Notes under the pieces: generated by a model
Seen by the model: only the letters and a program-made list of their open reading frames with translations
Database searches by the model: none
What the model was told of the DNA's origin: nothing
NCBI GenBank assembly: GCA_965219685.1
Contig: CBDCOH010000002.1
Location: 1,952,001 to 2,016,000, forward strand
Reading direction: 5' to 3'
Source: Candidatus Spongiisociaceae bacterium
GTDB lineage: Bacteria > Actinomycetota > Acidimicrobiia > Spongiisociales > Spongiisociaceae
DNA length: 64,000 nt
Program-made: the position numbers and the translations under genes
In this document: positions 1-64,000 of the stretch, in pieces
Numbering within the stretch: position 1 is the first letter of the stretch
Layout of the letters: every line of letters starts with the position of its first letter

Positions 1-10
1 GGGGCGGACC

Positions 11-289
11 ATGACCACCACGCGACGTGACAACCGGTGGAGTTTCCGAGTGGAACCCCGCAGCGATGCCCTCGTGAGAGAAGCAGCCAGGCTGCTCGGG
101 ACATCCGCGACGGCTTTCGTGGAGGAGAGTGCAGTGTCGCGGGCCGAGTCCGTGATCGCCGAACACCGGCCGATCAAGCTCAACTCCGAAGACTACTCTC
201 GGTTTGTCGATTCGCTTGATGCAGCGCCGGTCGCCATCCCGGAGCTCGTCGATCTCTTCAACCGCCCGTCTCTTATTCCTGTCTCTTGA
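11..289 (+). CDS. DUF1778-family ribbon-helix-helix antitoxin (TacA/AtaR-like)
   Basis: 92 aa; pattern R.SFRV....DALVREAA.LLG.S.TAFV.ESA..RAE.VI and IKLNSEDYSRFVDSLD.P is typical of DUF1778; lies upstream of a GNAT gene. Confidence 0.8.
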   Translation: MTTTRRDNRWSFRVEPRSDALVREAARLLGTSATAFVEESAVSRAESVIAEHRPIKLNSEDYSRFVDSLDAAPVAIPELVDLFNRPSLIPVS

Positions 290-305
290 TCTAATCGTTA
301 TCTAT

Positions 306-440
306 CCTAAGCCTCTGTTCACACATATAATATCGCTCAGTTGAGCAAGACCAGAGAACCGCTAGGCAGGCTTGCCGCCAATAGGGAGTTAACAAACATG
401 GCTAAACGATTCCACCATTCTCAGTAAACAGGGACTCAGG
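306..440. mobile_element. Putative MITE / internally deleted IS remnant between antitoxin and toxin
   Basis: AT-rich 135-bp segment bounded by imperfect inverted repeats CCTAAGCCTCTGTTCAC (306-322) and GTAAACAGGGACTCAGG (424-440), 13/17 match; contains TATAAT (326-331) and AGGGAG RBS + ATG398 encoding only a 9-aa peptide. Confidence 0.35.
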
Positions 441-950
441 CCAGTTCAGCGCCTGAGCGGTCACGACGACCTCAGCACCTTCGATTGCGGTGTCACTTCC
501 CTCAACGAGTGGCTCGCGAGGTTCGCACGATCGGATCAGCGAGCCCGCGCTTCGGCGACATACCTACTCAAACGAGGCCCACGCGTTGTCGGCTTCTACA
601 CCCTGGCTCCACACGCCATCGAACCGGAGGTAGCCGACACGCGACTCAAGGCCGGCTTGCCGAGCCGCCGAGCGGTCCCTGTGTTTCTGCTGGCCCGCCT
701 CGCTCTCGACAGGTCCGAGCACGGAACCGGACTGGGTGCTGACCTACTGAAGGACGCCCTCGCCCGCTGCGCCAGCGTCGCAAGCGAGGTAGGAGGGCGA
801 GCTGTTGTCTTCGATACGAAAGACGACCGGGCAGCCCTCTTCTACCAACGGTTCGGCTTCGCTCCGCTCCCGGGGAACCCCCACCTGCTCTACGTGCTCA
901 TGAAGGATCTGCAGATTTCCATCATTAGTGGAAGGACTGTTAGCAGGTGA
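435..950 (+). CDS. GNAT-family acetyltransferase toxin (TacT/AtaT-like); no canonical start codon found, possibly 5'-disrupted
   Basis: Frame open 393-950; reads LRPVQRLSGHDDLSTFDCGVTSLNEWL...VVGFYTLA...PVFLLARLALDRSEHGTGLGADLLKDAL...AALFYQRFGF; first TTG in frame is at 657. Confidence 0.8.
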   Translation, partial: LRPVQRLSGHDDLSTFDCGVTSLNEWLARFARSDQRARASATYLLKRGPRVVGFYTLAPHAIEPEVADTRLKAGLPSRRAVPVFLLARLALDRSEHGTGLGADLLKDALARCASVASEVGGRAVVFDTKDDRAALFYQRFGFAPLPGNPHLLYVLMKDLQISIISGRTVSR

Positions 951-1081
951 ACCGGCGAGTTACAGTCGTTGAACGGCTGCAGGCCTCGCCCCTTGTGGAC
1001 GGCATCCGGTGGGACCACTATGTTTACGAGGTCGCAGGTGGGCGCGCCGCGACCCGACGAACATGCGAGAGGAGCGCGCTT

Positions 1082-2947
1082 ATGAGAGCTAGTCGAATCG
1101 GACGTTTGCTGGGGCTGTTGCTCGTCCTGGTGCTGGTAGCCGCGGGGTGCGGCGCCGAGGAGGACACAACGGCAGCCGACGCAGCAGCCGCTGCGCAGGC
1201 ACAGGCAGAGGCCGACGCAGCAGCCGCGCAGGCAGATGCAGCCGCGGCGCAGCAGGAGGCCGACGCGGCCGCGGCGGCGCTGGCCGACGCCCAGGCCGAC
1301 CTGGAAGCCGCCGAGGCGGCTGCAGCCGACGCCATGGAGGGTGACGAGGCCGCTCAAGCCGAACTCGCGGCAGCCCTCGAGGAAGCCGAAGCAGCTCTTG
1401 AGGAAGCCGAGATGGCCGCCGAGGAGGCCATGATGGCCGCCGAGGCAGCCGAGGCGGAGGCGATGGCGGCGACCACCACTACAGCGCCGGCCATGGAAGA
1501 GCCGTCGATCATCGAGGTCGTTGTCTCGGAGGACAGCGACATCTACAACTTCGACCCCAAGAACTCGGCAGGCGGCGAGTTCGACGCCCCGGTCTTCACC
1601 ACCATCTACGAGGCGCTGGCCTGGACCAGCCCCTCGGGCGACGTGCTGCCCCGTCTGGCGACGGAGTGGACCATCTCCGAAGACAAGATGACCTACACGT
1701 TCAAGCTGCGCGAGGGCGTCAAGTTCCACAACGGGGCCGACTTCACCGCGCACGACGTCGTGTACAGCGTGAACCGCGCCGTGAGCCAGGGGATCCCGAT
1801 GGTGCAACAGCGGGCCCAGAACCTGGAGAGCGTGACCGCGGTCGACGACTACACAGTGGTCTACCAGTTGAAGCAGCCGTCCACGGCGTTCCTGCTCAAC
1901 ATCGCGGACACCACCGGGCTGGGGTTCTCTTCGATCCTCACCAGTACGGCGCCGGCCCACGGGACGACCCCGGTGGGCACCGGCCCGTTCACGTTCGTGT
2001 CCTACGTACCCGGCTCGGAGCTGGTGCTGGATGTCAACCGTGACTACTGGGACCCGTCGGTACTGCCCTCCTACGACCGGATCCGGGTGAGGATCATCAA
2101 GGAGGACGCCTCGATGGTGGCCGCGCTCCGGTCCGGGGAAGTTGCCTTGATCCATCCCACCGCCACGGCGACGGCCCGAAGCCTCAGGGACGATCCCGAC
2201 TTCACGATCATCGACACGGCGTCCCGTACCTTCTGGATCCATGCCAGCCGGGTGGGAGCGACGCGTGACGAGGCCGTGGTCAAGGCACTGTGGCTCTCCA
2301 TGGACCGTCAAGCCCTGGCTGACATCGCCTTCCTCGGCGAGGCGTTCCCGTGGTCGACTTCCCATCCATCGGTCGCGTACGGCCTCGGACCCGACGACCT
2401 GCCCAACTACCAGCGGGATGTCGAGGAGGCCAAGCGGATCCTGGCGGAGGCGGGCTACGCCGACGGTATCGAGCTCGTATTCACATATCCGACCCGGGTC
2501 CCCTACGAGGACGTGTTCTTCGAGGTCCTACAGGCATCCTGGGCGGAAGCGGGGATAACCGTGAACCTCAACCCGGTGGAGCAGGCGGTGTGGATACCGA
2601 AGCTGATCAACGCGGACTACGACCTGTCCGCCACCGATCAGGGTTGGTACTCGAACCCCTACAGGTACGTCCTGCCGAGGACCGGCTGGCAGGCTCCCCC
2701 CGAGGAGATCCTCCCCGAGTTGATCCCCGAGCTGGACGCTTTGGCGGCTGCCTCGCAGGAGGAGCGCCCGGAGATCTTCCAGAGGATCCAGAGACTGGAG
2801 GCCGAGAACGTATACCCGTACACGGGGACGGTCTACGCCAATGCGTCGCACGTGTACCGCAACGATCTGCTCTCCAACGCGGATCTCGGCACGTACATCA
2901 CCGGCGACAAGCGGGCCCTGTACCTCTCGCTGGTACCGGCTGGATAG
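1082..2947 (+). CDS. ABC transporter substrate-binding lipoprotein, family 5 (DppA/OppA-like), with Ala/Glu-rich N-terminal stalk
   Basis: GAGAGGAG RBS; lipobox VAAGC; PRLATEWTISEDKMTYTFKLREGVKFHNG and PVGTGPF motifs. Confidence 0.9.
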   Translation: MRASRIGRLLGLLLVLVLVAAGCGAEEDTTAADAAAAAQAQAEADAAAAQADAAAAQQEADAAAAALADAQADLEAAEAAAADAMEGDEAAQAELAAALEEAEAALEEAEMAAEEAMMAAEAAEAEAMAATTTTAPAMEEPSIIEVVVSEDSDIYNFDPKNSAGGEFDAPVFTTIYEALAWTSPSGDVLPRLATEWTISEDKMTYTFKLREGVKFHNGADFTAHDVVYSVNRAVSQGIPMVQQRAQNLESVTAVDDYTVVYQLKQPSTAFLLNIADTTGLGFSSILTSTAPAHGTTPVGTGPFTFVSYVPGSELVLDVNRDYWDPSVLPSYDRIRVRIIKEDASMVAALRSGEVALIHPTATATARSLRDDPDFTIIDTASRTFWIHASRVGATRDEAVVKALWLSMDRQALADIAFLGEAFPWSTSHPSVAYGLGPDDLPNYQRDVEEAKRILAEAGYADGIELVFTYPTRVPYEDVFFEVLQASWAEAGITVNLNPVEQAVWIPKLINADYDLSATDQGWYSNPYRYVLPRTGWQAPPEEILPELIPELDALAAASQEERPEIFQRIQRLEAENVYPYTGTVYANASHVYRNDLLSNADLGTYITGDKRALYLSLVPAG

Positions 2948-2958
2948 CTCGACTTGAA

Positions 2959-2991
2959 GGGCCGGGTGGGCGTCCACCGCCCGCCCGGCCC
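2959..2991 (+). terminator. GC-rich stem-loop after the binding-protein gene (attenuator or mRNA stabiliser)
   Basis: GGGCCGGGTGGGCG-TCCAC-CGCCCGCCCGGCCC, 14-bp stem; no U-tract. Confidence 0.55.
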
Positions 2992-3008
2992 CAGGCCATA
3001 ACTCTTTG

Positions 3009-4061
3009 ATGGAGGTCACGGCAGCCCCGGACTCGCGACTCGACGGGACGGTTCTGGCTGTCCGGGATCTGGTCACGGTCTACCCGACCAGGATCGGTGT
3101 GATTCCGGCAGTCGACCGTGTCGGCTTCGAGTTGCAGGCGGGTGAGATCCTGGGCATCGTGGGCGACTCGGGCAGCGGCAAGACCACCCTGGCCCGCTCC
3201 CTCCTCGGTCTGGTAGCGGCTCCCGGCCGGATAGTCCGCGGGGAGATCCTGCTGCACGGCCGGAACCTCCTGGAGTTCACCGACGAGGAGATGAGGCGGG
3301 TACGCGGCACGGAGATCGCCATGATCTTCCAGAACCCGATCCGCTCGTTCCATCCCGGGTTCACCATCGGACGGCAGTTGACCGAGGCGGTGACGAGGCA
3401 CCAGCGGGTCTCCCGCCGCGATGCCCGTGCGAGAGCCGTCGAGGCCCTCACCTGGGTGGGCATGCCGGAACCGGCGGTCCGGATGAAGGACCACCCTCAC
3501 CAGTTCTCCGGGGGGATGCTGCAGAGGGTGATGATCGCGATGAGCCTTCTCAACGAGCCGGCGGTGCTCGTCGCCGACGAACCGACCACCGCTCTCGACG
3601 TGACCATCCAGGCCCAGATCCTGGAACTGGTCCGGAGGCTCGCCGTGGACCGGGGACTGGGGGTGATCCTGGTGACGCACAACCTCGGCATGGTGGCCAG
3701 CATCTGCGATCGCGTGATGGTGATGTACGCAGGTCAGATCGTGGAGGAGGCATCGGTCGACGACGTGTTCGCCCGTCCCGCCCATCCATATACCGTCGGC
3801 CTACTCGACTCGCAGCCGGATCGGGCGACCGGCGCCAGGTTGGAGGCCATGGCGGGGGGATCGCCGAAGATGACCGCCCTCCCTCAGGGGTGCCGGTTCG
3901 AACCGCGCTGCGCGTATGCAGAGCCACAGTGCTCGCAACCCCCCGATCTCTGGTCACTACCGAATGGCCAGACCGCCAGGTGCTGGATCAGCAAGCGCCA
4001 CGGCAGGCTACCGGCGCTCCCGGATGCCACGCCGCTCTCCAGCGGTCTCGGACCGGGTTAG
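3009..4061 (+). CDS. Oligopeptide/dipeptide ABC transporter ATP-binding protein (DppD/OppD-like)
   Basis: Walker A GDSGSGKT, HQFSGGMLQR, ADEPTTALDVT, C-terminal GCRFEPRC. Confidence 0.92.
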   Translation: MEVTAAPDSRLDGTVLAVRDLVTVYPTRIGVIPAVDRVGFELQAGEILGIVGDSGSGKTTLARSLLGLVAAPGRIVRGEILLHGRNLLEFTDEEMRRVRGTEIAMIFQNPIRSFHPGFTIGRQLTEAVTRHQRVSRRDARARAVEALTWVGMPEPAVRMKDHPHQFSGGMLQRVMIAMSLLNEPAVLVADEPTTALDVTIQAQILELVRRLAVDRGLGVILVTHNLGMVASICDRVMVMYAGQIVEEASVDDVFARPAHPYTVGLLDSQPDRATGARLEAMAGGSPKMTALPQGCRFEPRCAYAEPQCSQPPDLWSLPNGQTARCWISKRHGRLPALPDATPLSSGLGPG

Positions 4062-4069
4062 GCGACGGA

Positions 4070-5083
4070 ATGGCGCTTCTGAGGCTCGATGGCGTCTCGG
4101 TTCACTTCCGGCTCCGGCGCCGCGGCCGGGGAGGCGGCGTGGTAAGGGCCGTCGACAACGTGGACCTGACCATCAACGAGGGCGAGGTACTCGGCATCGT
4201 CGGCGAGTCGGGGTGCGGGAAAACGACGCTGGGCCGTGTGATCGTGGGGTTGCAGAGTCCCACTTCGGGTGACGTGATAGTGGGCGGCGAGAAGCGGTCG
4301 CTCCGTCAGCGTCCGGGCGCCAACGCCCGCGCCGACGGGTTCCAGATGGTCTACCAGGACGCGGCGGGCTCCCTCAACCCGTGGAAGCGGATCGGCTGGA
4401 GCATCGCCGAGCCACTTCGAAACGAGGGCATGCGGAGGCCGGAGATGCGCGAACGGGTTCTCGCGCTGCTCGAGCAGGTCGGGCTCCCGGACTCCCTGAT
4501 CGACCAGTATCCGGGGGAACTCTCGGGAGGGCAGCAGCAGAGGGCGGCCATCGCCCGGGCCCTGGCCGGCCAACCCCGGCTCATAGTGCTCGACGAGGCG
4601 GTCAGTTCCCTCGACATGTCCACCCAGGCACAGGTGCTGAACCTGCTCAAGGACCTGGCGGAGCGCCATTCCGTCAACTACGTGTTCATCTCCCACGACA
4701 TCGCCGCGGTGGACTTCATGAGCGACCGGGTGGCGGTCATGTACCTGGGGAGGATCGTAGAACTCGAAGACGCGCACGACCGCGGGAGCCCCCTCGTCCA
4801 TCCCTACTCCATCACGCTGCGGTCGGCGGTGCCGGTTCCCGATCCCGCCGTGGAACGCCGCCGTAACCGGATCGTGCTGACCGGACCGGTGGCCAGCGCC
4901 ACCGACCTTCCGTCAGGATGCCGTTTCCACACCCGGTGCCCCATCGCGGAACCGCTCTGCGCCGATGACGAGCCGGAGTTGGTCAGGGCGTCGGCGACCA
5001 GCCGGGTCGCCTGCCACTTCGCCGGCGAGTTCGAGGACCGCTACGGCGCAGCCCAGGCCGGAACCTCGGGGACGGCACGATGA
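4070..5083 (+). CDS. Oligopeptide/dipeptide ABC transporter ATP-binding protein (DppF/OppF-like)
   Basis: GESGCGKT, LSGGQQQR, LDEAVSSLD, GCRFHTRCP; ATG at 4070 just after previous stop. Confidence 0.92.
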   Translation: MALLRLDGVSVHFRLRRRGRGGGVVRAVDNVDLTINEGEVLGIVGESGCGKTTLGRVIVGLQSPTSGDVIVGGEKRSLRQRPGANARADGFQMVYQDAAGSLNPWKRIGWSIAEPLRNEGMRRPEMRERVLALLEQVGLPDSLIDQYPGELSGGQQQRAAIARALAGQPRLIVLDEAVSSLDMSTQAQVLNLLKDLAERHSVNYVFISHDIAAVDFMSDRVAVMYLGRIVELEDAHDRGSPLVHPYSITLRSAVPVPDPAVERRRNRIVLTGPVASATDLPSGCRFHTRCPIAEPLCADDEPELVRASATSRVACHFAGEFEDRYGAAQAGTSGTAR

Positions 5084-6030
5084 TCCTGTTCACGGCTCGA
5101 CGGTTCGCCGAGGCGGTGGCCGTCCTGTTCGTGCTGACCTTCCTCATCTACGTGATCGGAACGATCGTGCCGGGTGACATCGCTCAGCAGATGGCAGGAA
5201 TCGAGGGAGCCACGCCGGAGCGCATGGCCGAGATGCGAGCCCGTCTCGGGCTCGACCGCCCTCTGATGGTGAGGTACGGGGAGTGGCTGGGCAATGCGGT
5301 GAGGGGCGACTTCGGTCATTCGCTGTTCACGGGACGTGACATCGCGGCCGATGTCCGGGCCCAGTTCCCGGTCTCCCTCGAAGTGGCCTTCGCCAGCGTC
5401 CTGCTCGCGGTGATCATCGGCATCCCGCTCGGCGTGTACGCGGCGGTGCATACCGGGAGCATCATGGACCGGGTCCTGCGGGGAATCTCGCTGGTCTTCT
5501 TCTCGGTCCCTACCTTCGTATCGGGAGTGCTGTTCGTATGGTTGGGCTCGATAGTCCTCAGGTCGTTCTACACATCGTTCTACGTACCGTTCACCGAGGA
5601 CCCGATCGCCAACCTGCGGTCGATCATGTTGCCGTGCCTGGCGATCGCCCTGCCGACGTCGGCTTCGATCATCCAGATGACCCGGACCACCATGATCGCC
5701 AGCCTCCAGGAGCCCTTCATAGACACGGCCCGGGTGAAAGGCGCCCGCGAGAGCAGGGTCCGCTACGTCCACGCCCTCCGCGCCTCCCTCGGACCAGTGG
5801 TCACCCTGATCGGCCTATTGTTCGGCGCCCTTGTCGGCGGATTGATCATCGTCGAGCAGATATTCAACCTGCCCGGACTCGGCCGCGGGGTGTTGCTCGC
5901 CATCGCGGAGCGGGACTTCCCCTACGTGATCACCGCCACCCTGGTCATCGCCAGCGTCTACATAGTGGTGAACTTCATCGTGGACCTCCTCTATCCCATC
6001 CTCGACCCGAGACAGCGGGAGCAGACATGA
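5080..6030 (+). CDS. ABC transporter permease (DppB/OppB-like)
   Basis: PGD, LGLDRP, GDFGHS, FIDTARVKGA (EAA loop), FNLPGLG, LDPR; ATGA overlap with upstream gene. Confidence 0.92.
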   Translation: MILFTARRFAEAVAVLFVLTFLIYVIGTIVPGDIAQQMAGIEGATPERMAEMRARLGLDRPLMVRYGEWLGNAVRGDFGHSLFTGRDIAADVRAQFPVSLEVAFASVLLAVIIGIPLGVYAAVHTGSIMDRVLRGISLVFFSVPTFVSGVLFVWLGSIVLRSFYTSFYVPFTEDPIANLRSIMLPCLAIALPTSASIIQMTRTTMIASLQEPFIDTARVKGARESRVRYVHALRASLGPVVTLIGLLFGALVGGLIIVEQIFNLPGLGRGVLLAIAERDFPYVITATLVIASVYIVVNFIVDLLYPILDPRQREQT

Positions 6031-6953
6031 CCGCACCTGCACCCAGCCGTACATCCGACACCGGGGATGCGGGCAACCAGGGAACTCCCGGTATCCGTCA
6101 CGCCCGGATCTGGCATCAACTCCGGGCTGTGGTCCGGCATCCCTCCGGGCGGTTCGGCCTCCTCCTGATCACCCCCGTGTTGCTCCTCGCCGTGTTCGGA
6201 CCGCTGGTGATCGACTGGGATCCCATCCAGATCAATCCTGCCGACTCCCTCCAGGGGCCGTCGGCCCGGCACTGGTTCGGGACCGACCAGCTCGGACGTG
6301 ATCTCGCCGCCCGGGTGGTGAGCGCCATCCCGGTGGTGATCTGGGTACCGCTCGGCGCGGTCCTCCTGGCTGTGACCGCGGGGAGCGCCATCGGCATCCT
6401 GGCCGGATACCGCCGGGGATGGCTGGAGAGGGTCCTGATGGCGGGAACCGACGTGCTATTGGCCATGCCCGGCCTGCTCACCGCCATCCTCATCGTCGGC
6501 GTGTTCGGGGGCGGGTCCCGCAACATGATCCTGGCCATCGGCGTCATCTACCTGCCCCGCTTCACCCGCATCGCCCGCGGTTCGACCCTGGAGGTCCGCG
6601 GCCTCCCCTACGTCGACGCAGCACGACTGTCGGGAACCAAGCCTCTGGCGCTGGTCACGCGTCACATCCTGCCCGGCATCAGCTCGCCCCTGTTCGTGAT
6701 GTGCGTGCTCAGCCTGTCCACCGGGCTGCTGGTCCAGACGGCTCTGAGCTTCCTCGGGTTCGGTTTCGAGCCCCCCACTGCCGACCTCGGGAGGATGCTC
6801 GCCAACTCGGTCGACTTCCTGACCCTCGCACCGTGGATGGCCATCTCCCCCGCCCTGGTGATCACCCTGCTGATCCTCGCCTTCAACAACCTCGGAGACG
6901 CGGTCCGAGACGTGATAGACCCCGAAGTGGCCCGAGCGGCCGGCGCGGTCTGA
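6027..6953 (+). CDS. ABC transporter permease (DppC/OppC-like)
   Basis: HWFGTDQLGRD, YVDAARLSG, LSFLGFG, FNNLGDAVRD; ATGA overlap at 6027-6030. Confidence 0.92.
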   Translation: MTAPAPSRTSDTGDAGNQGTPGIRHARIWHQLRAVVRHPSGRFGLLLITPVLLLAVFGPLVIDWDPIQINPADSLQGPSARHWFGTDQLGRDLAARVVSAIPVVIWVPLGAVLLAVTAGSAIGILAGYRRGWLERVLMAGTDVLLAMPGLLTAILIVGVFGGGSRNMILAIGVIYLPRFTRIARGSTLEVRGLPYVDAARLSGTKPLALVTRHILPGISSPLFVMCVLSLSTGLLVQTALSFLGFGFEPPTADLGRMLANSVDFLTLAPWMAISPALVITLLILAFNNLGDAVRDVIDPEVARAAGAV

Positions 6954-7162
6954 CCTACTGCAACCGGCTGGACAGCCAGCCTCTACCGCTCAGGAACAGC
7001 TCGGCCGACCTCAGCAATAACGTGGTCTGTATCGGCATTTCGCGTCGCCAGTTACGAATAAAGAACATGTTGGCGCTGCGCCAAAACCCCTGCGACCGGG
7101 CCAAATCAGGGTGACACGTCCGATATGTCCGGGGTTGGATGTAACCAGCAACCAAAAGCCGG

Positions 7163-8851
7163 CTACGACTCGATCAGTCCCTCCTGGGGCTGTGTCCAGG
7201 GGAGGGTGTAGACGAACGCATACTGTGGAGCGGGCGGTATCCGCATGTCCTTGACGGGCACATCGATGACCACGGGGGCATCCTTGGACAGCGCGAGCGG
7301 GATCAACGTCTCAAGCTCCAGGGGGTCGTCCGCTCTCATGCCTATCGCCCCGAACGACTCGGCGAACCTGACGAAGTCCGGGTTGTGCAAGTCGGTCCCG
7401 TAAGTGCCGCCGAAGGTATCATCCAAGTCGCGGGCGACGTTCCCGTACGAGTCGTTCCTGAAGACGACCGTTACGACGTTGAGACCGTACTTGACGGCCG
7501 TGGAAAGCTCGGATGCGTTGAACATGAACCCGCCGTCCCCGGCAACACAGACCACCGGGCGTTCCGGCTTTGCGACCTTCACCCCCAGAGCCGTCGGGAA
7601 GGCGTACCCGAGGTTGAAGGAGTAGCCGGAGTCGACGTACGTCTTCGGCGTGTTCACCTGGTAGTGGGTTCGGGCGTAGAAGCCCAACTGCGTGACATCC
7701 CACACGACGAACGCTTCTGCGGGTATGCCGCTCTGGATCGCTTCGAGTACCGCGTACTGCGGCTCCTTGAGACGGATGTCGTAGTAGGCGATGAGCCTAC
7801 GGGCAGCGGCGACCGCCTCCGCCGGTGAAGGACGCTGCGCGGCCCCCGTTGCCGCGACCAGCGGAAGCAGCGCTTCAATCGTCGCCCTGGCATCCCCGTG
7901 CAGCGGGATGGTGTTGGACTGGATCCTGGTGAGTTCGCTGTCATCTATGTTGATGTTGACCAGCACAGACGACTCGCCGGCCGGATTTCCCAACGAGAAT
8001 CGTGTGCCTATTCCTATCACGACATCGGCGGATTGCATCACCCCGTACAGTTGGTTCATCTCCTGCCTCTCGCCCCGCGGACTGAAGCACGAGCCATAGG
8101 ACAACGGATGGCTGTCCGGAATGGTCCCCTTGCCTCCGCTCGATGTCACCACGGGTATGTTGGTGGCCTCCGCCAACCTGACCAGGGCTCCCTCCGCGTC
8201 CGAGCGTGCCACGCCGCCACCGGCGAAGATCAGCGGCGTCCGGGAGGCGGCGATGGCGTGGGCGGCGTCCCGCAGGTCTTCCGGACTGGGCACGATCCGC
8301 GAGATACGGGTGGGGCTTCGCAGTTGGACCTCTTCCCGCTCCACCCCGGCCTCGGGCGGGAGTTCGATCAGGACGGGACGGGGCCGGCCGGTGCGCATCT
8401 GCCTGAACGCCTCGAACACCGCGTCGGGCACTTCGCGGGGCCTGAGCACCCGCCGCTGCCACTTGGTGACCGACCGCACCGCGCCCGACTGGTCCATCAC
8501 CTCGTGAACCGCGCCGAGATTCTTGCCGATCGCGGCGCGCGGGATCTGGCCCGCGATCACGAGTACCGGTGAGGAACGAGCGTACGCATTGGTCACACCG
8601 GACGCGGCGTTGTAGAGACCCGCCCCCGGGACCACGAGGGCTACCCCCGGTCTCCCCGAGGCGCGAGCATAACCGTCGGCCATGAAGGTCGTGGCCTGCT
8701 CATGACGGGTCGTGATCATGCGGATGCCGGGCTCGTCGCGAAGAGCAGCGACGATCCCGTAGATCTGGATCCCGGGTATTCCGAACACCACGTCGACGCC
8801 CTCGTTTACGAGGGACCTCACGAGCGCTTCACCACCGCTCATTCTCACCAT
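7163..8851 (-). CDS. Thiamine diphosphate-dependent enzyme (acetolactate synthase large subunit-like / decarboxylase)
   Basis: VFGIPG, TRHEQATTFMADGYARASG, ThDP motif GDGGFMF...N; substrate not assignable. Confidence 0.88.
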   Translation of the reverse strand: MVRMSGGEALVRSLVNEGVDVVFGIPGIQIYGIVAALRDEPGIRMITTRHEQATTFMADGYARASGRPGVALVVPGAGLYNAASGVTNAYARSSPVLVIAGQIPRAAIGKNLGAVHEVMDQSGAVRSVTKWQRRVLRPREVPDAVFEAFRQMRTGRPRPVLIELPPEAGVEREEVQLRSPTRISRIVPSPEDLRDAAHAIAASRTPLIFAGGGVARSDAEGALVRLAEATNIPVVTSSGGKGTIPDSHPLSYGSCFSPRGERQEMNQLYGVMQSADVVIGIGTRFSLGNPAGESSVLVNINIDDSELTRIQSNTIPLHGDARATIEALLPLVAATGAAQRPSPAEAVAAARRLIAYYDIRLKEPQYAVLEAIQSGIPAEAFVVWDVTQLGFYARTHYQVNTPKTYVDSGYSFNLGYAFPTALGVKVAKPERPVVCVAGDGGFMFNASELSTAVKYGLNVVTVVFRNDSYGNVARDLDDTFGGTYGTDLHNPDFVRFAESFGAIGMRADDPLELETLIPLALSKDAPVVIDVPVKDMRIPPAPQYAFVYTLPWTQPQEGLIES

Positions 8852-9041
8852 TGACTCACAACCACCTTTCCTGCTGACCGAGCAAGCTCCCCCGACACGC
8901 CGATCAACCAGCCGGCTCGCTTTGACGATCCAGGCTTGATGTTTCAGGCAACGCGTCCACCGTACGATGCTACAGACGTACTATCGGAGGTCTAGTCTCG
9001 CCTCTCTCGATCACAGGGGTAATCGGCGAGTATCAGCAGGC

Positions 9042-10502
9042 TCACGAGAGTTTGTAGCACGCCCCTTCGAACACGTAGTCGGCCGCCACGGGATGCGTGT
9101 AGGACCACTCGACTGTCGTGATCCCGGTCGCATCGATGCCCTCCGCCAGCCCTTGCGGATCGGCGCGGCCGATCCATATCGTGCGCTGGACGATGTCGTT
9201 GGGCTCGCCGGTATATCTCTCGGTAGGGGCCACGCCGTCAAAATCGAGTTCCTCGATGCTCTTGGCGGCTGCCAGCACACCGGCCTGGGTCATGTCGCCG
9301 GCCTCGTAGGCGATCTCCAACGTGCGGAGCATCAGGAATCCCTCGATGAACCCCTCGACCAGGTATAGGGTCTTGGGGGCGTCCGGAGCGTACCGGTCCA
9401 TCACGTCGCGCACGTTCGCCATACCGGGGGTGTCATCCGAGTAGGGCGGGAAGTAGGAAGGGCTGTAGTAGTCACGGGCCAGCGCGTCCTTGAGAGGAGA
9501 GTTCGGGGCTACCAGCGCGGGATTCCAACTCCCGGGCGGGCCCGCCCACAAAGCCTGGAAGCCCCCGGAGAGGGCCGCTCCGTAGATCTCGGCCAGTTCG
9601 ATAGGGGATGTGGCGACCCACACCAGGTCAGCGCCGCTCTGGGCGATGGCCGCTCCGACCGGCGAGTTGTCCTGGCCCGGGAGGACCTTCCCGGATCCGT
9701 CGTAAACAACTTCCAGACCGAGTGTCTCCGCGGCCGTCTTAGCGCCCGCTGCCGAGTCGAGTCCGTAGTCTCCCGGATAGGTCGCCAGCGCCACGGTCGG
9801 ACTCGCGACTCCACTCGCCTTGGCGACGTCCGACAGGTAGCCGATCATGTTCATCGCCTCGATGCAGTAGGGCGTGCCGTGCGGAAGCAGGTTGGCGTTC
9901 ATCGCCGGGTCCGACCAGCCGGAGTACCACGTGAGCGGGATGGCCAGGATTCCGTCCTCCGCCAAGTCCTCGAGGATGGCAACCGTGTGCGGTGATCCCG
10001 TGGAGTGTCCGAACGCCACCACCTCGTCCTTGAGCTCCTCGTAGAACTGGACGTGGTTGTCGACCGCGTACACCGTGTCCCGGTAGACCAACTCGACCTG
10101 GAGACCGTGCACGCCGCCCCGGGCGTTGACGTCCTTCCAGAATGCGTCCACACCTGCCGTGACGAGGCTGATCACCGGTCCGAACAGGCCCGTGAGGTCG
10201 GCGAGCATACCCACCTTGATCACACCGGCTTCCAGGTCGACACCCACGTCGGTGGCGATCTCCGTCGCCGGCTCTTCCGGCGTCGTGGTGGGCGTCGCCG
10301 TCGTCGCCTCGGACCCTTCCGCGGTCGTAGGCGCATCCGTCACGGCAGGCTGGTCTTCCATGGTCGTGGCGGGCGCCTCGGTGGCAACCGGGGCCGTCGT
10401 CGTTAGGTCGACTCCGGCCTCCTCTTCTTCTCCGCCCCCACATGCCGCGCTCACCAACGCCACGGCAAACAGGCATGCCAACCACCTCAGCGCGCCTCTC
10501 AT
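9042..10502 (-). CDS. LivK-like ABC substrate-binding lipoprotein (paralog of 14001-15419)
   Basis: Lipobox VSAAC, Thr/Pro/Glu linker, IKVGMLADLTG, NARGGVHG; start placed at ATG10502 after GTGAGGGAG. Confidence 0.85.
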   Translation of the reverse strand: MRGALRWLACLFAVALVSAACGGGEEEEAGVDLTTTAPVATEAPATTMEDQPAVTDAPTTAEGSEATTATPTTTPEEPATEIATDVGVDLEAGVIKVGMLADLTGLFGPVISLVTAGVDAFWKDVNARGGVHGLQVELVYRDTVYAVDNHVQFYEELKDEVVAFGHSTGSPHTVAILEDLAEDGILAIPLTWYSGWSDPAMNANLLPHGTPYCIEAMNMIGYLSDVAKASGVASPTVALATYPGDYGLDSAAGAKTAAETLGLEVVYDGSGKVLPGQDNSPVGAAIAQSGADLVWVATSPIELAEIYGAALSGGFQALWAGPPGSWNPALVAPNSPLKDALARDYYSPSYFPPYSDDTPGMANVRDVMDRYAPDAPKTLYLVEGFIEGFLMLRTLEIAYEAGDMTQAGVLAAAKSIEELDFDGVAPTERYTGEPNDIVQRTIWIGRADPQGLAEGIDATGITTVEWSYTHPVAADYVFEGACYKLS

Positions 10503-10833
10503 GCTGTTCTCCCTCACTTCGCCGGTCTGGTCACGGTGTTGATCTATTGAGAATCTTGGATTCACAAGTTGAGAGTACTTATCACTCCGGGTACGTGCCT
10601 GCCGGAGTGGACACATTTATGTTTGGCTCGTCTCCCCGACCGCGCCGTCATCCAACCCCACAACCCAGAGTCTTGGTTCCGCCTCGCTAGGCACCTGCCT
10701 CAGCTCACCGGGAACCGGTCCTCAACTCCGGGGGCGATTCTCCGCCGGCGTACGGCTTCACGGCGGCAATGAGTCCAGATGCGACCCCTGCGGAAATCAT
10801 CCGATCCAGGACGTGATTAACGATATTTAGGGG

Positions 10834-10862
10834 TTGACATTGTCACAGACCCTTGGTACAAA
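10834..10862 (+). promoter_or_regulatory. Sigma-A-type promoter with embedded PafBC/RecA-NDp-like motif; predicts a leaderless mRNA
   Basis: TTGACA (10834-39), 17 nt, TACAAA (10857-62); TGTCAC-N10-TA geometry; ATG10869 lies 7 nt after the -10. Confidence 0.6.
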
Positions 10863-10868
10863 CAGACC

Positions 10869-12155
10869 ATGGGAAACGAACATCTGTTCGCCACAAAGGA
10901 CGGTCCGGGCACGATGCACACGCCGGATGGACCGGCCGGCGGCGTCGCCGGTTGCGACGCCACCAAACGGATGGCCGCGCTGGTCGACCACCTCGACCGT
11001 TTCGTAGCCGAGGAAGTGTCCCGACACCACCCCGAAGAGGCCCTGGCACTGTTGGGACGGTTTCAGACCCGTCTGTCCTCGCACATGTGCGAACTCGCCC
11101 GCCAGGCAACCACGGCCAATCCGGGCGAGGATACGGCCGGGGTCCTGAAGCGGAAATCGCGGCTCTCGGGACGGGACGCCAAGCGGATGGCCAAGGTAGC
11201 GGACCGGCTCCCGGACCTGCCGAAGGTCGCCGAAGCTCTGGCGGAGGGAGAGATAACAGTCGACCATGCCAAGGCGATGGTCGACGCAGCGGACAAGGTG
11301 GGATCCGATGTGGTCGATTCCGACCCGACGTTGTTGGAGAAAGCCATCCGGTCCGGACCAGACGGTTTCGCTCGCAAGGCCCGGGACTGGTCCAACCAGA
11401 AACTGATCGAAGCCGGGATCGACATCTTGGAGCGCCAGCGCCGGGCCAGAGGAGCGAGGCTGTGGGTGGACCGGAAGAGCGGGATGGGAATGCTGTTCGC
11501 GAAGCTCACCCCAGCCCAGTTCGCCCATCTGCAACAAGCCGCTGACACGCACTACCGGGAGCTGCTGCGCAGGGACGGCACCGACGGCCACGACCCGGAC
11601 GAGGTGCGCACCCCTGCACAGCGGATGGCCGACGTGGTCTTCGAGTTGTTCACCAACCTCGACCCGGACACCGGCGAGATCCTCGACAAAGGAACGGGAC
11701 CGAGGGCGAAGGCTTCCACCCAAGTGATCATCGTCGCCGAACAGGGCGTGGTGGATGGGACCAAACCCCGGGGGCGCTGCGAGATCGTCGGGGTCGGTCC
11801 CGTCCCCCGAGAGATTCTCGGAAACCTGTCACCAGACACGGAACTGGCCGGGATGATCTACGACCGGGCCGGGCGGATCCTCTGGCTCGGACGCCGGCAA
11901 CGCCTCGCCAACGCCGCCCAACGGTTGGCGGTGGCCGTGCGGGACGGGGGTTGCTTCCAGTGCGGAGCCCCGATGCACCGCTGCGAACTCCACCACATCC
12001 GAGAGTGGCACCGCGGCGGAGGACCCACCGACATAGACAACCTGGTGGCCGTCTGCCGTCACCACCACAAGTGGCTTGAGGTCGAGGACCTCGTAGTGCA
12101 GCGTGATCCGGCCGGCCGCTACCAAGCCGTACCTCGCGACGGACCGCCAACCTGA
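10869..12155 (+). CDS. DUF222 (13E12 repeat family) HNH endonuclease
   Basis: ALAEGEITVDHAKA, RTPAQRMAD, GRRQRLANAAQRLAVAVRDGGCFQCGAP..CELHHIREW..GGPTDIDNLVAVCRHHH. Confidence 0.9.
   Translation: MGNEHLFATKDGPGTMHTPDGPAGGVAGCDATKRMAALVDHLDRFVAEEVSRHHPEEALALLGRFQTRLSSHMCELARQATTANPGEDTAGVLKRKSRLSGRDAKRMAKVADRLPDLPKVAEALAEGEITVDHAKAMVDAADKVGSDVVDSDPTLLEKAIRSGPDGFARKARDWSNQKLIEAGIDILERQRRARGARLWVDRKSGMGMLFAKLTPAQFAHLQQAADTHYRELLRRDGTDGHDPDEVRTPAQRMADVVFELFTNLDPDTGEILDKGTGPRAKASTQVIIVAEQGVVDGTKPRGRCEIVGVGPVPREILGNLSPDTELAGMIYDRAGRILWLGRRQRLANAAQRLAVAVRDGGCFQCGAPMHRCELHHIREWHRGGGPTDIDNLVAVCRHHHKWLEVEDLVVQRDPAGRYQAVPRDGPPT
10877..10890. promoter_or_regulatory. LexA SOS box (Gram-positive/actinobacterial type)
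   Basis: CGAAC-ATCT-GTTCG matches CGAAC-N4-GTTCG, just inside the DUF222-HNH start. Confidence 0.7.
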
Positions 12156-12334
12156 CACGCCCGCATCCAGAAGAACCCGGACCTTCACCAAACCGGATCC
12201 GACGCGTGACCAGGTTGTTCAGCGTGTTGGCGACCGGCTTACCGCCTGATCACCACACGATCGATCTGGACCAGCAAACGCGAATCTCAGGGCAAATCCC
12301 TCTAGGCGGTCCGACCCACGAGGCCACGATCCCA

Positions 12335-13135
12335 TCACGAGGTTGTGTCCGGAGCGGACTTTCCTAGGTAAGCCCGCACCACCTCCGGGTCCTTCTGGAC
12401 GTCCGCGGGGAGGCCTTCGGCGATCTTGCGCCCGAAATCGAGCACCATCACCCGGTCGGCAATGTCCATCACCAAGCCCATATCGTGCTCGACGAGGATC
12501 ATGGCGACGCCCAGTTCGTCCTGAATGTCGAGGATGAACCGGGCCATGTCCTCGGTCTCCTCGAGATTCATCCCGGCCACCGGTTCGTCCAGGAGAAGCA
12601 ACTCGGGTTCCATTGCCAGCGCCCGGCCCAGCTCCACGCGTTTCTGGATGCCGTACGGGAGAAGCTTCACCGGGTGCTTGCGCCATCGCTCGATCTCCAG
12701 GAAGTCGATGATCTCCTCGGCCTTGAGGCGGTTCTCGAGTTCCTCCCGCTTAGCCCGCCCCCACCAGAGCGCTCCGGCCAACCAGCCGTGGCTCATCCGG
12801 ACGTGGCGACCGGTGAGGATGTTGTCCAGGACCGTCATGTGCGCAAACAGTTCTATGTTCTGGAATGTGCGGGCGATGCCCCGCTCTGCGGTCTGGCCGG
12901 GTTTCAGGCCAACCATTGGGGAACCCTTCCACTTGATCGTTCCCCCCTGTGGCCGGTAGACCTGGTTGATGCAGTTGAAGACAGAGGTCTTACCGGCGCC
13001 GTTGGGCCCGATGATGGAGAACAGCTCCCCCGGGGCGACATCGAAAGACACCCCGTCCAGCGCCACCAGCCCCTTGAACGACAGGCTTATGCCTTGGACT
13101 TCCAGCAACGGGTCGCCGGCGCCGGGATTGCTCAC
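12335..13135 (-). CDS. Liv-type ABC transporter ATP-binding protein (LivG-like)
   Basis: GPNGAGKT, RTFQNIELF, LPYGIQKRVELGRAL, LLLLDEPVAG, EVVRAYLG; GTGA overlap with upstream stop. Confidence 0.9.
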   Translation of the reverse strand: MSNPGAGDPLLEVQGISLSFKGLVALDGVSFDVAPGELFSIIGPNGAGKTSVFNCINQVYRPQGGTIKWKGSPMVGLKPGQTAERGIARTFQNIELFAHMTVLDNILTGRHVRMSHGWLAGALWWGRAKREELENRLKAEEIIDFLEIERWRKHPVKLLPYGIQKRVELGRALAMEPELLLLDEPVAGMNLEETEDMARFILDIQDELGVAMILVEHDMGLVMDIADRVMVLDFGRKIAEGLPADVQKDPEVVRAYLGKSAPDTTS

Positions 13136-13920
13136 GACAACCACCGTTTGCGCCGCTTGTAGTGCTTGACGTCCCGGAAGGACTTGCGCTCCCCGGACCT
13201 CAGCCCTAGGTAGAACTCCTGGATGTCGGCGTCCCGGAGGAGGGTCCCGGCATCGTCGTCCATGACGATGGATCCGGTCTCCATGACGTATCCGTGGTCG
13301 GCTGCGGAGAGCGCCATGCGGGCGTTCTGCTCGATGAGCAGGACCGCTGTGCCCTGACGGTTGATCTCGACGATGATCCCGGCCATCTGCGCGACCAGGC
13401 GGGGCGCGAGGCCGAGTGAGGGCTCGTCGAGGATCATCAGCTTGGGCGCCTGCATCAGGGCTCGGCCGATCGCCAGCATCTGCTGCTCGCCCCCCGACAG
13501 GTAGCCCGCCACCTGCCGGCGCCGCCCAGCAAGGACCGGGAACAGGTCCATGACCCGCTCGAAGGAACTCCGGACAGCTTCCCGGTCGCCAACCGTGTAG
13601 GCCCCGGCGGCAAGGTTCTCCGCCACCGTCATCTCGACGAATATCCGGCGCCCCTCCATCACCTGGCTGATCCCCATCCTCACCCGCGCCGACGGCAGGG
13701 TCCGGGTGATGTCTCGACCCTCGAAGGCGATGGAGCCCTTGGTGATCCCACCGCCGTGGACATCCAGCAAACCGGTGATCGCCCTGGCGGTGGTGGTCTT
13801 GCCAGCTCCGTTCGCCCCGAGCAGGGCGACGATCCGAGCTTCGGGCACTTCCAGGGAGATGCCCCTCAGCACCCTGACCACGTCGTTGTACACGACCTCC
13901 AGGTTCGACACCTCAAGCAC
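13132..13920 (-). CDS. Liv-type ABC transporter ATP-binding protein (LivF-like)
   Basis: GANGAGKT, LSGGEQQMLAIGRALM, LDEPSLGLAP, tail SFRDVKHYKRRKRWLS typical of FadD-associated Liv operons. Confidence 0.9.
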   Translation of the reverse strand: MLEVSNLEVVYNDVVRVLRGISLEVPEARIVALLGANGAGKTTTARAITGLLDVHGGGITKGSIAFEGRDITRTLPSARVRMGISQVMEGRRIFVEMTVAENLAAGAYTVGDREAVRSSFERVMDLFPVLAGRRRQVAGYLSGGEQQMLAIGRALMQAPKLMILDEPSLGLAPRLVAQMAGIIVEINRQGTAVLLIEQNARMALSAADHGYVMETGSIVMDDDAGTLLRDADIQEFYLGLRSGERKSFRDVKHYKRRKRWLS

Positions 13921-14000
13921 TGGTCACCCGTTCGAGCCGCAGCCCCTCGGAGAGCCGACCCGATGTAACGGCGGTGGACTGCATCATGTACTCGCCGTTC

Positions 14001-15419
14001 TCATGACAGCTTGTAACAGGCTTCTTCGAACACGTACGCGGCGGCGACGGGATGCGTGTAGGCAGGATCCGTGAGCCGGGTTCCGGTGCCGGTCGTGGCC
14101 GCAGCCAGACCCTCCGGATCCGGACGGCTGATCCACACCTTCCGCTGCAGGCGCTCGTTGGCGGAGCCCACATAGCTCTCGCTGGGGGCGATCCCGCCGA
14201 AGTCCAGTTCCTCGATGCTCTTGGCGGCGGCCAGAACGCCAGCCTGCGTCATGTCGCCGTTCTCGTACGCCAGCTTGAGCGCCTCGAATAGGATCATGGC
14301 CTCGATGACACCTTCGATGAGGTAGTCGTTCCGGGGAGCGTCCGGCACGTACCGATCGATGAGAGCCCTGACCTTCGCCATGCCGGGTGCGTCGTCGGTC
14401 AGCGGAGGGAAGTACGAACTCACGTAGTAGTCCCGGTTGATGGAGTCCTTGATCGGCGAATCGGGGGCTACGAAGGCAGGACTCCAAGTGGGCGCCGCAC
14501 CGGACCACAGCGCCTCGAAACCCTGGGCGACGGCCGCCCCGTAGACCTCGGTGAAGGTTGCGGCGTTGGCCGTCGCCCAGACGATGTCGGCGCCGCTCCG
14601 GGCGATGGCGTTGCCGATCGGCGCATTGTCCTGGCCGGGAATCACCTTGCCCGAGGCGTCATGTACGACCTCCATGCCGAGCGCCTCGGCTGCCAGCCGG
14701 GCTCCGGCCGCAGAGTCGAGCCCGTAGTCCCCGGGGAAGCTGGCGATGGCCAGCGTCGGGTCGGACACACCGTTCGACATTGCGACATCCGACAGGTAAC
14801 CGATCAGGTTCATGGCTTCGATGCAATAGGGCGTTCCATGCGACAGCAGGTTCGCGTTCAGAGCCGGGTCCGACCAACCCGAATACCAGGTGAACGGTAT
14901 CGCCAGCATCCCATCAGCCTCCAGGTCCTCCCGGATGGCCACAGTGTGGGGGGATCCGGTGGAGTGACCGATAGCCACCACCTGGTCCTTCAGTTCCTCG
15001 TAGAGCTGGACGTGCTTGTCCACCGAGTACGCCGTGTCCCTGTAGACCAGTTCGACGTGCAACCCGTGAACCCCGCCTCCGGCATTGACATCCGCCCAGA
15101 AGGCCTGGGCGCCGGCCACGATGAGGCTGACCAGCGGTTCGAACGCCCCCGTGAGGCCGGCGAGCATCCCCACCTTGATGACCCCGGCCTCGAAGTCCAC
15201 CCCGACGTCGGTGGCGATCGGCGTCCCGGCGGGTCCCGAGTCCTGCGGTCCGGACTCCTCCTCGACCGCCGGTTCGTCCCCGGCCGCCGTCACCGCAACC
15301 GAGGTGGCAGGCGCGGCGGTGGATGCCGGAACCTCGGTCTCCTCCCCGCTCCCCCCGCAAGTTGCTGCCGCAACCGCCGTCGCCACCACCAGGGCCAACC
15401 GCGTGTATCCGATCCTCAT
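14001..15419 (-). CDS. LivK-like ABC substrate-binding lipoprotein
   Basis: Lipobox AAATC; body closely similar to 9042-10502. Confidence 0.85.
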   Translation of the reverse strand: MRIGYTRLALVVATAVAAATCGGSGEETEVPASTAAPATSVAVTAAGDEPAVEEESGPQDSGPAGTPIATDVGVDFEAGVIKVGMLAGLTGAFEPLVSLIVAGAQAFWADVNAGGGVHGLHVELVYRDTAYSVDKHVQLYEELKDQVVAIGHSTGSPHTVAIREDLEADGMLAIPFTWYSGWSDPALNANLLSHGTPYCIEAMNLIGYLSDVAMSNGVSDPTLAIASFPGDYGLDSAAGARLAAEALGMEVVHDASGKVIPGQDNAPIGNAIARSGADIVWATANAATFTEVYGAAVAQGFEALWSGAAPTWSPAFVAPDSPIKDSINRDYYVSSYFPPLTDDAPGMAKVRALIDRYVPDAPRNDYLIEGVIEAMILFEALKLAYENGDMTQAGVLAAAKSIEELDFGGIAPSESYVGSANERLQRKVWISRPDPEGLAAATTGTGTRLTDPAYTHPVAAAYVFEEACYKLS

Positions 15420-15529
15420 TATGTATCCAATCCTCCTGCCCGTCGCTTCCTAGTCCTCGCCTGCCCTGTCCTGTTCCCATTTCGCTACATGCCTGCCGGA
15501 CGCCGCGAACTGCCGGATGCCTGTAGACC

Positions 15530-16771
15530 TCAGTATGTGAATGGCCATCCCTTCCAGTAGTTCCTGATCCGGACCCAGATCCCGTACAGACCCAGCGGCT
15601 CGAGGATCATGAAGAGGATGATCAGCAACCCGAACAGGATCTGATTGAGCTGGAACACCGACAGTCCGGGACCCACCCCGGGAAGCGTGTGCACTATCCC
15701 CGAGTCGTCGGCGGAGACGGCGACCACCACATCGGCGACCGCCGCCAACGCACCCTCTCCGCCAACGATGAGTTGTTTCAACGCGTCGGTGAAGTCCTGG
15801 ACGAGGCGGGGGAGGATGACCACGAAGGCCGAGCCCATCAGGGCCCCCGATACGGTCCCTGCTCCGCCGATGAGGATGATCGCGAGGAACTCCACCGAAA
15901 GGAACAGATCCCAGGTCTCGGGAATCTGGCGACCAACGAACGAGGCGAACAGGGCGCCCGAAACCCCGGCGAACCCCGAGGAGACACCGAATGCCATCAG
16001 TTTATAGCGAAACTCGTTGATTCCCATCACCTCGGCTGCGATGTCCCGGTCGCGGATTGCCTGGAAGGCGCGCCCGGCCCGCGTTCGCTGGAGGTTCTTG
16101 GCAAGCAGGGTCGCGACCACGAGGAACGCCACCATCATGAGATAGACCTTGGCCTCCTCGCTCACGACCAAGCCGAACCAGACGGAGTCGGCCGTGAGGT
16201 CCACCACCGGCTCCTCCTCCTTCCACCATCGCCACTGGAACTCCGGGAAGCTACGTCCCGAGAAGGAACCCCCGGAGATGAAGGTCAGGTTGCGCCAGGC
16301 CCACTCCCCGATGAAGACGAGCGCGAGGGTGGCGAACGCCAGGTACAGGCCCCTCACCCGGACCGCGGCAGGACCCACCAGAAGCCCGATCAGGGCCGGG
16401 ACGACCCCCGCCATGGGCAGCCAGATCCACATCGGGAGACCCAAGCCCCACAGATCACCCGGAGGGGCGCCGAACACCGCGGCGACGTAGGCGCCCACGC
16501 CCATGAAGAAGGCATGGCCGAGCGACACCTGGCCGGCCACACCCGTAAGAAGGTTGATCCCCAGGGCCCCTATCCCGAAGATGGCCACGTGCGACAGGAG
16601 CTTCATCCAGTCGTTGTCCCCCACGAAGTCCGGGTATATCGGGATGTGCGCGGCGAGCGGCGCGAGCGCGGCCAGAGCCAGCAAGACCCCCAGGACGGTC
16701 TTCTTGGTGACGGTCGGCATCAAGGCCTGATCGCGGGCGTAGGAGGTGTGGAGGAGCGGGCGGCCTCTCAT
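15530..16771 (-). CDS. Liv-type ABC permease (LivM-like)
   Basis: GINLLTGVAGQVSLGHAFFMGVGAY, RVRGLYLAFATL, GRAFQAIRDRDIAAEVMGIN. Confidence 0.9.
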   Translation of the reverse strand: MRGRPLLHTSYARDQALMPTVTKKTVLGVLLALAALAPLAAHIPIYPDFVGDNDWMKLLSHVAIFGIGALGINLLTGVAGQVSLGHAFFMGVGAYVAAVFGAPPGDLWGLGLPMWIWLPMAGVVPALIGLLVGPAAVRVRGLYLAFATLALVFIGEWAWRNLTFISGGSFSGRSFPEFQWRWWKEEEPVVDLTADSVWFGLVVSEEAKVYLMMVAFLVVATLLAKNLQRTRAGRAFQAIRDRDIAAEVMGINEFRYKLMAFGVSSGFAGVSGALFASFVGRQIPETWDLFLSVEFLAIILIGGAGTVSGALMGSAFVVILPRLVQDFTDALKQLIVGGEGALAAVADVVVAVSADDSGIVHTLPGVGPGLSVFQLNQILFGLLIILFMILEPLGLYGIWVRIRNYWKGWPFTY

Positions 16772-17739
16772 ACCCGTCTCACCTCCACCGTTCCGAAGAG
16801 CCCGTGAGGACGCACGAACAGCACCAGCATCATCAAGAGGTATGGAACGATCCCGCTGAAGCCGGTGCCGAGGAGTGGATGGTCGAGGTAGCTCCCGGCG
16901 AGGGATTCGGCCACCCCCACGACCAGCCCTCCTATCACCGCTCCCTTGACGGAATCGAGCCCGCCGAGGATGATGGCCGGGAAGGCTCGCATGGCCAGAA
17001 GGGCTGTATCCGGGAAGACCCCCACCCGGCGTGGATACACCGATCCGAACACGCCCCCGACCGTGGCCAGCACAGCCCCGATCGCCCAGGCGATGGCGAA
17101 GATCCTGCCCACGTTGATGCCCTGGGCGCGGGCCGCCTCCTGATCGAAGGCCGTGGCGCGCATGGCTATGCCCGTACGGCTACGGAAGAAGAGGCCCACC
17201 AGTACCATCAACGCTATAGCCACCACGAACTGGGCGATCTCGGTCTCGGGGATGATCACGAACCCGAGGTCCACCCTCGCGTCGCCCCAGGGATCCGCCA
17301 TCGACCGGGGATCCGGTCCGATGAGGTCGGTCACGACCGTCAGCAGGATGATGTGCATACCCAGGGTGACGATGGCCAGCGAGAACAGTTCCTCCCCGAC
17401 CATGGGCCGAACGAAGACCCTCTCGAGGAGCATGCCGACCAGGGCCGACAGCACCAGTGCAACCAGCACGGAGACCGACCATCCCAGCAGCGGCGACCCC
17501 TGCATGTAGCGGCCGGGGAAGTTGAGGTCGACCGCCACCACGGCGGTGAAGAAGGCTCCCAGCGTCGCCATGGCCCCGTGCGCGAAGTTGACGACCTGAG
17601 TCGCTTTGAAGATGATGACGAAGCCCATCGCCAGCAAGGCGTAGATGGCGCCCAGTGAGAGGCCATTGACGATGGCGCCCAGGAGTTGGCTCGGCCCGGA
17701 CTGTGCCAGCAGTGAGAGCGCGAAGAGCGGTTCGTTCAT
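16768..17739 (-). CDS. Liv-type ABC permease (LivH-like)
   Basis: NGLSLGAIYALLAMGFVIIFKATQVVNFAHG, GIAMRATAFDQEAA, ILGGLDS, RPHGLFG; start approximate. Confidence 0.9.
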   Translation of the reverse strand: MNEPLFALSLLAQSGPSQLLGAIVNGLSLGAIYALLAMGFVIIFKATQVVNFAHGAMATLGAFFTAVVAVDLNFPGRYMQGSPLLGWSVSVLVALVLSALVGMLLERVFVRPMVGEELFSLAIVTLGMHIILLTVVTDLIGPDPRSMADPWGDARVDLGFVIIPETEIAQFVVAIALMVLVGLFFRSRTGIAMRATAFDQEAARAQGINVGRIFAIAWAIGAVLATVGGVFGSVYPRRVGVFPDTALLAMRAFPAIILGGLDSVKGAVIGGLVVGVAESLAGSYLDHPLLGTGFSGIVPYLLMMLVLFVRPHGLFGTVEVRRV

Positions 17740-17912
17740 CCGGACCCCATCAGCACGGACCTGCGAGGCTGCGACCTGTCGACTTGTCGACCCTCTGTCC
17801 TGGACGGCGCGGAAACGAACACTGCGGGGTTCCCCGAGAGGCAAACCGGCGGGTCCCACCGCTGGGGACTGGTGAACGGACCCTCTTGCGCGAGCCTCTC
17901 CCGCCCCCTCCT

Positions 17913-18195
17913 AGTGTCCTGCTCCCTGTACTCGTGATAGCTACCGGAACGCACCGACTGCCCCACCGGACATCCCCGGGGCATCGAGAACGCGAAAATC
18001 CGCCCACCGGACCCCTCCGGTGGGCCCACCCCCAACCGCCACCACCGAAGGCTACGAACGCGTCCCGCCGTCCCCCGCAAAGGGTCGGCTTCCGCGGCAT
18101 GATCCCAGCGCCGGTCCGATCGGTACCGTATACGGTCCGGTGGTGCTTGCAGCTACTCATCAGTATGCAACGGGACTGTGACACGGACAACCCCC
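17913..18195 (-). repeat. Dispersed ~282-bp non-coding element, copy 1 (promoter plus putative structured RNA)
   Basis: Colinear similarity to 51402-51683 with shared blocks CGAGAACGCGAAAA, ACCCCTCCGGTGGGCCCACCCCC, CTACGAACGCGTCCCGCC, CCGGTCCGATCGGTACCG, CAGTATGCAACGGGACTGTGACACGG. Confidence 0.85.
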
Positions 18196-18204
18196 ACCGG
18201 CCAC

Positions 18205-20037
18205 CTAGTACATGCCATCGATCAGGTCCTTGAACATCTCCTCCATTACCGCCCTCTTCAGCTTTTGGGTGGCGGTCAACTCACCGTCCTCGTGATCCAA
18301 CTCCTTCGGGATCATCCGGAACCTCCGGATGTTCTCCACCCGGGCGAACTTGGCGTTCGTCCGGTCCACCTCCTCCTGTACCAGCGCTATGACCTCCGGC
18401 TTCTCACCCAGGTCCCGGTACGTCGTGTACGGGATGTTGCGCCGGGTGGCCCAGTCCCCCGCCGCGTCGAACTCGATCCCTATCAGAGCGGTCAGGTAGT
18501 TCCTGCGGTCGCCTATGACCATGGCCTCCTTGACATAGGGCGAAGTCTTGAGGCTGTTCTCGATCTCCGACGGAGAGATGTTCTTGCCCCCGGAAGTGAT
18601 GATTATGTCCTTCATCCGGTCGACGATCCGGATGTGGGTGCCGTCGACCCACTCCCCAACGTCGCCGGTGCGGAGCCAGCCGTCGGCGGTGAAGGCCTCC
18701 TCGGTCTGGGCGGGCCGGTTCCAGTAACCCCTGAAGACAGCCTGATGCCTGGTCTGGATCTCTCCCGTGTCCGGATCGATCCGTAACCCGATGCCCGGAT
18801 ACGGTTCACCCACCGTTCCCAGCTTCATACGTCCGGGGAGGTTGGTGGTCGCCACCGCCGAGTTCTCGGTCATGCCGTAGAGCTCGTACAGGTTGACGCC
18901 CAGCCCGTGGAAGAACTCGATCACCTCGGGAGCGATGGGCGCCGCCCCGGTACCCGCCCAGCGACATCGACGGAGCCCGATCCTCTCCCGCACCGCCCGG
19001 AACACCACCGGATACCCGATCGCGAACAGGAGGGCGCTGAGCATGGTGTGCCGGCCCCCATTGCGAGCCCTCTCCCGTCCGATGGTCATCGCCAATCCGA
19101 GGCCGAAAGAGGTGCAGACGCGCTTGAACCTGGTGGCGTTCCTGCCCCCGATCAGCACCGAGGCGTGGAGTTTCTCCCAGATGCGGGGAACTGCGAAGAA
19201 TAGGGTGGGTTGGACCTCCCGGAGGTTCTCGCCGACCGTGTCGATGGACTCCGCGAAGTTGAGGACGGTACCGATCCCTGCCGACGTCCAGGTCGAGAAT
19301 ATCCGCTCTGCCGCGTGGCACAGGGGAAGGTAGGTGAGTATCTGGTCCGAGGGGCCCGGCGGCACGCCGTCCGGCATTCTTTCCCCGCTCCGGACCAGGA
19401 CCTCGAGGCAGTACGCTACGTTGGCGTTGTCGAGCATCGCCCCCTTCGGAGGACCCGTCGTGCCGGACGTGTAGACGAGCGTCACCACATCGTCGGGGCG
19501 TGCCTGCGCCATCCGGTCCTCGACGGCGGTGGGATTGGACGCCCGGTGCCTGCGTCCGAACTCGAGCAGGTCGTCCCATAAGACGAACCTGGCGTCCTCC
19601 CGGTAGGCACGGAAACCTCTTGGCTCCACGTGGATGATGGTCCGCAGCCCCGGCAAGGCCTCCATCACCTCCAGCACCTTCTCGGCTTGTTCCTGGTCCT
19701 CGGCAAGATGGACGCAGGCTCCGGAATCCTCGAGCACGTACCGGACCTCCGCCGCAGGATTGGTGGGATAGAGTCCGACGGTCGTCCCTCGCAGCGCGAC
19801 CGTGGCCATGTCGAGTATCACCCACTCCGGGCGGTCCTCGGAATGTATCGACACCCGGTCGCCCACGTCGACGCCGAGTGACAACAGCCCGTGGGCGGCC
19901 AGGACGACCTGCTCCCAGTAGGTACCCCAGGTGATCTCCCGCCAAACCCCGTATCTCTTCTCGCGCATGGCAACCGAGTCCGGGCTGGTAACCGCACGCT
20001 CCCTCACGAGTGACGGCAGCGTCTCCAACAAGGACAC
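18205..20037 (-). CDS. Long-chain fatty acid--CoA ligase (FadD-like AMP-binding enzyme)
   Basis: YTSGTTGPPKG, YLPLCH, YGMTE, GWLRTGDVG, IVDRMKDIIITSGGKNISP, ELTATQKLKR. Confidence 0.9.
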   Translation of the reverse strand: MSLLETLPSLVRERAVTSPDSVAMREKRYGVWREITWGTYWEQVVLAAHGLLSLGVDVGDRVSIHSEDRPEWVILDMATVALRGTTVGLYPTNPAAEVRYVLEDSGACVHLAEDQEQAEKVLEVMEALPGLRTIIHVEPRGFRAYREDARFVLWDDLLEFGRRHRASNPTAVEDRMAQARPDDVVTLVYTSGTTGPPKGAMLDNANVAYCLEVLVRSGERMPDGVPPGPSDQILTYLPLCHAAERIFSTWTSAGIGTVLNFAESIDTVGENLREVQPTLFFAVPRIWEKLHASVLIGGRNATRFKRVCTSFGLGLAMTIGRERARNGGRHTMLSALLFAIGYPVVFRAVRERIGLRRCRWAGTGAAPIAPEVIEFFHGLGVNLYELYGMTENSAVATTNLPGRMKLGTVGEPYPGIGLRIDPDTGEIQTRHQAVFRGYWNRPAQTEEAFTADGWLRTGDVGEWVDGTHIRIVDRMKDIIITSGGKNISPSEIENSLKTSPYVKEAMVIGDRRNYLTALIGIEFDAAGDWATRRNIPYTTYRDLGEKPEVIALVQEEVDRTNAKFARVENIRRFRMIPKELDHEDGELTATQKLKRAVMEEMFKDLIDGMY

Positions 20038-20237
20038 CGGTAGCGGAGATTGCGGTCTGTCGACAACCGCGGTCAGAGTCAGCCCCTCTCCAAAGCGGAC
20101 ACCCCAGAAAAACGATCACAGGCTACCAAATCCCGGTTGTCCCGTTTTGCCTGGCCTAGCAGTGTTTTTCCGATCTCTCGACAAGGAGACGCGAGGGTCG
20201 CCTGTTCCGCAGGCCTATCATCCGCAGCGGACCGCAC

Positions 20238-22019
20238 GTGCCGGCGTCCGCGCTTCGGCGCGGAAACCGGTTGGCAGGAGGTCAGGAAACGGCCCGGATC
20301 AACGACCACATTCGCTACGAACCGGACGACAGGTGCCCACCTCTCGTCTCGTTCGGTGTCGCCCTCCAGTCGGTAGTGCTGGTGCTGGCGCCGACCGTCG
20401 TCATCGTGGCGATCACGGTCCGCTCGGCCGGGCAGGACGACTCCTACCTCGAGTGGGCTGTGTTCGCCGCCCTTGTCATAGGTGGCCTTGCCACCGCCAT
20501 GCAGTCCGGTCGCGCCGGACGTATGGGCGCCGGGCATCTACTGATCACGTGTGCCACGCCCTCGTACATCGCCATCGTTCTGATCGCCCTGGAAGCAGGC
20601 GGTCCCAGCCTGCTGGCCACGCTCACCGTGGTCGCCGCCCTCTGCCAGATGGCCCTGGCCGTATGGCTGCCGTCCCTGCGCCGGATCGTCACACCGGTCG
20701 TCTCGGGGACGGTCCTGATGCTGATCGTGGTCGCGGTCCTTCCTCTGGCCTTCGACCGGTTCCAGGAGGTACCGGAGAGCGCCGGGCCGGTGGCGGGCCC
20801 CCTGGTAGCCATTGTCACGCTGATCGTCACCACAGCGATGGTGCTCTCCGCCAGGGGCGCTTGGAGGATCTGGACATCGCTCATCGGTATCGCGGCCGGC
20901 TGCGCGCTCTCGGCCGGGTTCGGGCTCTACGACTTGCAGCGGGTCGTCGACGCCCCCTGGTTCGGTGTTCCCGGCAGCCGCCTGCCCGGACTCGCGCTGG
21001 CGCCGGGTGCAGACTTCTGGGCTCTCCTCCCGGCCTTCGCGATCCTGAGCCTTGTGCTCGGCGTCAAGATCGTCGGCGACGGCGCCGTCATCCAACAGGT
21101 ATCGCACCGGCGGCCGGGAAGCACCGACTACCGGGTGATCCAGGGTGTCCTCAACACCAACGCGGTCGGCGTGCTGCTGGCGGGGGTTACCGGAACGCCT
21201 CCCACGACGGTCTATTCGGCGTCGAGCGCGGCGATAATCAACCTCACCGGTGTAGCGGCCCGAAGCGTCGGCTACGGGGTCGGGGCGGTCCTGTTGGCTC
21301 TTGCCTTCCTGCCGAAGATCACAGCCGTTCTGATCGCGGTTCCGAGTCCGGTCATGGGCGCCTACCTGCTGTTCCTGATGGGCCTTCTGTTCGTGGAGGG
21401 CATGAGGACCGTCGTTCAAGATGGCCTCGACCAGCGTAAGACCATGGTGGTGGCCCTCTCCTTCTCGGTCGGTGTCGGAGTGGAGTACCACGGTTTCTTC
21501 GCTCACGTCTTCGGCGGAACGTGGGCCGCCTCGCTCGATACGGGCATGACGGTCGGAGCAGTCGTAGCGGTGCTGATGACGTTCGCGATAGAGGTACTCG
21601 GGAAGCGGCCGCTCAGGCTGCAGGGACCGCTGGCGACCGAGTCACTGCCCGGGATCTACCGGATGCTCCGCGACCTCGCCTCCCGCCGAGGTTGGGACGA
21701 GGCGGCAACCGACCGGTTGTGCTCGGCCGGGGAAGAGACCCTCCTGAGCCTGCTGCAGCCCGGCAACCGTTACGAATCGGACACCACGCCGCGGCTGACG
21801 GTCAACGCGCGGGGCTCGGCGACGTCGGCGGAGATGGAGTTCCTTGCCGTCTTCGTGGAGGAGAACCTGGAAGACCACCTGGCCTACCTCGACGAGCAGA
21901 CCGACGTCTTCGACGACCGCGAGATGTCCTTCCGCCTGTTACGACACTATGCCTCCTCGGTCCGCCATCAGAAGTTCTACGGGATGGATGTAGTCACGGT
22001 ACGGGTCGACAGGGCGTAG
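20238..22019 (+). CDS. supE: NCS2 (xanthine/uracil permease)-fold transporter with extra C-terminal soluble domain; sup-cluster permease
   Basis: RYEPDD.CP, RRIVTPVVSGTVLMLI, LTGVAARSVG, FLPKI..V..VPSPVMG; adjacent to ACP/hydrolase/PPTase/PKS; start uncertain (20238 or 20271). Confidence 0.75.
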   Translation: MPASALRRGNRLAGGQETARINDHIRYEPDDRCPPLVSFGVALQSVVLVLAPTVVIVAITVRSAGQDDSYLEWAVFAALVIGGLATAMQSGRAGRMGAGHLLITCATPSYIAIVLIALEAGGPSLLATLTVVAALCQMALAVWLPSLRRIVTPVVSGTVLMLIVVAVLPLAFDRFQEVPESAGPVAGPLVAIVTLIVTTAMVLSARGAWRIWTSLIGIAAGCALSAGFGLYDLQRVVDAPWFGVPGSRLPGLALAPGADFWALLPAFAILSLVLGVKIVGDGAVIQQVSHRRPGSTDYRVIQGVLNTNAVGVLLAGVTGTPPTTVYSASSAAIINLTGVAARSVGYGVGAVLLALAFLPKITAVLIAVPSPVMGAYLLFLMGLLFVEGMRTVVQDGLDQRKTMVVALSFSVGVGVEYHGFFAHVFGGTWAASLDTGMTVGAVVAVLMTFAIEVLGKRPLRLQGPLATESLPGIYRMLRDLASRRGWDEAATDRLCSAGEETLLSLLQPGNRYESDTTPRLTVNARGSATSAEMEFLAVFVEENLEDHLAYLDEQTDVFDDREMSFRLLRHYASSVRHQKFYGMDVVTVRVDRA

Positions 22020-22237
22020 ATCGACGGCTCACTGGTCACCAGCGGAGCGCGTCGAGTCGGCAAACCCTCGCAACCGCGGTCCACTGAGCGAGTCGCACCC
22101 GGGGCGTCTTTGCTCCGGGGGCCGGGTCATCGCCCCTACCCGGCGCCACCGGCCGCCCTACTTCGGTTGACTTGTATACGTGATACGGCTACGGTCAGCG
22201 CGTCTTACAGCAGTCCGAGTAGAAAGGCGCATCGTCA

Positions 22238-22483
22238 ATGGCCTCCACCGCAGAACGACTCACCAGCCTGGTCAACGACAACATCGAAGTGGATGGGCAA
22301 GCCCTTGACGTTCCCGATGACCTGAACATCAGCCTTGTCGACTCCGGGGTACCCTCGCTGGACATCGTGGCTTTCGCGAAGCTTGTCACCCAAGAGTTCA
22401 ATGTCGAATTCACCGTCGACGACTGCGTCGCCCTCAACAGCCTCAGCGAAGTCGTAGACTTTCTCGACAGCAAGGCCGGCTGA
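22238..22483 (+). CDS. supB: Stand-alone acyl carrier protein
   Basis: 81 aa, acidic; SLVDSGVPSLDIV (Ppant Ser) and EFNVEF..DD.....SLSEVVDFL; GAAAGG RBS. Confidence 0.8.
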   Translation: MASTAERLTSLVNDNIEVDGQALDVPDDLNISLVDSGVPSLDIVAFAKLVTQEFNVEFTVDDCVALNSLSEVVDFLDSKAG

Positions 22484-22738
22484 GCGCGCGGAGCGACAGA
22501 TCCCAGAACTCCTTAGCTGGACAAGTCGTTTCCAAGCCATCCGACCGAAGGCTCACACGTAAGCCTCGGTTGACAACGACGCAAAACACCGTTGTGGCTC
22601 GGAGACGTTCTGTCGCCCCTGCCGTGGATCCGCCGGGTTTCTGTTAGCGAGACCGCCCCTCCGATCAACCGGAGCCTCGCGCATCGCCTCCCCCGAGAAC
22701 CGAAAGAACCCGATCCACCGCTAGCCACCGATCGCTAA

Positions 22739-23674
22739 CTAGCAACTAGCAACTCCTAGCGACGTGACGAAGTCGCGCACTATGTCGGCACATACCTGCG
22801 GCTTCTCAAGCGGAAGAAAATGCGTAGCATCCGGTAGGAAGTCGTAGTCCACACTCAACATGTCGCTTAGGTCAAGGGTAGGAAGGTAAGAGTACGGTAA
22901 CGTAGGGTCCGCGCCTATTACCTTTGTCGGACAAACGAGCTCTTCGAAGTCCACAAGGACTGCGAAGGAGCTGGCATAGTCGATGATTATGGCTTCATAG
23001 TCTCGAGGGCACCGAAGCTCGAAGGCTTCCCCCTCCTTCTTTAGCGTCGTCATAGCCATGAGATCTAGAGCCCCTGGTACTACATAGCGGAATATGGGAG
23101 AGAATCCGAGTAGTTCAACGAATTGTTCCGTGGATTGGAACCGATCAGTCCGTCGTCTAGTTATGGCAGAAGTCCTCGTAGCTGCTATGTCAAACTCTTC
23201 GTAGCTACGACCCGGTTTGCAGAGTGGAGGATCGAACAGAATCCGGGCTGCGAACCCGCTCCCTCTGGTAGGAGACAGGAGGCTTACGAGGGCAGACACC
23301 GAGTGGAAAATTCCCACCTTTGGCTTCGGTCCATGTATCTCATCGATAGCCTCCATTACACGATCATGATCCTTCACAAGGGTAGGAACATTGTGTTTCG
23401 CGATCGGACCCACTTCGTTCCAGCCATGGTTCCTCAAGTCATACACAATGATGTCAAAGTCGCCGCAGAGGATGGACCAGAATGGGTAGTAGAGATCAAT
23501 AGCCAAGCCATTGCCATGACACAGCACGAGACGAGGGCCGTCCGGGTTCCCATGCCGGCGCACCACGATAGACGTGTCGCCATCGACCGCGACGTTCCGA
23601 ACCGAAACAGGGTCCGGGAGTTCCCACACTGGATCCGACAGATTACTCAACTCGACGGTCTCCGACCTGTTCAT
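22739..23674 (-). CDS. supD: Alpha/beta hydrolase (thioesterase-like)
   Basis: CHGNGLA, YDLRNHG, nucleophile elbow GIFHSVSA, THFLPLEKP; start uncertain (23674-23719). Confidence 0.75.
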   Translation of the reverse strand: MNRSETVELSNLSDPVWELPDPVSVRNVAVDGDTSIVVRRHGNPDGPRLVLCHGNGLAIDLYYPFWSILCGDFDIIVYDLRNHGWNEVGPIAKHNVPTLVKDHDRVMEAIDEIHGPKPKVGIFHSVSALVSLLSPTRGSGFAARILFDPPLCKPGRSYEEFDIAATRTSAITRRRTDRFQSTEQFVELLGFSPIFRYVVPGALDLMAMTTLKKEGEAFELRCPRDYEAIIIDYASSFAVLVDFEELVCPTKVIGADPTLPYSYLPTLDLSDMLSVDYDFLPDATHFLPLEKPQVCADIVRDFVTSLGVASC

Positions 23675-23765
23675 CCGAAAGAGGGACAGCCAACCGACAG
23701 GAGGCCATGTTGCAGCCAAGGCTCAGGCTGATCCTTCGTGGCATGGAGCGCACCTCCCGTATCAT

Positions 23766-24485
23766 TCAGCTACGTCCATCTGGTGACATCTCGAAAGCGA
23801 GCGCAGCTGCAAACGACTCGTTTCCGATATCCTCGAGCTGCCACCAACTCCTGTCTGGCTCCGGAGAGCGGAACTCGCCCCGCCTCGCTCCCCGGCGCAT
23901 GGCCACCGGTACCTGGAGTCGGGACACATCAAGAGCATGGCCGGTCCCGATTCCCTTGATGATCGCCTCTTTGATCGTCCAGAACCGGAAGAACTCGTCG
24001 AGGCGCCGGTCGGCCGCCAGCAACGCCAGGGCGGCTCGCTCCTCCGGGCCGAGCACCGTGCGGGCCAATCCGTCGAAATAGCGGCGCGGGACACGCTCCT
24101 CCACGTCGACACCGACCCGTCCCCCGGCCGCCAGTGCTATCAACCCGTGCTCGCCACCATGGCTGACATTGAAACTCACCGGGGCCGGCCGGTCGCGCAC
24201 GAGGGCGAACGGCTTCCCACGATCCGACGCGGCGAAGGTGATCTCATCCCCTCCGCACCCGAGTCGGGCGGCGAGGATGGCGCGGAGCGCAGCCCTGCAC
24301 AACCCGAACCGCCTGCGCGGCCCCGCGTACCGGTAGCCTTCCCAACGCAGTTTCTCAGCGCTGTCCAGCCACACCAGCGCCTCCTGCTCTCGCGACGCGT
24401 CAGCTCCGAGCTCTACGTGCACGACGAGAATGTGCCCATATCGTCCGTACGGCGCCCACCAAGGATCGGCGACCGCGGACGGCAT
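23766..24485 (-). CDS. supC: Sfp-type 4'-phosphopantetheinyl transferase
   Basis: RGKP, FNVSHG, VGVDVE, FFRFWTIKEAIIKGIGTG. Confidence 0.9.
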   Translation of the reverse strand: MPSAVADPWWAPYGRYGHILVVHVELGADASREQEALVWLDSAEKLRWEGYRYAGPRRRFGLCRAALRAILAARLGCGGDEITFAASDRGKPFALVRDRPAPVSFNVSHGGEHGLIALAAGGRVGVDVEERVPRRYFDGLARTVLGPEERAALALLAADRRLDEFFRFWTIKEAIIKGIGTGHALDVSRLQVPVAMRRGARRGEFRSPEPDRSWWQLEDIGNESFAAALAFEMSPDGRS

Positions 24486-24788
24486 GGCGTCCAGGGAGTG
24501 GCTGATCTGGATACCTCTCGCTGCGTGTGATGAAGGTTAGATCACCACACTCTCTATACGACCTCCAGTATGACAGCGGAACTCGAACGAACGCGAAACG
24601 TCGTCTTGAACCTATCCGAACAGGATTGCCGAACCGCACCCTCCTGTAGCGGGACTCCATGGCACCCGGGGAGCGCTGTACCGGCGCCTAGGCCGCTGGG
24701 AGAGAGGCGATTCGGCAATCTAGTATCCAGGCTAAGTGGGGGCTGTGTTCGCTCGCATTGAGCACGTAACGGAATAGGAGTACAGCAA

Positions 24789-27700
24789 GTGACCCGGCCA
24801 GACGGCGGCGAGTCCCTCCCGGTGACCGGACGAGGGATGGCCACAGCAGCCCGATCCGAGCAACCCGTCGCGATCGTGGGTATGGCGTGCCGGTTCCCCG
24901 GCGCGGCGAACATCCCTGCCTTCTGGCGCAGGCTGGAGGAAGGCGCGAATTCGGTGGTCGAGGGAGATCCCGGTTCCGGCCGGGGGCGGGTCGGCGACCT
25001 GTTTCCCGATACCTCGGTCCGGAGCGAGGCCTGCCGCTTCGGGGCCTACCTGGACGACCTGACCCGGTTCGACGCCTCCTTCTTTCGCATCTCACCGGTG
25101 GAGGCACAGCTACTCGATCCCCAGCAGCGCCTAATGCTGGAGACGAGCTGGCGGGCCCTCGAGGACGCCGGCATCGACCCGGCCGGGCTCAGGGGGAGCC
25201 GGACCGGGGTTTACGCGGGCATCAGCAACTACGACTACCGGGGTCTGATCCTGGGCGTGGCCGGTGCGGCCGAGCCGGCCCCCAGCCTCTACACCGTCAC
25301 CGGCACCTCCTTCAACACCGCGATCGGCCGGGTCGCCTATGCACTGGGGCTGCAGGGACCGGCCATCGCGATGGACACGGCCTGCTCGTCGTCGCTGGTG
25401 GCGGTCCACCAGGCGGTGACCGCGCTGCAGCGGGACGAGGCGGATCTGGCCCTGGCGGGCGGGGTCCACACAGTCCTGTCCGGACGCCTGCTGGAACTGC
25501 GCGCCAACGCCGGGATGCTGGCGCCCGACGGCCGGTGCAAGACCTTCGACGCGGCCGCCAACGGCTACGTGAGGGGGGAGGGATGCGGGATCCTGATCCT
25601 CAAGCGGCTCGGGGACGCCCAAGCCGACGCCGACCGCATCTGGGCGGTGATCCGGGGGGCGGCGCTGAACCAGGACGGCGCCAGCCAGGGACTGACCGTA
25701 CCGAACGGAACGGCTCAGGAACTCGTCATCGCGGACGCACTGCGCCGGGCGGGGCTCCGCCCGTCCGAGGTCGACTACGTGGAGGCGCACGGAACCGGGA
25801 CATCCGTCGGAGACCCGATCGAGGCGCGGGCCACCGGATCCGCGTACGCGAAGGGGCGGGCCGAGGACCGTCCGTTGCTGATCGGTTCGGTGAAGACGAA
25901 CATCGGGCATCTGGAACCGGCCGCCGGGGTGGCCGGCATTATTAAGACGGTCCTGGCGATGAGCCAGGGCGTGATCCCCAAACACCTGAACTTCCGGACT
26001 CCGAACCCGGAGATCCCCTGGGGGAGGCTCCCGCTCCGGGTTACCTCCGAGGCCACCCCCTGGCCGTACGTTCCTGACCGGCCACCCCTGGCAGGCGTCA
26101 GCGGCTTCGGTTGGTCGGGCACCAACGCCCACGTGCTGCTGGAGGGATACGGGACGGCGGACCGGATGGCGGCCGCGCCTGCGAACGGGCGATGGCCTCG
26201 GGGTTCCGCTCGATCGGTCCATGTCCGCCTCCCCGAAGGGGTCACCGAACGGGCGCCCCAGGACCGACCCACCCGCCGTTCAACCCGCGTACTGCCGCTC
26301 TCGGGACGAACATCGCAGGCTCTGCGGGACCTGGCAGGACGCTACGTGGCATGGCTCGACGATCACCCGGAGGCGCTCGGGTCCGGGAATACGGCCGCGG
26401 ACCGCTTCCTTTCCGACATGACATGGAGCGCAAGCGTGGGACGTAGCCACTTCTCCCGGCGGGCCGGGATCACCTTCGGGGACGCGGCTTCCCTCCGCGA
26501 GAAGCTGGCCGCTCTGGCAGCGACCGCGGGGGAGGTATCACCGCCGACGACTACCAGGGTTGCCTTCGCCTACACGGGCCAGGCCAGCCAGTGGGTGGGA
26601 ATGGGCGAGGCGCTGTACGAGAGCGAGCCGGTGGTCCGCGCCGTCCTCGACCGCTGCGACGACGTGATGCGCGAGCACCGGGACATCTCGCTGCTCGACG
26701 TCATGTTCGGCCGCGCCGGACACGGCGACCTTCTCGACGAGGCAGCCTGGACGCAGCCCGCCATCTACGCGCTGGAATGCGCCCTCACCGCGCTGTGGGC
26801 GAGCGTCGGCATCGAGCCGGAGGTGGTGGTCGGGCACAGCCTGGGGGAGATCGCCGCCGCGCAGGCGGCCGGCGTGTACACGCTCGAGGACGGGCTCCTG
26901 TTCGCCGCGGCACGTGGAGAGTTGATGGGGGCGCTCCCCGGCAGAGGGGCGATGGCGGCCGTCTTCGCCCCGGCGGACCGGGTGAGAGCGGCCGTGGCGC
27001 GGCAGAACGCGGCATCGGGAAGCAACCCGGGCGTGAGCATCGCGGCCGACAACGGCGCCCAGCAGGTGGTGAGCGGCCCGGAGAAGGATGTGGAAGCGAT
27101 AGTCGATCGCTTCGAGTCGGAGGGCGTTTGGGCGAGGAAGCTGAGGAAGAGCCCCGCCTACCACAGCGCACTGGTGGAACCGGCTCTCGATGATCTGGAA
27201 AGGGTCCTGGCATCGGTGGAGACCGCCGCAGCCTCGTGCTCCCTGGTGAGCAGCATGACCGGCCGGGTCATGGAGGCCGACGGGAAGCTCGACGGCGGCT
27301 ACTGGAGGCAGCAGGCCCGGCGACCGGTGGCCTTCCGTGACTGTATAGGGACCCTCGCCGACCTTGAAGTGGACGTGGTGATCGAGATCGGCCCCCGGTC
27401 GGTCCTGGGGCCGATGGTGCTAATGGGATGGCCGGACACGTCGGGCCGGAGCCCCACCGTCCTGTCGAGCCTGAGCGGACCCCCGGATCCGTCCGACCAG
27501 GACGAGGGCACCGGCTTCGAGGAAGCGGTGGCAGGCGCTTACCAGGCCGGCCTCGCCATGACCTTCGAAGGGCTCTACGCGGGAGAGGAACGCCGCCGGG
27601 TGCCGGTCCCCGGCTACCCGTTCCAGCGCGAGCGCTACTGGGTGGAGGGGCGCAGGCGGCGCCGGAGGGATGGCGGGCATCCCCTGCTGGGCGTCCACCA

Positions 27701-30700
27701 CGAGTCACCCCGCGGCGAGGTTCTGTTCGAGACCGAAGTGTCACCCTCCGATCCCGCCTGGTTGGGTGACCACCGGGTGTTCGATCGGGTGGTGGCGCCA
27801 GGCGCCCTCTACGCGGCGATGGCGATAGCGGCCGCGGGGCGGGAGGGCAACGGATCGGCGAGCGTCGAAGACTGCCAGCTGCAGAACGCCCTGGTCCTGC
27901 CGGAGACCGACCCCGAGACGGGCGACGGAGAGGGGAGCCGTCGCGTCCAGCTGGTGATGGAGGGCTCCGATCCGGCGGGCTCGCCCCGCGTCGAGGTGTT
28001 CAGCAAGGCCGAGGACGAGGACGGATGGACGCTCCACATGGAGGCCACGCTGTCCCCCGCTACGCGGCGGACCGCCACCCGGACCGATCTCGCCACCCTC
28101 ACCGCCGGCCTGTCCCCCCAGGACCCGTCGGAGTTCTACCGGGCCAGGTCCGAGACCAGCGTGACCCTGGACCCCCTCTTCCGCACCCTCCGGACGCTCT
28201 GGTCCGGGGATGGCCGGGCGGTGGGGGAGATCGCGCTGCCGGAGATGCTGGACCTCGGCGGCCTCGAGGCGCATCCGGTCCTGCTGGACGGCTGCTTCCA
28301 GGTAGCGGCGGAGGCTCGGGGCGCCGGCCTCTCCACGGAGGGGACCACCTACCTCCCGTTCGGGTGGGATCGCCTGTGGTTGTCGGCGCCGCTCCCCGCC
28401 CGGTTCTTCTGCCATGCGCGCATGAGGGAGGGGACTCTCCCCCGCACGCCCGGCGAGGCTCCGGAGGTGCTGGCAGCCGAGCTGACGATCTACACGCCGG
28501 ACGGCCTCGAGATCGGTGGGGTGAGCGGTTACACCGTGAAGCGGGCCACGCGGGATGCCCTAGTTCCGGCGACCGAGGGCGTGGAGGACCTCCTCTACGA
28601 CGTGGTGTGGCGGGACCGTCCCCTCGCTCCGGCCACGATTCCGGCGGACTTCCTGCCGAGCCCGAGCGCGGTCCGGGCCCGTTCGGGGGACTTCTCCGAA
28701 TATCTGGCCGCCGAAGGCGTCAGCGCCGCGGACAGGACCGCGCTGCTGACCGACCTCGAGCGGCTGTCCTGGTCGTATGCCCTCTCGACCCTGGAGGGCA
28801 TGGGCTGGGAGCGCGAGAAGGGTGCCGTCACGGACCCGGACGCTATGGGCCGCAGTCTCGGAATCCTCGATGAGCACGGACGGCTGTTCCGCCGCCTGTT
28901 CGAGTTGCTCGAGAGGGCCGGCGCGGTGGAGATGGTCGGCACCGGGTTCGTGGCCAAGGTCGGGAAGGACGACCCGCTCCCCGAGCACCTGGCCGGGGAC
29001 CCCGAGGAGTTCGCGGACCGGATGCACGCCATGTATCCCCACGGCACCAACGAGATCGGCCTGTTCCGGCGGAGCGCGGCCGCCCTGGCTGACGTGCTGG
29101 TCGGCCGGGCCGATCCCCTGACGCTGCTGTTCGGCAGCGGCGAGCCCACCGCGGGAGACGTGTACAGGAAGGCGCCCGGGGCCCGGGCCTCCAACAAGAT
29201 GCTGGGAGACGCCATCGCGGCGCTGGTCGAGGACCTGCCGGAGGGCCGCAGGCTGCGGATCCTGGAAGTGGGCGCCGGCACCGGATCGGCCACGGCGTCG
29301 GTACTGCCGGAGTTGCCCGCCGGACGGTTCGATTACGTGTACACCGACATCTCGGCCGGCTTCTTCGCGGAGGCGGAGGGCCGCTTCGCCGAGTACGAGG
29401 AGGCCTTGGAGTACCGGCCGCTGGACATCGAGCTCGACCCCGTGTCCCAGGGCTACGAACCCCATGCCTACGACATCATCATCGCCGCCAACGTCCTGCA
29501 CGCCACCCGGTTCCTGGAGGAGACGCTCGCCAACTGCCGGGAGCTGCTCGCTCCATCGGGCCAGCTGGTGGCGCTCGAGACCCTGGGGGGCCACGGCTGG
29601 CTCGATCTGACCTTCGGACCCCTCGACGGCTGGTGGCGGTTCGCCGACAGCTTCCGGCCGCATCATGCCCTGGTGGGTCCGGCCGTGTGGGAGCGGGCCC
29701 TGGCCAACACGGACTTCGGGGAGATCGAGATCCTGGGGCCGGTCGACAGCAACGACGACCGGGACCGGGGCGTCATCATGGCGAGGGGACCGGTCGAGGT
29801 GGCCGAGCGGCCGGGCGTGTGGGTTGTGGCGGCGGACGGCGCGGGGGCGGCCGAGGCGCTCGCCGGCGAGCTGGCCGCCCGCAACCAGACCGTCTTGATA
29901 GTGGATGGAGAAGCGGCGGACGGTCCGCCGGGCCCGGGCGAGGGGGTCGAACGCGTATCGATCGAGAGGGATCGCCGGGATTCATGGAGGTCGATCTTCG
30001 AAGGACTCCCCTCGGAGCCACCCCTCAACGGGGTCGTCCACCTGGTGGCATCGGACGGTCACGGGCCGGGCGCGACCTCCGGCGAGTTCGCCCGGGACGT
30101 GCGGGACGGCGCCGAGACCGCGCTGGCGCTGGTGCAAGGCATGGCTGACGCCGATGCCGCACCCGCCAAGGGCCTGTGGCTCGTGACCCGGGGCGGGCAG
30201 GTCCTCGAGAAGGAGAGCGAGGGCCAGCTCTCAGGCGCGGTGCTGTGGGGGTTCGGCAAGGTGGTGGCCCGCGAGGCGGCCCACTTCACGCCCCGGATGA
30301 TCGACCTGGACCCGGCGGCGGCCCTTCCGCTCACCGACCTCGTGGAGGAACTGCTGCATCCCGACACCGAGACCCACATCGCCTACCGGCTGGGACTCCG
30401 CCAGGTCGCCCGGCTGGTCAGGGCCGGGGAGGTGACCGAGCGCCTGACCCTGCCCGACGGCAACGGCTGGCGGCTGGAGCCGGACGCGGGCGGCTCGCTC
30501 GACGGTCTGGCGGTCATGCCCTGGCCGGACCAGCCCCTCCAACCGCGGGAAGTTCGCGTGGCGCTGGAGGCGACCGGCCTCAACTTCTGGGATCTCTTCC
30601 GGTCGCTGGGCGTCATCGAGGAGGGCTTGTTGGGGAGGGAGTTCTGCGGCCGGGTCCTCGAAGTCGGATCGGAGGTGTCGACCGTGTCGGCGGGCGACCG

Positions 30701-33700
30701 GGTCGTCGGGCTGGCCTTCGGCACTTTCGGGCCCCGGCCGGTGATGCGGGAAGAGTTGGTGGCGCTCGCACCGGAGGGCATCCCGGCGGCGGACCTCGCC
30801 ACGATGCCGACCGCCTACGTGACGGTGCTGCTGTCGTTCGACCTGGCCCGGCTGGCGGCGGGGGAGCGGGTCCTCATCCATGCCGGCGCCGGAGGGGTGG
30901 GCACCGCCGCGATCCGGATGGCTCACGCGCTGGGGGCGGAGGTGTTCGCCACGGCGAGCACTCCCAAGCACGCCTACGTGCGGTCGCTCGGGGTGAAGCA
31001 CGTGTTCGACAGCCGCCGGACGGGTTTCGGCCGCCAGATCCTCGAGGCGACCGGGGGTCGAGGCGTCGACATGGTCCTGAACAGCCTGACGAGCGAGGGG
31101 TTCATCGACGCCAGCCTCTCCTGCCTGGCACCCGGCGGCCGGTTCGTGGAGCTGGCCGCGGTGGACATCCTGACCGAAGAGGAGATGAAGACCGCCCGCC
31201 CGGACGTGGCCTACTGGATCGTCGACCTGGACTGGCTCAAGGAGCACGACCCGCCGGTGCCGGGCGACGCCCTGAGACGGGTGATGGAACACCTGGCGGC
31301 AGGAGAGGTGGCCCCGCTGGCGAAGACCAGGTGGGCTTTCAACGAGGCGGTCTCGGCGATCAAGTACATGGGGGCCGCCCGCCACAGGGGCAAGATCGTC
31401 CTCGCCCCGTCTCCCATCGAGAGCGGTCGCCTCCGGGACGACCGGACCTACCTGGTCACGGGAGGCCTCGGCGGGATCGGATGCGCCCTGGCCGGCTGGC
31501 TGGCGGACCTGGGCGCCGGCGCCATCGTCCTCAACGGGCGGCGCGACGCGGACCCCGAGGCGGCGGCGTTGATCGAAGAGGTCCGCAGCCGGGGCGCCAC
31601 GGTCCAGGTGGAGCTGGCCGACGTGACGGACGGGCCGGCCGTCGACGCGATGCTCTCCCGCATCGACGCCACGTTGCCGCCGCTGGGGGGCGTCATCCAC
31701 AGCGTGGGGGTGCTGTCGGACGGAGCGCTCACCAACCAGACGTGGGAGAAGTTCGAGGAGGTGCTGTGGCCGAAGGTGCTGGGCGCCTGGCACCTGCACC
31801 GCGCCACCCGGCATCGCGATCTGGATATGTTCATCCTGTTCTCCAGCGTGGCGGGCGTGATGGGCAATCCCGGCCAGGCGAACCACTCGGCGGCCAACGC
31901 CTTCCTGGACCAGCTGGCAGGACACCGCCGAGCGCTCGGGCTGGCCGGACAGTCGATTGCGTGGGGCGCCTGGTCGGGAATCGGAGAAGCCGAGGAGCAC
32001 CGGGAGCGGATCGAGCGGGCGCTGGAGGCGAAGGGAACGGGCTGGATCACCCCCGCGCAGGGACTGGAGGCTCTCGAACGGCTGGTTCGCCAGGACGTGA
32101 CCAGCGAGATGGCGGCGGCGGTGGACTGGGAGGCGATCTCGTCGGGCGACGATCAGCCTCCACCCCTGCTGGAAGACCTTCTGAGCGAGGCGGCTGACGA
32201 CCGGGACCAGGCCGGGGAGACCGTCGAGGACCTCCTCACCCGCCTCCGGGGTGCGGCGGGCGAGGAGCGCGAGGAGATCCTGGCCGAGTTCGTGCAGGGA
32301 GAGCTGCAAGCGGTCATGAGGCTCCCGAACGAGCCACCCAGGACGGTGGACTTCTCGGACCTGGGAATGGACTCCCTGATGGCGGTGGAGCTGCGAAACC
32401 GCCTGAACCGGGCCTTCGCCGGGGAGTACACAGCGCCCAACACCGTGGTCTTCGACTTCCCGAATGCGGTCGACCTCGCCCGGCATCTGGCCTCCGAACT
32501 CGGCGAGCCGGACCCGGTCGTCGCCGCGCCGCCGCCGGTCCTGAGGAGGCCGCCGTCCGAGGATGCGATCGCCGTGGTGGGCATCGGGCTGCGCCTGCCC
32601 GGCGCGGACGATGTCTCCGGGTTCTGGCGCCGGCTCGAGGCCGGTGAGCACGCCGTGACGGACGGACGACAGGATGGCGGCCCCTGGGACGGCGTGGCCG
32701 GGGACCCGGCCGCCGATGATCCGGCCACCCGGCATGGGGCGTTCATCGAGAGGATCGACCGGTTCGACTCACGGTTCTTCCGGATATCCCCCATCGAGGC
32801 TCGCGGCATGGATCCGAAGCAGCGGATGCTGCTCGAGACGGCCTGGCACGCGCTCGAGGATGCCGGGATGGACCCGGACCGGCTGCGAGGCAGCCGCACC
32901 GGCGTGTATATGGGGGTGGGCGGCAGCGAGTACCGGCGCCTCGTCACTGCCAGGGGCATGGACGACAGCTACGCAGGCACGTCCGGAAGCATCGCCGTCG
33001 GGCGCATAGCCTTCGCCCTGGGCCTGGAGGGGCCGGCCGTTCCGGTGGACCTCGCCTGCACGTCATCCCTGGTCGCCGTCCACCAGGCGCTCGCCGGCCT
33101 GCAGCGGGGCGAGGCGGACTTGGCCCTGGCCGGGGGCGTCAACGCAGTCCTCTCCCCCGCCGTCATGCGGTTCCTCGTGGACACCGGACTCATGTCGACC
33201 ACCGGGCAGTGCTGGGCGTTCGATGCCTCCGCCGACGGTTACGTGCGGGGCGAAGGTTGTGTAGTCGTCGTCCTGAAGCGGCTCGCGGACGCGGAAGCGG
33301 ACGGAGACCGCATCTGGGGCGTGATCCGGGGCTCGGCGGTCAACCAGAACGGGGCGGGCCTGGGCCTCACCCTTCCGAACGGGCCTGCCCAGGAACGAGC
33401 CATGGAAGAGGCGCTGTTGCAGTCCGGCATCGAACCGGCCGACGTGGACTACGTGGAGGCGCACGGACCGGGGACGCAGATCGGCGACGCGGTCGAGATC
33501 AACGCCACCGCCAACGTCTACGGCCGGGGCCGGGTGGAGGGCCGCCCGCTGTTGACCGGTTCGGTGAAGACGAACATCGGACACCTGGAAGCCGCCGGAG
33601 GGGTAGCCGGCCTGATCAAGGTTCTGGCCGCCATACAACAGCGGTCGATCCCGAAGCACCTCAACTTCCGCGATCCGAACCCGGATATCGACTGGGAGCG

Positions 33701-34409
33701 CCTGCCGGTACAGGTGACGTCGGAGCCGACAGCCTGGCCGGAAACGGGGAGCCGGCTCCCGCTTGCGGCGGTGAACGCCTTCGGGTTCTCGGGCTCCAAC
33801 GCGCACTTGGTCGTGGAGGGCTACGGAAGCGGCGAAGATGGATCCCCGGAGGTCGGCGGGGCCCGTTGGCCGGTGGGTTCACCCAGGCCGGTGGTCACCT
33901 TGGCCTCCGACGACACTTCGGGCTCACCGTCACCCGAGGACTCGGCAGGACGCAGGACCCGCCTGCTGCCCCTGTCTGGGAAGACGGACCGGGCACTGAG
34001 GGAACTGTCCGCCCGTTATATCGGTTGGCTCGACGAGCACGCGGCTCTGCTCGCCTCACCCGACCGGGAAGATGCGGTGCTCGCGGACATGGCATGGACC
34101 GCTTGGGTCGGCCGAAGCCACATGGCGCACAGGGCGGCTGTGGTATTCGGTGACGCCAAGTCGTTGCGTAGCCGGCTGACCTCTCTTGCCGGCCAAGACG
34201 GGAACGGCCAGGACAGCACACCTGACACGGAGAGTTCCGCCGGTGACCCATCCGAGCCCGACGGCTACCGCCGACTCGTGGAGTCCCTCGCAGCCGACTA
34301 CGAGGCCGGACAGACGGTTCCGTTCGAGAGTCTCTTCACGGGCGAGACCCGCTGCCGTATATCCCTGCCCATCTATCCCTTCCAACGCCGGAGCCACTGG
34401 TTCGAATGA
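24789..34409 (+). CDS. supA: Type I highly reducing PKS, KS-AT-DH-cMT-ER-KR-ACP-KS-(AT remnant); SupA-type
   Basis: KS1 DTACSSS/HGTGT/NIGH; AT GHSLG and SPAYHS; DH HRVFDRVVAP and LLDGCFQ; cMT LEVGAGTGS; ER LIHAGAGGVG; KR TGGLGGIG; ACP LGMDSL; KS2 DLACTSS/HGPGT; no TE; start may be ATG24837. Confidence 0.9.
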   Translation: MTRPDGGESLPVTGRGMATAARSEQPVAIVGMACRFPGAANIPAFWRRLEEGANSVVEGDPGSGRGRVGDLFPDTSVRSEACRFGAYLDDLTRFDASFFRISPVEAQLLDPQQRLMLETSWRALEDAGIDPAGLRGSRTGVYAGISNYDYRGLILGVAGAAEPAPSLYTVTGTSFNTAIGRVAYALGLQGPAIAMDTACSSSLVAVHQAVTALQRDEADLALAGGVHTVLSGRLLELRANAGMLAPDGRCKTFDAAANGYVRGEGCGILILKRLGDAQADADRIWAVIRGAALNQDGASQGLTVPNGTAQELVIADALRRAGLRPSEVDYVEAHGTGTSVGDPIEARATGSAYAKGRAEDRPLLIGSVKTNIGHLEPAAGVAGIIKTVLAMSQGVIPKHLNFRTPNPEIPWGRLPLRVTSEATPWPYVPDRPPLAGVSGFGWSGTNAHVLLEGYGTADRMAAAPANGRWPRGSARSVHVRLPEGVTERAPQDRPTRRSTRVLPLSGRTSQALRDLAGRYVAWLDDHPEALGSGNTAADRFLSDMTWSASVGRSHFSRRAGITFGDAASLREKLAALAATAGEVSPPTTTRVAFAYTGQASQWVGMGEALYESEPVVRAVLDRCDDVMREHRDISLLDVMFGRAGHGDLLDEAAWTQPAIYALECALTALWASVGIEPEVVVGHSLGEIAAAQAAGVYTLEDGLLFAAARGELMGALPGRGAMAAVFAPADRVRAAVARQNAASGSNPGVSIAADNGAQQVVSGPEKDVEAIVDRFESEGVWARKLRKSPAYHSALVEPALDDLERVLASVETAAASCSLVSSMTGRVMEADGKLDGGYWRQQARRPVAFRDCIGTLADLEVDVVIEIGPRSVLGPMVLMGWPDTSGRSPTVLSSLSGPPDPSDQDEGTGFEEAVAGAYQAGLAMTFEGLYAGEERRRVPVPGYPFQRERYWVEGRRRRRRDGGHPLLGVHHESPRGEVLFETEVSPSDPAWLGDHRVFDRVVAPGALYAAMAIAAAGREGNGSASVEDCQLQNALVLPETDPETGDGEGSRRVQLVMEGSDPAGSPRVEVFSKAEDEDGWTLHMEATLSPATRRTATRTDLATLTAGLSPQDPSEFYRARSETSVTLDPLFRTLRTLWSGDGRAVGEIALPEMLDLGGLEAHPVLLDGCFQVAAEARGAGLSTEGTTYLPFGWDRLWLSAPLPARFFCHARMREGTLPRTPGEAPEVLAAELTIYTPDGLEIGGVSGYTVKRATRDALVPATEGVEDLLYDVVWRDRPLAPATIPADFLPSPSAVRARSGDFSEYLAAEGVSAADRTALLTDLERLSWSYALSTLEGMGWEREKGAVTDPDAMGRSLGILDEHGRLFRRLFELLERAGAVEMVGTGFVAKVGKDDPLPEHLAGDPEEFADRMHAMYPHGTNEIGLFRRSAAALADVLVGRADPLTLLFGSGEPTAGDVYRKAPGARASNKMLGDAIAALVEDLPEGRRLRILEVGAGTGSATASVLPELPAGRFDYVYTDISAGFFAEAEGRFAEYEEALEYRPLDIELDPVSQGYEPHAYDIIIAANVLHATRFLEETLANCRELLAPSGQLVALETLGGHGWLDLTFGPLDGWWRFADSFRPHHALVGPAVWERALANTDFGEIEILGPVDSNDDRDRGVIMARGPVEVAERPGVWVVAADGAGAAEALAGELAARNQTVLIVDGEAADGPPGPGEGVERVSIERDRRDSWRSIFEGLPSEPPLNGVVHLVASDGHGPGATSGEFARDVRDGAETALALVQGMADADAAPAKGLWLVTRGGQVLEKESEGQLSGAVLWGFGKVVAREAAHFTPRMIDLDPAAALPLTDLVEELLHPDTETHIAYRLGLRQVARLVRAGEVTERLTLPDGNGWRLEPDAGGSLDGLAVMPWPDQPLQPREVRVALEATGLNFWDLFRSLGVIEEGLLGREFCGRVLEVGSEVSTVSAGDRVVGLAFGTFGPRPVMREELVALAPEGIPAADLATMPTAYVTVLLSFDLARLAAGERVLIHAGAGGVGTAAIRMAHALGAEVFATASTPKHAYVRSLGVKHVFDSRRTGFGRQILEATGGRGVDMVLNSLTSEGFIDASLSCLAPGGRFVELAAVDILTEEEMKTARPDVAYWIVDLDWLKEHDPPVPGDALRRVMEHLAAGEVAPLAKTRWAFNEAVSAIKYMGAARHRGKIVLAPSPIESGRLRDDRTYLVTGGLGGIGCALAGWLADLGAGAIVLNGRRDADPEAAALIEEVRSRGATVQVELADVTDGPAVDAMLSRIDATLPPLGGVIHSVGVLSDGALTNQTWEKFEEVLWPKVLGAWHLHRATRHRDLDMFILFSSVAGVMGNPGQANHSAANAFLDQLAGHRRALGLAGQSIAWGAWSGIGEAEEHRERIERALEAKGTGWITPAQGLEALERLVRQDVTSEMAAAVDWEAISSGDDQPPPLLEDLLSEAADDRDQAGETVEDLLTRLRGAAGEEREEILAEFVQGELQAVMRLPNEPPRTVDFSDLGMDSLMAVELRNRLNRAFAGEYTAPNTVVFDFPNAVDLARHLASELGEPDPVVAAPPPVLRRPPSEDAIAVVGIGLRLPGADDVSGFWRRLEAGEHAVTDGRQDGGPWDGVAGDPAADDPATRHGAFIERIDRFDSRFFRISPIEARGMDPKQRMLLETAWHALEDAGMDPDRLRGSRTGVYMGVGGSEYRRLVTARGMDDSYAGTSGSIAVGRIAFALGLEGPAVPVDLACTSSLVAVHQALAGLQRGEADLALAGGVNAVLSPAVMRFLVDTGLMSTTGQCWAFDASADGYVRGEGCVVVVLKRLADAEADGDRIWGVIRGSAVNQNGAGLGLTLPNGPAQERAMEEALLQSGIEPADVDYVEAHGPGTQIGDAVEINATANVYGRGRVEGRPLLTGSVKTNIGHLEAAGGVAGLIKVLAAIQQRSIPKHLNFRDPNPDIDWERLPVQVTSEPTAWPETGSRLPLAAVNAFGFSGSNAHLVVEGYGSGEDGSPEVGGARWPVGSPRPVVTLASDDTSGSPSPEDSAGRRTRLLPLSGKTDRALRELSARYIGWLDEHAALLASPDREDAVLADMAWTAWVGRSHMAHRAAVVFGDAKSLRSRLTSLAGQDGNGQDSTPDTESSAGDPSEPDGYRRLVESLAADYEAGQTVPFESLFTGETRCRISLPIYPFQRRSHWFE

Positions 34410-35194
34410 GTCGGATCGCGGCGTTCGCGTCGCCGGGAGTGACGATCGTCACCGGCTCGGCCGGCGGGATCGGCGCCGCAGTCGTCGAGGCGTTGGTCTC
34501 CCAGGATCCGGCTGCGCTGGTGGCGGCAGTGGACTTGAGGCCCGGCCATGCAACACCGCTCATCGACGGGTTCGGGAGGGACCGGATCACCGAAGTGGTC
34601 TGCGATGTGGCCGATCCCGACTCGGTTCGGATGGCCGCGCGGCAGATCGACGAGTGGGGCTTTCCGGTACGGTCCCTCGTGAACTGCGCCGGAATCCAGT
34701 TGGCGGGTCCCAGCGCTGACTTCGCACCTGAGGACTGGCAGAAAGTGCTCGACATCAACCTTTCGGGGACGTTCTACTGGTGCCAGGAGGCGGGAAGACG
34801 CATGATGGCCGCGGATGGCGGGGCGATCGTCAACTTCTCGTCGGTGGCCGAGTTCTTCGGATGGCCCCTGCGAGCTCCCTACGCCGCCACCAAGGCGGCG
34901 GTCAGTTCGTTGACCAGAACCCTGGCCACCGAGTGGGCCCACCTCGGGGTCCGGATCAACGCGGTGGCGCCGGGATACATCGACACCCCCCTGGCGCGCT
35001 CGGCCATCGAGGGTGGGCGGCTGTCGAAACCAGAGGCGGACGCCCTCCATGCGCAGCAACGTTTCGCCGACACGTCCGAGGTCGCTGCGGCGGTGTGCTT
35101 CCTGCTTTCGCCCGGAGCCGGGTTCATCACCGGGGAGACCCTCAAGGTGGACGGCGGGCTGTGCGCCAAGAAGCTCGACTGGCCATCGGACTGA
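34406..35194 (+). CDS. SDR family oxidoreductase
   Basis: TGSAGGIG, VNCAGI, YAATK, NAVAPG, ITGETLKVDGG; ATGA overlap with the PKS stop. Confidence 0.9.
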   Translation: MSRIAAFASPGVTIVTGSAGGIGAAVVEALVSQDPAALVAAVDLRPGHATPLIDGFGRDRITEVVCDVADPDSVRMAARQIDEWGFPVRSLVNCAGIQLAGPSADFAPEDWQKVLDINLSGTFYWCQEAGRRMMAADGGAIVNFSSVAEFFGWPLRAPYAATKAAVSSLTRTLATEWAHLGVRINAVAPGYIDTPLARSAIEGGRLSKPEADALHAQQRFADTSEVAAAVCFLLSPGAGFITGETLKVDGGLCAKKLDWPSD

Positions 35195-35261
35195 CCGCAC
35201 CTTCATCCTGTGACCATTCCCCCTCCTGTAACCTCTTCCGCAGCCGATCAGGAGATACATC

Positions 35262-36659
35262 ATGAGGGTCGGGGTAGGACGCGGGAACATCACGCCTCCG
35301 GTTGGGATAGAGCACGCCGGATGGGGCGCTCAAGTCCACGAACGGGCCGAAGGGGTGCATCTCGATCTCTGGGTGACCGTGCTGGTGGTGGAGGGCGAGC
35401 ACGACACGTTCGCCATCCTCGACTACGACCTGATGATCATCACGGTCGAGGACTCGGACCGCATCCGCGCGGACGTAGCCGGCGTGGTGGGAACCGATCC
35501 GGCCAACATCCGGGTCTCCTTCACCCACACCCATGCCGGTCCGGTGTGGTCGAACTTCCTCGGAGACCGTTCGGGGCGGGCCGGATCGGAACTGGTGGCG
35601 GGATACCGGGAGACGGTCTGGTCCCAGACCCTGGGCGCCGTCCATCAGGCAATGGGATCGCTCCGTCCGGCCCGGATGGCGGCGGGCTGGGGTGAGAGTT
35701 CCATCGCCGTCAACCGCCGGCTCCGTGCACCCAATGGTACGGTCGTGGTGGGCCAGGCTCCCGGCAGGTTCCGCGACCCGAAGGTCATGGTCGTCCGCTT
35801 CGACGACACCGACGAGCGCCCCCTGGCCGCCCTGGTCTGCTACGCCGCGCATCCAATCGTCCTGGCCTTCCAGAATCGACTGATCAGCCCCGACTTCCCG
35901 GGGGTGGCGAAGCGCGTGGTGGAGCAATTGACCGGCGCCACCTGCCTCTACCTGCAGGGTTGCGCGGGCAATATGATGACGACCGAGGCCCTGACCGGCG
36001 ATCTCGGAGCCGCGGATCGGATGGGTACCAGGCTCGGGGCCGAGGCGGCCAAGGTGTTCACCCGGATTCGCACCCTCCCCACCCGGCGGCGTTTCGACCG
36101 AGTCGTCGAGTCCGGAGCTCCTCTGGGTATCTGGGTGGACGATCCGCTGCCCGACCGCGAACCGCTCGTCAGGGTGATCGAACGCCGCATCGAGATGCCT
36201 GTCCGGCGGACCACGCCGCCCCTCGAGGCGGAGGCCGAAGCCGAGCAACTGTCACGCCGCTTCCTGGATCTCCAGGCTTCCGGGGCCTCTGAGGCGGAGG
36301 TGCTCGACGCCCGGTACCGCGCCCGGCGGGCCCTGATCCGAGCGGCCTGGGCCAGGCTCTGCGGAGGTAGGACCAGCCTCGACACCACCCTGCATGGGAT
36401 CAGGATCGACGATGTCGCACTGGTCGGCTTCCCCGGCGAGCCGTTCTCCGAGACCGGGGTGCGGGTCAGGGAGGCGTCGCCCTTCGGGTACACGCACATG
36501 GCGGGCTACACGAACGGGGTGACCGGGTACGTGCCCACTGCGGAGGAGTTCGCCCGGGGGGGATACGAACCGGAGTGGGCCACCGCGTTCACGGCCGAAG
36601 CGGCATCCGTACTGGAAAGTGAGGCCAACGCTCTCATCAACGACCTGGCCGGCGGATGA
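35262..36659 (+). CDS. Neutral/alkaline ceramidase-like metallo-amidohydrolase
   Basis: THTHAGP, NRR, YAAHP, LISPDFPG, QGCAGN, PGEPF, GYVPT...GGYE. Confidence 0.7.
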   Translation: MRVGVGRGNITPPVGIEHAGWGAQVHERAEGVHLDLWVTVLVVEGEHDTFAILDYDLMIITVEDSDRIRADVAGVVGTDPANIRVSFTHTHAGPVWSNFLGDRSGRAGSELVAGYRETVWSQTLGAVHQAMGSLRPARMAAGWGESSIAVNRRLRAPNGTVVVGQAPGRFRDPKVMVVRFDDTDERPLAALVCYAAHPIVLAFQNRLISPDFPGVAKRVVEQLTGATCLYLQGCAGNMMTTEALTGDLGAADRMGTRLGAEAAKVFTRIRTLPTRRRFDRVVESGAPLGIWVDDPLPDREPLVRVIERRIEMPVRRTTPPLEAEAEAEQLSRRFLDLQASGASEAEVLDARYRARRALIRAAWARLCGGRTSLDTTLHGIRIDDVALVGFPGEPFSETGVRVREASPFGYTHMAGYTNGVTGYVPTAEEFARGGYEPEWATAFTAEAASVLESEANALINDLAGG

Positions 36660-37672
36660 CCGCACACGTCGCCAACCCGGAACCCGGCTCGACCGAGTCG
36701 GCTCCCCTGCTCGAGGTTCGCGGACTCTCGGTATCCTTCGAGACCCACTCGGGAGCCCTGCCCGCAGTCGAGGATGTGAGCTTCGCCCTCTATCCCGGTG
36801 ACATACTGGGTGTGGTGGGCGAGTCGGGCTCCGGCAAGACCGTAACTGTCTCGTCGTTGGTGAGATTGCTTCCGGCCAGCGCTCGTGTGACGGCCGGCGA
36901 GGTCCTATACGGGGGGCGAAACCTGCTGGAGGTTGCGGACGGGGACATGGAGACGGTCCGGGGCGAGGAAATCGCCATGGTGTTCCAGGACCCGATGACC
37001 TCGCTGAACCCGGTGATGCGGGTGGGTAACCAGATCTCCGAGGCCCTCCGAATCCACGGCGCCTCTCGGAGCGAAGCCCGGCGGCGTACCGTAGAACTCC
37101 TCGATCTGGTGGGGATTCCCAACCCGCGCGAACGCTCCCGCCAGTTCCCGCACGAGATGTCGGGGGGCATGCGCCAGCGGGTGGTGATCGCCATCGCCAT
37201 CGCCAACCAGCCATCCGTCCTGATCGCCGACGAGCCCACGACGGCCCTCGACGTGACCATCCAGGCCCAGGTGCTCGAGGTTCTGGCCGCCGGTTGCGGC
37301 GCCACCGGCGCTTCGATGATCCTCGTTACCCACGACCTGGGCGTGATAGCCGAGGTGGCCAACCGGGTAGCGGTCATGTACGCGGGGAGGATCGTCGAGA
37401 CGGGAACGGTGGAGACGATCTTCCACCGGCCCCGCCATCCTTACACCATCGGCTTGTTCTCCAGCCTTCCGCGACTCGACGGCGAACTGGGGCAGTTGGC
37501 GCCCATCCCGGGTACCCCACCTACCTTGGCGGCGCGACCACCCGGGTGCGCATTCCATCCCAGGTGCTTCCTCTCCGGAGGCAGGGAGGAGTGCCGCAGC
37601 CGTATCGCCTACCTTGCCCCCTTGGAATCGGGACACAGCGCCGCCTGCCATTTCATGTCGGAAACCGCCTGA
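36656..37672 (+). CDS. Peptide ABC transporter ATP-binding protein (DppD-like)
   Basis: GESGSGKT, FQDPMTSLNP, HEMSGGMRQR, ADEPTTALDVT, GCAFHPRC. Confidence 0.92.
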   Translation: MTAHVANPEPGSTESAPLLEVRGLSVSFETHSGALPAVEDVSFALYPGDILGVVGESGSGKTVTVSSLVRLLPASARVTAGEVLYGGRNLLEVADGDMETVRGEEIAMVFQDPMTSLNPVMRVGNQISEALRIHGASRSEARRRTVELLDLVGIPNPRERSRQFPHEMSGGMRQRVVIAIAIANQPSVLIADEPTTALDVTIQAQVLEVLAAGCGATGASMILVTHDLGVIAEVANRVAVMYAGRIVETGTVETIFHRPRHPYTIGLFSSLPRLDGELGQLAPIPGTPPTLAARPPGCAFHPRCFLSGGREECRSRIAYLAPLESGHSAACHFMSETA

Positions 37673-37837
37673 GAGCCTTTCCTAAGACCCCGTTGAGTCT
37701 GCTTGCTGGCTCTGAGGGGCCGGGCTATGTTCACAGCGGTGGCCTGCCTGTGAGGTGGCGGCGTACATGCCAACTCGCCAGCTAGTCACAACCTGGGCGC
37801 GGATCCCCCGTCCAATAGGCAAACCGAGGAGAAGATA

Positions 37838-39796
37838 ATGAAGAGACTCGCTGGAAGGTCTCTGGTTGCCGTTTTCGTAGCGCTGACCATGCTGGCAGCC
37901 GCGTGCGGCGGCGAGGACACCTCCGCCGACGACGATGCAGCCGCCGCCGCGGCGGAGGCTCAGACAGCGGCCGCCCAAGCCGAAGCTGCGGCAGCCAAGG
38001 CTGAAGCGGACGCCGCCCAAGCAGACGCCGACGCTGCGGCAGCAGCGCTCGCCGAGGCCCAAGCCGAGCTGGAGGCAGCCCAGATGGCCGCCGAAGAGGC
38101 CATGGAGGGCGACGAGGCTGCGAAAGCGGCGCTGGCAGAGGCCGAGGCAGCCGAGGCAGCGGCCCAGATGGCTGCGGAAGAAGCCCAGATGGCTGCCGAG
38201 GAAGCCCAGACGACGGCGGAAGAAGCCCAGATGGCTGCCGAGGAAGCCGAAGTGGCCGCCGAAGAAGCCCAGATGCAGGTCGAGGAGTTGATGGGCGGCG
38301 GCACGATCGTGTTCGGCACCAACCAGGAACCCTCACAGCTGGACGCCTTCGCATCCACCACCGTCAACGACCAGGCGGTAGTGGCACAGATCTACGAGAC
38401 GCTGGTGATCCTCGGCCAGGGTATGCAGATCCACCCGGGCCTAGCAACCAGCTGGAGTCTCAGTCCCGACGCCATGAGCGTTCGCTTCAACCTCCGTGAA
38501 GGAGTCACGTTCCACAACGGTGACCCGTTCAATGCACAGGTGGTCAAGGCGCACTTCGACCGGATGAAGGGCGATGTCTCGGGATCGCAGACCGCTCTGA
38601 TCGCCACCAACTACCAGGACACCGAGGTGGTCGACGACTACACCGTGGAGTTGGTCTTCTCGGCGCCGGTACCCGACATCCTGATCGACCTCGCCGCTCC
38701 CGGCGCGGCCATCACCAACGCCGCAGCCGTGGAGGCGTTGGGCGAGGACGCCGGCCAGCAGCCGATCGGGACCGGACCGTTCATCTTCGAGGAGTGGGTG
38801 GAAGGAAGCCACATCTCGCTCGTTCGCAACCCGGACTGGACGTGGGGTGAGTTCTCCTTCTACGGAACCACCGGACCGGCCCGCGCCGAGCGCCTGATCT
38901 TCCGCTTCATACCGGACGACCAGACCCGGACCGCCGCCCTGTCCACGGGAGAGATCCAGTTCCTGGATCTGGTGCCCTTCCAGAACATCGCCCCTCTGGA
39001 AGCGCTGGACGGAGTCACGGTCGAGGGCTTCTCCCTCCCGGGTCTGCCGCAGGTCAACTACATCAGCCCCGTAATATCCCCCACTTCCGACATCCGCGTG
39101 CGCAAGGCCATCCTTCACGCCGTCGACCAGGAGGAGATCGTCAAGCTGGTGTTCTTCGGCAAGGCACCCCGCGCGTACGGTCCGCTCTCGAGCGACTTCG
39201 CCGAGTACGACCCGATCGTGGAGACCTACTACCCCTACGACCCGGAGCTCTCGGCCCAGTTGCTGGACGAGGCCGGATGGACGCTGGGCGACGACGGTAT
39301 CCGGCGGCAGGGCGGCGAGACGCTCCGGGCCAGGATCATCGAGAACCGCAGCTGGAATCCCTGGGTGACTCTCCTGCAGGACCAGCTACGCAAGATCGGT
39401 TTCGACGCCGAGGTCATCACACTCGAGGGTGGCGGTTACTTCCAGGGTACCGGCGAGACGATCTACGAACTCGCCTCGATGGGTGACGTGTTCGGCTCAC
39501 CCGCATCGCTGCGGAGGGACTTCCACTCCTCGTCGATCGGACCGGGCAACATCAACGTCGGGCATATCGACGACCCGACGCTGGACGCCCTGCTCGACGC
39601 CGCCTCGGTGGAGACCAACCTGGGGGTTCGGGCCGAGATCCTGTCCGAGGTGCAGCGCTACATCATGGATCAGGCGTACATCGTCCCGATCATCGAGTTG
39701 CACTTCTTCACGGCGTTCTCCAACGACCTGAGCGGGTTCTCGGTCGACGGGACCGGGTTCTACAAGTACTTCGGAGGAGCGTCGCTCAGCCAGTAG
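37838..39796 (+). CDS. ABC substrate-binding lipoprotein, family 5, with Ala/Glu/Met-rich stalk
   Basis: GAGGAG RBS; lipobox LAAAC; PGLATSW, LREGVTFHNG, PIGTGPF. Confidence 0.9.
   Translation: MKRLAGRSLVAVFVALTMLAAACGGEDTSADDDAAAAAAEAQTAAAQAEAAAAKAEADAAQADADAAAAALAEAQAELEAAQMAAEEAMEGDEAAKAALAEAEAAEAAAQMAAEEAQMAAEEAQTTAEEAQMAAEEAEVAAEEAQMQVEELMGGGTIVFGTNQEPSQLDAFASTTVNDQAVVAQIYETLVILGQGMQIHPGLATSWSLSPDAMSVRFNLREGVTFHNGDPFNAQVVKAHFDRMKGDVSGSQTALIATNYQDTEVVDDYTVELVFSAPVPDILIDLAAPGAAITNAAAVEALGEDAGQQPIGTGPFIFEEWVEGSHISLVRNPDWTWGEFSFYGTTGPARAERLIFRFIPDDQTRTAALSTGEIQFLDLVPFQNIAPLEALDGVTVEGFSLPGLPQVNYISPVISPTSDIRVRKAILHAVDQEEIVKLVFFGKAPRAYGPLSSDFAEYDPIVETYYPYDPELSAQLLDEAGWTLGDDGIRRQGGETLRARIIENRSWNPWVTLLQDQLRKIGFDAEVITLEGGGYFQGTGETIYELASMGDVFGSPASLRRDFHSSSIGPGNINVGHIDDPTLDALLDAASVETNLGVRAEILSEVQRYIMDQAYIVPIIELHFFTAFSNDLSGFSVDGTGFYKYFGGASLSQ
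38162..38275 (+). repeat. Intragenic 21-bp tandem repeat encoding heptad AQMAAEE (about 5.4 copies)
   Basis: GCCCAGATGGCTGC(C/G)GA(A/G)GAA units with variants AQTTAEE and AEVAAEE. Confidence 0.85.
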
Positions 39797-39917
39797 CGGT
39801 CAACAGACCGAAGACTGACATGGAGCGGGTGTCGTCACCGAGTGACGCCCCGGTGTGTGGCAGGGCCGACAACGCCTTGCCACACACCGTACGCTCACGT
39901 CTGAGCCGGTCCGAGCC

Positions 39918-40850
39918 ATGCTGAGATACGTCTTCGGCCGGTTGACCCTGACCGTTCCGGTCCTGATCGGCGCGGCCGTCCTGATCTTCCTGCTCATGCA
40001 GTTGGTGCCCGGCGACGCGGTCTCGGCCGTGATGGCCGGAGGGGCCAAGCTCAGTCCGGAACAGCAGCTCGAGATGCGCGAGGCACTCGGCCTCAACCGG
40101 CCGCTCGTAGTCCAGCTGGGCGACTATCTGTGGGGCCTCGTCCAGGGCGACCTGGGGCGCTCGACCAGATCGGACCGCAGTGTTCTCTCCCTTGTGGGGG
40201 CGCAGATCCCCTCCACCCTGATCCTGGTCGCCGCCGGGATGACGGTGGCCATCATCATCGGCGTGCCCCTAGGCGTGCTGGCGGCCCGCCGTCGCAACAG
40301 CTTCGTCGACACCCTCGCCATGGGAACCGCGGTCCTAGGGTTGTCCGTACCGCAGTTCTGGTTCGGACTGATGCTGATCCTGCTATTCGCCGTGAACCTG
40401 GGCTGGTTCCCCGCCCTGAGTTCCGGTGGCTTCGACGGACTGGTCCTGCCATCGGTGGCCCTGGGGGTTGCTGAGGCGGCCGTGCTGGCCCGGCTGGTGA
40501 GGAGCAGCCTGATCGAGTCCCTGGAGCAGGACTACATCACCACCGCCCGGGCCAAGGGCGCATCAGACCGCCGGGTTACCTGGCGACACGGCCTCCGCAA
40601 CGCCCTGGTGCCGGTGGTGACGATGATCGGGCTCCAAGTGGGGAACCTGCTGGGAGCTGCGGTCGTCATCGAGATGCTGTTCGCCCGCCAGGGCCTCGGC
40701 CAGTTGGTGGTGAACAGCATCCTGCGGCGGGATCTCCCCGTTCTGCAGGGCTCGATCCTCATCCTCGCTTCGATCTTCGTGGTGATCAACGTGGTGGTCG
40801 ACATCCTGTACAAGTTCCTCGATCCCCGCGTGAAGCTGGGCACGGCCTGA
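39918..40850 (+). CDS. ABC transporter permease (DppB-like)
   Basis: LVPGD, LGLNRP, GDLGRS, DYITTARAKG, HGLRNAL, LDPR. Confidence 0.92.
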   Translation: MLRYVFGRLTLTVPVLIGAAVLIFLLMQLVPGDAVSAVMAGGAKLSPEQQLEMREALGLNRPLVVQLGDYLWGLVQGDLGRSTRSDRSVLSLVGAQIPSTLILVAAGMTVAIIIGVPLGVLAARRRNSFVDTLAMGTAVLGLSVPQFWFGLMLILLFAVNLGWFPALSSGGFDGLVLPSVALGVAEAAVLARLVRSSLIESLEQDYITTARAKGASDRRVTWRHGLRNALVPVVTMIGLQVGNLLGAAVVIEMLFARQGLGQLVVNSILRRDLPVLQGSILILASIFVVINVVVDILYKFLDPRVKLGTA

Positions 40851-40858
40851 GCACCGCC

Positions 40859-41743
40859 ATGCTGGACGCCACCTCCGAGCCCGTCCCCCTGGAACAGACC
40901 TCCGTTCACATCTGGCGGAGGTTGATCTCCCACCGCTCGGTCGTAGTCGGAGGATCCCTCTTCCTGGTGGTTCTGGCGGCCGCGCTGTTCGCCGGATGGA
41001 TAGCCCCGTACGGTCCGGTGGACACAGACCCCGACGTCGCGCTGCTGCCGCCGAGTTGGTCGCACCTGATGGGAACCGACCAGTTCGGCCGGGACGTGCT
41101 GAGCCGCGTGATCCACGGTTCCCGACCGTCCTTGGTGATGGGCGTGGCGCCCATGCTCATCTCATCGGTCGTTGGTACCACGCTCGGGATGCTGTTCGGC
41201 TACTACGGACGGTGGGCCGACCTCCTCCTTACCCGCTTCGTGGACATCGCCCTGGCCTTCCCGCCCATCCTCCTTGCCCTGACAGTGGTAGCGGTGCTGG
41301 GTCCGGGCCTGTGGAGCATCGCCCTAGCCCTCGGGCTCTCGGGAATCCCCTTCTACATCCGCATGGCCAGGGGTCAGGTCATCCAGGCGAAGGAAGCGCC
41401 ATTCGTGCAGACGGCCATCGCCATCGGCGCCGGGGACATGCGGGTCATGTTCCGCCATATCATCCACCGGGTCATCCCGCCGATCCTGGTGATGATGACC
41501 ATCCATGTGGCCGGGGCCATCCTCGCCGGCGCGGCGCTCAGCTTCCTGGGGCTGGGGATTCCCCCACCCAGTCCCGAGTGGGGAACCATGATCCAGGACG
41601 GCCGCCAGTTTATAGCCCTCTCCTGGTGGATGGCCTTCTTCCCGGGAGTCGCCCTGGCCGTGACCGTCTTCGCCACCAACCTGTTGGGGGACGGGCTGCG
41701 GGACGTGCTCGATCCGAGATCCAAAGGAGAGCAGATCAGATGA
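40859..41743 (+). CDS. ABC transporter permease (DppC-like)
   Basis: HLMGTDQFGRD, LSFLGLG..PP.PEWG, NLLGDGLRD. Confidence 0.92.
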   Translation: MLDATSEPVPLEQTSVHIWRRLISHRSVVVGGSLFLVVLAAALFAGWIAPYGPVDTDPDVALLPPSWSHLMGTDQFGRDVLSRVIHGSRPSLVMGVAPMLISSVVGTTLGMLFGYYGRWADLLLTRFVDIALAFPPILLALTVVAVLGPGLWSIALALGLSGIPFYIRMARGQVIQAKEAPFVQTAIAIGAGDMRVMFRHIIHRVIPPILVMMTIHVAGAILAGAALSFLGLGIPPPSPEWGTMIQDGRQFIALSWWMAFFPGVALAVTVFATNLLGDGLRDVLDPRSKGEQIR

Positions 41744-41750
41744 TGGACGC

Positions 41751-42530
41751 ATGCAGATGACAGACAACAGAGTGGCGGTGGTGACCGGAGCCGCCTCCGG
41801 GATAGGACGGGGCTGCGCCCTGCGGCTGGCCGCCGACGGGTACCGGGTGGCGGTGGTGGACATCGACGGGGACGGCGGTCGCCTCGTGACCGACCATCTG
41901 GAGGACGAGGGAGCCGATGCCTTCTTCCTGGAGGTCGACGTCGGGGAACCCGACGCGTTCGAGGTGATCGTCTCGGCGGTTGCGGACCGCTGGAGCGCCC
42001 TGCACGTGCTGGTGAACAACGCCGGGCTCGACTACAACGAGCCGCTCTCCGAGATGAGCGTCGAGGCCTGGGACCGGTGCATTGCCGTGGACCTGCGCAG
42101 CGTCGCCTTCTCCGCCCAGGCCGCCTCGGGAATCATGCAGCGGTCGGGCGGGGGAAGCATCATCAACATCGCCTCGGTGATGGCCTGGTACACGTTTCCC
42201 AACTACTCCGCCTACACGGCCTCCAAGGCCGGGCTGATAGGCCTCACAAGGACGCTCGCTCTGGAACTGGGACCGCTCGGCATCCGGGTGAACGCCATCG
42301 CTCCGGGATTCATCGACACGGGCGCATGGCAGCGGGTCCTCGCAACCCTGGACAACGCCGAGGAGTTCGCCGCTTCGGTCTCGGCGCTGCATCCCCTCGG
42401 CCGCCGGGGGAATCCCACCGACATCGCCGCGGCCGTGGCGTTCCTGGCCGGAGAGGACGCCTCGTTCATCACCGGCCACACCCTGGTCGTCGACGGAGGC
42501 CTGACCTCACAGTTGCGAACCCCGGCCTAG
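41751..42530 (+). CDS. SDR family oxidoreductase
   Basis: TGAASGIG, VNNAG, YTASK, NAIAPG, ITGHTLVVDGG. Confidence 0.9.
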   Translation: MQMTDNRVAVVTGAASGIGRGCALRLAADGYRVAVVDIDGDGGRLVTDHLEDEGADAFFLEVDVGEPDAFEVIVSAVADRWSALHVLVNNAGLDYNEPLSEMSVEAWDRCIAVDLRSVAFSAQAASGIMQRSGGGSIINIASVMAWYTFPNYSAYTASKAGLIGLTRTLALELGPLGIRVNAIAPGFIDTGAWQRVLATLDNAEEFAASVSALHPLGRRGNPTDIAAAVAFLAGEDASFITGHTLVVDGGLTSQLRTPA

Positions 42531-42700
42531 GCCGGTTGCACAGGGCTGCGATCGTGCTGTCCGGAGAAAAAGGGGCCTGCTTTGCGATTTGAGGGCTCCA
42601 TTCGCTATATATATGTGGTCCGAGTGTCGCAGGATCGACGCACGCCACTCTGGATTCGTGTGCCACTGGCACGACAAGCAAGTGAGCGGGAGGAGCCCGA

Positions 42701-44503
42701 ATGAAGAGATTTGCAAGCGTCATCGTATTGATGACCGCCCTTGCGCTGCTGGCCTCGGCCTGCGGCGACGATGGCGCAACGGAGGAAGCGGAAGCTGCCG
42801 CCGCCCAAGCCGCGGCCGAAGCAGCCGCCGCCCAAGCCGCCGCCGACGAGCAGGCTGCCGCCGCTGCTGCGGCCCAGGCCGCCGCCGACGAGGCCGCCGC
42901 CGACGCCGCCGACGCGCAGGCCGCCCTGGAGCAGGCCCAGGCCGATCTGGAGGCCACCATGGCTGCCGCCGAAGCAGGCGACGCTGAGGCGCAAGCCGCC
43001 TTGGAAGCGGCCGAGATGAAGGCCGAGGAGGCTGCCTCGATGGCCGAGGAAGCCCAGATGGCTGCCGAAGAAGCCTCGATGATGGCCGAGGAAGCCGAGA
43101 TGGCGCTGGCGGAGTCCATGATGGTGGAGGCGCCCGAGATCCGGGCCGCCGAGGTCGCCATGGGTATCTATCCCTGCTGCGCCGACCTCGCCTACTGGCA
43201 GATCCCGCTCGAGTTGGGATGGTGGGAAGAGTGGGGTATCACCATCACCCCGAACCAGCCGACCTATCACTACTTCACCGCCTCCCAGGAGATCGTTCCC
43301 TGGCTGCAGCGTGGTGACGGCGACGTTGCGCAGGGTTGGGTACCTGGCGTTTTCGGAACTCTGGAGACCTTCGGTCAGACGATTCCGCCCATCCACTTTG
43401 CTGACATCTACGTCGGCTACGCCATCCTGGTAGCCCCGGACAGCGAGGCCAAGACCGCAATCGAGTTCATGGATGAGGGCATGAGCTTCGCGGACGCGGC
43501 CACGGCAGCGGTACAGCAGCTGGTCGGTAAGGAAGTCCATATCCCGCCGCATAGCACGACGCAGTCCCAGTACTCGGATGCCTTCTTCGCCTACCTGCCC
43601 CAGTGGTGGGAGGATGTCCAGGAAGACATCCCGGCGCTTGACGGCGAAGGCAACCAGTTGGTCCTCCTCAACAGGGACGGAACCCCCGCCCTTGACGACG
43701 ACGGGAACACGCAGCCGATCCGCATCACTACCAACGACTGGCGTAACTACTCCACTCCGGTGTATGTGGATGATCCCACCATCGTGCAGCTCTCGGCACA
43801 AGCGGGCCGTATCGAGTTCGCCATGCCCTATGGCGCTCCAACCCTGGTGCAGATGATGCGCAACGGCTGGGATCCGCTGATCAACTTCGCGATGATGTAT
43901 GAGCACGACGCTCTCTCGCAGCAGACCGCGATCGCCTCGTCCACCGTCGGTGGCACCGGCCTCTTGGCTCGCCGCGAGTGGGTCGAGGAGAACAAGGACC
44001 TGGCATACCGGGTCGTCGCGATGGCGAACCGTATCCTTGCGTATCTCGAGGACCCCGCAACCCAGGAAACGGGTTGGGAGATCGAGGCCAACATCATCAA
44101 CGAGAAGCGCGGCCTCACCATGGAGCCCGCTGACATCGGAGTGATCTGGGATACGATCGATCCGTCCTTCAACTGGCAAGACCAGGAAGCTCTGTGGGAT
44201 CTGAGCTTGCCGAGCTACCACCCCGAGACCGTATTCAGGACCCAGATCGAGGCCCTGAAGGCAAGGGGAGTCCTGTCCGAGACCTACGACACTCAGGCGG
44301 GATTGGAAGAGTTCCTGCTGGCCCAGGAGATCTACTACGACCTCAAGGACATGCAGGATCGCTCGGATGATCTGTTCGCTCGGGCGAGCGGCATGGACTT
44401 GTCGGACAGCCAGCAGGCTTTGATCGACCAGGCCCAGGCCCTCTACAACGACTACAACTTCTACGACAGTCTTCGCTTCCTTGAGGCAGCCCTGATCGGC
44501 TAG
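42701..44503 (+). CDS. Substrate-binding lipoprotein of a NitT/TauT-type ABC importer, with Ala/Glu/Met-rich stalk
   Basis: GGAGGAG RBS; lipobox LASAC; heads an operon with two SsuC-like permeases and a TauB-like ATPase; family assigned mainly by context. Confidence 0.7.
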   Translation: MKRFASVIVLMTALALLASACGDDGATEEAEAAAAQAAAEAAAAQAAADEQAAAAAAAQAAADEAAADAADAQAALEQAQADLEATMAAAEAGDAEAQAALEAAEMKAEEAASMAEEAQMAAEEASMMAEEAEMALAESMMVEAPEIRAAEVAMGIYPCCADLAYWQIPLELGWWEEWGITITPNQPTYHYFTASQEIVPWLQRGDGDVAQGWVPGVFGTLETFGQTIPPIHFADIYVGYAILVAPDSEAKTAIEFMDEGMSFADAATAAVQQLVGKEVHIPPHSTTQSQYSDAFFAYLPQWWEDVQEDIPALDGEGNQLVLLNRDGTPALDDDGNTQPIRITTNDWRNYSTPVYVDDPTIVQLSAQAGRIEFAMPYGAPTLVQMMRNGWDPLINFAMMYEHDALSQQTAIASSTVGGTGLLARREWVEENKDLAYRVVAMANRILAYLEDPATQETGWEIEANIINEKRGLTMEPADIGVIWDTIDPSFNWQDQEALWDLSLPSYHPETVFRTQIEALKARGVLSETYDTQAGLEEFLLAQEIYYDLKDMQDRSDDLFARASGMDLSDSQQALIDQAQALYNDYNFYDSLRFLEAALIG

Positions 44504-44552
44504 CCTCATCCGACGAAGACAACGGGACCTGCCTAAATCAGGCAAGTGAGAA

Positions 44553-44597
44553 GAGCCGGCGCGGGGTCGGATTATCCATCCGGCCTCGCGTTGGCTT
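44553..44597 (+). terminator. Stem-loop after the binding-protein gene
   Basis: GAGCCGGCGCGGGGTCGGAT-TATCC-ATCCGGCCTCGCGTTGGCTT, 20-bp stem including G-U pairs. Confidence 0.55.
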
Positions 44598-44673
44598 GTG
44601 ACTAGACACCAACCAGATCAACCTCCTAAGAGCACTCCGTCAGTCGCCACCACACAAAGGGGCTTGAGATCCA

Positions 44674-45762
44674 GTGACGATGACCTCCACCGACGTTCTC
44701 GATGTGAGAGCCAAGGCACAACGAGAAAGAAGACGGCGCAGAATTGCTAGTGTTATCTATATTGCGATAGGGATAACGCTATTCTTCGTTGCTTGGATAC
44801 TGCTCTCCCTTGAGGTTTCCCCTTGGCACTACGACATTCCGCCGCCGTTCGGCGCGGTGGGCCCCTTCCAGGACATACTTAACGGCGTTTGGGGACTGTT
44901 CCAGGAAGAAGGCGCAATAGCCCACTTCTGGCACAACCTCGGTACCAGCCAGGACATGAAGATAAAGTTCGTCCACGCCTGCCCGGATCTCCATCCGGCA
45001 AACGTCAACAATCCGTTCAGACAAGTCATCTCCAGCCTGATGGGATGGAAGTACACGTCTGAAACCGCCGCCCTAACCGGTGGTCCTCTACCGGTTCCTA
45101 TCGGCCAGCTACCTGATTATTGCTATGGCTACGCCACCCATCTAGTTGTAACGATCATCCGGATCCTGCTCGGCGCTGCGTTCGGCACCATTGCAGGTCT
45201 CGCAATCGGCCTGTCGAGCCTCGTGTTCCCGAAGGTCGCCCAGGTCTTCACCCCGGTGGCCTCTTTCTTCGGAACCGCCCCCATCTTCATAGCCGCACCG
45301 TTCTTCGTCATCTGGTTCGGGGTAGAGGTTCCGATCATGACCACGATCGGCCTGGTGACCTTCTACACGACCCTGCTCATGTACTTCTTCAGCCGGCGGG
45401 CCGCCGAGAACATTCCCGTAGGGATCGTCGAGTCGGCGCTAACCCTGGGCGGAACACCTCGTTCGATATTCCGCTGGGTCTACCTGCCCGGAACGGTTCC
45501 CGAGATCGCTGGAGGATTCCGCATCGCGCTGGCGGGCGCGTGGGGCTTGGGTGTCCTGGTCGAGGTGCTCGGAATACAGGTCGGCGGCGGGCACCTGGTC
45601 GACATCTGGAGGTTCCTCATCGGCCAGATCCAAGCCCCATCTGCACTCGTGGCGTTGATCACCTTCTACGGAGTTCTTGCGGTGGTGGTCGATGCATTGC
45701 TGCTGGTGATCATCCGTTACCTGACCAGGTGGTCCGAGGCTGGCCGCCGACTAGGGCTGTAG
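44674..45762 (+). CDS. NitT/TauT-type ABC permease
   Basis: IWFG, VESALTLGG (EAA loop), VYLPGTVPEIAGGFRIA. Confidence 0.8.
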   Translation: MTMTSTDVLDVRAKAQRERRRRRIASVIYIAIGITLFFVAWILLSLEVSPWHYDIPPPFGAVGPFQDILNGVWGLFQEEGAIAHFWHNLGTSQDMKIKFVHACPDLHPANVNNPFRQVISSLMGWKYTSETAALTGGPLPVPIGQLPDYCYGYATHLVVTIIRILLGAAFGTIAGLAIGLSSLVFPKVAQVFTPVASFFGTAPIFIAAPFFVIWFGVEVPIMTTIGLVTFYTTLLMYFFSRRAAENIPVGIVESALTLGGTPRSIFRWVYLPGTVPEIAGGFRIALAGAWGLGVLVEVLGIQVGGGHLVDIWRFLIGQIQAPSALVALITFYGVLAVVVDALLLVIIRYLTRWSEAGRRLGL

Positions 45763-45780
45763 ACAAGGAGGAAAACATCT

Positions 45781-46557
45781 ATGTCAAGAGTCGTCAGCTT
45801 CGAGGGCCTCTGGTGCGTGTTCGAGCACCGGTCCGGCCAACTCGTCAACGCCCTCCACGATGTGAATTTCGAGGTCCAGCCGGGCGAATTCGTGTGCGTG
45901 GTCGGACGATCCGGCCACGGTAAGACCACCCTGCTACGGGTTCTGGCCGGGCTTCAACCACCGACCGCCGGCCAGACCAGGCTGGGAGACCAGGTTGTAG
46001 AAGGACCCGGTGCCGACCGGGCGATGGTGTTCCAGCAGGACACCGTCTTTCCGTGGCTTCACGTCCGGGAGAACGTCGAATTCGGCCTCCGCGCCCTTAA
46101 GGTGGACGACGAAGAACGCAAGAAGACGACAGCCCACTGGTTGGAGGCGGTCGGGCTGACCGACTTCGCCGACTCGTGGCCGCGGGAGCTCTCCGGAGGA
46201 ATGCGCAAGCGGGTGGCGCTGGCGTCAGCCATGGCGGTCGGCTCCGATGTGATACTCATGGACGAACCCTTCGGTTCCCTCGACTACTTCACCCGCCGGA
46301 ATCTCCATGACGTGCTCCTGGACCTGTGGGAAGAGACGCAGAAGACCGTCTTCTTCGTGACCCACGACATCGAGGAGGCTCTGATACTGGCCGATCGGGT
46401 GATCCTCCTGGCCGAAGGAAAGCTGGTGGACGACATCCGGGTCGACCTGCCACGCCCTCGTGACGAGGATGTGCGAGCCAGCGCGGCCGCCGTCGATATC
46501 ACCAAGACGATCCTGGCCCACCTGGGCATCACCGAAGAGGAAGCGACCCAGGTTTGA
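45781..46557 (+). CDS. NitT/TauT-type ABC ATP-binding protein
   Basis: GRSGHGKT, FQQDTVFPW, LSGGMRKR, MDEPFGSLD, VTHDIEEA. Confidence 0.9.
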   Translation: MSRVVSFEGLWCVFEHRSGQLVNALHDVNFEVQPGEFVCVVGRSGHGKTTLLRVLAGLQPPTAGQTRLGDQVVEGPGADRAMVFQQDTVFPWLHVRENVEFGLRALKVDDEERKKTTAHWLEAVGLTDFADSWPRELSGGMRKRVALASAMAVGSDVILMDEPFGSLDYFTRRNLHDVLLDLWEETQKTVFFVTHDIEEALILADRVILLAEGKLVDDIRVDLPRPRDEDVRASAAAVDITKTILAHLGITEEEATQV

Positions 46558-47780
46558 GCCTCACCCGACTGTTGCGGATCCTGTTCTGGATCGGATGGGC
46601 CGCCTGGTTCTTCGTCTCGGCCCTGCTCGTCCTCGGCGCTTCCACCGTTTCACCGCTGGGAGACTGGCGATTCGAAGACGGCCAACTCCATCTGACCTGG
46701 TTGTTTATCTTTCTCTGGGCGGTCTTGTTCTGGGCTTACACATTCATCCTCCGGTTCCGAGCCTCGATCGCAGCAGTCAGAAAGATAGGCAAGGCCATCA
46801 GGGGTCTGCCTCAGCGCATCGGGAGAGCCGCTAAGGCCAACCCGCTGTTCTTCATCACCTGGGCGGTGCTGCTCGTGGGCTGGCAGATCACGTCCTACAT
46901 CGCGCCCAAGGGGACTCTCGAGCATCCGCTCGTACCCGGGTTCGACTACATCATCTACAACGCCCTCTACAGACTGTCGGGCAACTGGGACCTGTTCGGA
47001 GGATTCAGCTTCGGCGGACTGACCGTGCTGTTCGGAGAGTTGGCGCCATTCCCCGCCATAGAGGGTGCCGAGTCGAGGACCTGGACAGCTGTGTTCCTGG
47101 CTCTGGGCTTCCACTCCTTCATGACCCTGTCCCGACTGGTGGCAGGCTTGGGTGTCGGGTTGATAGCCGGTCTGGCCACCGGGCTCGCCCTTCCCTACTG
47201 GTCCGCCCTGCGCCAGATATCGTGGGCGCCGTTCAACTTCCTCAGAATGATCCCGTTGCTGGCGGCGATCCCATGGATGCAGTTCGCCCTGGGAGTCGAC
47301 CTCCGCGCCACCACCCTCTTCATCGGCTTCGGCGTGTGGGTGATGCTGGTGGTAGCGACCATGAACGCCGTGGCCAACGTGCCCGACAGATACATCGAGA
47401 GCGCCCGTACCCTGGGCGCGTCGCGGCTGCGCACCTACCTCAAGGTGATCGTGCCGGGGGCCATGCCGGAATTGCGCACCGCGCTCCTGCTGGCCGGTGG
47501 GCTCGGGTGGTCGTTGACGATCGCCGCCGAGTTTCTGGGCTTCCCGACCGGATTGGGCTTCATGGCCGCTGCGGCGGTTCAGGAAACCAACACGGCTCGG
47601 CTGGTGATCGTGGCCATCGTGGTCGCCTTCTACTCGCTGCTGACCTTCTACCTTCTCAACCAGTTGTTCAACCGGATGGTCAGCTGGATGCCGCAACGGA
47701 CCAGCGGGACCACGGACATCTCCAAGGTGGCTGGCGCCGCCGGCGCTGCAGGTCGCGCCGGAGACCAACTCCACGAATAG
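46554..47780 (+). CDS. NitT/TauT-type ABC permease
   Basis: YIESARTLGAS, VPGAMPEL, IAAEFLG...GLG; TTGA overlap with the ATPase. Confidence 0.8.
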   Translation: MSLTRLLRILFWIGWAAWFFVSALLVLGASTVSPLGDWRFEDGQLHLTWLFIFLWAVLFWAYTFILRFRASIAAVRKIGKAIRGLPQRIGRAAKANPLFFITWAVLLVGWQITSYIAPKGTLEHPLVPGFDYIIYNALYRLSGNWDLFGGFSFGGLTVLFGELAPFPAIEGAESRTWTAVFLALGFHSFMTLSRLVAGLGVGLIAGLATGLALPYWSALRQISWAPFNFLRMIPLLAAIPWMQFALGVDLRATTLFIGFGVWVMLVVATMNAVANVPDRYIESARTLGASRLRTYLKVIVPGAMPELRTALLLAGGLGWSLTIAAEFLGFPTGLGFMAAAAVQETNTARLVIVAIVVAFYSLLTFYLLNQLFNRMVSWMPQRTSGTTDISKVAGAAGAAGRAGDQLHE

Positions 47781-47835
47781 TCCGAATCGACAACGGGATT
47801 CGGCCCAGGGCAGTGACCCCGCCACGACATAGATC

Positions 47836-48750
47836 GTGCTGATCGGGGCCGTATTCGGACTGATCACGGCGGTGACGCTGGGCGTCAATAACCTGCTCAC
47901 CGCGGTTGTGGCCCGCCGGTTCGGGGTTCTGCGCTCCACCACCGTCACCCTGACCATCGCCTTCGTGGTGATGATCGCCTGGGCGGTGGCGATCGGTGTT
48001 CCCTTCGAGATCACGAGGGACCAGATCATCCTGCTTGGCCTGCTCGGTGCAGCCGCCGCCACGTCCTTCCTGGGGAGCTACATGGCCCTGCGCCTCGGCC
48101 CGGTCTCGGTGGTGAGTCCCATCTCGGCCCTGTCGGGCGCCATCACCGTGCTCTATTCCTACTGGCTGCTCGCGGAGCGGCCCACCGCGGTGCAGTGGAT
48201 CGGGATTCCCATCGCCGCGGCAGGGGCGGTCCTGGCTTCGCTGGTGATCGAGAAGGGCGCCAAGATCCGCCTGGTCACATGGGGCCCGGTCTTCGCAATG
48301 ATCGCGGTGCTGGTGGGCTCGCTCTCCAACGCCGGGCTGAAGATCCCCATCCGTGACGGCCTCGACTCCAACTGGACCATCATCACCCAGCGGTTCTACA
48401 CCGTGGCCTACGTCGCCCTGATCTTCGTGATCATCGCCCGGATAACCCAGAACAGGAACCGGGAGGGGAGGGCGTCTCGCCTGGAGGACTGGGACAAGAG
48501 GCAGTCGAAGATCACCTGGCGCAACGGATGGCTGCTGGGCCTGGTGGGCGTCATCGACGCCGTCTCCTTCGTGACCTTCGGTTACGGCCTGGCCTACGCC
48601 CCGGCCTGGCTGATCGGGATCCTCTCCCAGAGCGGCCGGGTGATCGCGGTGGTCGGCGGAGTGATCTTCTTCCACGAGCGACTCCACCACCTGCAGTGGA
48701 CCGGGGTAGGCCTCGTGGGCGTCGGGCTGGTGATGTCCATCGCCGGCTAG
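47836..48750 (+). CDS. EamA/DMT family transporter
   Basis: About 10 TM segments in two repeats; ALRLGPVSVVSPI, LLAERPTAVQWIG, FFHERLHHLQWTG. Confidence 0.8.
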   Translation: MLIGAVFGLITAVTLGVNNLLTAVVARRFGVLRSTTVTLTIAFVVMIAWAVAIGVPFEITRDQIILLGLLGAAAATSFLGSYMALRLGPVSVVSPISALSGAITVLYSYWLLAERPTAVQWIGIPIAAAGAVLASLVIEKGAKIRLVTWGPVFAMIAVLVGSLSNAGLKIPIRDGLDSNWTIITQRFYTVAYVALIFVIIARITQNRNREGRASRLEDWDKRQSKITWRNGWLLGLVGVIDAVSFVTFGYGLAYAPAWLIGILSQSGRVIAVVGGVIFFHERLHHLQWTGVGLVGVGLVMSIAG

Positions 48751-48899
48751 CAGCCCTCCGAGGTCGTTACGTTTTCGAACATCTCCGGTCGACCGAGCAT
48801 GAACGACCATCTGGTCTATATCCTCCAATGCTGTATTGTGTTATCGAATGATGATGAATCTTGAGGATCCCAAGGGGATTCCAGGCGGTCAGGAACAAG

Positions 48900-49268
48900 A
48901 TGCAAACCTTGACATACCAGGACGCGGCCCGGCAACTGCTGGCCCAGAGCTTCGAGGAGCTATCCGCAGGCAACTCCCGCCAAGCCTCGGGAAGGGGCTG
49001 GGAAGCAACCGCCCAGATGATCAAAGCCGTCGCCGCCGACCGCGGCTGGGAACACGACGACACCGCCGCCCTGTACAGAGTCATCAGCAGGCTCGTGAAG
49101 GAAACCGGCGACGACGACATCCGGCGCCGGTTCGCTACAGCCAACGCCCTCCACCTGAACTTCAACGAGAACTGGGGCACCGCCGACTACGTAGCCGGAC
49201 AACTGGCCTACCTACGGGAACTGCTCGACAAACTGGAACGGCTGCTCGACCACGACACAACACCATGA
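48900..49268 (+). CDS. PaREP1-family (HEPN-like) protein, copy 1, motif-degenerate
   Basis: 122 aa; QASGRGWEAT (vs QASEKxWGAA), HDDT, ALHLNFNE. Confidence 0.7.
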   Translation: MQTLTYQDAARQLLAQSFEELSAGNSRQASGRGWEATAQMIKAVAADRGWEHDDTAALYRVISRLVKETGDDDIRRRFATANALHLNFNENWGTADYVAGQLAYLRELLDKLERLLDHDTTP

Positions 49269-49278
49269 GGAGACCGCT

Positions 49279-49645
49279 GTGCAGACCCTGACATACCAGG
49301 ACGCAGCCCGCCAACTGTTGGCCCAGAGCTTCGAGGAGCTATCCGCAGGCGACTCCCGGCAGGCATCGGAGAAAGCCTGGGGCGCAGCCGCACAGATCGT
49401 CAAAGCCGTCGCAGCCGACCGCGGCTGGAAACACAACAACCATGCCGCCCTACAGGGTCATCGACCGGCTGGTCAACGAAACCGGCGACAACAGCATCCG
49501 CGTCGGGTTCGGCATGGCCAACGCCCTCCACCAGAACCTCTACGAAAACTGGGGCAACTCCAACTACGTGGCCGGAGGGCTGGGAGACGTGGGGGAACTG
49601 CTCGACAAACTGGAACGGCTCCTCGACTACGACACGACAGGATGA
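49279..49645 (+). pseudogene. PaREP1-family protein, copy 2, frameshifted
   Basis: 2-nt deletion at ~49450 (GCCGCCC--TAC vs GCCGCCCTGTAC in copy 1); both halves align to copies 1 and 3. Confidence 0.75.
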
Positions 49646-49655
49646 GGAGACTGCC

Positions 49656-50024
49656 GTGCAGACGTTGACATACCAGGACGCGGCCCGGCAACTGCTCGCC
49701 CAAGGCTACGAGGAGTTGGCCGCGGGCGACACCCGGCAGGCATCGGAAAAAGGCTGGGGAGCCGCCGCACAGATGATCAAAGCCGTCGCCTCCAGCCGCG
49801 GCTGGACACATAACAGCCATGCCGCTCTCTATAAAGTCATCGACCGGCTGGTCAAGGAAACCGGCCATAGTGGGATCCACCTACGATTCAGCACAGCCAA
49901 CGCCCTGCACCAGAACTTCTACGAGAACTGGGGCAGCCCCGACTACGTAGCCATCGGGTTGGCAGACATCAGCGAACTGCTCGAAAGGTTGGAACCCTTG
50001 CTGGAGCCGGACACAACAGTATGA
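49656..50024 (+). CDS. PaREP1-family (HEPN-like) protein, copy 3, intact
   Basis: GD.RQASEKGWGAAAQ.IKA...RGW.H.SH...ANALHQNFYE, the PaREP1 consensus as recalled. Confidence 0.75.
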   Translation: MQTLTYQDAARQLLAQGYEELAAGDTRQASEKGWGAAAQMIKAVASSRGWTHNSHAALYKVIDRLVKETGHSGIHLRFSTANALHQNFYENWGSPDYVAIGLADISELLERLEPLLEPDTTV

Positions 50025-50034
50025 GGAGACCGCC

Positions 50035-50110
50035 GTGGAGACGCTGACATACCAGGACGCGGACCGGCAACTACCGGCCCCGAGCTTCGTAGAGCTATCC
50101 CCGGCGACTC
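50035..50110 (+). pseudogene. PaREP1-family copy 4, 5' fragment
   Basis: METLTYQDADRQLPAPSFVELS, then similarity is lost. Confidence 0.65.
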
Positions 50111-50284
50111 CCGGAAGGTGGACCGACAGGCGACTGGTAGCCCTCCCAGGCTTCGCCCACCGCGTATTCGCCCGAGACCATCTACTGGCGGCAACACCTG
50201 GCCGGTTGCTGCTCCCGGCCCGATTCAACGTAAGAGAACACTCCCGTGTCGAACGAGCGCGGGACTACAGAAAGGAACCAACCC

Positions 50285-51301
50285 ATGTTCATGGCGATCC
50301 TCGCAATCGTCCTAGCAGTGGTCGGGGTTGTACTGCTCACCATTTTCCTCAGGACCAGAAAGCGCGCCAGCAAGGAGACCGATAGCTACAGGCAGCGGGA
50401 TCTGGCGGGGACCGCCGCGTTCATCGGCGTCGTCGCAGCGGTGGCGGGGACCGCCGCGGTCGCTCTCGCGATAGCGTCCCTCGTCGCCATCGTTCCGGCC
50501 AACCATGCGGGAGTGGAGGTCCTGTTCGGCAAGCCCACGAGGGTGTTCGGAGAGGGTCTGAACCTCAAGAATCCACTGGCCAGCGTGGTCGAGATGCCCG
50601 GCCTGCAACAGGAGTCCACCTACAGCAACACCGTGGACGAAGGCGATCGGGGCGGGCCCGACGCGGTCGTCGCCCAGACCACCGACAACCTGGACGTCGA
50701 CGTGGACGCCTCGGTGTTGTGGAGTTTGAACCTGGAAGGGACCGCCCCGGTCGGCACGTACCGTGAGTACCGGACTATCGAACAGGTCCGCGCGGTCTTG
50801 CTGAGGCCGGTAAGCCGGGACGCTATCCGCGTCTGCATCGCCCGGTTCAACTTCGAGGAGGCCAGAACCATCGGCCGTGAACAGATCGGTGACTGCTCGG
50901 CCCAGGCCATAGCAACCGCGGTGTTCCCGTTCGTCATCGTCAGGGATGTACAGATACGGGAGATGTCGGCATCGCCCGAAGTCATGGCTGCCATCGACCG
51001 TAAGGCGGCGGCGGAGCAGGCAGCACGGGAGGCGGAGTTCCGACGGGACCAGGCGGCCATCGACGCCGAGACGGCCCGTATCGCCGCGGAGGGTGTTGCC
51101 AACGCCGAGATCGAGCGGGCGCGAGGTATCGCCGAGGCCAACCGGCTGGTCGACGAGAGCCTGACCCCGACACTGCTCGAGTACCGGAAGGTCGAGTTCC
51201 TGTCCCAGAGCAACAACACCGTTTGGGTGTTAGGCGGCGACAACTCGCCCGAGTTGGTGATTCCGGTCGGCGGGCCGATACCACCCGACGAGGAGGAATA
51301 G
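50285..51301 (+). CDS. SPFH/Band 7 (prohibitin-like) membrane protein
   Basis: GAAAGGA RBS; two N-terminal TMs; IVPANHAGV...FG...EGLNLKNP; coiled-coil AIDRKAAAEQ...AEG.A...AEANRLV. Confidence 0.85.
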   Translation: MFMAILAIVLAVVGVVLLTIFLRTRKRASKETDSYRQRDLAGTAAFIGVVAAVAGTAAVALAIASLVAIVPANHAGVEVLFGKPTRVFGEGLNLKNPLASVVEMPGLQQESTYSNTVDEGDRGGPDAVVAQTTDNLDVDVDASVLWSLNLEGTAPVGTYREYRTIEQVRAVLLRPVSRDAIRVCIARFNFEEARTIGREQIGDCSAQAIATAVFPFVIVRDVQIREMSASPEVMAAIDRKAAAEQAAREAEFRRDQAAIDAETARIAAEGVANAEIERARGIAEANRLVDESLTPTLLEYRKVEFLSQSNNTVWVLGGDNSPELVIPVGGPIPPDEEE

Positions 51302-51401
51302 GGACCAGATGACCGGGGAGGCTCGGTCGACTCGGGCGTCCCCGTCTCGCGCAACTCGGGTCAGAACCACGTGCCTAGACGGCGGCACTCAGCACCACCC
51401 G

Positions 51402-51683
51402 AGTGTCCGATTCCTGGGTTCGTGATGGAAATCCAGAACGTACGTGCCACGCGGCCAGGCAGGCCCCGGAAGCCGAGAACGCGAAAACCTCCCCGACCGT
51501 ACCCCTCCGGTGGGCCCACCCCCTACCGCCACCTCCAAAGCCTACGAACGCGTCCCGCCATCCCCACAGCAGGTCGGCTCCTACAACATGATCCCCGCCC
51601 CGGTCCGATCGGTACCGCAACGGACCGTTGGTGTTTACGGCTACTTGCCAGTATGCAACGGGACTGTGACACGGGCAACCCCC
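51402..51683 (-). repeat. Dispersed ~282-bp non-coding element, copy 2
   Basis: Colinear with 17913-18195; same minus-strand promoter TTGCCC-17nt-CATACT containing TGTCAC. Confidence 0.85.
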
Positions 51684-51844
51684 TCGTAACGAACTTGTAG
51701 CGAGAACGCTCGGTCCCCAACCCCGCTTCTCTGGCACAGGTGCCTTGTCCCGTTCCGAGTGGCGGAGCATCTCGACTGCCTCTCCGTCAGAGCATCATCC
51801 CGGCAGTCACCGCACGGCGATCAAGCGGCGGACGTCTCCGGCCG

Positions 51845-53101
51845 CTACTCGTTCCGGAGCGCGGCGATGGGATCGACGGTAGTGGCTCGGTAGGCCGGGT
51901 AACTCCCGCTGGCCAGGCCGACGCCCCCTGCCACCAGGAATGCCGCGGCGATGCTCCACGGCTGGATCAGCACCGTCAACTCCTGGCCACCGACCACCCG
52001 GCCGTCGACGGCCAGCGAGACTCCGGCCCCGATGGCGACGCCGACCAGGCCCCCGAACAGGCTCAAGGTCAGCGCCTCGGTCACGAACTGCTTCACGATG
52101 TCACGCGATGTGGCCCCCACCGCGCGCCGGATGCCTATCTCCCGAGCCCGCTCCGTGACCGAGACAAGCATGATGTTCATCACACCGATGCCTCCGACGA
52201 GTAGGGAGATACCGGCGATGCTGCCGAGCAGGATCGAGAGAGTATTGCTGACCTCGGTCGCCGCGCTGATCAGATCGTCCTGGCTCTGGATCACGAAGTC
52301 CGGCTCGGCCGTGCCGTGGCGGAAGAGCAGCAGTTCGCTGATCTCCTGCTTGACGCGGTCCTCGTCGACGCCATCCGCAGCCCGGACGTCGATCTGGGTG
52401 ACGCGCAGGTCCCCTGCAGGGGTGTACAGGAAACGCAGCCGGTTGGCGATGCTCCTCAGCGGGATGAAGGCCTGGTCGTTGGCCTCGCTGGCGCCGCCCT
52501 GCTCCTCGAGGACCCCTACCACCACGAAGGCGAGCGTGAGACGTCCGCCTGCGAAGGAGAGCCGCACCTGCTGGCCGACCGGATCCACGCCCGGGTACAG
52601 CGTCTCGGCGGTTCGCGCTCCCAGCGCCGCCACCATCGAACCTTCCTCGTCATGCAGCGGTGTGATGAAGGACCCTGAACGGATGTCGAGATCACGCACC
52701 TCTCCGTACTCACTGGACGTGGAGACCACCGTGGCCCCCACATTGTTCGCTCCCGCGACCAGCTGCGTGTCCACCGTGGCACGGGCCGCGACGGCCACGA
52801 CACCGGGAATGGCGTCGGCGGCGATCGCCGCGGCATCCCCGTCGACCAGCGTCGACTCGGCGGACCCGGCGGGGTTGCCGGTCTGGGAGGTTGTGGCTGC
52901 CGCACTCGACTCGATGAAGATCAGGCCCGTGCCGAGGCCGCGGATCCGATCGGTGACGCCCTGCTGCGTACCCTGGGCCACCGCCACCAGCGCGATCACC
53001 GAACTGACCCCGATGACCACCCCTAGCGAGGTCAGCGCACTCCGTAGCCGGTTGGCGAAGATGGCTCGCAGGGTGATGCGGAACGCGTCCAGCAGGCTCA
53101 C
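51845..53101 (-). CDS. MacB/FtsX-family ABC exporter permease
   Basis: NRLRSALT.LGVVIGV, SLLVGGIGVMNIMLVSVTER.REIGIRRAVGA, YPAYRA..DPI.ALR.E. Confidence 0.92.
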   Translation of the reverse strand: MSLLDAFRITLRAIFANRLRSALTSLGVVIGVSSVIALVAVAQGTQQGVTDRIRGLGTGLIFIESSAAATTSQTGNPAGSAESTLVDGDAAAIAADAIPGVVAVAARATVDTQLVAGANNVGATVVSTSSEYGEVRDLDIRSGSFITPLHDEEGSMVAALGARTAETLYPGVDPVGQQVRLSFAGGRLTLAFVVVGVLEEQGGASEANDQAFIPLRSIANRLRFLYTPAGDLRVTQIDVRAADGVDEDRVKQEISELLLFRHGTAEPDFVIQSQDDLISAATEVSNTLSILLGSIAGISLLVGGIGVMNIMLVSVTERAREIGIRRAVGATSRDIVKQFVTEALTLSLFGGLVGVAIGAGVSLAVDGRVVGGQELTVLIQPWSIAAAFLVAGGVGLASGSYPAYRATTVDPIAALRNE

Positions 53102-53814
53102 CCCGCCGACGCTCCTGCCGGTGGCGGGACCGATGGCTCCGCGCCCGCCCCGCTGTCACCGACTATCTCTCCGTCGCGCATGCGGATGGTGCGCCGGGCG
53201 TAGGCGGCGACGTCCGCCTCGTGCGTCACCAGTACCACTGTCAGCCCCTGATCCTCGACCAGTTCGGTAAGGAGTTCCATGAGTTCCCGACCCGTCGCCG
53301 AGTCGAGGGCGCCGGTCGGCTCGTCGCCCAGCAGCACCAGCGGGTTCACGACGAGGGATCGGGCGATCGCCACTCGCTGCTGCTCCCCCCCGGACAATTC
53401 GTTCGGAAGGTGCATGATGCGATCCGCCAGACCGACCCGTACCAGCGCCTCGGCAGCACGCCGCCTGCGGTCTGGAGCACGCTGGTAGATCAGCGGCAAC
53501 TCGACCTGCTCCAGGGCTGTCAGGCGGGGCAGCAGGTTGTAGGACTGGAAGACGAACCCGAAGGCGTTGCCCCGAAGCCGGGAACGGGCATCCTCGGAGA
53601 ACCGCTCAACATCGCGCCCGGCTAGGAGGTACTTGCCGGAGGTGGGACGGTCAAGCAGGCCGATGATGTTCATGAGCGTGCTCTTGCCGGAGCCCGACTG
53701 GCCCATGATCGCGACGAACTCCCCCCTGTCGATCTCGAGGCTCACACCGGCCAATGCCCGCACGTCCACACCGCCGGTCGCGTAGACGCGGGCCACGTTG
53801 TGCAGCCGGATCAC
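53098..53814 (-). CDS. MacB/LolD-type ABC ATP-binding protein
   Basis: [40 protein letters not shown]. Confidence 0.92.
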
Positions 53815-55039
53815 GGTCCGCCTCCGCCCCGACCGCCACCGAAGCCTCCCGGAGGACCACCGGGGAAGAGATCGAACCCGGGCGACGGTTCCTGCTGCTG
53901 GCTGGCGCTGTAGGCGATTCCGGCGCTGTCAGCCCCGATCAGCAACACCGCGCCTGCCTCCAGACCGCTCGTGATCTCCACGTTCACGCCGTCGGACTCG
54001 CCCAGCCCGACCGTGACGCGCTCGAATCCGACTCCGGCGCCATCGGCGGGCCCCGCCGGAACGGTGACGAACCAGTCGCCGTCGATCTGCCGTACGGCGG
54101 AGACGGGAACCAGCACGGACTGCTCCCGCACGTCGGTGAGGATGGTGACGGTGGCGCTCATCCCGGGCGCCGGCAACAGGCGGGCGGCAACGGGTTCCGC
54201 TGCCCCGGCCTGGTTCGGCCGCCCGGGAGCCCCCGGCCCGCCGGCCGCAATCCGCTCCCGCAGTTGCGGCGGGATCTCGAAGTCCTCTGGCAGGCTGACC
54301 CCCTCGGGCAGCGGCTCGCCGCTGATGACCGCCTGTGTCACGTCCTGGATGGTCACGCCTTCCGGCAACTCGATTCCGGCCAGCGCGCCGCCCGCACGGC
54401 CTCCGCCGAAGCTCGGTGCTCCTTCCCCGCCGGCACCTCCGATGCCGTCCACCGCCTCCAAGACTCCGGCGACTCCGGGAGCATCTCCCTGCCCGGCGAG
54501 TACGGCGAGTTGTCCGGCCACTTCAGCGATTTCCGCACCGGTCAGGATCCTTGCCTCCACCCCGTATGTCACCACACCCTGGGCGGTGTCCGGCATGCGG
54601 CTGATCGAGACTATCCGCACCGGGTACTCGACCCCCTCGACCCCGTCGAACGAGGCGACACCCGCCTGCCCGATCTCCAATGAGAACAGGTCGGCCTCGG
54701 TCACGGTCAGGTCGATCAGCATCCGGTCGGGCGTGCTGAGCGAGAAGGCGACAACGTTCTGGGTCACGCGGTCGCCCGGGTGGACGTTGACACCCTCGAC
54801 GGTCCCGTCGAAGGGGGCCACCACGGTCAGATCGGCAAGGGCGGCGCGGGCCTCCTCAAGCGTGATCTCGGCAAGCCGAACGCTCTCCTCCTGTTGAGCG
54901 ATGGCGTTGGCAGTCGCTCCCGCCAGCAGTTCGTCGTGGCGCGCCCGGGCGGTGGCCAGGCTGGCCAGCGCCGCGTCCAGGGAGGATTGAGCCTGCTCGT
55001 GATCGCTCTCGTCGGCCGGCTCCTGAAGCTCCTCGAGGC

Positions 55040-55212
55040 GGGCAACGGCGGCAGAGTGGTTGGCACGGGCAGCCTCCACCGCCTGCTCGGCCTGGTAGAA
55101 GTCCTGGGCCGTCGGGTCGTCCCGGAGTTCGCCGCGACGGGCAACGGCGGCAGAGTGGTTGGCACGGGCAGCCTCCACCGCCTGCTCGGCCTGGTAGTAG
55201 TCCTGGGCTGTG
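55040..55212 (-). repeat. Intragenic 99-bp-period repeat (PTAQD(Y/F)YQAEQAVEAARANHSAAVAR x2)
   Basis: Near-identical blocks at 55041 and 55140. Confidence 0.8.
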
Positions 55213-55860
55213 GGCTCCTCCTGGAGAGCCTCTAGCCGGGCAACAGCGGCAGTGTGGCTCGCTCGGGCGGCTTCCAGCGCCAACTCCGCCTGCCGGACAT
55301 CCTCGCCGGAGGGCGGTAGGAGCAGATCGGCAAGTCGATCCTCCGCGGTGGAGAGGTCTGTTACAGATGTCTGCCTGGCTGCTTCGGCCAGGATGTACGC
55401 CAGGTTGTTGTCGATGAGGGCGTTGGCGCGGCGCTGGTAGCCGGCGGAGCGCCCCTCAAGGGTCTCGTGAAGGGCCTCCACCTCCTCGTCCGAGAGGGGT
55501 TCCAGGATCTCCTCACTCTCCAGGGGCAAGGTACCGGCGCAGGTCACCTCGGCTATGTTGAAGGCGCCGTACTCGTCGCAGTACTCGTCCCAGGCCTCGC
55601 CCAGGGCGACCCAGGAGTCGTTCGCCTCGCTGACGGCACTCAAGAGCTGGGCCTCCGCCCGGGCCACCGCAGATCGAGCGGCGGCGATCTCCGTTTCGGT
55701 CGCATCGGTGAGCAATGCCGCCAGCGCCTCCTCGGCGCTCGACAACTGAGCAAGCGCACTAGCCACCGCCTGCTCAGCCGACGCCACCTCACTAGCACTA
55801 GGCGGCTCCGACAACCCAGAGAGAGCCTCCTCGGCGCTCGACAACTGAGCAAGCGCACTA

Positions 55861-56699
55861 GGGCGTGTTCACTCTAAGTTACACCCATGTGATACCATTA
55901 ACATATGGAAATAACACAAGAACAATACCAACTCATAGCAGACGCGTTCCCGAAACAGCGGGGCAACGTCAAGGTATCCAACCTCGATGCTCTCAACGCC
56001 ATGCTCCACATACTGGAACAAGGCTGCAAATGGCGGGGCCTTCCCAAAGAGTTCGGGAACTGGCACACCATCTACATGCGGTTCAGGCGCTGGGCGGCCA
56101 GCGGTGTGCTGGTGCGGGTGTTCCAACGCCTACAGCAAGAACAACTCATCGACCTCGAAGTTCTGGGATTGGACAGCACAACAGTCAAGGTCCATCCCGA
56201 CGCAGCCGGTGCTCTCAAAAAACATGGTCCCCAGGCCATCGGACGGTCCCGAGGGGGATTGACGACCAAGATTCATATGGTCGCCGCCGACGCTCGTACA
56301 GCGATCATCTACGCTATTTCCCCAGGCCAGGACCATGATGGCCCCCACGGACGGGAACTCCTCGAAAAGCTCGGATCCCGAAAGAAGAAAGACACCGAAG
56401 CAGAAGGCGAACAACTGCAACTGTTCCTGGTAGCCGACCGCGCCTACGAAGGAGACAACACACGACAACTGGCGCTCGCTCTGGGATACACACCGGTCAT
56501 CCCACCCAAAACCAACCGCCGCCACCCATGGGACTACGACCGCCAGATATACAAGCGGCGAAACGAAGTGGAACGGCTCTTCCGCCGGATCAAAGCCTAC
56601 CGGCGTGTCTTTGTCCGCTACGACAAACTCGACATCATCTTCCTAGCATTCATCACCCTCGCCCTCATCCACGACACCCTCAAAAGCGTGAACACGCCC
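55861..56699 (+). mobile_element. IS5-family insertion sequence (IS427-like), 839 bp
   Basis: Perfect 12-bp TIRs GGGCGTGTTCAC / GTGAACACGCCC; CTA duplicated (55858-60, 56700-02) at a CTAG target. Confidence 0.93.
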
Positions 56700-56789
56700 C
56701 TAGCCACCGCCTGCTCAGCCGACGCCACCTCACTAGCACTACGCGGCTCCGACAACCCAGACAGGGCCTCCTCGGCGCTCGACAACTGA
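55905..56789 (+). CDS. IS5-family DDE transposase (single ORF, reads through the right TIR)
   Basis: GCKWRGLP..FGNW.TIY.RFRRW, LDSTTVKVH, GRSRGGLTTKIH, ADRAYE, YKRRNEVERLF..IK.YRR...RYDK. Confidence 0.93.
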   Translation: MEITQEQYQLIADAFPKQRGNVKVSNLDALNAMLHILEQGCKWRGLPKEFGNWHTIYMRFRRWAASGVLVRVFQRLQQEQLIDLEVLGLDSTTVKVHPDAAGALKKHGPQAIGRSRGGLTTKIHMVAADARTAIIYAISPGQDHDGPHGRELLEKLGSRKKKDTEAEGEQLQLFLVADRAYEGDNTRQLALALGYTPVIPPKTNRRHPWDYDRQIYKRRNEVERLFRRIKAYRRVFVRYDKLDIIFLAFITLALIHDTLKSVNTPLATACSADATSLALRGSDNPDRASSALDN

Positions 56790-57999
56790 GCAAGCGCACT
56801 AGCCACCGCCTGCTCAGCCGACGCCACCTCACTAGCACTAGGCGGCTCCGACAACCCAGACAGGGCCATCTCCGCGCTCGTCACCTGCGATTCCGCAGCC
56901 TCGATCGACTGCCTCGCAGCGGCGATCTCGGATCCGGCGGGGGTGGCCAGCAAGGCCGCGAGGCGGAGTTCGGCCAGACGCAACTGCACCTCGGCCGTCT
57001 CGATGCGCCGCTGCGCGTCCGAGTCGTCCAGGGTCGCCAGTACCTCGCCGGTCTGCACGGCAGATCCGCTCTCGACTACGACCGATGCGACGGTGCCGGA
57101 GGCTTCGAAGGCAAGGTCGGTGCTGCGTTCGGCCACCGCCGATCCGGACAGATCGACCGTGGTGCTCAACTGCCCCGCCGTGGACTCGACGCGCTCCGGT
57201 TCGACCGTCACGTCGGTCTCCTCCGGTTGGAGGTACAGGAAGGCGCCTAGCCCTGCTCCGGCCACCAGAACTACCGCCGCCAGGAACAGCCAACCTCGCC
57301 TGGATCGGCGACGCCCGCCGATCAGGGCATCGATGTCCACATCACTCATGTCCGCCCCTTACAGGCTGATCGGCTTCCCCGTACGGCGCACACGGGGAAT
57401 GAGCAGCGTACGGGACCTTCCGGGAGGTCCCCCATGGTGCAAGCGAGGCGTCTTTCGCAGCCGCTGGTCGTACCCCGGCCCACTGCCGCCGTCGTTCCGT
57501 TGCCATGTCGCACTCTCCTTCCACAGTTCTCCCAACGCATGCCGAACCTATCCATCGAGCGCGCCCGGGACTCCCCGTACCCGGACACATCCGGGACGGA
57601 TGCTCGGCTCGACCACCGTCCGACCAGGTCTTCCTGGTTCCTTCAACCCGTAGTCCGGCTCGGACGACCGCCAGCGAACAGCCAACCCAGACTGCCGGAG
57701 GCGGCAATCGCCGACCGAGCGTCGCTCCTCCTCAAATTGGTCAAGACCATCGTGCCAAGCGAACCTGTGAATATCGTGAGAAGGATGTGAGAAACGGCTG
57801 AGGACTGCACGGCCCGACGGACAGCGTCCTTGTCACAGGGAGCAGGGTTACGGAGCGATCGAACCGTCTCTGACGAGTTCAGAGCGGGAAACACCCACGC
57901 GAGTGGCTATCGTCGAGGGATCATCATCGAGTTCGGCGTCCGGATAGAGCTATGTACGCCGCCTGGGTGTAGCTTGCGGCACGCCTGGATCGACGCCGA

Positions 58000-58839
58000 T
58001 CAGACCTCGGGGAAGTTGTACTTGAACACGCCACCGGTGCGGACCATCTCGGCGGCGATTCCGTCGGCATGCTGGATGAAGCGGTTCAGCATCGCGTTGA
58101 TCTGATCCGGCACATCCTGAAGGGCCTTGTGACCCGCCCCGACCGGTTTCCCGATCACCACCTGCGGGCACAACTCCCGGAGCAGGTCCAGATCGAGATG
58201 GGGCTGGCCACAGTCGATGTACAGGTAGGGACATCTCACCGCGGAGAGGATGGGGCCCGCGTCGAAGGCCATCATCCCCTTCCAGCCGTTGAGGATCACA
58301 TGGTCCGGGACCTGGGCCAGCCGCTCGGCGATCGTGCCTACCCGTGATGGGTCATCGGTGGGCAGGTACGAAGCCATCAGGAATCTCCGCAGGGTCTCGC
58401 GATAGTCCTGATCGGCGGTCATCAGGTGGTCGAACGGCCCGTGATGCCGCTGGTGCCACCCGGGGATGTTGCTGGGCGAGTCCAGACTCGCAATGGCGCC
58501 CACCAGCCCGGGGTGGCGGGCAGCTGCCGAGATGATCACCTGGCCGCCCATACTCTGTCCCACCAGCACCGGCTTCTCGAGCCCCAGGTGGCGGATCAAT
58601 GCGGCGACGTCGTCGCCGTGGCCCTCCATCGTGTAGACCTCGTCGGGCTTGTCGCTCTCGCCATGGCCCCGCAGGTCCACAGCCACACACCGGTGGTCGG
58701 GCGAGAAGTACTCCTCCTGGAAACCAAAGCCGGTCCGGTTCCCGAAGCCGCCGTGAATAAGGACGATGGCCGGATCTCCGGCTCCTAACTGGTGATAGGC
58801 AATGCGGACGCCGTCAGAGGTTTTGAAATACTCGGTCAT
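58000..58839 (-). CDS. Alpha/beta hydrolase, paralog 3
   Basis: IHGG, DLRGHGES, GQSMGG, GAGHKALQD. Confidence 0.9.
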   Translation of the reverse strand: MTEYFKTSDGVRIAYHQLGAGDPAIVLIHGGFGNRTGFGFQEEYFSPDHRCVAVDLRGHGESDKPDEVYTMEGHGDDVAALIRHLGLEKPVLVGQSMGGQVIISAAARHPGLVGAIASLDSPSNIPGWHQRHHGPFDHLMTADQDYRETLRRFLMASYLPTDDPSRVGTIAERLAQVPDHVILNGWKGMMAFDAGPILSAVRCPYLYIDCGQPHLDLDLLRELCPQVVIGKPVGAGHKALQDVPDQINAMLNRFIQHADGIAAEMVRTGGVFKYNFPEV

Positions 58840-58920
58840 GGGACCGGAGGATAGCGGTGAGTGGTGAGGCGACTGGCAACTGGCTACCAGACCTACTCAC
58901 TGCTACCCTGTAATACTCCT

Positions 58921-59067
58921 ACTATTCACTATTCACTATTCACTATTCACTATTCACTATTCACTATTCACTATTCACTATTCACTATTCACTATTCACT
59001 ATTCACTATTCACTATTCACTATTCACTATTCACTATTCACTATTCACTATTCACTATTCACTATTC
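58921..59067 (+). repeat. Heptamer microsatellite (ACTATTC)21
   Basis: 21 perfect units counted. Confidence 0.95.
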
Positions 59068-59072
59068 ACCAA

Positions 59073-59906
59073 TCAAGGAAAGTTGTACCGGAAGACACCG
59101 CCGGTGCGGATCATCTCGGCGGCGATCCCGTCGGCATGCTGGATGAAACGGTTCAGCATCGCGTTGATCTGATCAGGGACATCCTGGAGAGCCTTGTGAC
59201 CGGCGCCGACCGTTTTGCCGATCACCACCTGCGGGCACAACTCTCTCAGCAAGTCGAGATCAACATCGGGCTGGCCGCAATCGATGTAGAGATAGGGGCA
59301 TTGGACCGCGCGGAGAGTGTCCGTGGGGTCGTAGTCCTTCTTCCCCAGCCAGCTGTTGAGGATTACATGGTCGGGAACATGGGACAGCCGTTCCGCCATT
59401 CCTCCGAGCCTGGAAGGGTCGTCGGTCGGAAGGTAGGCGGCGCTGAGAAAGGCGATAAGCGTCTCGCGAAATGGACCATCCTTCGTCATCAGGTGGTCAT
59501 AAGGACCATGGAAACGCTGGTGCCATCCGGGAATGTTGCTGGGCGAGTCCAGGCTGGCGATGGCGCCTACCAGGTCCGGGTAATGGGCGGCGGCCGCGAT
59601 GATCACCTGCCCGCCCATGCTCTGGCCGACGAGTACCGGCTTCTCGAGACCCAGATGACGGATCAACTCGGCGACATCGTGTCCGTGCTGGTCCATCGTG
59701 TAGAGCTCATCGGGCTTGTCGCTCTCCCCGTGGCCCCGCAGGTCAACCCCTATGCACCGGTGGTCGGGAGAGAAGTACTCCTCCTGGAAACCGAAGCCTT
59801 CCCTGTTGCTGTAGGCGCCGTGGATGAAGATGATGGCCGGATCGCCGGCGCCCACCTCGTGGTATGCCATGCGAACCCCGCCTGAGGTCGTGAAGAACTG
59901 AGTCAT
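59073..59906 (-). CDS. Alpha/beta hydrolase, paralog 2
   Basis: IHGA, DLRGHGES, GQSMGG, GAGHKALQD. Confidence 0.9.
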   Translation of the reverse strand: MTQFFTTSGGVRMAYHEVGAGDPAIIFIHGAYSNREGFGFQEEYFSPDHRCIGVDLRGHGESDKPDELYTMDQHGHDVAELIRHLGLEKPVLVGQSMGGQVIIAAAAHYPDLVGAIASLDSPSNIPGWHQRFHGPYDHLMTKDGPFRETLIAFLSAAYLPTDDPSRLGGMAERLSHVPDHVILNSWLGKKDYDPTDTLRAVQCPYLYIDCGQPDVDLDLLRELCPQVVIGKTVGAGHKALQDVPDQINAMLNRFIQHADGIAAEMIRTGGVFRYNFP

Positions 59907-59920
59907 GCGACGGAGGATAG

Positions 59921-60018
59921 TGGTGAGTGGTGAGTGGTGAGTGGTGAGTGGTGAGTGGTGAGTGGTGAGTGGTGACTGGTGACTGGTGACTGGTGACTGG
60001 TGACTGGTGACTGGTGAC
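59921..60018 (+). repeat. Compound heptamer microsatellite (TGGTGAG)7(TGGTGAC)7
   Basis: Counted directly. Confidence 0.95.
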
Positions 60019-60063
60019 TGGTGTACTATACCTACTTAATCACTGTTAACCTATATAGTTTCT

Positions 60064-60105
60064 CACTATTCACTATTCACTATTCACTATTCACTATTCA
60101 CTATT
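60064..60105 (+). repeat. Heptamer microsatellite (CACTATT)6
   Basis: Same unit as 58921-59067. Confidence 0.95.
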
Positions 60106-60112
60106 CACCAAC

Positions 60113-60946
60113 TCAGGGAAAGTTGTACTGAAAGACTCCGCCGGTGCGGATCATCTCGGCGGCGATTCCGTCGGCGTGCTGGATGAAGCGGTTCAGCATC
60201 GCGTTGATCTGATCAGGCACGTCCTGGAGAGCCTTGTGACCCGCCCCGACCGTCTTGCCGATCACCACCTGCGGGCACAACTCTCGAAGCAGGTCCAGGT
60301 CGAGATCGGGCTGGCCGCAATCGATGTAGAGGTAGGGACACGTCATCTGGCGCAGGGTCTCGGTCGGGTCGTAGGCGCTCATTGCCTGCCAGGCCCTGAC
60401 GATCACATGGTCGGGTATTCCGGCCAGCCGTTCCTCCAGCCCCGCAACATGGGATGGGTCGTCGGTGGGTAGGTAGGCGCCCCGGAGGAACCTGTGGACC
60501 GCCTCCCGGTATGGGCCTTCGAAGGTCATCAGACGGTCGAAGGGTGCATGGAAGCGCCGCTGCCAGCCGGGGATGTTGCTGGGCGAGTCCAGGCTCGCTA
60601 CCGCGGCGACCAACTCGGGATGTCGGGCAGCAACCGATATGACCACCTGCCCGCCCATGCTATGCCCCACGAGTATGGAACGCCCCAGGCCTAGTTGGCG
60701 GATCACCACCGCCACGTCGTCGGCATACCCGGCCATCGAATAGACCTCGTCGGGCTTGTCGCTGTCGCCATTACCGCGCAGATCCACGGCTACGCACCGC
60801 TGGTTGGGCGAGAAGTACTCCTCCTGGAAGCGGAAACCCATCCGGTTGCCGTATATACCGTGTATAAACACGATCGGCGGGTCGCCGGTGCCCACGTCGT
60901 GATAAGCAATCCGCACTCCGTCCGGAGTGGTCACCCGCAACGTCAT
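60113..60946 (-). CDS. Alpha/beta hydrolase, paralog 1
   Basis: Start MTLRVTTPDG aligns with paralogs; IHGI, DLRGNGDS, GHSMGG, GAGHKALQD. Confidence 0.9.
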   Translation of the reverse strand: MTLRVTTPDGVRIAYHDVGTGDPPIVFIHGIYGNRMGFRFQEEYFSPNQRCVAVDLRGNGDSDKPDEVYSMAGYADDVAVVIRQLGLGRSILVGHSMGGQVVISVAARHPELVAAVASLDSPSNIPGWQRRFHAPFDRLMTFEGPYREAVHRFLRGAYLPTDDPSHVAGLEERLAGIPDHVIVRAWQAMSAYDPTETLRQMTCPYLYIDCGQPDLDLDLLRELCPQVVIGKTVGAGHKALQDVPDQINAMLNRFIQHADGIAAEMIRTGGVFQYNFP

Positions 60947-60951
60947 AACTG

Positions 60952-62103
60952 TCAGGACCCGCCGAAGAATTCCAGGAGGGTCGAAGCGGCTCGCTCCACC
61001 TGGGATTCGGTGATCTGCGGGAAGCACGGTAGGCCGATCATCCGTGATGCGGTCTCCTCCGCCACCGGCAGCGAACCGGGACCGAGCCCCATCCAGCGGA
61101 AGGCGGGATGCAGGTGGAGAGGCGGGTTGTAGTACAGGCGGCTGGCTACTCCCTGGGAGGCCAGGTACTCCCGGGCCTGGTCGCGAGTGTCGGCGGGCAC
61201 CATCGCGTTGTAGGCGAAGTACACGTGGCGCGCCCACGGCGCCTCGTGTACGGGCGTCACCGGCGTTCCCGAGAATATCTCACCGTACAGGGCGGCAGCC
61301 CGCCGGCGCCCGGCGATCCGGTCCTCCAGGGTGGGGAGCTTCGCGCTGAGCACCGCGGCCTGCAAGGTGTCGAGCCGCTGGTTGAAACCTTCCTCGATGA
61401 CCCTCCAGCCCGTGCCTCCGGTCAGGTCCTTGCCGGACAGTCTCATTCCGGGGGCGTGGCCGTAGTTGCGGAGCACCCGGATCCGGTGGGCCAGGTCGGG
61501 ATCGTTGGTGACCACCATCCCCCCGTCCCCGTATCCGCCCAGGACCTTCCCCGGCGCCACGCTGAAGCATCCCAGGGGTCCGAAGCTTCCGGTTCTGCGG
61601 CCCTTGTACTCGCCTCCCACCGCGAGTGCCGAGTCCTCCAGCACGGTGATGCCGTGCCGATTGGCGATCTCGCAGATGGGATCCATGTCGGCGGGGTGGC
61701 CGAACAGGTGGACAGGGAGGATCACCTTGGTGCGCGGGGAGATCCTGTCCTCCAGCTCTTCGGGGTCCATCGTGAACGTATCCCCGGTGGTATCGGCAAG
61801 CACCACTTTCGCCCCGGCGTGGGTCACGGCCGAGGCGGTGGGGTTGTCGGTGTTGGGGACGGTGATCACCTCGTCATCCGGACCCAGGTTCAGCACCGCG
61901 AGGGCCAGGTGGAGGGCGGCGGTACCGGACCCAACTCCGAGGGCGAACCTGGCTCCGACATAGCCGGCGAACGCCTGCTCGAAGGCCTCCAACTCGTCAC
62001 CAAGGACGTAGTTGCCACTGGCCAGCACACGTGACACTGCCCCGTCGATCTCGGTCTTCAGCGACCGGTACTCCATGGCCAGATCGCTCATCGGTACTAC
62101 CAA
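60952..62103 (-). CDS. DegT/DnrJ/EryC1/StrS-family PLP aminotransferase
   Basis: SGTAALHLAL, PVHLFGHPADM, EDSA, FSVAPGKVLGGYGDGG, NQRLDTLQAA; GGAGG RBS before TTG. Confidence 0.9.
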   Translation of the reverse strand: MVVPMSDLAMEYRSLKTEIDGAVSRVLASGNYVLGDELEAFEQAFAGYVGARFALGVGSGTAALHLALAVLNLGPDDEVITVPNTDNPTASAVTHAGAKVVLADTTGDTFTMDPEELEDRISPRTKVILPVHLFGHPADMDPICEIANRHGITVLEDSALAVGGEYKGRRTGSFGPLGCFSVAPGKVLGGYGDGGMVVTNDPDLAHRIRVLRNYGHAPGMRLSGKDLTGGTGWRVIEEGFNQRLDTLQAAVLSAKLPTLEDRIAGRRRAAALYGEIFSGTPVTPVHEAPWARHVYFAYNAMVPADTRDQAREYLASQGVASRLYYNPPLHLHPAFRWMGLGPGSLPVAEETASRMIGLPCFPQITESQVERAASTLLEFFGGS

Positions 62104-62177
62104 GGCACGCTCCTCCGCTCGTTGCTCAGCGGGAATCCTACTCCCGGGAGCCGGGTCCCATTCCGACCCTTAGGGCG

Positions 62178-63269
62178 TCAGCCTGGAACCACGACGGTGC
62201 GCAGCGCCGATCCCGTCTCCAGGTTCTCGAAGCCCTTCTCCATCTCCGAGAGTGGGATTGTGTGGGTGACCATGGAGTCCAGATCCAGGCTGCCTGCCTG
62301 GTAGAGCGAGTCCAGGACCGGGAAGTCCTGGGCCGGGATGCCCTCGCCCCCGTGCGTGGTCATCAGCGTGGAGGTGTTACGGAAGAATGCCGACGGATCC
62401 AGGTCGGCCACCGACCCGACGGGGGGCACTCCGATCATGGTGGCCACTCCCCCGTAGGACAGCATCGAAACGGCCTGCTCGAGCGTGGCGCCCATTCCCA
62501 CCGCCTCGAAGGAAAAGTCCACCCCTTCGCCTCCGGTCAGGTCTCTCACCGCCTCCACGGCGTCCTGTTCGGCCGAATTGACCGCGTGTGTGGCGCCCAT
62601 CGACATCGCCCACTCGAGCTTGAGGTCGGAGATGTCCACGGCTATCACCTTCGAGGCGTTGGCCATCCGGGCGCCCTGCACGGTGGAAAGACCGATCCCC
62701 CCGCAGCCGATCACGGCGGTGGTCGCACCCGGCCACACCTTGGCCGTATGGAAGACGGCACCGGTACCGGTCATGACCGCGCAACCGAGCATGGAGGCGG
62801 AGGTCATCGGCATGCCGTCGCTCACGTGGAATGCGGCAGCGGCGTCCACGGGGATCCGCTCCGCATACATCCCCAAGCCCATCGGCACCTCCACCCTGGA
62901 ACCGTCGGACACCAGCGTGACCTCCGGAGCCCGTGGGGAGGAGGAGTTGCAGCGCCGCGGATCGTTGCGGCGGCACATCGGGCACGAGCCGCAAGGTACC
63001 CGGCATCCCACCGCTACCCGGTCACCCTCCTTCAGGCGGGTCACCCCCCTGCCCACTCGCTCCACGACTCCGGCTCCTTCGTGGCCCAACAGCATGGGAT
63101 AGCGGGGCTCCCGCCCCGACTGCAGACCCTTGGAGACCTTGTAGTCGGTGCGGCACACGCCCGCCGCTTCGACCCTGAGGATCACCTCCCCGTCCCGGGG
63201 AGCGCCGATCTCGATGTCGGTGACCTCGACCCGGCCCGGCTCGGCGACCAGGGCCGCCCGGCTATGCAT
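62178..63269 (-). CDS. Zn-dependent alcohol dehydrogenase (class III / mycothiol-dependent formaldehyde dehydrogenase-like)
   Basis: GVCRTD, GHEGAG, CGSCPMC...C, LGCAVMTG, GCGGIG. Confidence 0.88.
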   Translation of the reverse strand: MHSRAALVAEPGRVEVTDIEIGAPRDGEVILRVEAAGVCRTDYKVSKGLQSGREPRYPMLLGHEGAGVVERVGRGVTRLKEGDRVAVGCRVPCGSCPMCRRNDPRRCNSSSPRAPEVTLVSDGSRVEVPMGLGMYAERIPVDAAAAFHVSDGMPMTSASMLGCAVMTGTGAVFHTAKVWPGATTAVIGCGGIGLSTVQGARMANASKVIAVDISDLKLEWAMSMGATHAVNSAEQDAVEAVRDLTGGEGVDFSFEAVGMGATLEQAVSMLSYGGVATMIGVPPVGSVADLDPSAFFRNTSTLMTTHGGEGIPAQDFPVLDSLYQAGSLDLDSMVTHTIPLSEMEKGFENLETGSALRTVVVPG

Positions 63270-64000
63270 CCAGGTCGACCAGGATGTCGTGGTCGTAGGT
63301 GAGCCGCTCGCCGCCGTCGGGGGTCACCCGCACGTTGTCGGAGACGCAGATGCCACCCACCGCCAGCGCCTCGGCCGGATCCTCGAAGGTGATCTGGGGA
63401 TGGAGGTTGATGACCATATCGGTCTTCATGATCCGTTCCTTGCCGGGAATCCAGGGCGGTTCGTGGGAGTCGAGCCCGATGCCGTGGGCCGTGTAGGCCA
63501 CCGAGTCCTCGCCGCCCTGCCCGTACTTGCGATGGACCCGGTTCCGGGCCGCGATGACCTCCTCCGAGGAGTCACCTGTCTTCATCGCAGCGATGCACGC
63601 ATCGAGGGTCTCGATCCGGGTATCCCAGTACCGCAGGACCTGGTCGGAAGGGCGGCCGAAACAGTAGGTCCGCCGCACTTCCACCCAGTAACCGGAGGGA
63701 CCCCCCCATTCGAGATCGATACAGATGATGTCGTCCCTCTCGATCTCGGCGTCCATGCCGAAGGTGTAGGCCCGGTGCGGCTGGCGGCTCATCTGGGCGA
63801 TCCCGTCCAGGCAGCCGTGCTGGCGGACCAGGCGGTGAGCCTCGGCCAGCACGTCGCGCTCGTTGGCGCCCGGGCGGATATGACCCTCAAGACCGGCGAA
63901 GACCCGACGGATGATCCGGGAGGTCTCACGGAGGTTCTCGAGTTCCTCGGCGCTCTTGACGGACTTGATGTCGTCGAAGACATCGGTGGCGTCCACGAGG
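63262..64000 (-). CDS. M24 (Xaa-Pro peptidase/creatinase fold) protein, 5'-truncated by the window edge
   Basis: VKSAEEL, GYWVEVRRT, HGIGLDSHEPP, DNVRVTPDGGERLT. Confidence 0.8.
   Translation of the reverse strand, partial: LVDATDVFDDIKSVKSAEELENLRETSRIIRRVFAGLEGHIRPGANERDVLAEAHRLVRQHGCLDGIAQMSRQPHRAYTFGMDAEIERDDIICIDLEWGGPSGYWVEVRRTYCFGRPSDQVLRYWDTRIETLDACIAAMKTGDSSEEVIAARNRVHRKYGQGGEDSVAYTAHGIGLDSHEPPWIPGKERIMKTDMVINLHPQITFEDPAEALAVGGICVSDNVRVTPDGGERLTYDHDILVDLDA

Follow-up and report, generated by a model that had tools for sequence, protein, structure and literature searches.

Bacterial MITEs are generally taken for passive repeats, with any folding of their RNA due to the inverted ends, and several of them (Correia, RUP and ERIC) are derived from IS630. 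Dispersed repeats can also give rise to RNA, as in the case of the REP-derived naRNA4 of E. coli, for which a role in nucleoid condensation has been proposed. Guide RNAs of the omega-RNA type, for their part, are linked to a nuclease gene and take their guide from the flank. In a review (PMC3184786), the Correia element, RUP, ERIC and Nezha are described as having the terminal repeats of an intact insertion sequence, a short target duplication, no transposase and a length of at most about 400 bp; they can carry promoters. Long stem-loops are also described, and the Correia promoters transcribe flanking DNA. IS630 elements duplicate TA in a CTAG context, and their transposase alone suffices in vitro (PMC2170065, in excerpt).

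The unit described here occurs twice in a 64-kb stretch of DNA (the window) from a Candidatus Spongiisociaceae bacterium. With these MITEs it has in common the terminal repeats, the short target duplication, the lack of a transposase, the size and the capacity to carry a promoter, and with IS630 and ISY100 it shares the ends, the TA duplication and the CTAG context (PMC2170065, in excerpt). Unlike these MITEs, it is conserved in its interior and not at its ends, and its promoter points inward, at a covarying multi-stem RNA. Unlike IS630, it has no transposase inside it, whereas the one intact IS630 in the loci examined lacks the RNA core. The unit resembles naRNA4 in that RNA would arise from dispersed repeats with a proposed role in trans, and differs from it in sequence, in having its own promoter and in its IS630 ends. 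As regards the omega-RNA type, a single DUF222-HNH gene of three lies beside a core, and a variable arm of 20–100 nt separates the core from the terminal repeat. Bacterial Y RNAs (YrlA) have a similar size and, like this RNA, are closed by a long stem that is bulged near the 5′ end; however, the Y-RNA motif GNCGAAN0-1G near the 5′ end is found in 0/70 cores, the T-loop pattern of a tRNA-like domain in 1/70 (the one gene called by ARAGORN in 17 sources, a tRNA-Lys, lies away from the cores), and the copies are dispersed, with no neighbor recurring among 657 called ORFs, whereas YrlA lies within 4 kb of a Ro60 gene. We put the probability at roughly 60% that the unit is an IS630-derived non-autonomous MITE, about 330–390 bp when whole, whose interior is a structured small RNA gene, apparently new, with its own inward promoter, and that it is tied to IS630 and not to the HNH genes.

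Copy 1 (17912..18195, minus strand) consists of promoter, RNA core, right arm and an IS630-type right terminal repeat, and is without left arm and left repeat. The promoter (18162..18195) contains a GGGGTTG −35-like box (18188-18194) and a TGTCAC PafBC-type −26 element (18178-18183), followed after 10 nt by the −10 box CATACT (18162-18167). The predicted structured RNA core of about 170 nt (17986..18155) scores 148 bits against a model built with copy 1 included; its 5′ end would lie at about 18155, by analogy with the leaderless HNH gene, whose ATG stands 6 nt past its −10 box. Within the core, the 5′ strand of stem P1 (18142..18153) carries a conserved 3-nt AAR bulge and its 3′ strand is GGTGGCGGT (18035..18043). 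The P2 hairpin (18111..18140; z < −1 in 44/49 cores) displays the self-complementary loop hexamer GGTACC (18122..18127), a predicted kissing-loop dimer site. A conserved GGGATCA motif (18100..18106), unpaired in the model, is a candidate protein or tertiary contact, and the conserved 3′ motif TTTTCGCGTTCTC (17986..17998) could pair with an internal GGRACGCG, a pairing without covariation support. The right arm (17912..17985) ends in CAGGACAC-TA(G), that is, in the IS630 right terminal repeat (14/16 matches) plus the TA/CTAG target. The 3′ boundary that the earlier note had placed at 17913 corresponds to the TA at the tip of this repeat, which it had not recognised as such. On the other side, copy 1 begins 10 bp past the stop of a fadD-like (AMP-binding) gene, as had been reported. 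The left arm was probably deleted, since the right repeat ends at 17912 and the CTAG at the fadD-like stop codon (18205..18208), a possible left target site, lies 10 bp from the promoter. The flanking genes, the fadD-like gene and a branched-chain amino acid permease gene, are both on the strand of copy 1.

Copy 2 (51403..51683, minus strand) lies between a MacB/FtsX permease gene and an opposed Band-7 gene. It comprises a promoter (51650-51683), a core (51475-51643) with the same GGTACC loop (51611-51616), and a decayed right repeat, GGACAC (51403-51408), with 10/16 matches to the IS630 end. A remnant of a subfamily left arm (GGACCGAGC) precedes it at 51684..51716, where no left repeat was found. 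The existence of two copies of a dispersed non-coding element at these sites is borne out by BLASTN of 17800-18300 against the window, which matches 51683-51474 at 84.4% identity over 212 nt (E 2e-60), the next-best match in the window having an E of 0.026. Beyond the 212 nt the likeness is weaker but reaches GGACAC at the 3′ end.

The window contains several other features of interest. An IS5-family transposase gene (DUF4096 and DDE_Tnp_1; 55865-56789) sits at a CTAG in a 99-bp repeat region and splits an efflux adaptor-like gene. Three tandem alpha/beta-hydrolase-like genes (58000-61237) are separated by 7-bp tandem repeats, with spacer arrays of ACTATTC and AGTGGTG/ACTGGTG at about 58907-59067, 59905-60030 and 60065-60113. 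PaREP1-family genes form three to four tandem repeats of about 378 bp (48861-50129; two were scanned, both PF05942), and three solute-binding-type lipoproteins (947-2947, 37838-39796 and 42701-44503) have long Ala/Glu-rich linkers of 21-bp repeats. A polyketide synthase of 3206 aa (24789-34409) has the domain architecture KS-AT-DH-MT-ER-KR-ACP-KS and resembles the sup-type PKS of sponge symbionts.

The wider family was found by a single GTDB scan with a pattern that fits both window copies and the HNH promoter, which gave 53 rows in 52 loci. The overlapping loci L024, L044 and L041 were left out of the counts, and two loci without a core, from a gammaproteobacterium and a Bacteroidales, were treated as chance matches. 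The remaining loci come from 13 genomes, 11 of them titled Acidimicrobiia, Ca. Spongiisocius or Ca. Spongiisociaceae and two titled "bacterium"; the scan is tied to the promoter, and the range is established within this Ca. Spongiisociaceae/Acidimicrobiia clade. There are 49 distinct promoter matches in the clade, of which 47 lead into the core of about 170 nt (two of these reach only its 5′ part), one leads into a DUF222-HNH ORF and one is cut by a contig end. The proposal of a mobile promoter-plus-structured-RNA unit is supported, and the unit is multi-copy. A profile search recovered a further 21 copies without the scan pattern in 746 kb of flanks, or one per 36 kb, which would correspond to roughly 100 or more copies per genome, provided that clustering does not inflate the rate, and agrees with the two copies in the 64-kb window. 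The core alignment holds 49 of 51 extracted cores, two longer ones being omitted, and these 49 full-length cores have a mean pairwise identity of 70%.

The earlier note knew no named family for the element, and our searches point the same way. Rfam 15 gave no match in the window (best E for copy 1, 8.1), and a search of eight family loci gave three matches with E no higher than 1, all of them outside the cores. Plasmid and phage collections yielded best E values of 0.9 and 0.3, respectively, with no more than 14% of the query covered. The family is not described in the titles and abstract openings returned by a literature search, nor in the main text of a 2026 preprint on prokaryotic non-coding clusters (10.64898/2026.10.21.760802), whose supplements may hold it. 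A divergent subfamily with a longer core, CCGATCGG-type loops and TA-type −10 boxes, in some cases with tandem CCTCAGGTTC repeats downstream, was also seen (L003:6601-6826; L005 at about 17300; L007:646-895 and 6590-6831; L017:3514; L019:4097-4328; L045:14239-14464).

The mycobacterial PafBC (RecA-NDp) promoters have the consensus tGTCgg-N10-tA-N3-T, in which GTC is almost invariant, and have no −35 box (PMC8635444, in excerpt); in M. tuberculosis, TGTCAC-N10-TA-N3-T is among the listed variants (PMC8151990, in excerpt). The element promoter fits this DNA-damage motif as TGTCAC-N10-YA-N3-T, with the same GTC, 10-nt spacer and A-N3-T. It departs from the definition, which is mycobacterial while the host belongs to the Acidimicrobiia, in that the −10 box begins with C in place of T in 60/73 rows and in that most copies have a −35-like TTGnCn/TTGAAn 17 nt ahead of the −10 box, a feature partly forced by the scan pattern. 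The copies found by profile outside that pattern, in which the −10 box was unconstrained, are informative in this respect: all 21 keep TGTCAY-N10-YA-N3-T, and with it the GTC triplet, the 10-nt spacer and A-N3-T, while 14 of the 21 have lost GGGTTG and the −35-like box. Since YA-N3-T is held 10 nt past TGTCAY in every one of them, the −26 and −10 elements appear to be what is kept. One further copy, L003_6826, has CGTCAC and was excluded by the anchor, and it too retains GTC and TA-N3-T. A PafC gene (HTH_PafC and WYL) is present in locus L011 of Ca. S. variivorans. No recA or uvr gene on which the promoter could be calibrated was found in the loci by short motifs.

A TGTCAC-type motif also lies upstream of rmuC, a type I-G cas7 (cas7g), a PLD-type nuclease gene, clpC and a 77-aa winged-helix-like ORF; a loose pattern gave 34 intergenic matches in all, these included, and many are probably due to chance. 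The cas7 gene (TIGR02570, 65 bits; L015:11665-12950) stands behind TGTCAC-N10-CATACT and may belong to a damage-induced CRISPR-Cas system. A family of ORFs of 77–84 aa occurs in core-rich loci, each with its own TGTCAC-N10-TA-N3-T promoter (L004:9604-9837; L038:6639-6872; L046:5168-5422 and 16580-16813). The one of four members scanned has no Pfam match, and the Atlas look-alikes are DsrD-like winged-helix proteins. In L004, a core is continued after its 5′ 70 nt by the promoter and ORF of a member of this family.

The core itself is non-coding. Relative to copy 1, 285 of 295 indels in 48 relatives are not multiples of three, in line with the earlier argument that the copies have no ORF in common. 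Protein searches were made with the two longest overlapping ORFs, one sense and one antisense. The sense ORF gave 27 matches, namely 17 short read-throughs of other copies in shifting frames (no Pfam match in the eight scanned) and 10 long repeat proteins at 26–36% identity (the three scanned contain SBBP, Ig-like and other repeats). The antisense ORF has no longer relatives among 3337 candidates, which is weak evidence in itself. A decayed protein-coding gene, which had been named as a possible undoing of the RNA reading, is not indicated by these read-throughs and chance repeat matches.

In the model, P1 joins the 5′ end, with its AAR bulge, to position ~125, P2 forms a hairpin of 9 bp and P3 a weaker one. 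Across the 49-core alignment, 86% of cells pair. Both-side changes total 103, four loop pairs included, against 43 in shuffles; none of 500 shuffles was as high, and slid controls gave 9–39. G-U outnumbers A-C in model pairs by 88 to 21, which fits an RNA on the promoter-sense strand. Covarying stems, which the earlier note had proposed to look for, are therefore present: P2 pairs 30-55 and 31-54 show seven changes on the 5′ side and three to five on the 3′ side of the tree, P1 shows mostly one compensatory event (pair 12-141, one step per column), and P3 is paired in 67.6% of cells. If one counts only how many pairs have changes on both sides, the result is not significant (48/500 shuffles), and single-sequence folding energy was no better than shuffles in 8/8 cases (z −0.64 to +0.63). 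An internal-to-3′ helix, although 94% paired, was rejected since 264/500 shuffles paired as well. The stem GCCCACCGGA-GGGG-TCCGGTGGGC, put forward earlier as a feature of the element, is a 3′ hairpin of copy 1 (z −5.5) and not of the family (mean z −0.5; 3/49 below −2), and CGGTACCG, assigned earlier to the stems, is instead the loop palindrome. A conserved terminator was not found in the family. Complementarity to IS630 or HNH mRNA does not exceed that of shuffles, and an antisense role was set aside.

The P2 loop stays self-complementary while its sequence varies among GACGTC, GGTACC and GGCGCC, with CCGATCGG or GTCGAC in divergent copies. The two top covarying column pairs of the whole alignment are both in this loop. 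Columns 44/46, the top pair, hold two adjacent bases, which are CG in 31 of the 49 cores and TA in the other 18; columns 43/47 hold AT in 28, GC in 20 and GT in one, and columns 42/48 are G-C in 49/49. With the loop left out of the tree building, column 44 changes four times, and column 46 changes with it each time and at no other point. The aligned loop site is a perfect palindrome in 47/49 cores, the others being a G-U variant and a 1-nt insertion, and a perfect 6-mer palindrome occurs in 48/49 loops, compared with 9.1 after shuffling (maximum 21). Adjacent bases are unable to pair within one strand, and pairing of two RNAs is the simplest reading; the loop thus probably mediates kissing-loop dimerisation. 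A DNA-binding protein that accepts five different palindromes is unlikely, and the GGCGUC loop variant pairs only through G-U. The same coupled substitutions, preserving a 6-nt loop palindrome, backed dimerisation in umbravirus ATS hairpins and are seen in the HIV-1 DIS (PMC10484742, in excerpt); those RNAs are viral genomes, whereas this one is chromosomal and bacterial, and no homology is implied.

The ends of the unit connect it to IS630. TAGTGTCCYG marks the left boundary of many copies and its reverse complement the right boundary, and the same ends delimit an intact 1174-bp IS630 (L025:10732-11905), the only one seen in the loci, whose ORF is a transposase (NF033545, 265.9 bits, cutoff 100). 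Right arms match up to 32 nt of the 3′ end of this element. Scored against its ends alone at ≥12/16, IS630 ends occur in 16/69 left flanks and 19/58 right flanks, compared with 0/69 and 0/58 in the wrong orientation and 17/1572 in other intergenic windows. Both ends reach the threshold in only 6/57 copies. In the window, the best left repeat of copy 1 has 9/16 matches and copy 2 has 8 (left) and 10 (right) of 16; neither has both repeats, and the two are best regarded as decayed members. The motif C-TA-G stands at both ends of L008 and L025b. A filled site (L040) can be compared with an empty one (L022) at C-TA/TG-G, the empty site reading CTGG; the insert in L040 is composite, including a second MITE about 105 bp long. 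The pair L014_4500 and L036 was rejected as an empty site, being a deletion that left the right arm in place. The IS5-family transposase of the window (55905-56789) was likewise rejected as the source of the ends, as its left end, CTAG-GGCGTGTTCAC, is different. The earlier note had counted a match to a known IS end against its reading, and such a match was found in part, at the outer ends of the unit. The second MITE (TAGGAGGGTG...CACCCTCCTA; L001:12829-12934; L004:12858-12962; L025:10629-10733) shares CTAG sites with IS630 ends, and some cores use its end instead; its transposase was not found in the loci.

Our favored model runs as follows. An IS630 transposase made elsewhere would cut the unit at its inverted repeats and paste it at TA in CTAG, the ends decaying later, as in the window copies; the terminal repeats and the filled/empty pair bear on this step, and catalysis in trans would follow the practice of the IS630 family. 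After DNA damage, PafBC would activate the promoter in many copies at once, as the motif and the presence of a PafC gene in the clade suggest. The RNA of about 170 nt would then close by P1 and present the P2 hairpin, the stems that covary, and two such RNAs could pair loop to loop through a palindrome of 6–8 nt, to which the coupled loop changes point. The dimer would most likely act as a trans-acting protein-binding scaffold by way of the AAR bulge and GGGAUCA, which would keep end-less copies under selection; this last step we hold tentatively, at somewhat below even odds. In six of seven orthologous filled sites the RNA is more identical than the four-fold sites of the flanking gene (for example, 0.97 versus 0.83; the exception is 0.88 versus 0.91), a result that gene conversion could mimic; in one comparison the flanking gene encodes a surface protein and may be fast-evolving, and on the tree two of the pairs are not sisters.

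It is conceivable, although we consider it unlikely, that the RNA serves the element, recruiting, pairing or restraining IS630 transpososomes on damage, for example in synapsis through the kissing loop, in which case selection would favor its spread and not the host. Such a role would suit an RNA tied to IS630 ends and driven by a damage-type promoter, and copies do cluster with other MITE ends at CTAG, with near-identical flanks at many contig ends of one MAG suggesting a recent burst. Yet the intact IS630 has neither the core nor complementarity to it beyond shuffles, an IS630-family transposase needs no partner in vitro (PMC2170065, in excerpt), and copies without recognisable ends still hold the promoter and the loop.

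One observation is left unexplained by the IS630 model. The 3′ motif TTTTCGCGTTCTC is repeated in eight copies and precedes the promoter at two independent sites (one common to four genomes, the other in L012), a repetition that cut-and-paste does not produce. The promoter and core could therefore be a mobile unit of their own that integrates or recombines at TTTTCGCGTTCTC and was captured later by IS630 ends, a history also suggested by the variable arm lengths (−65 to −120 and +204 to +290) and by the other ends on some copies. We regard this as quite improbable: the 657 called ORFs, with clusters read by eye and annotated in part, include no recombinase or reverse transcriptase that recurs next to copies, an RNA intermediate would lose the upstream promoter, and the upstream motif is absent from most copies.

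The earlier note had suggested DUF222-HNH proteins as possible partners that bind the RNA or mobilise it. The HNH gene of the window (10869..12155, plus strand) is leaderless and lies outside the element, with which it has only the promoter in common (10830..10862, plus strand; TTGACA, TGTCAC-N10-TACAAA). The proposed position-for-position alignment of the two promoters holds, and so does the idea of a damage-type promoter common to both, with the PafBC-type motif in each; the ATG was said to coincide with the start of the GTAGC tract and is in fact close, aligning with its TAG, one base off. All three DUF222-HNH genes in 810 kb have this promoter type, two of them including GGGGTTG, a match beyond the PafBC motif, and co-regulation of element and gene on this pattern is plausible. 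In L029 a core is found on the same strand as an HNH gene, 200 bp ahead of it, and a trans-acting RNA needs no linkage. That gene has its own TGTCAC promoter, however, and with ~70 cores over roughly 600 intergenic gaps one adjacency in three would be unremarkable. Only 1/49 promoter matches leads into an HNH gene, the core shows no likeness to the three HNH loci above shuffles on either strand, no HNH gene lies within IS630 ends in the loci seen, and a locus-specific guide segment was not seen. For these reasons mobilisation by, or regular co-occurrence with, DUF222-HNH genes was not borne out, and a partnership or guide role is very doubtful. A decayed HNH fragment was also rejected as the origin of the core, there being no DNA likeness above shuffles and tblastn of 120 HNH homologues giving noise and one promoter read-through. 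The structural model of the HNH protein (mean pLDDT 65.8) gave only weak ParB/Noc HTH rows and nothing in the PDB at E ≤0.001, and is uninformative.

That the unit is a portable promoter or 5′ leader placing neighbors, here the liv genes, under damage control can hardly be maintained, for although copy 1 faces livH without a detected terminator and MITE promoters drive neighbors in Neisseria (PMC3184786, in excerpt), the orientation to the next downstream gene is random in the family (28 same strand, 35 opposite, by our own ORF calling), which leaves the liv-driving role unsupported, the neighbors are unrelated (no recurring gene among 657 called ORFs, clusters being read by eye and annotated in part), and a conserved frame was not found after the SD-like GGAGG.

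The IS630-derived MITE with a small RNA gene inside it could have a wider significance. A more far-reaching idea, which we offer as speculation with the odds well against it, is that it represents a new class of damage-induced, self-dimerising bacterial RNAs. Some hundred copies would be scattered over each genome, and loop-to-loop pairing of their nascent transcripts during the damage response would hold distant chromosomal sites together or provide a scaffold for a nuclease or transposase complex (IS630 or DUF222-HNH). On this view, the repeat family would owe its amplification in bacterial genomes to its RNA product. What is seen in the family is that the ends are lost but the inward promoter and the multi-stem RNA are retained, and that the loop remains self-complementary through at least five different sequences. 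If confirmed, the unit would add a new RNA family to the PafBC regulon, beyond the mycobacteria in which PafBC has been studied, and would be a natural bacterial example of a kissing-loop dimer RNA that owes its spread to a transposon.
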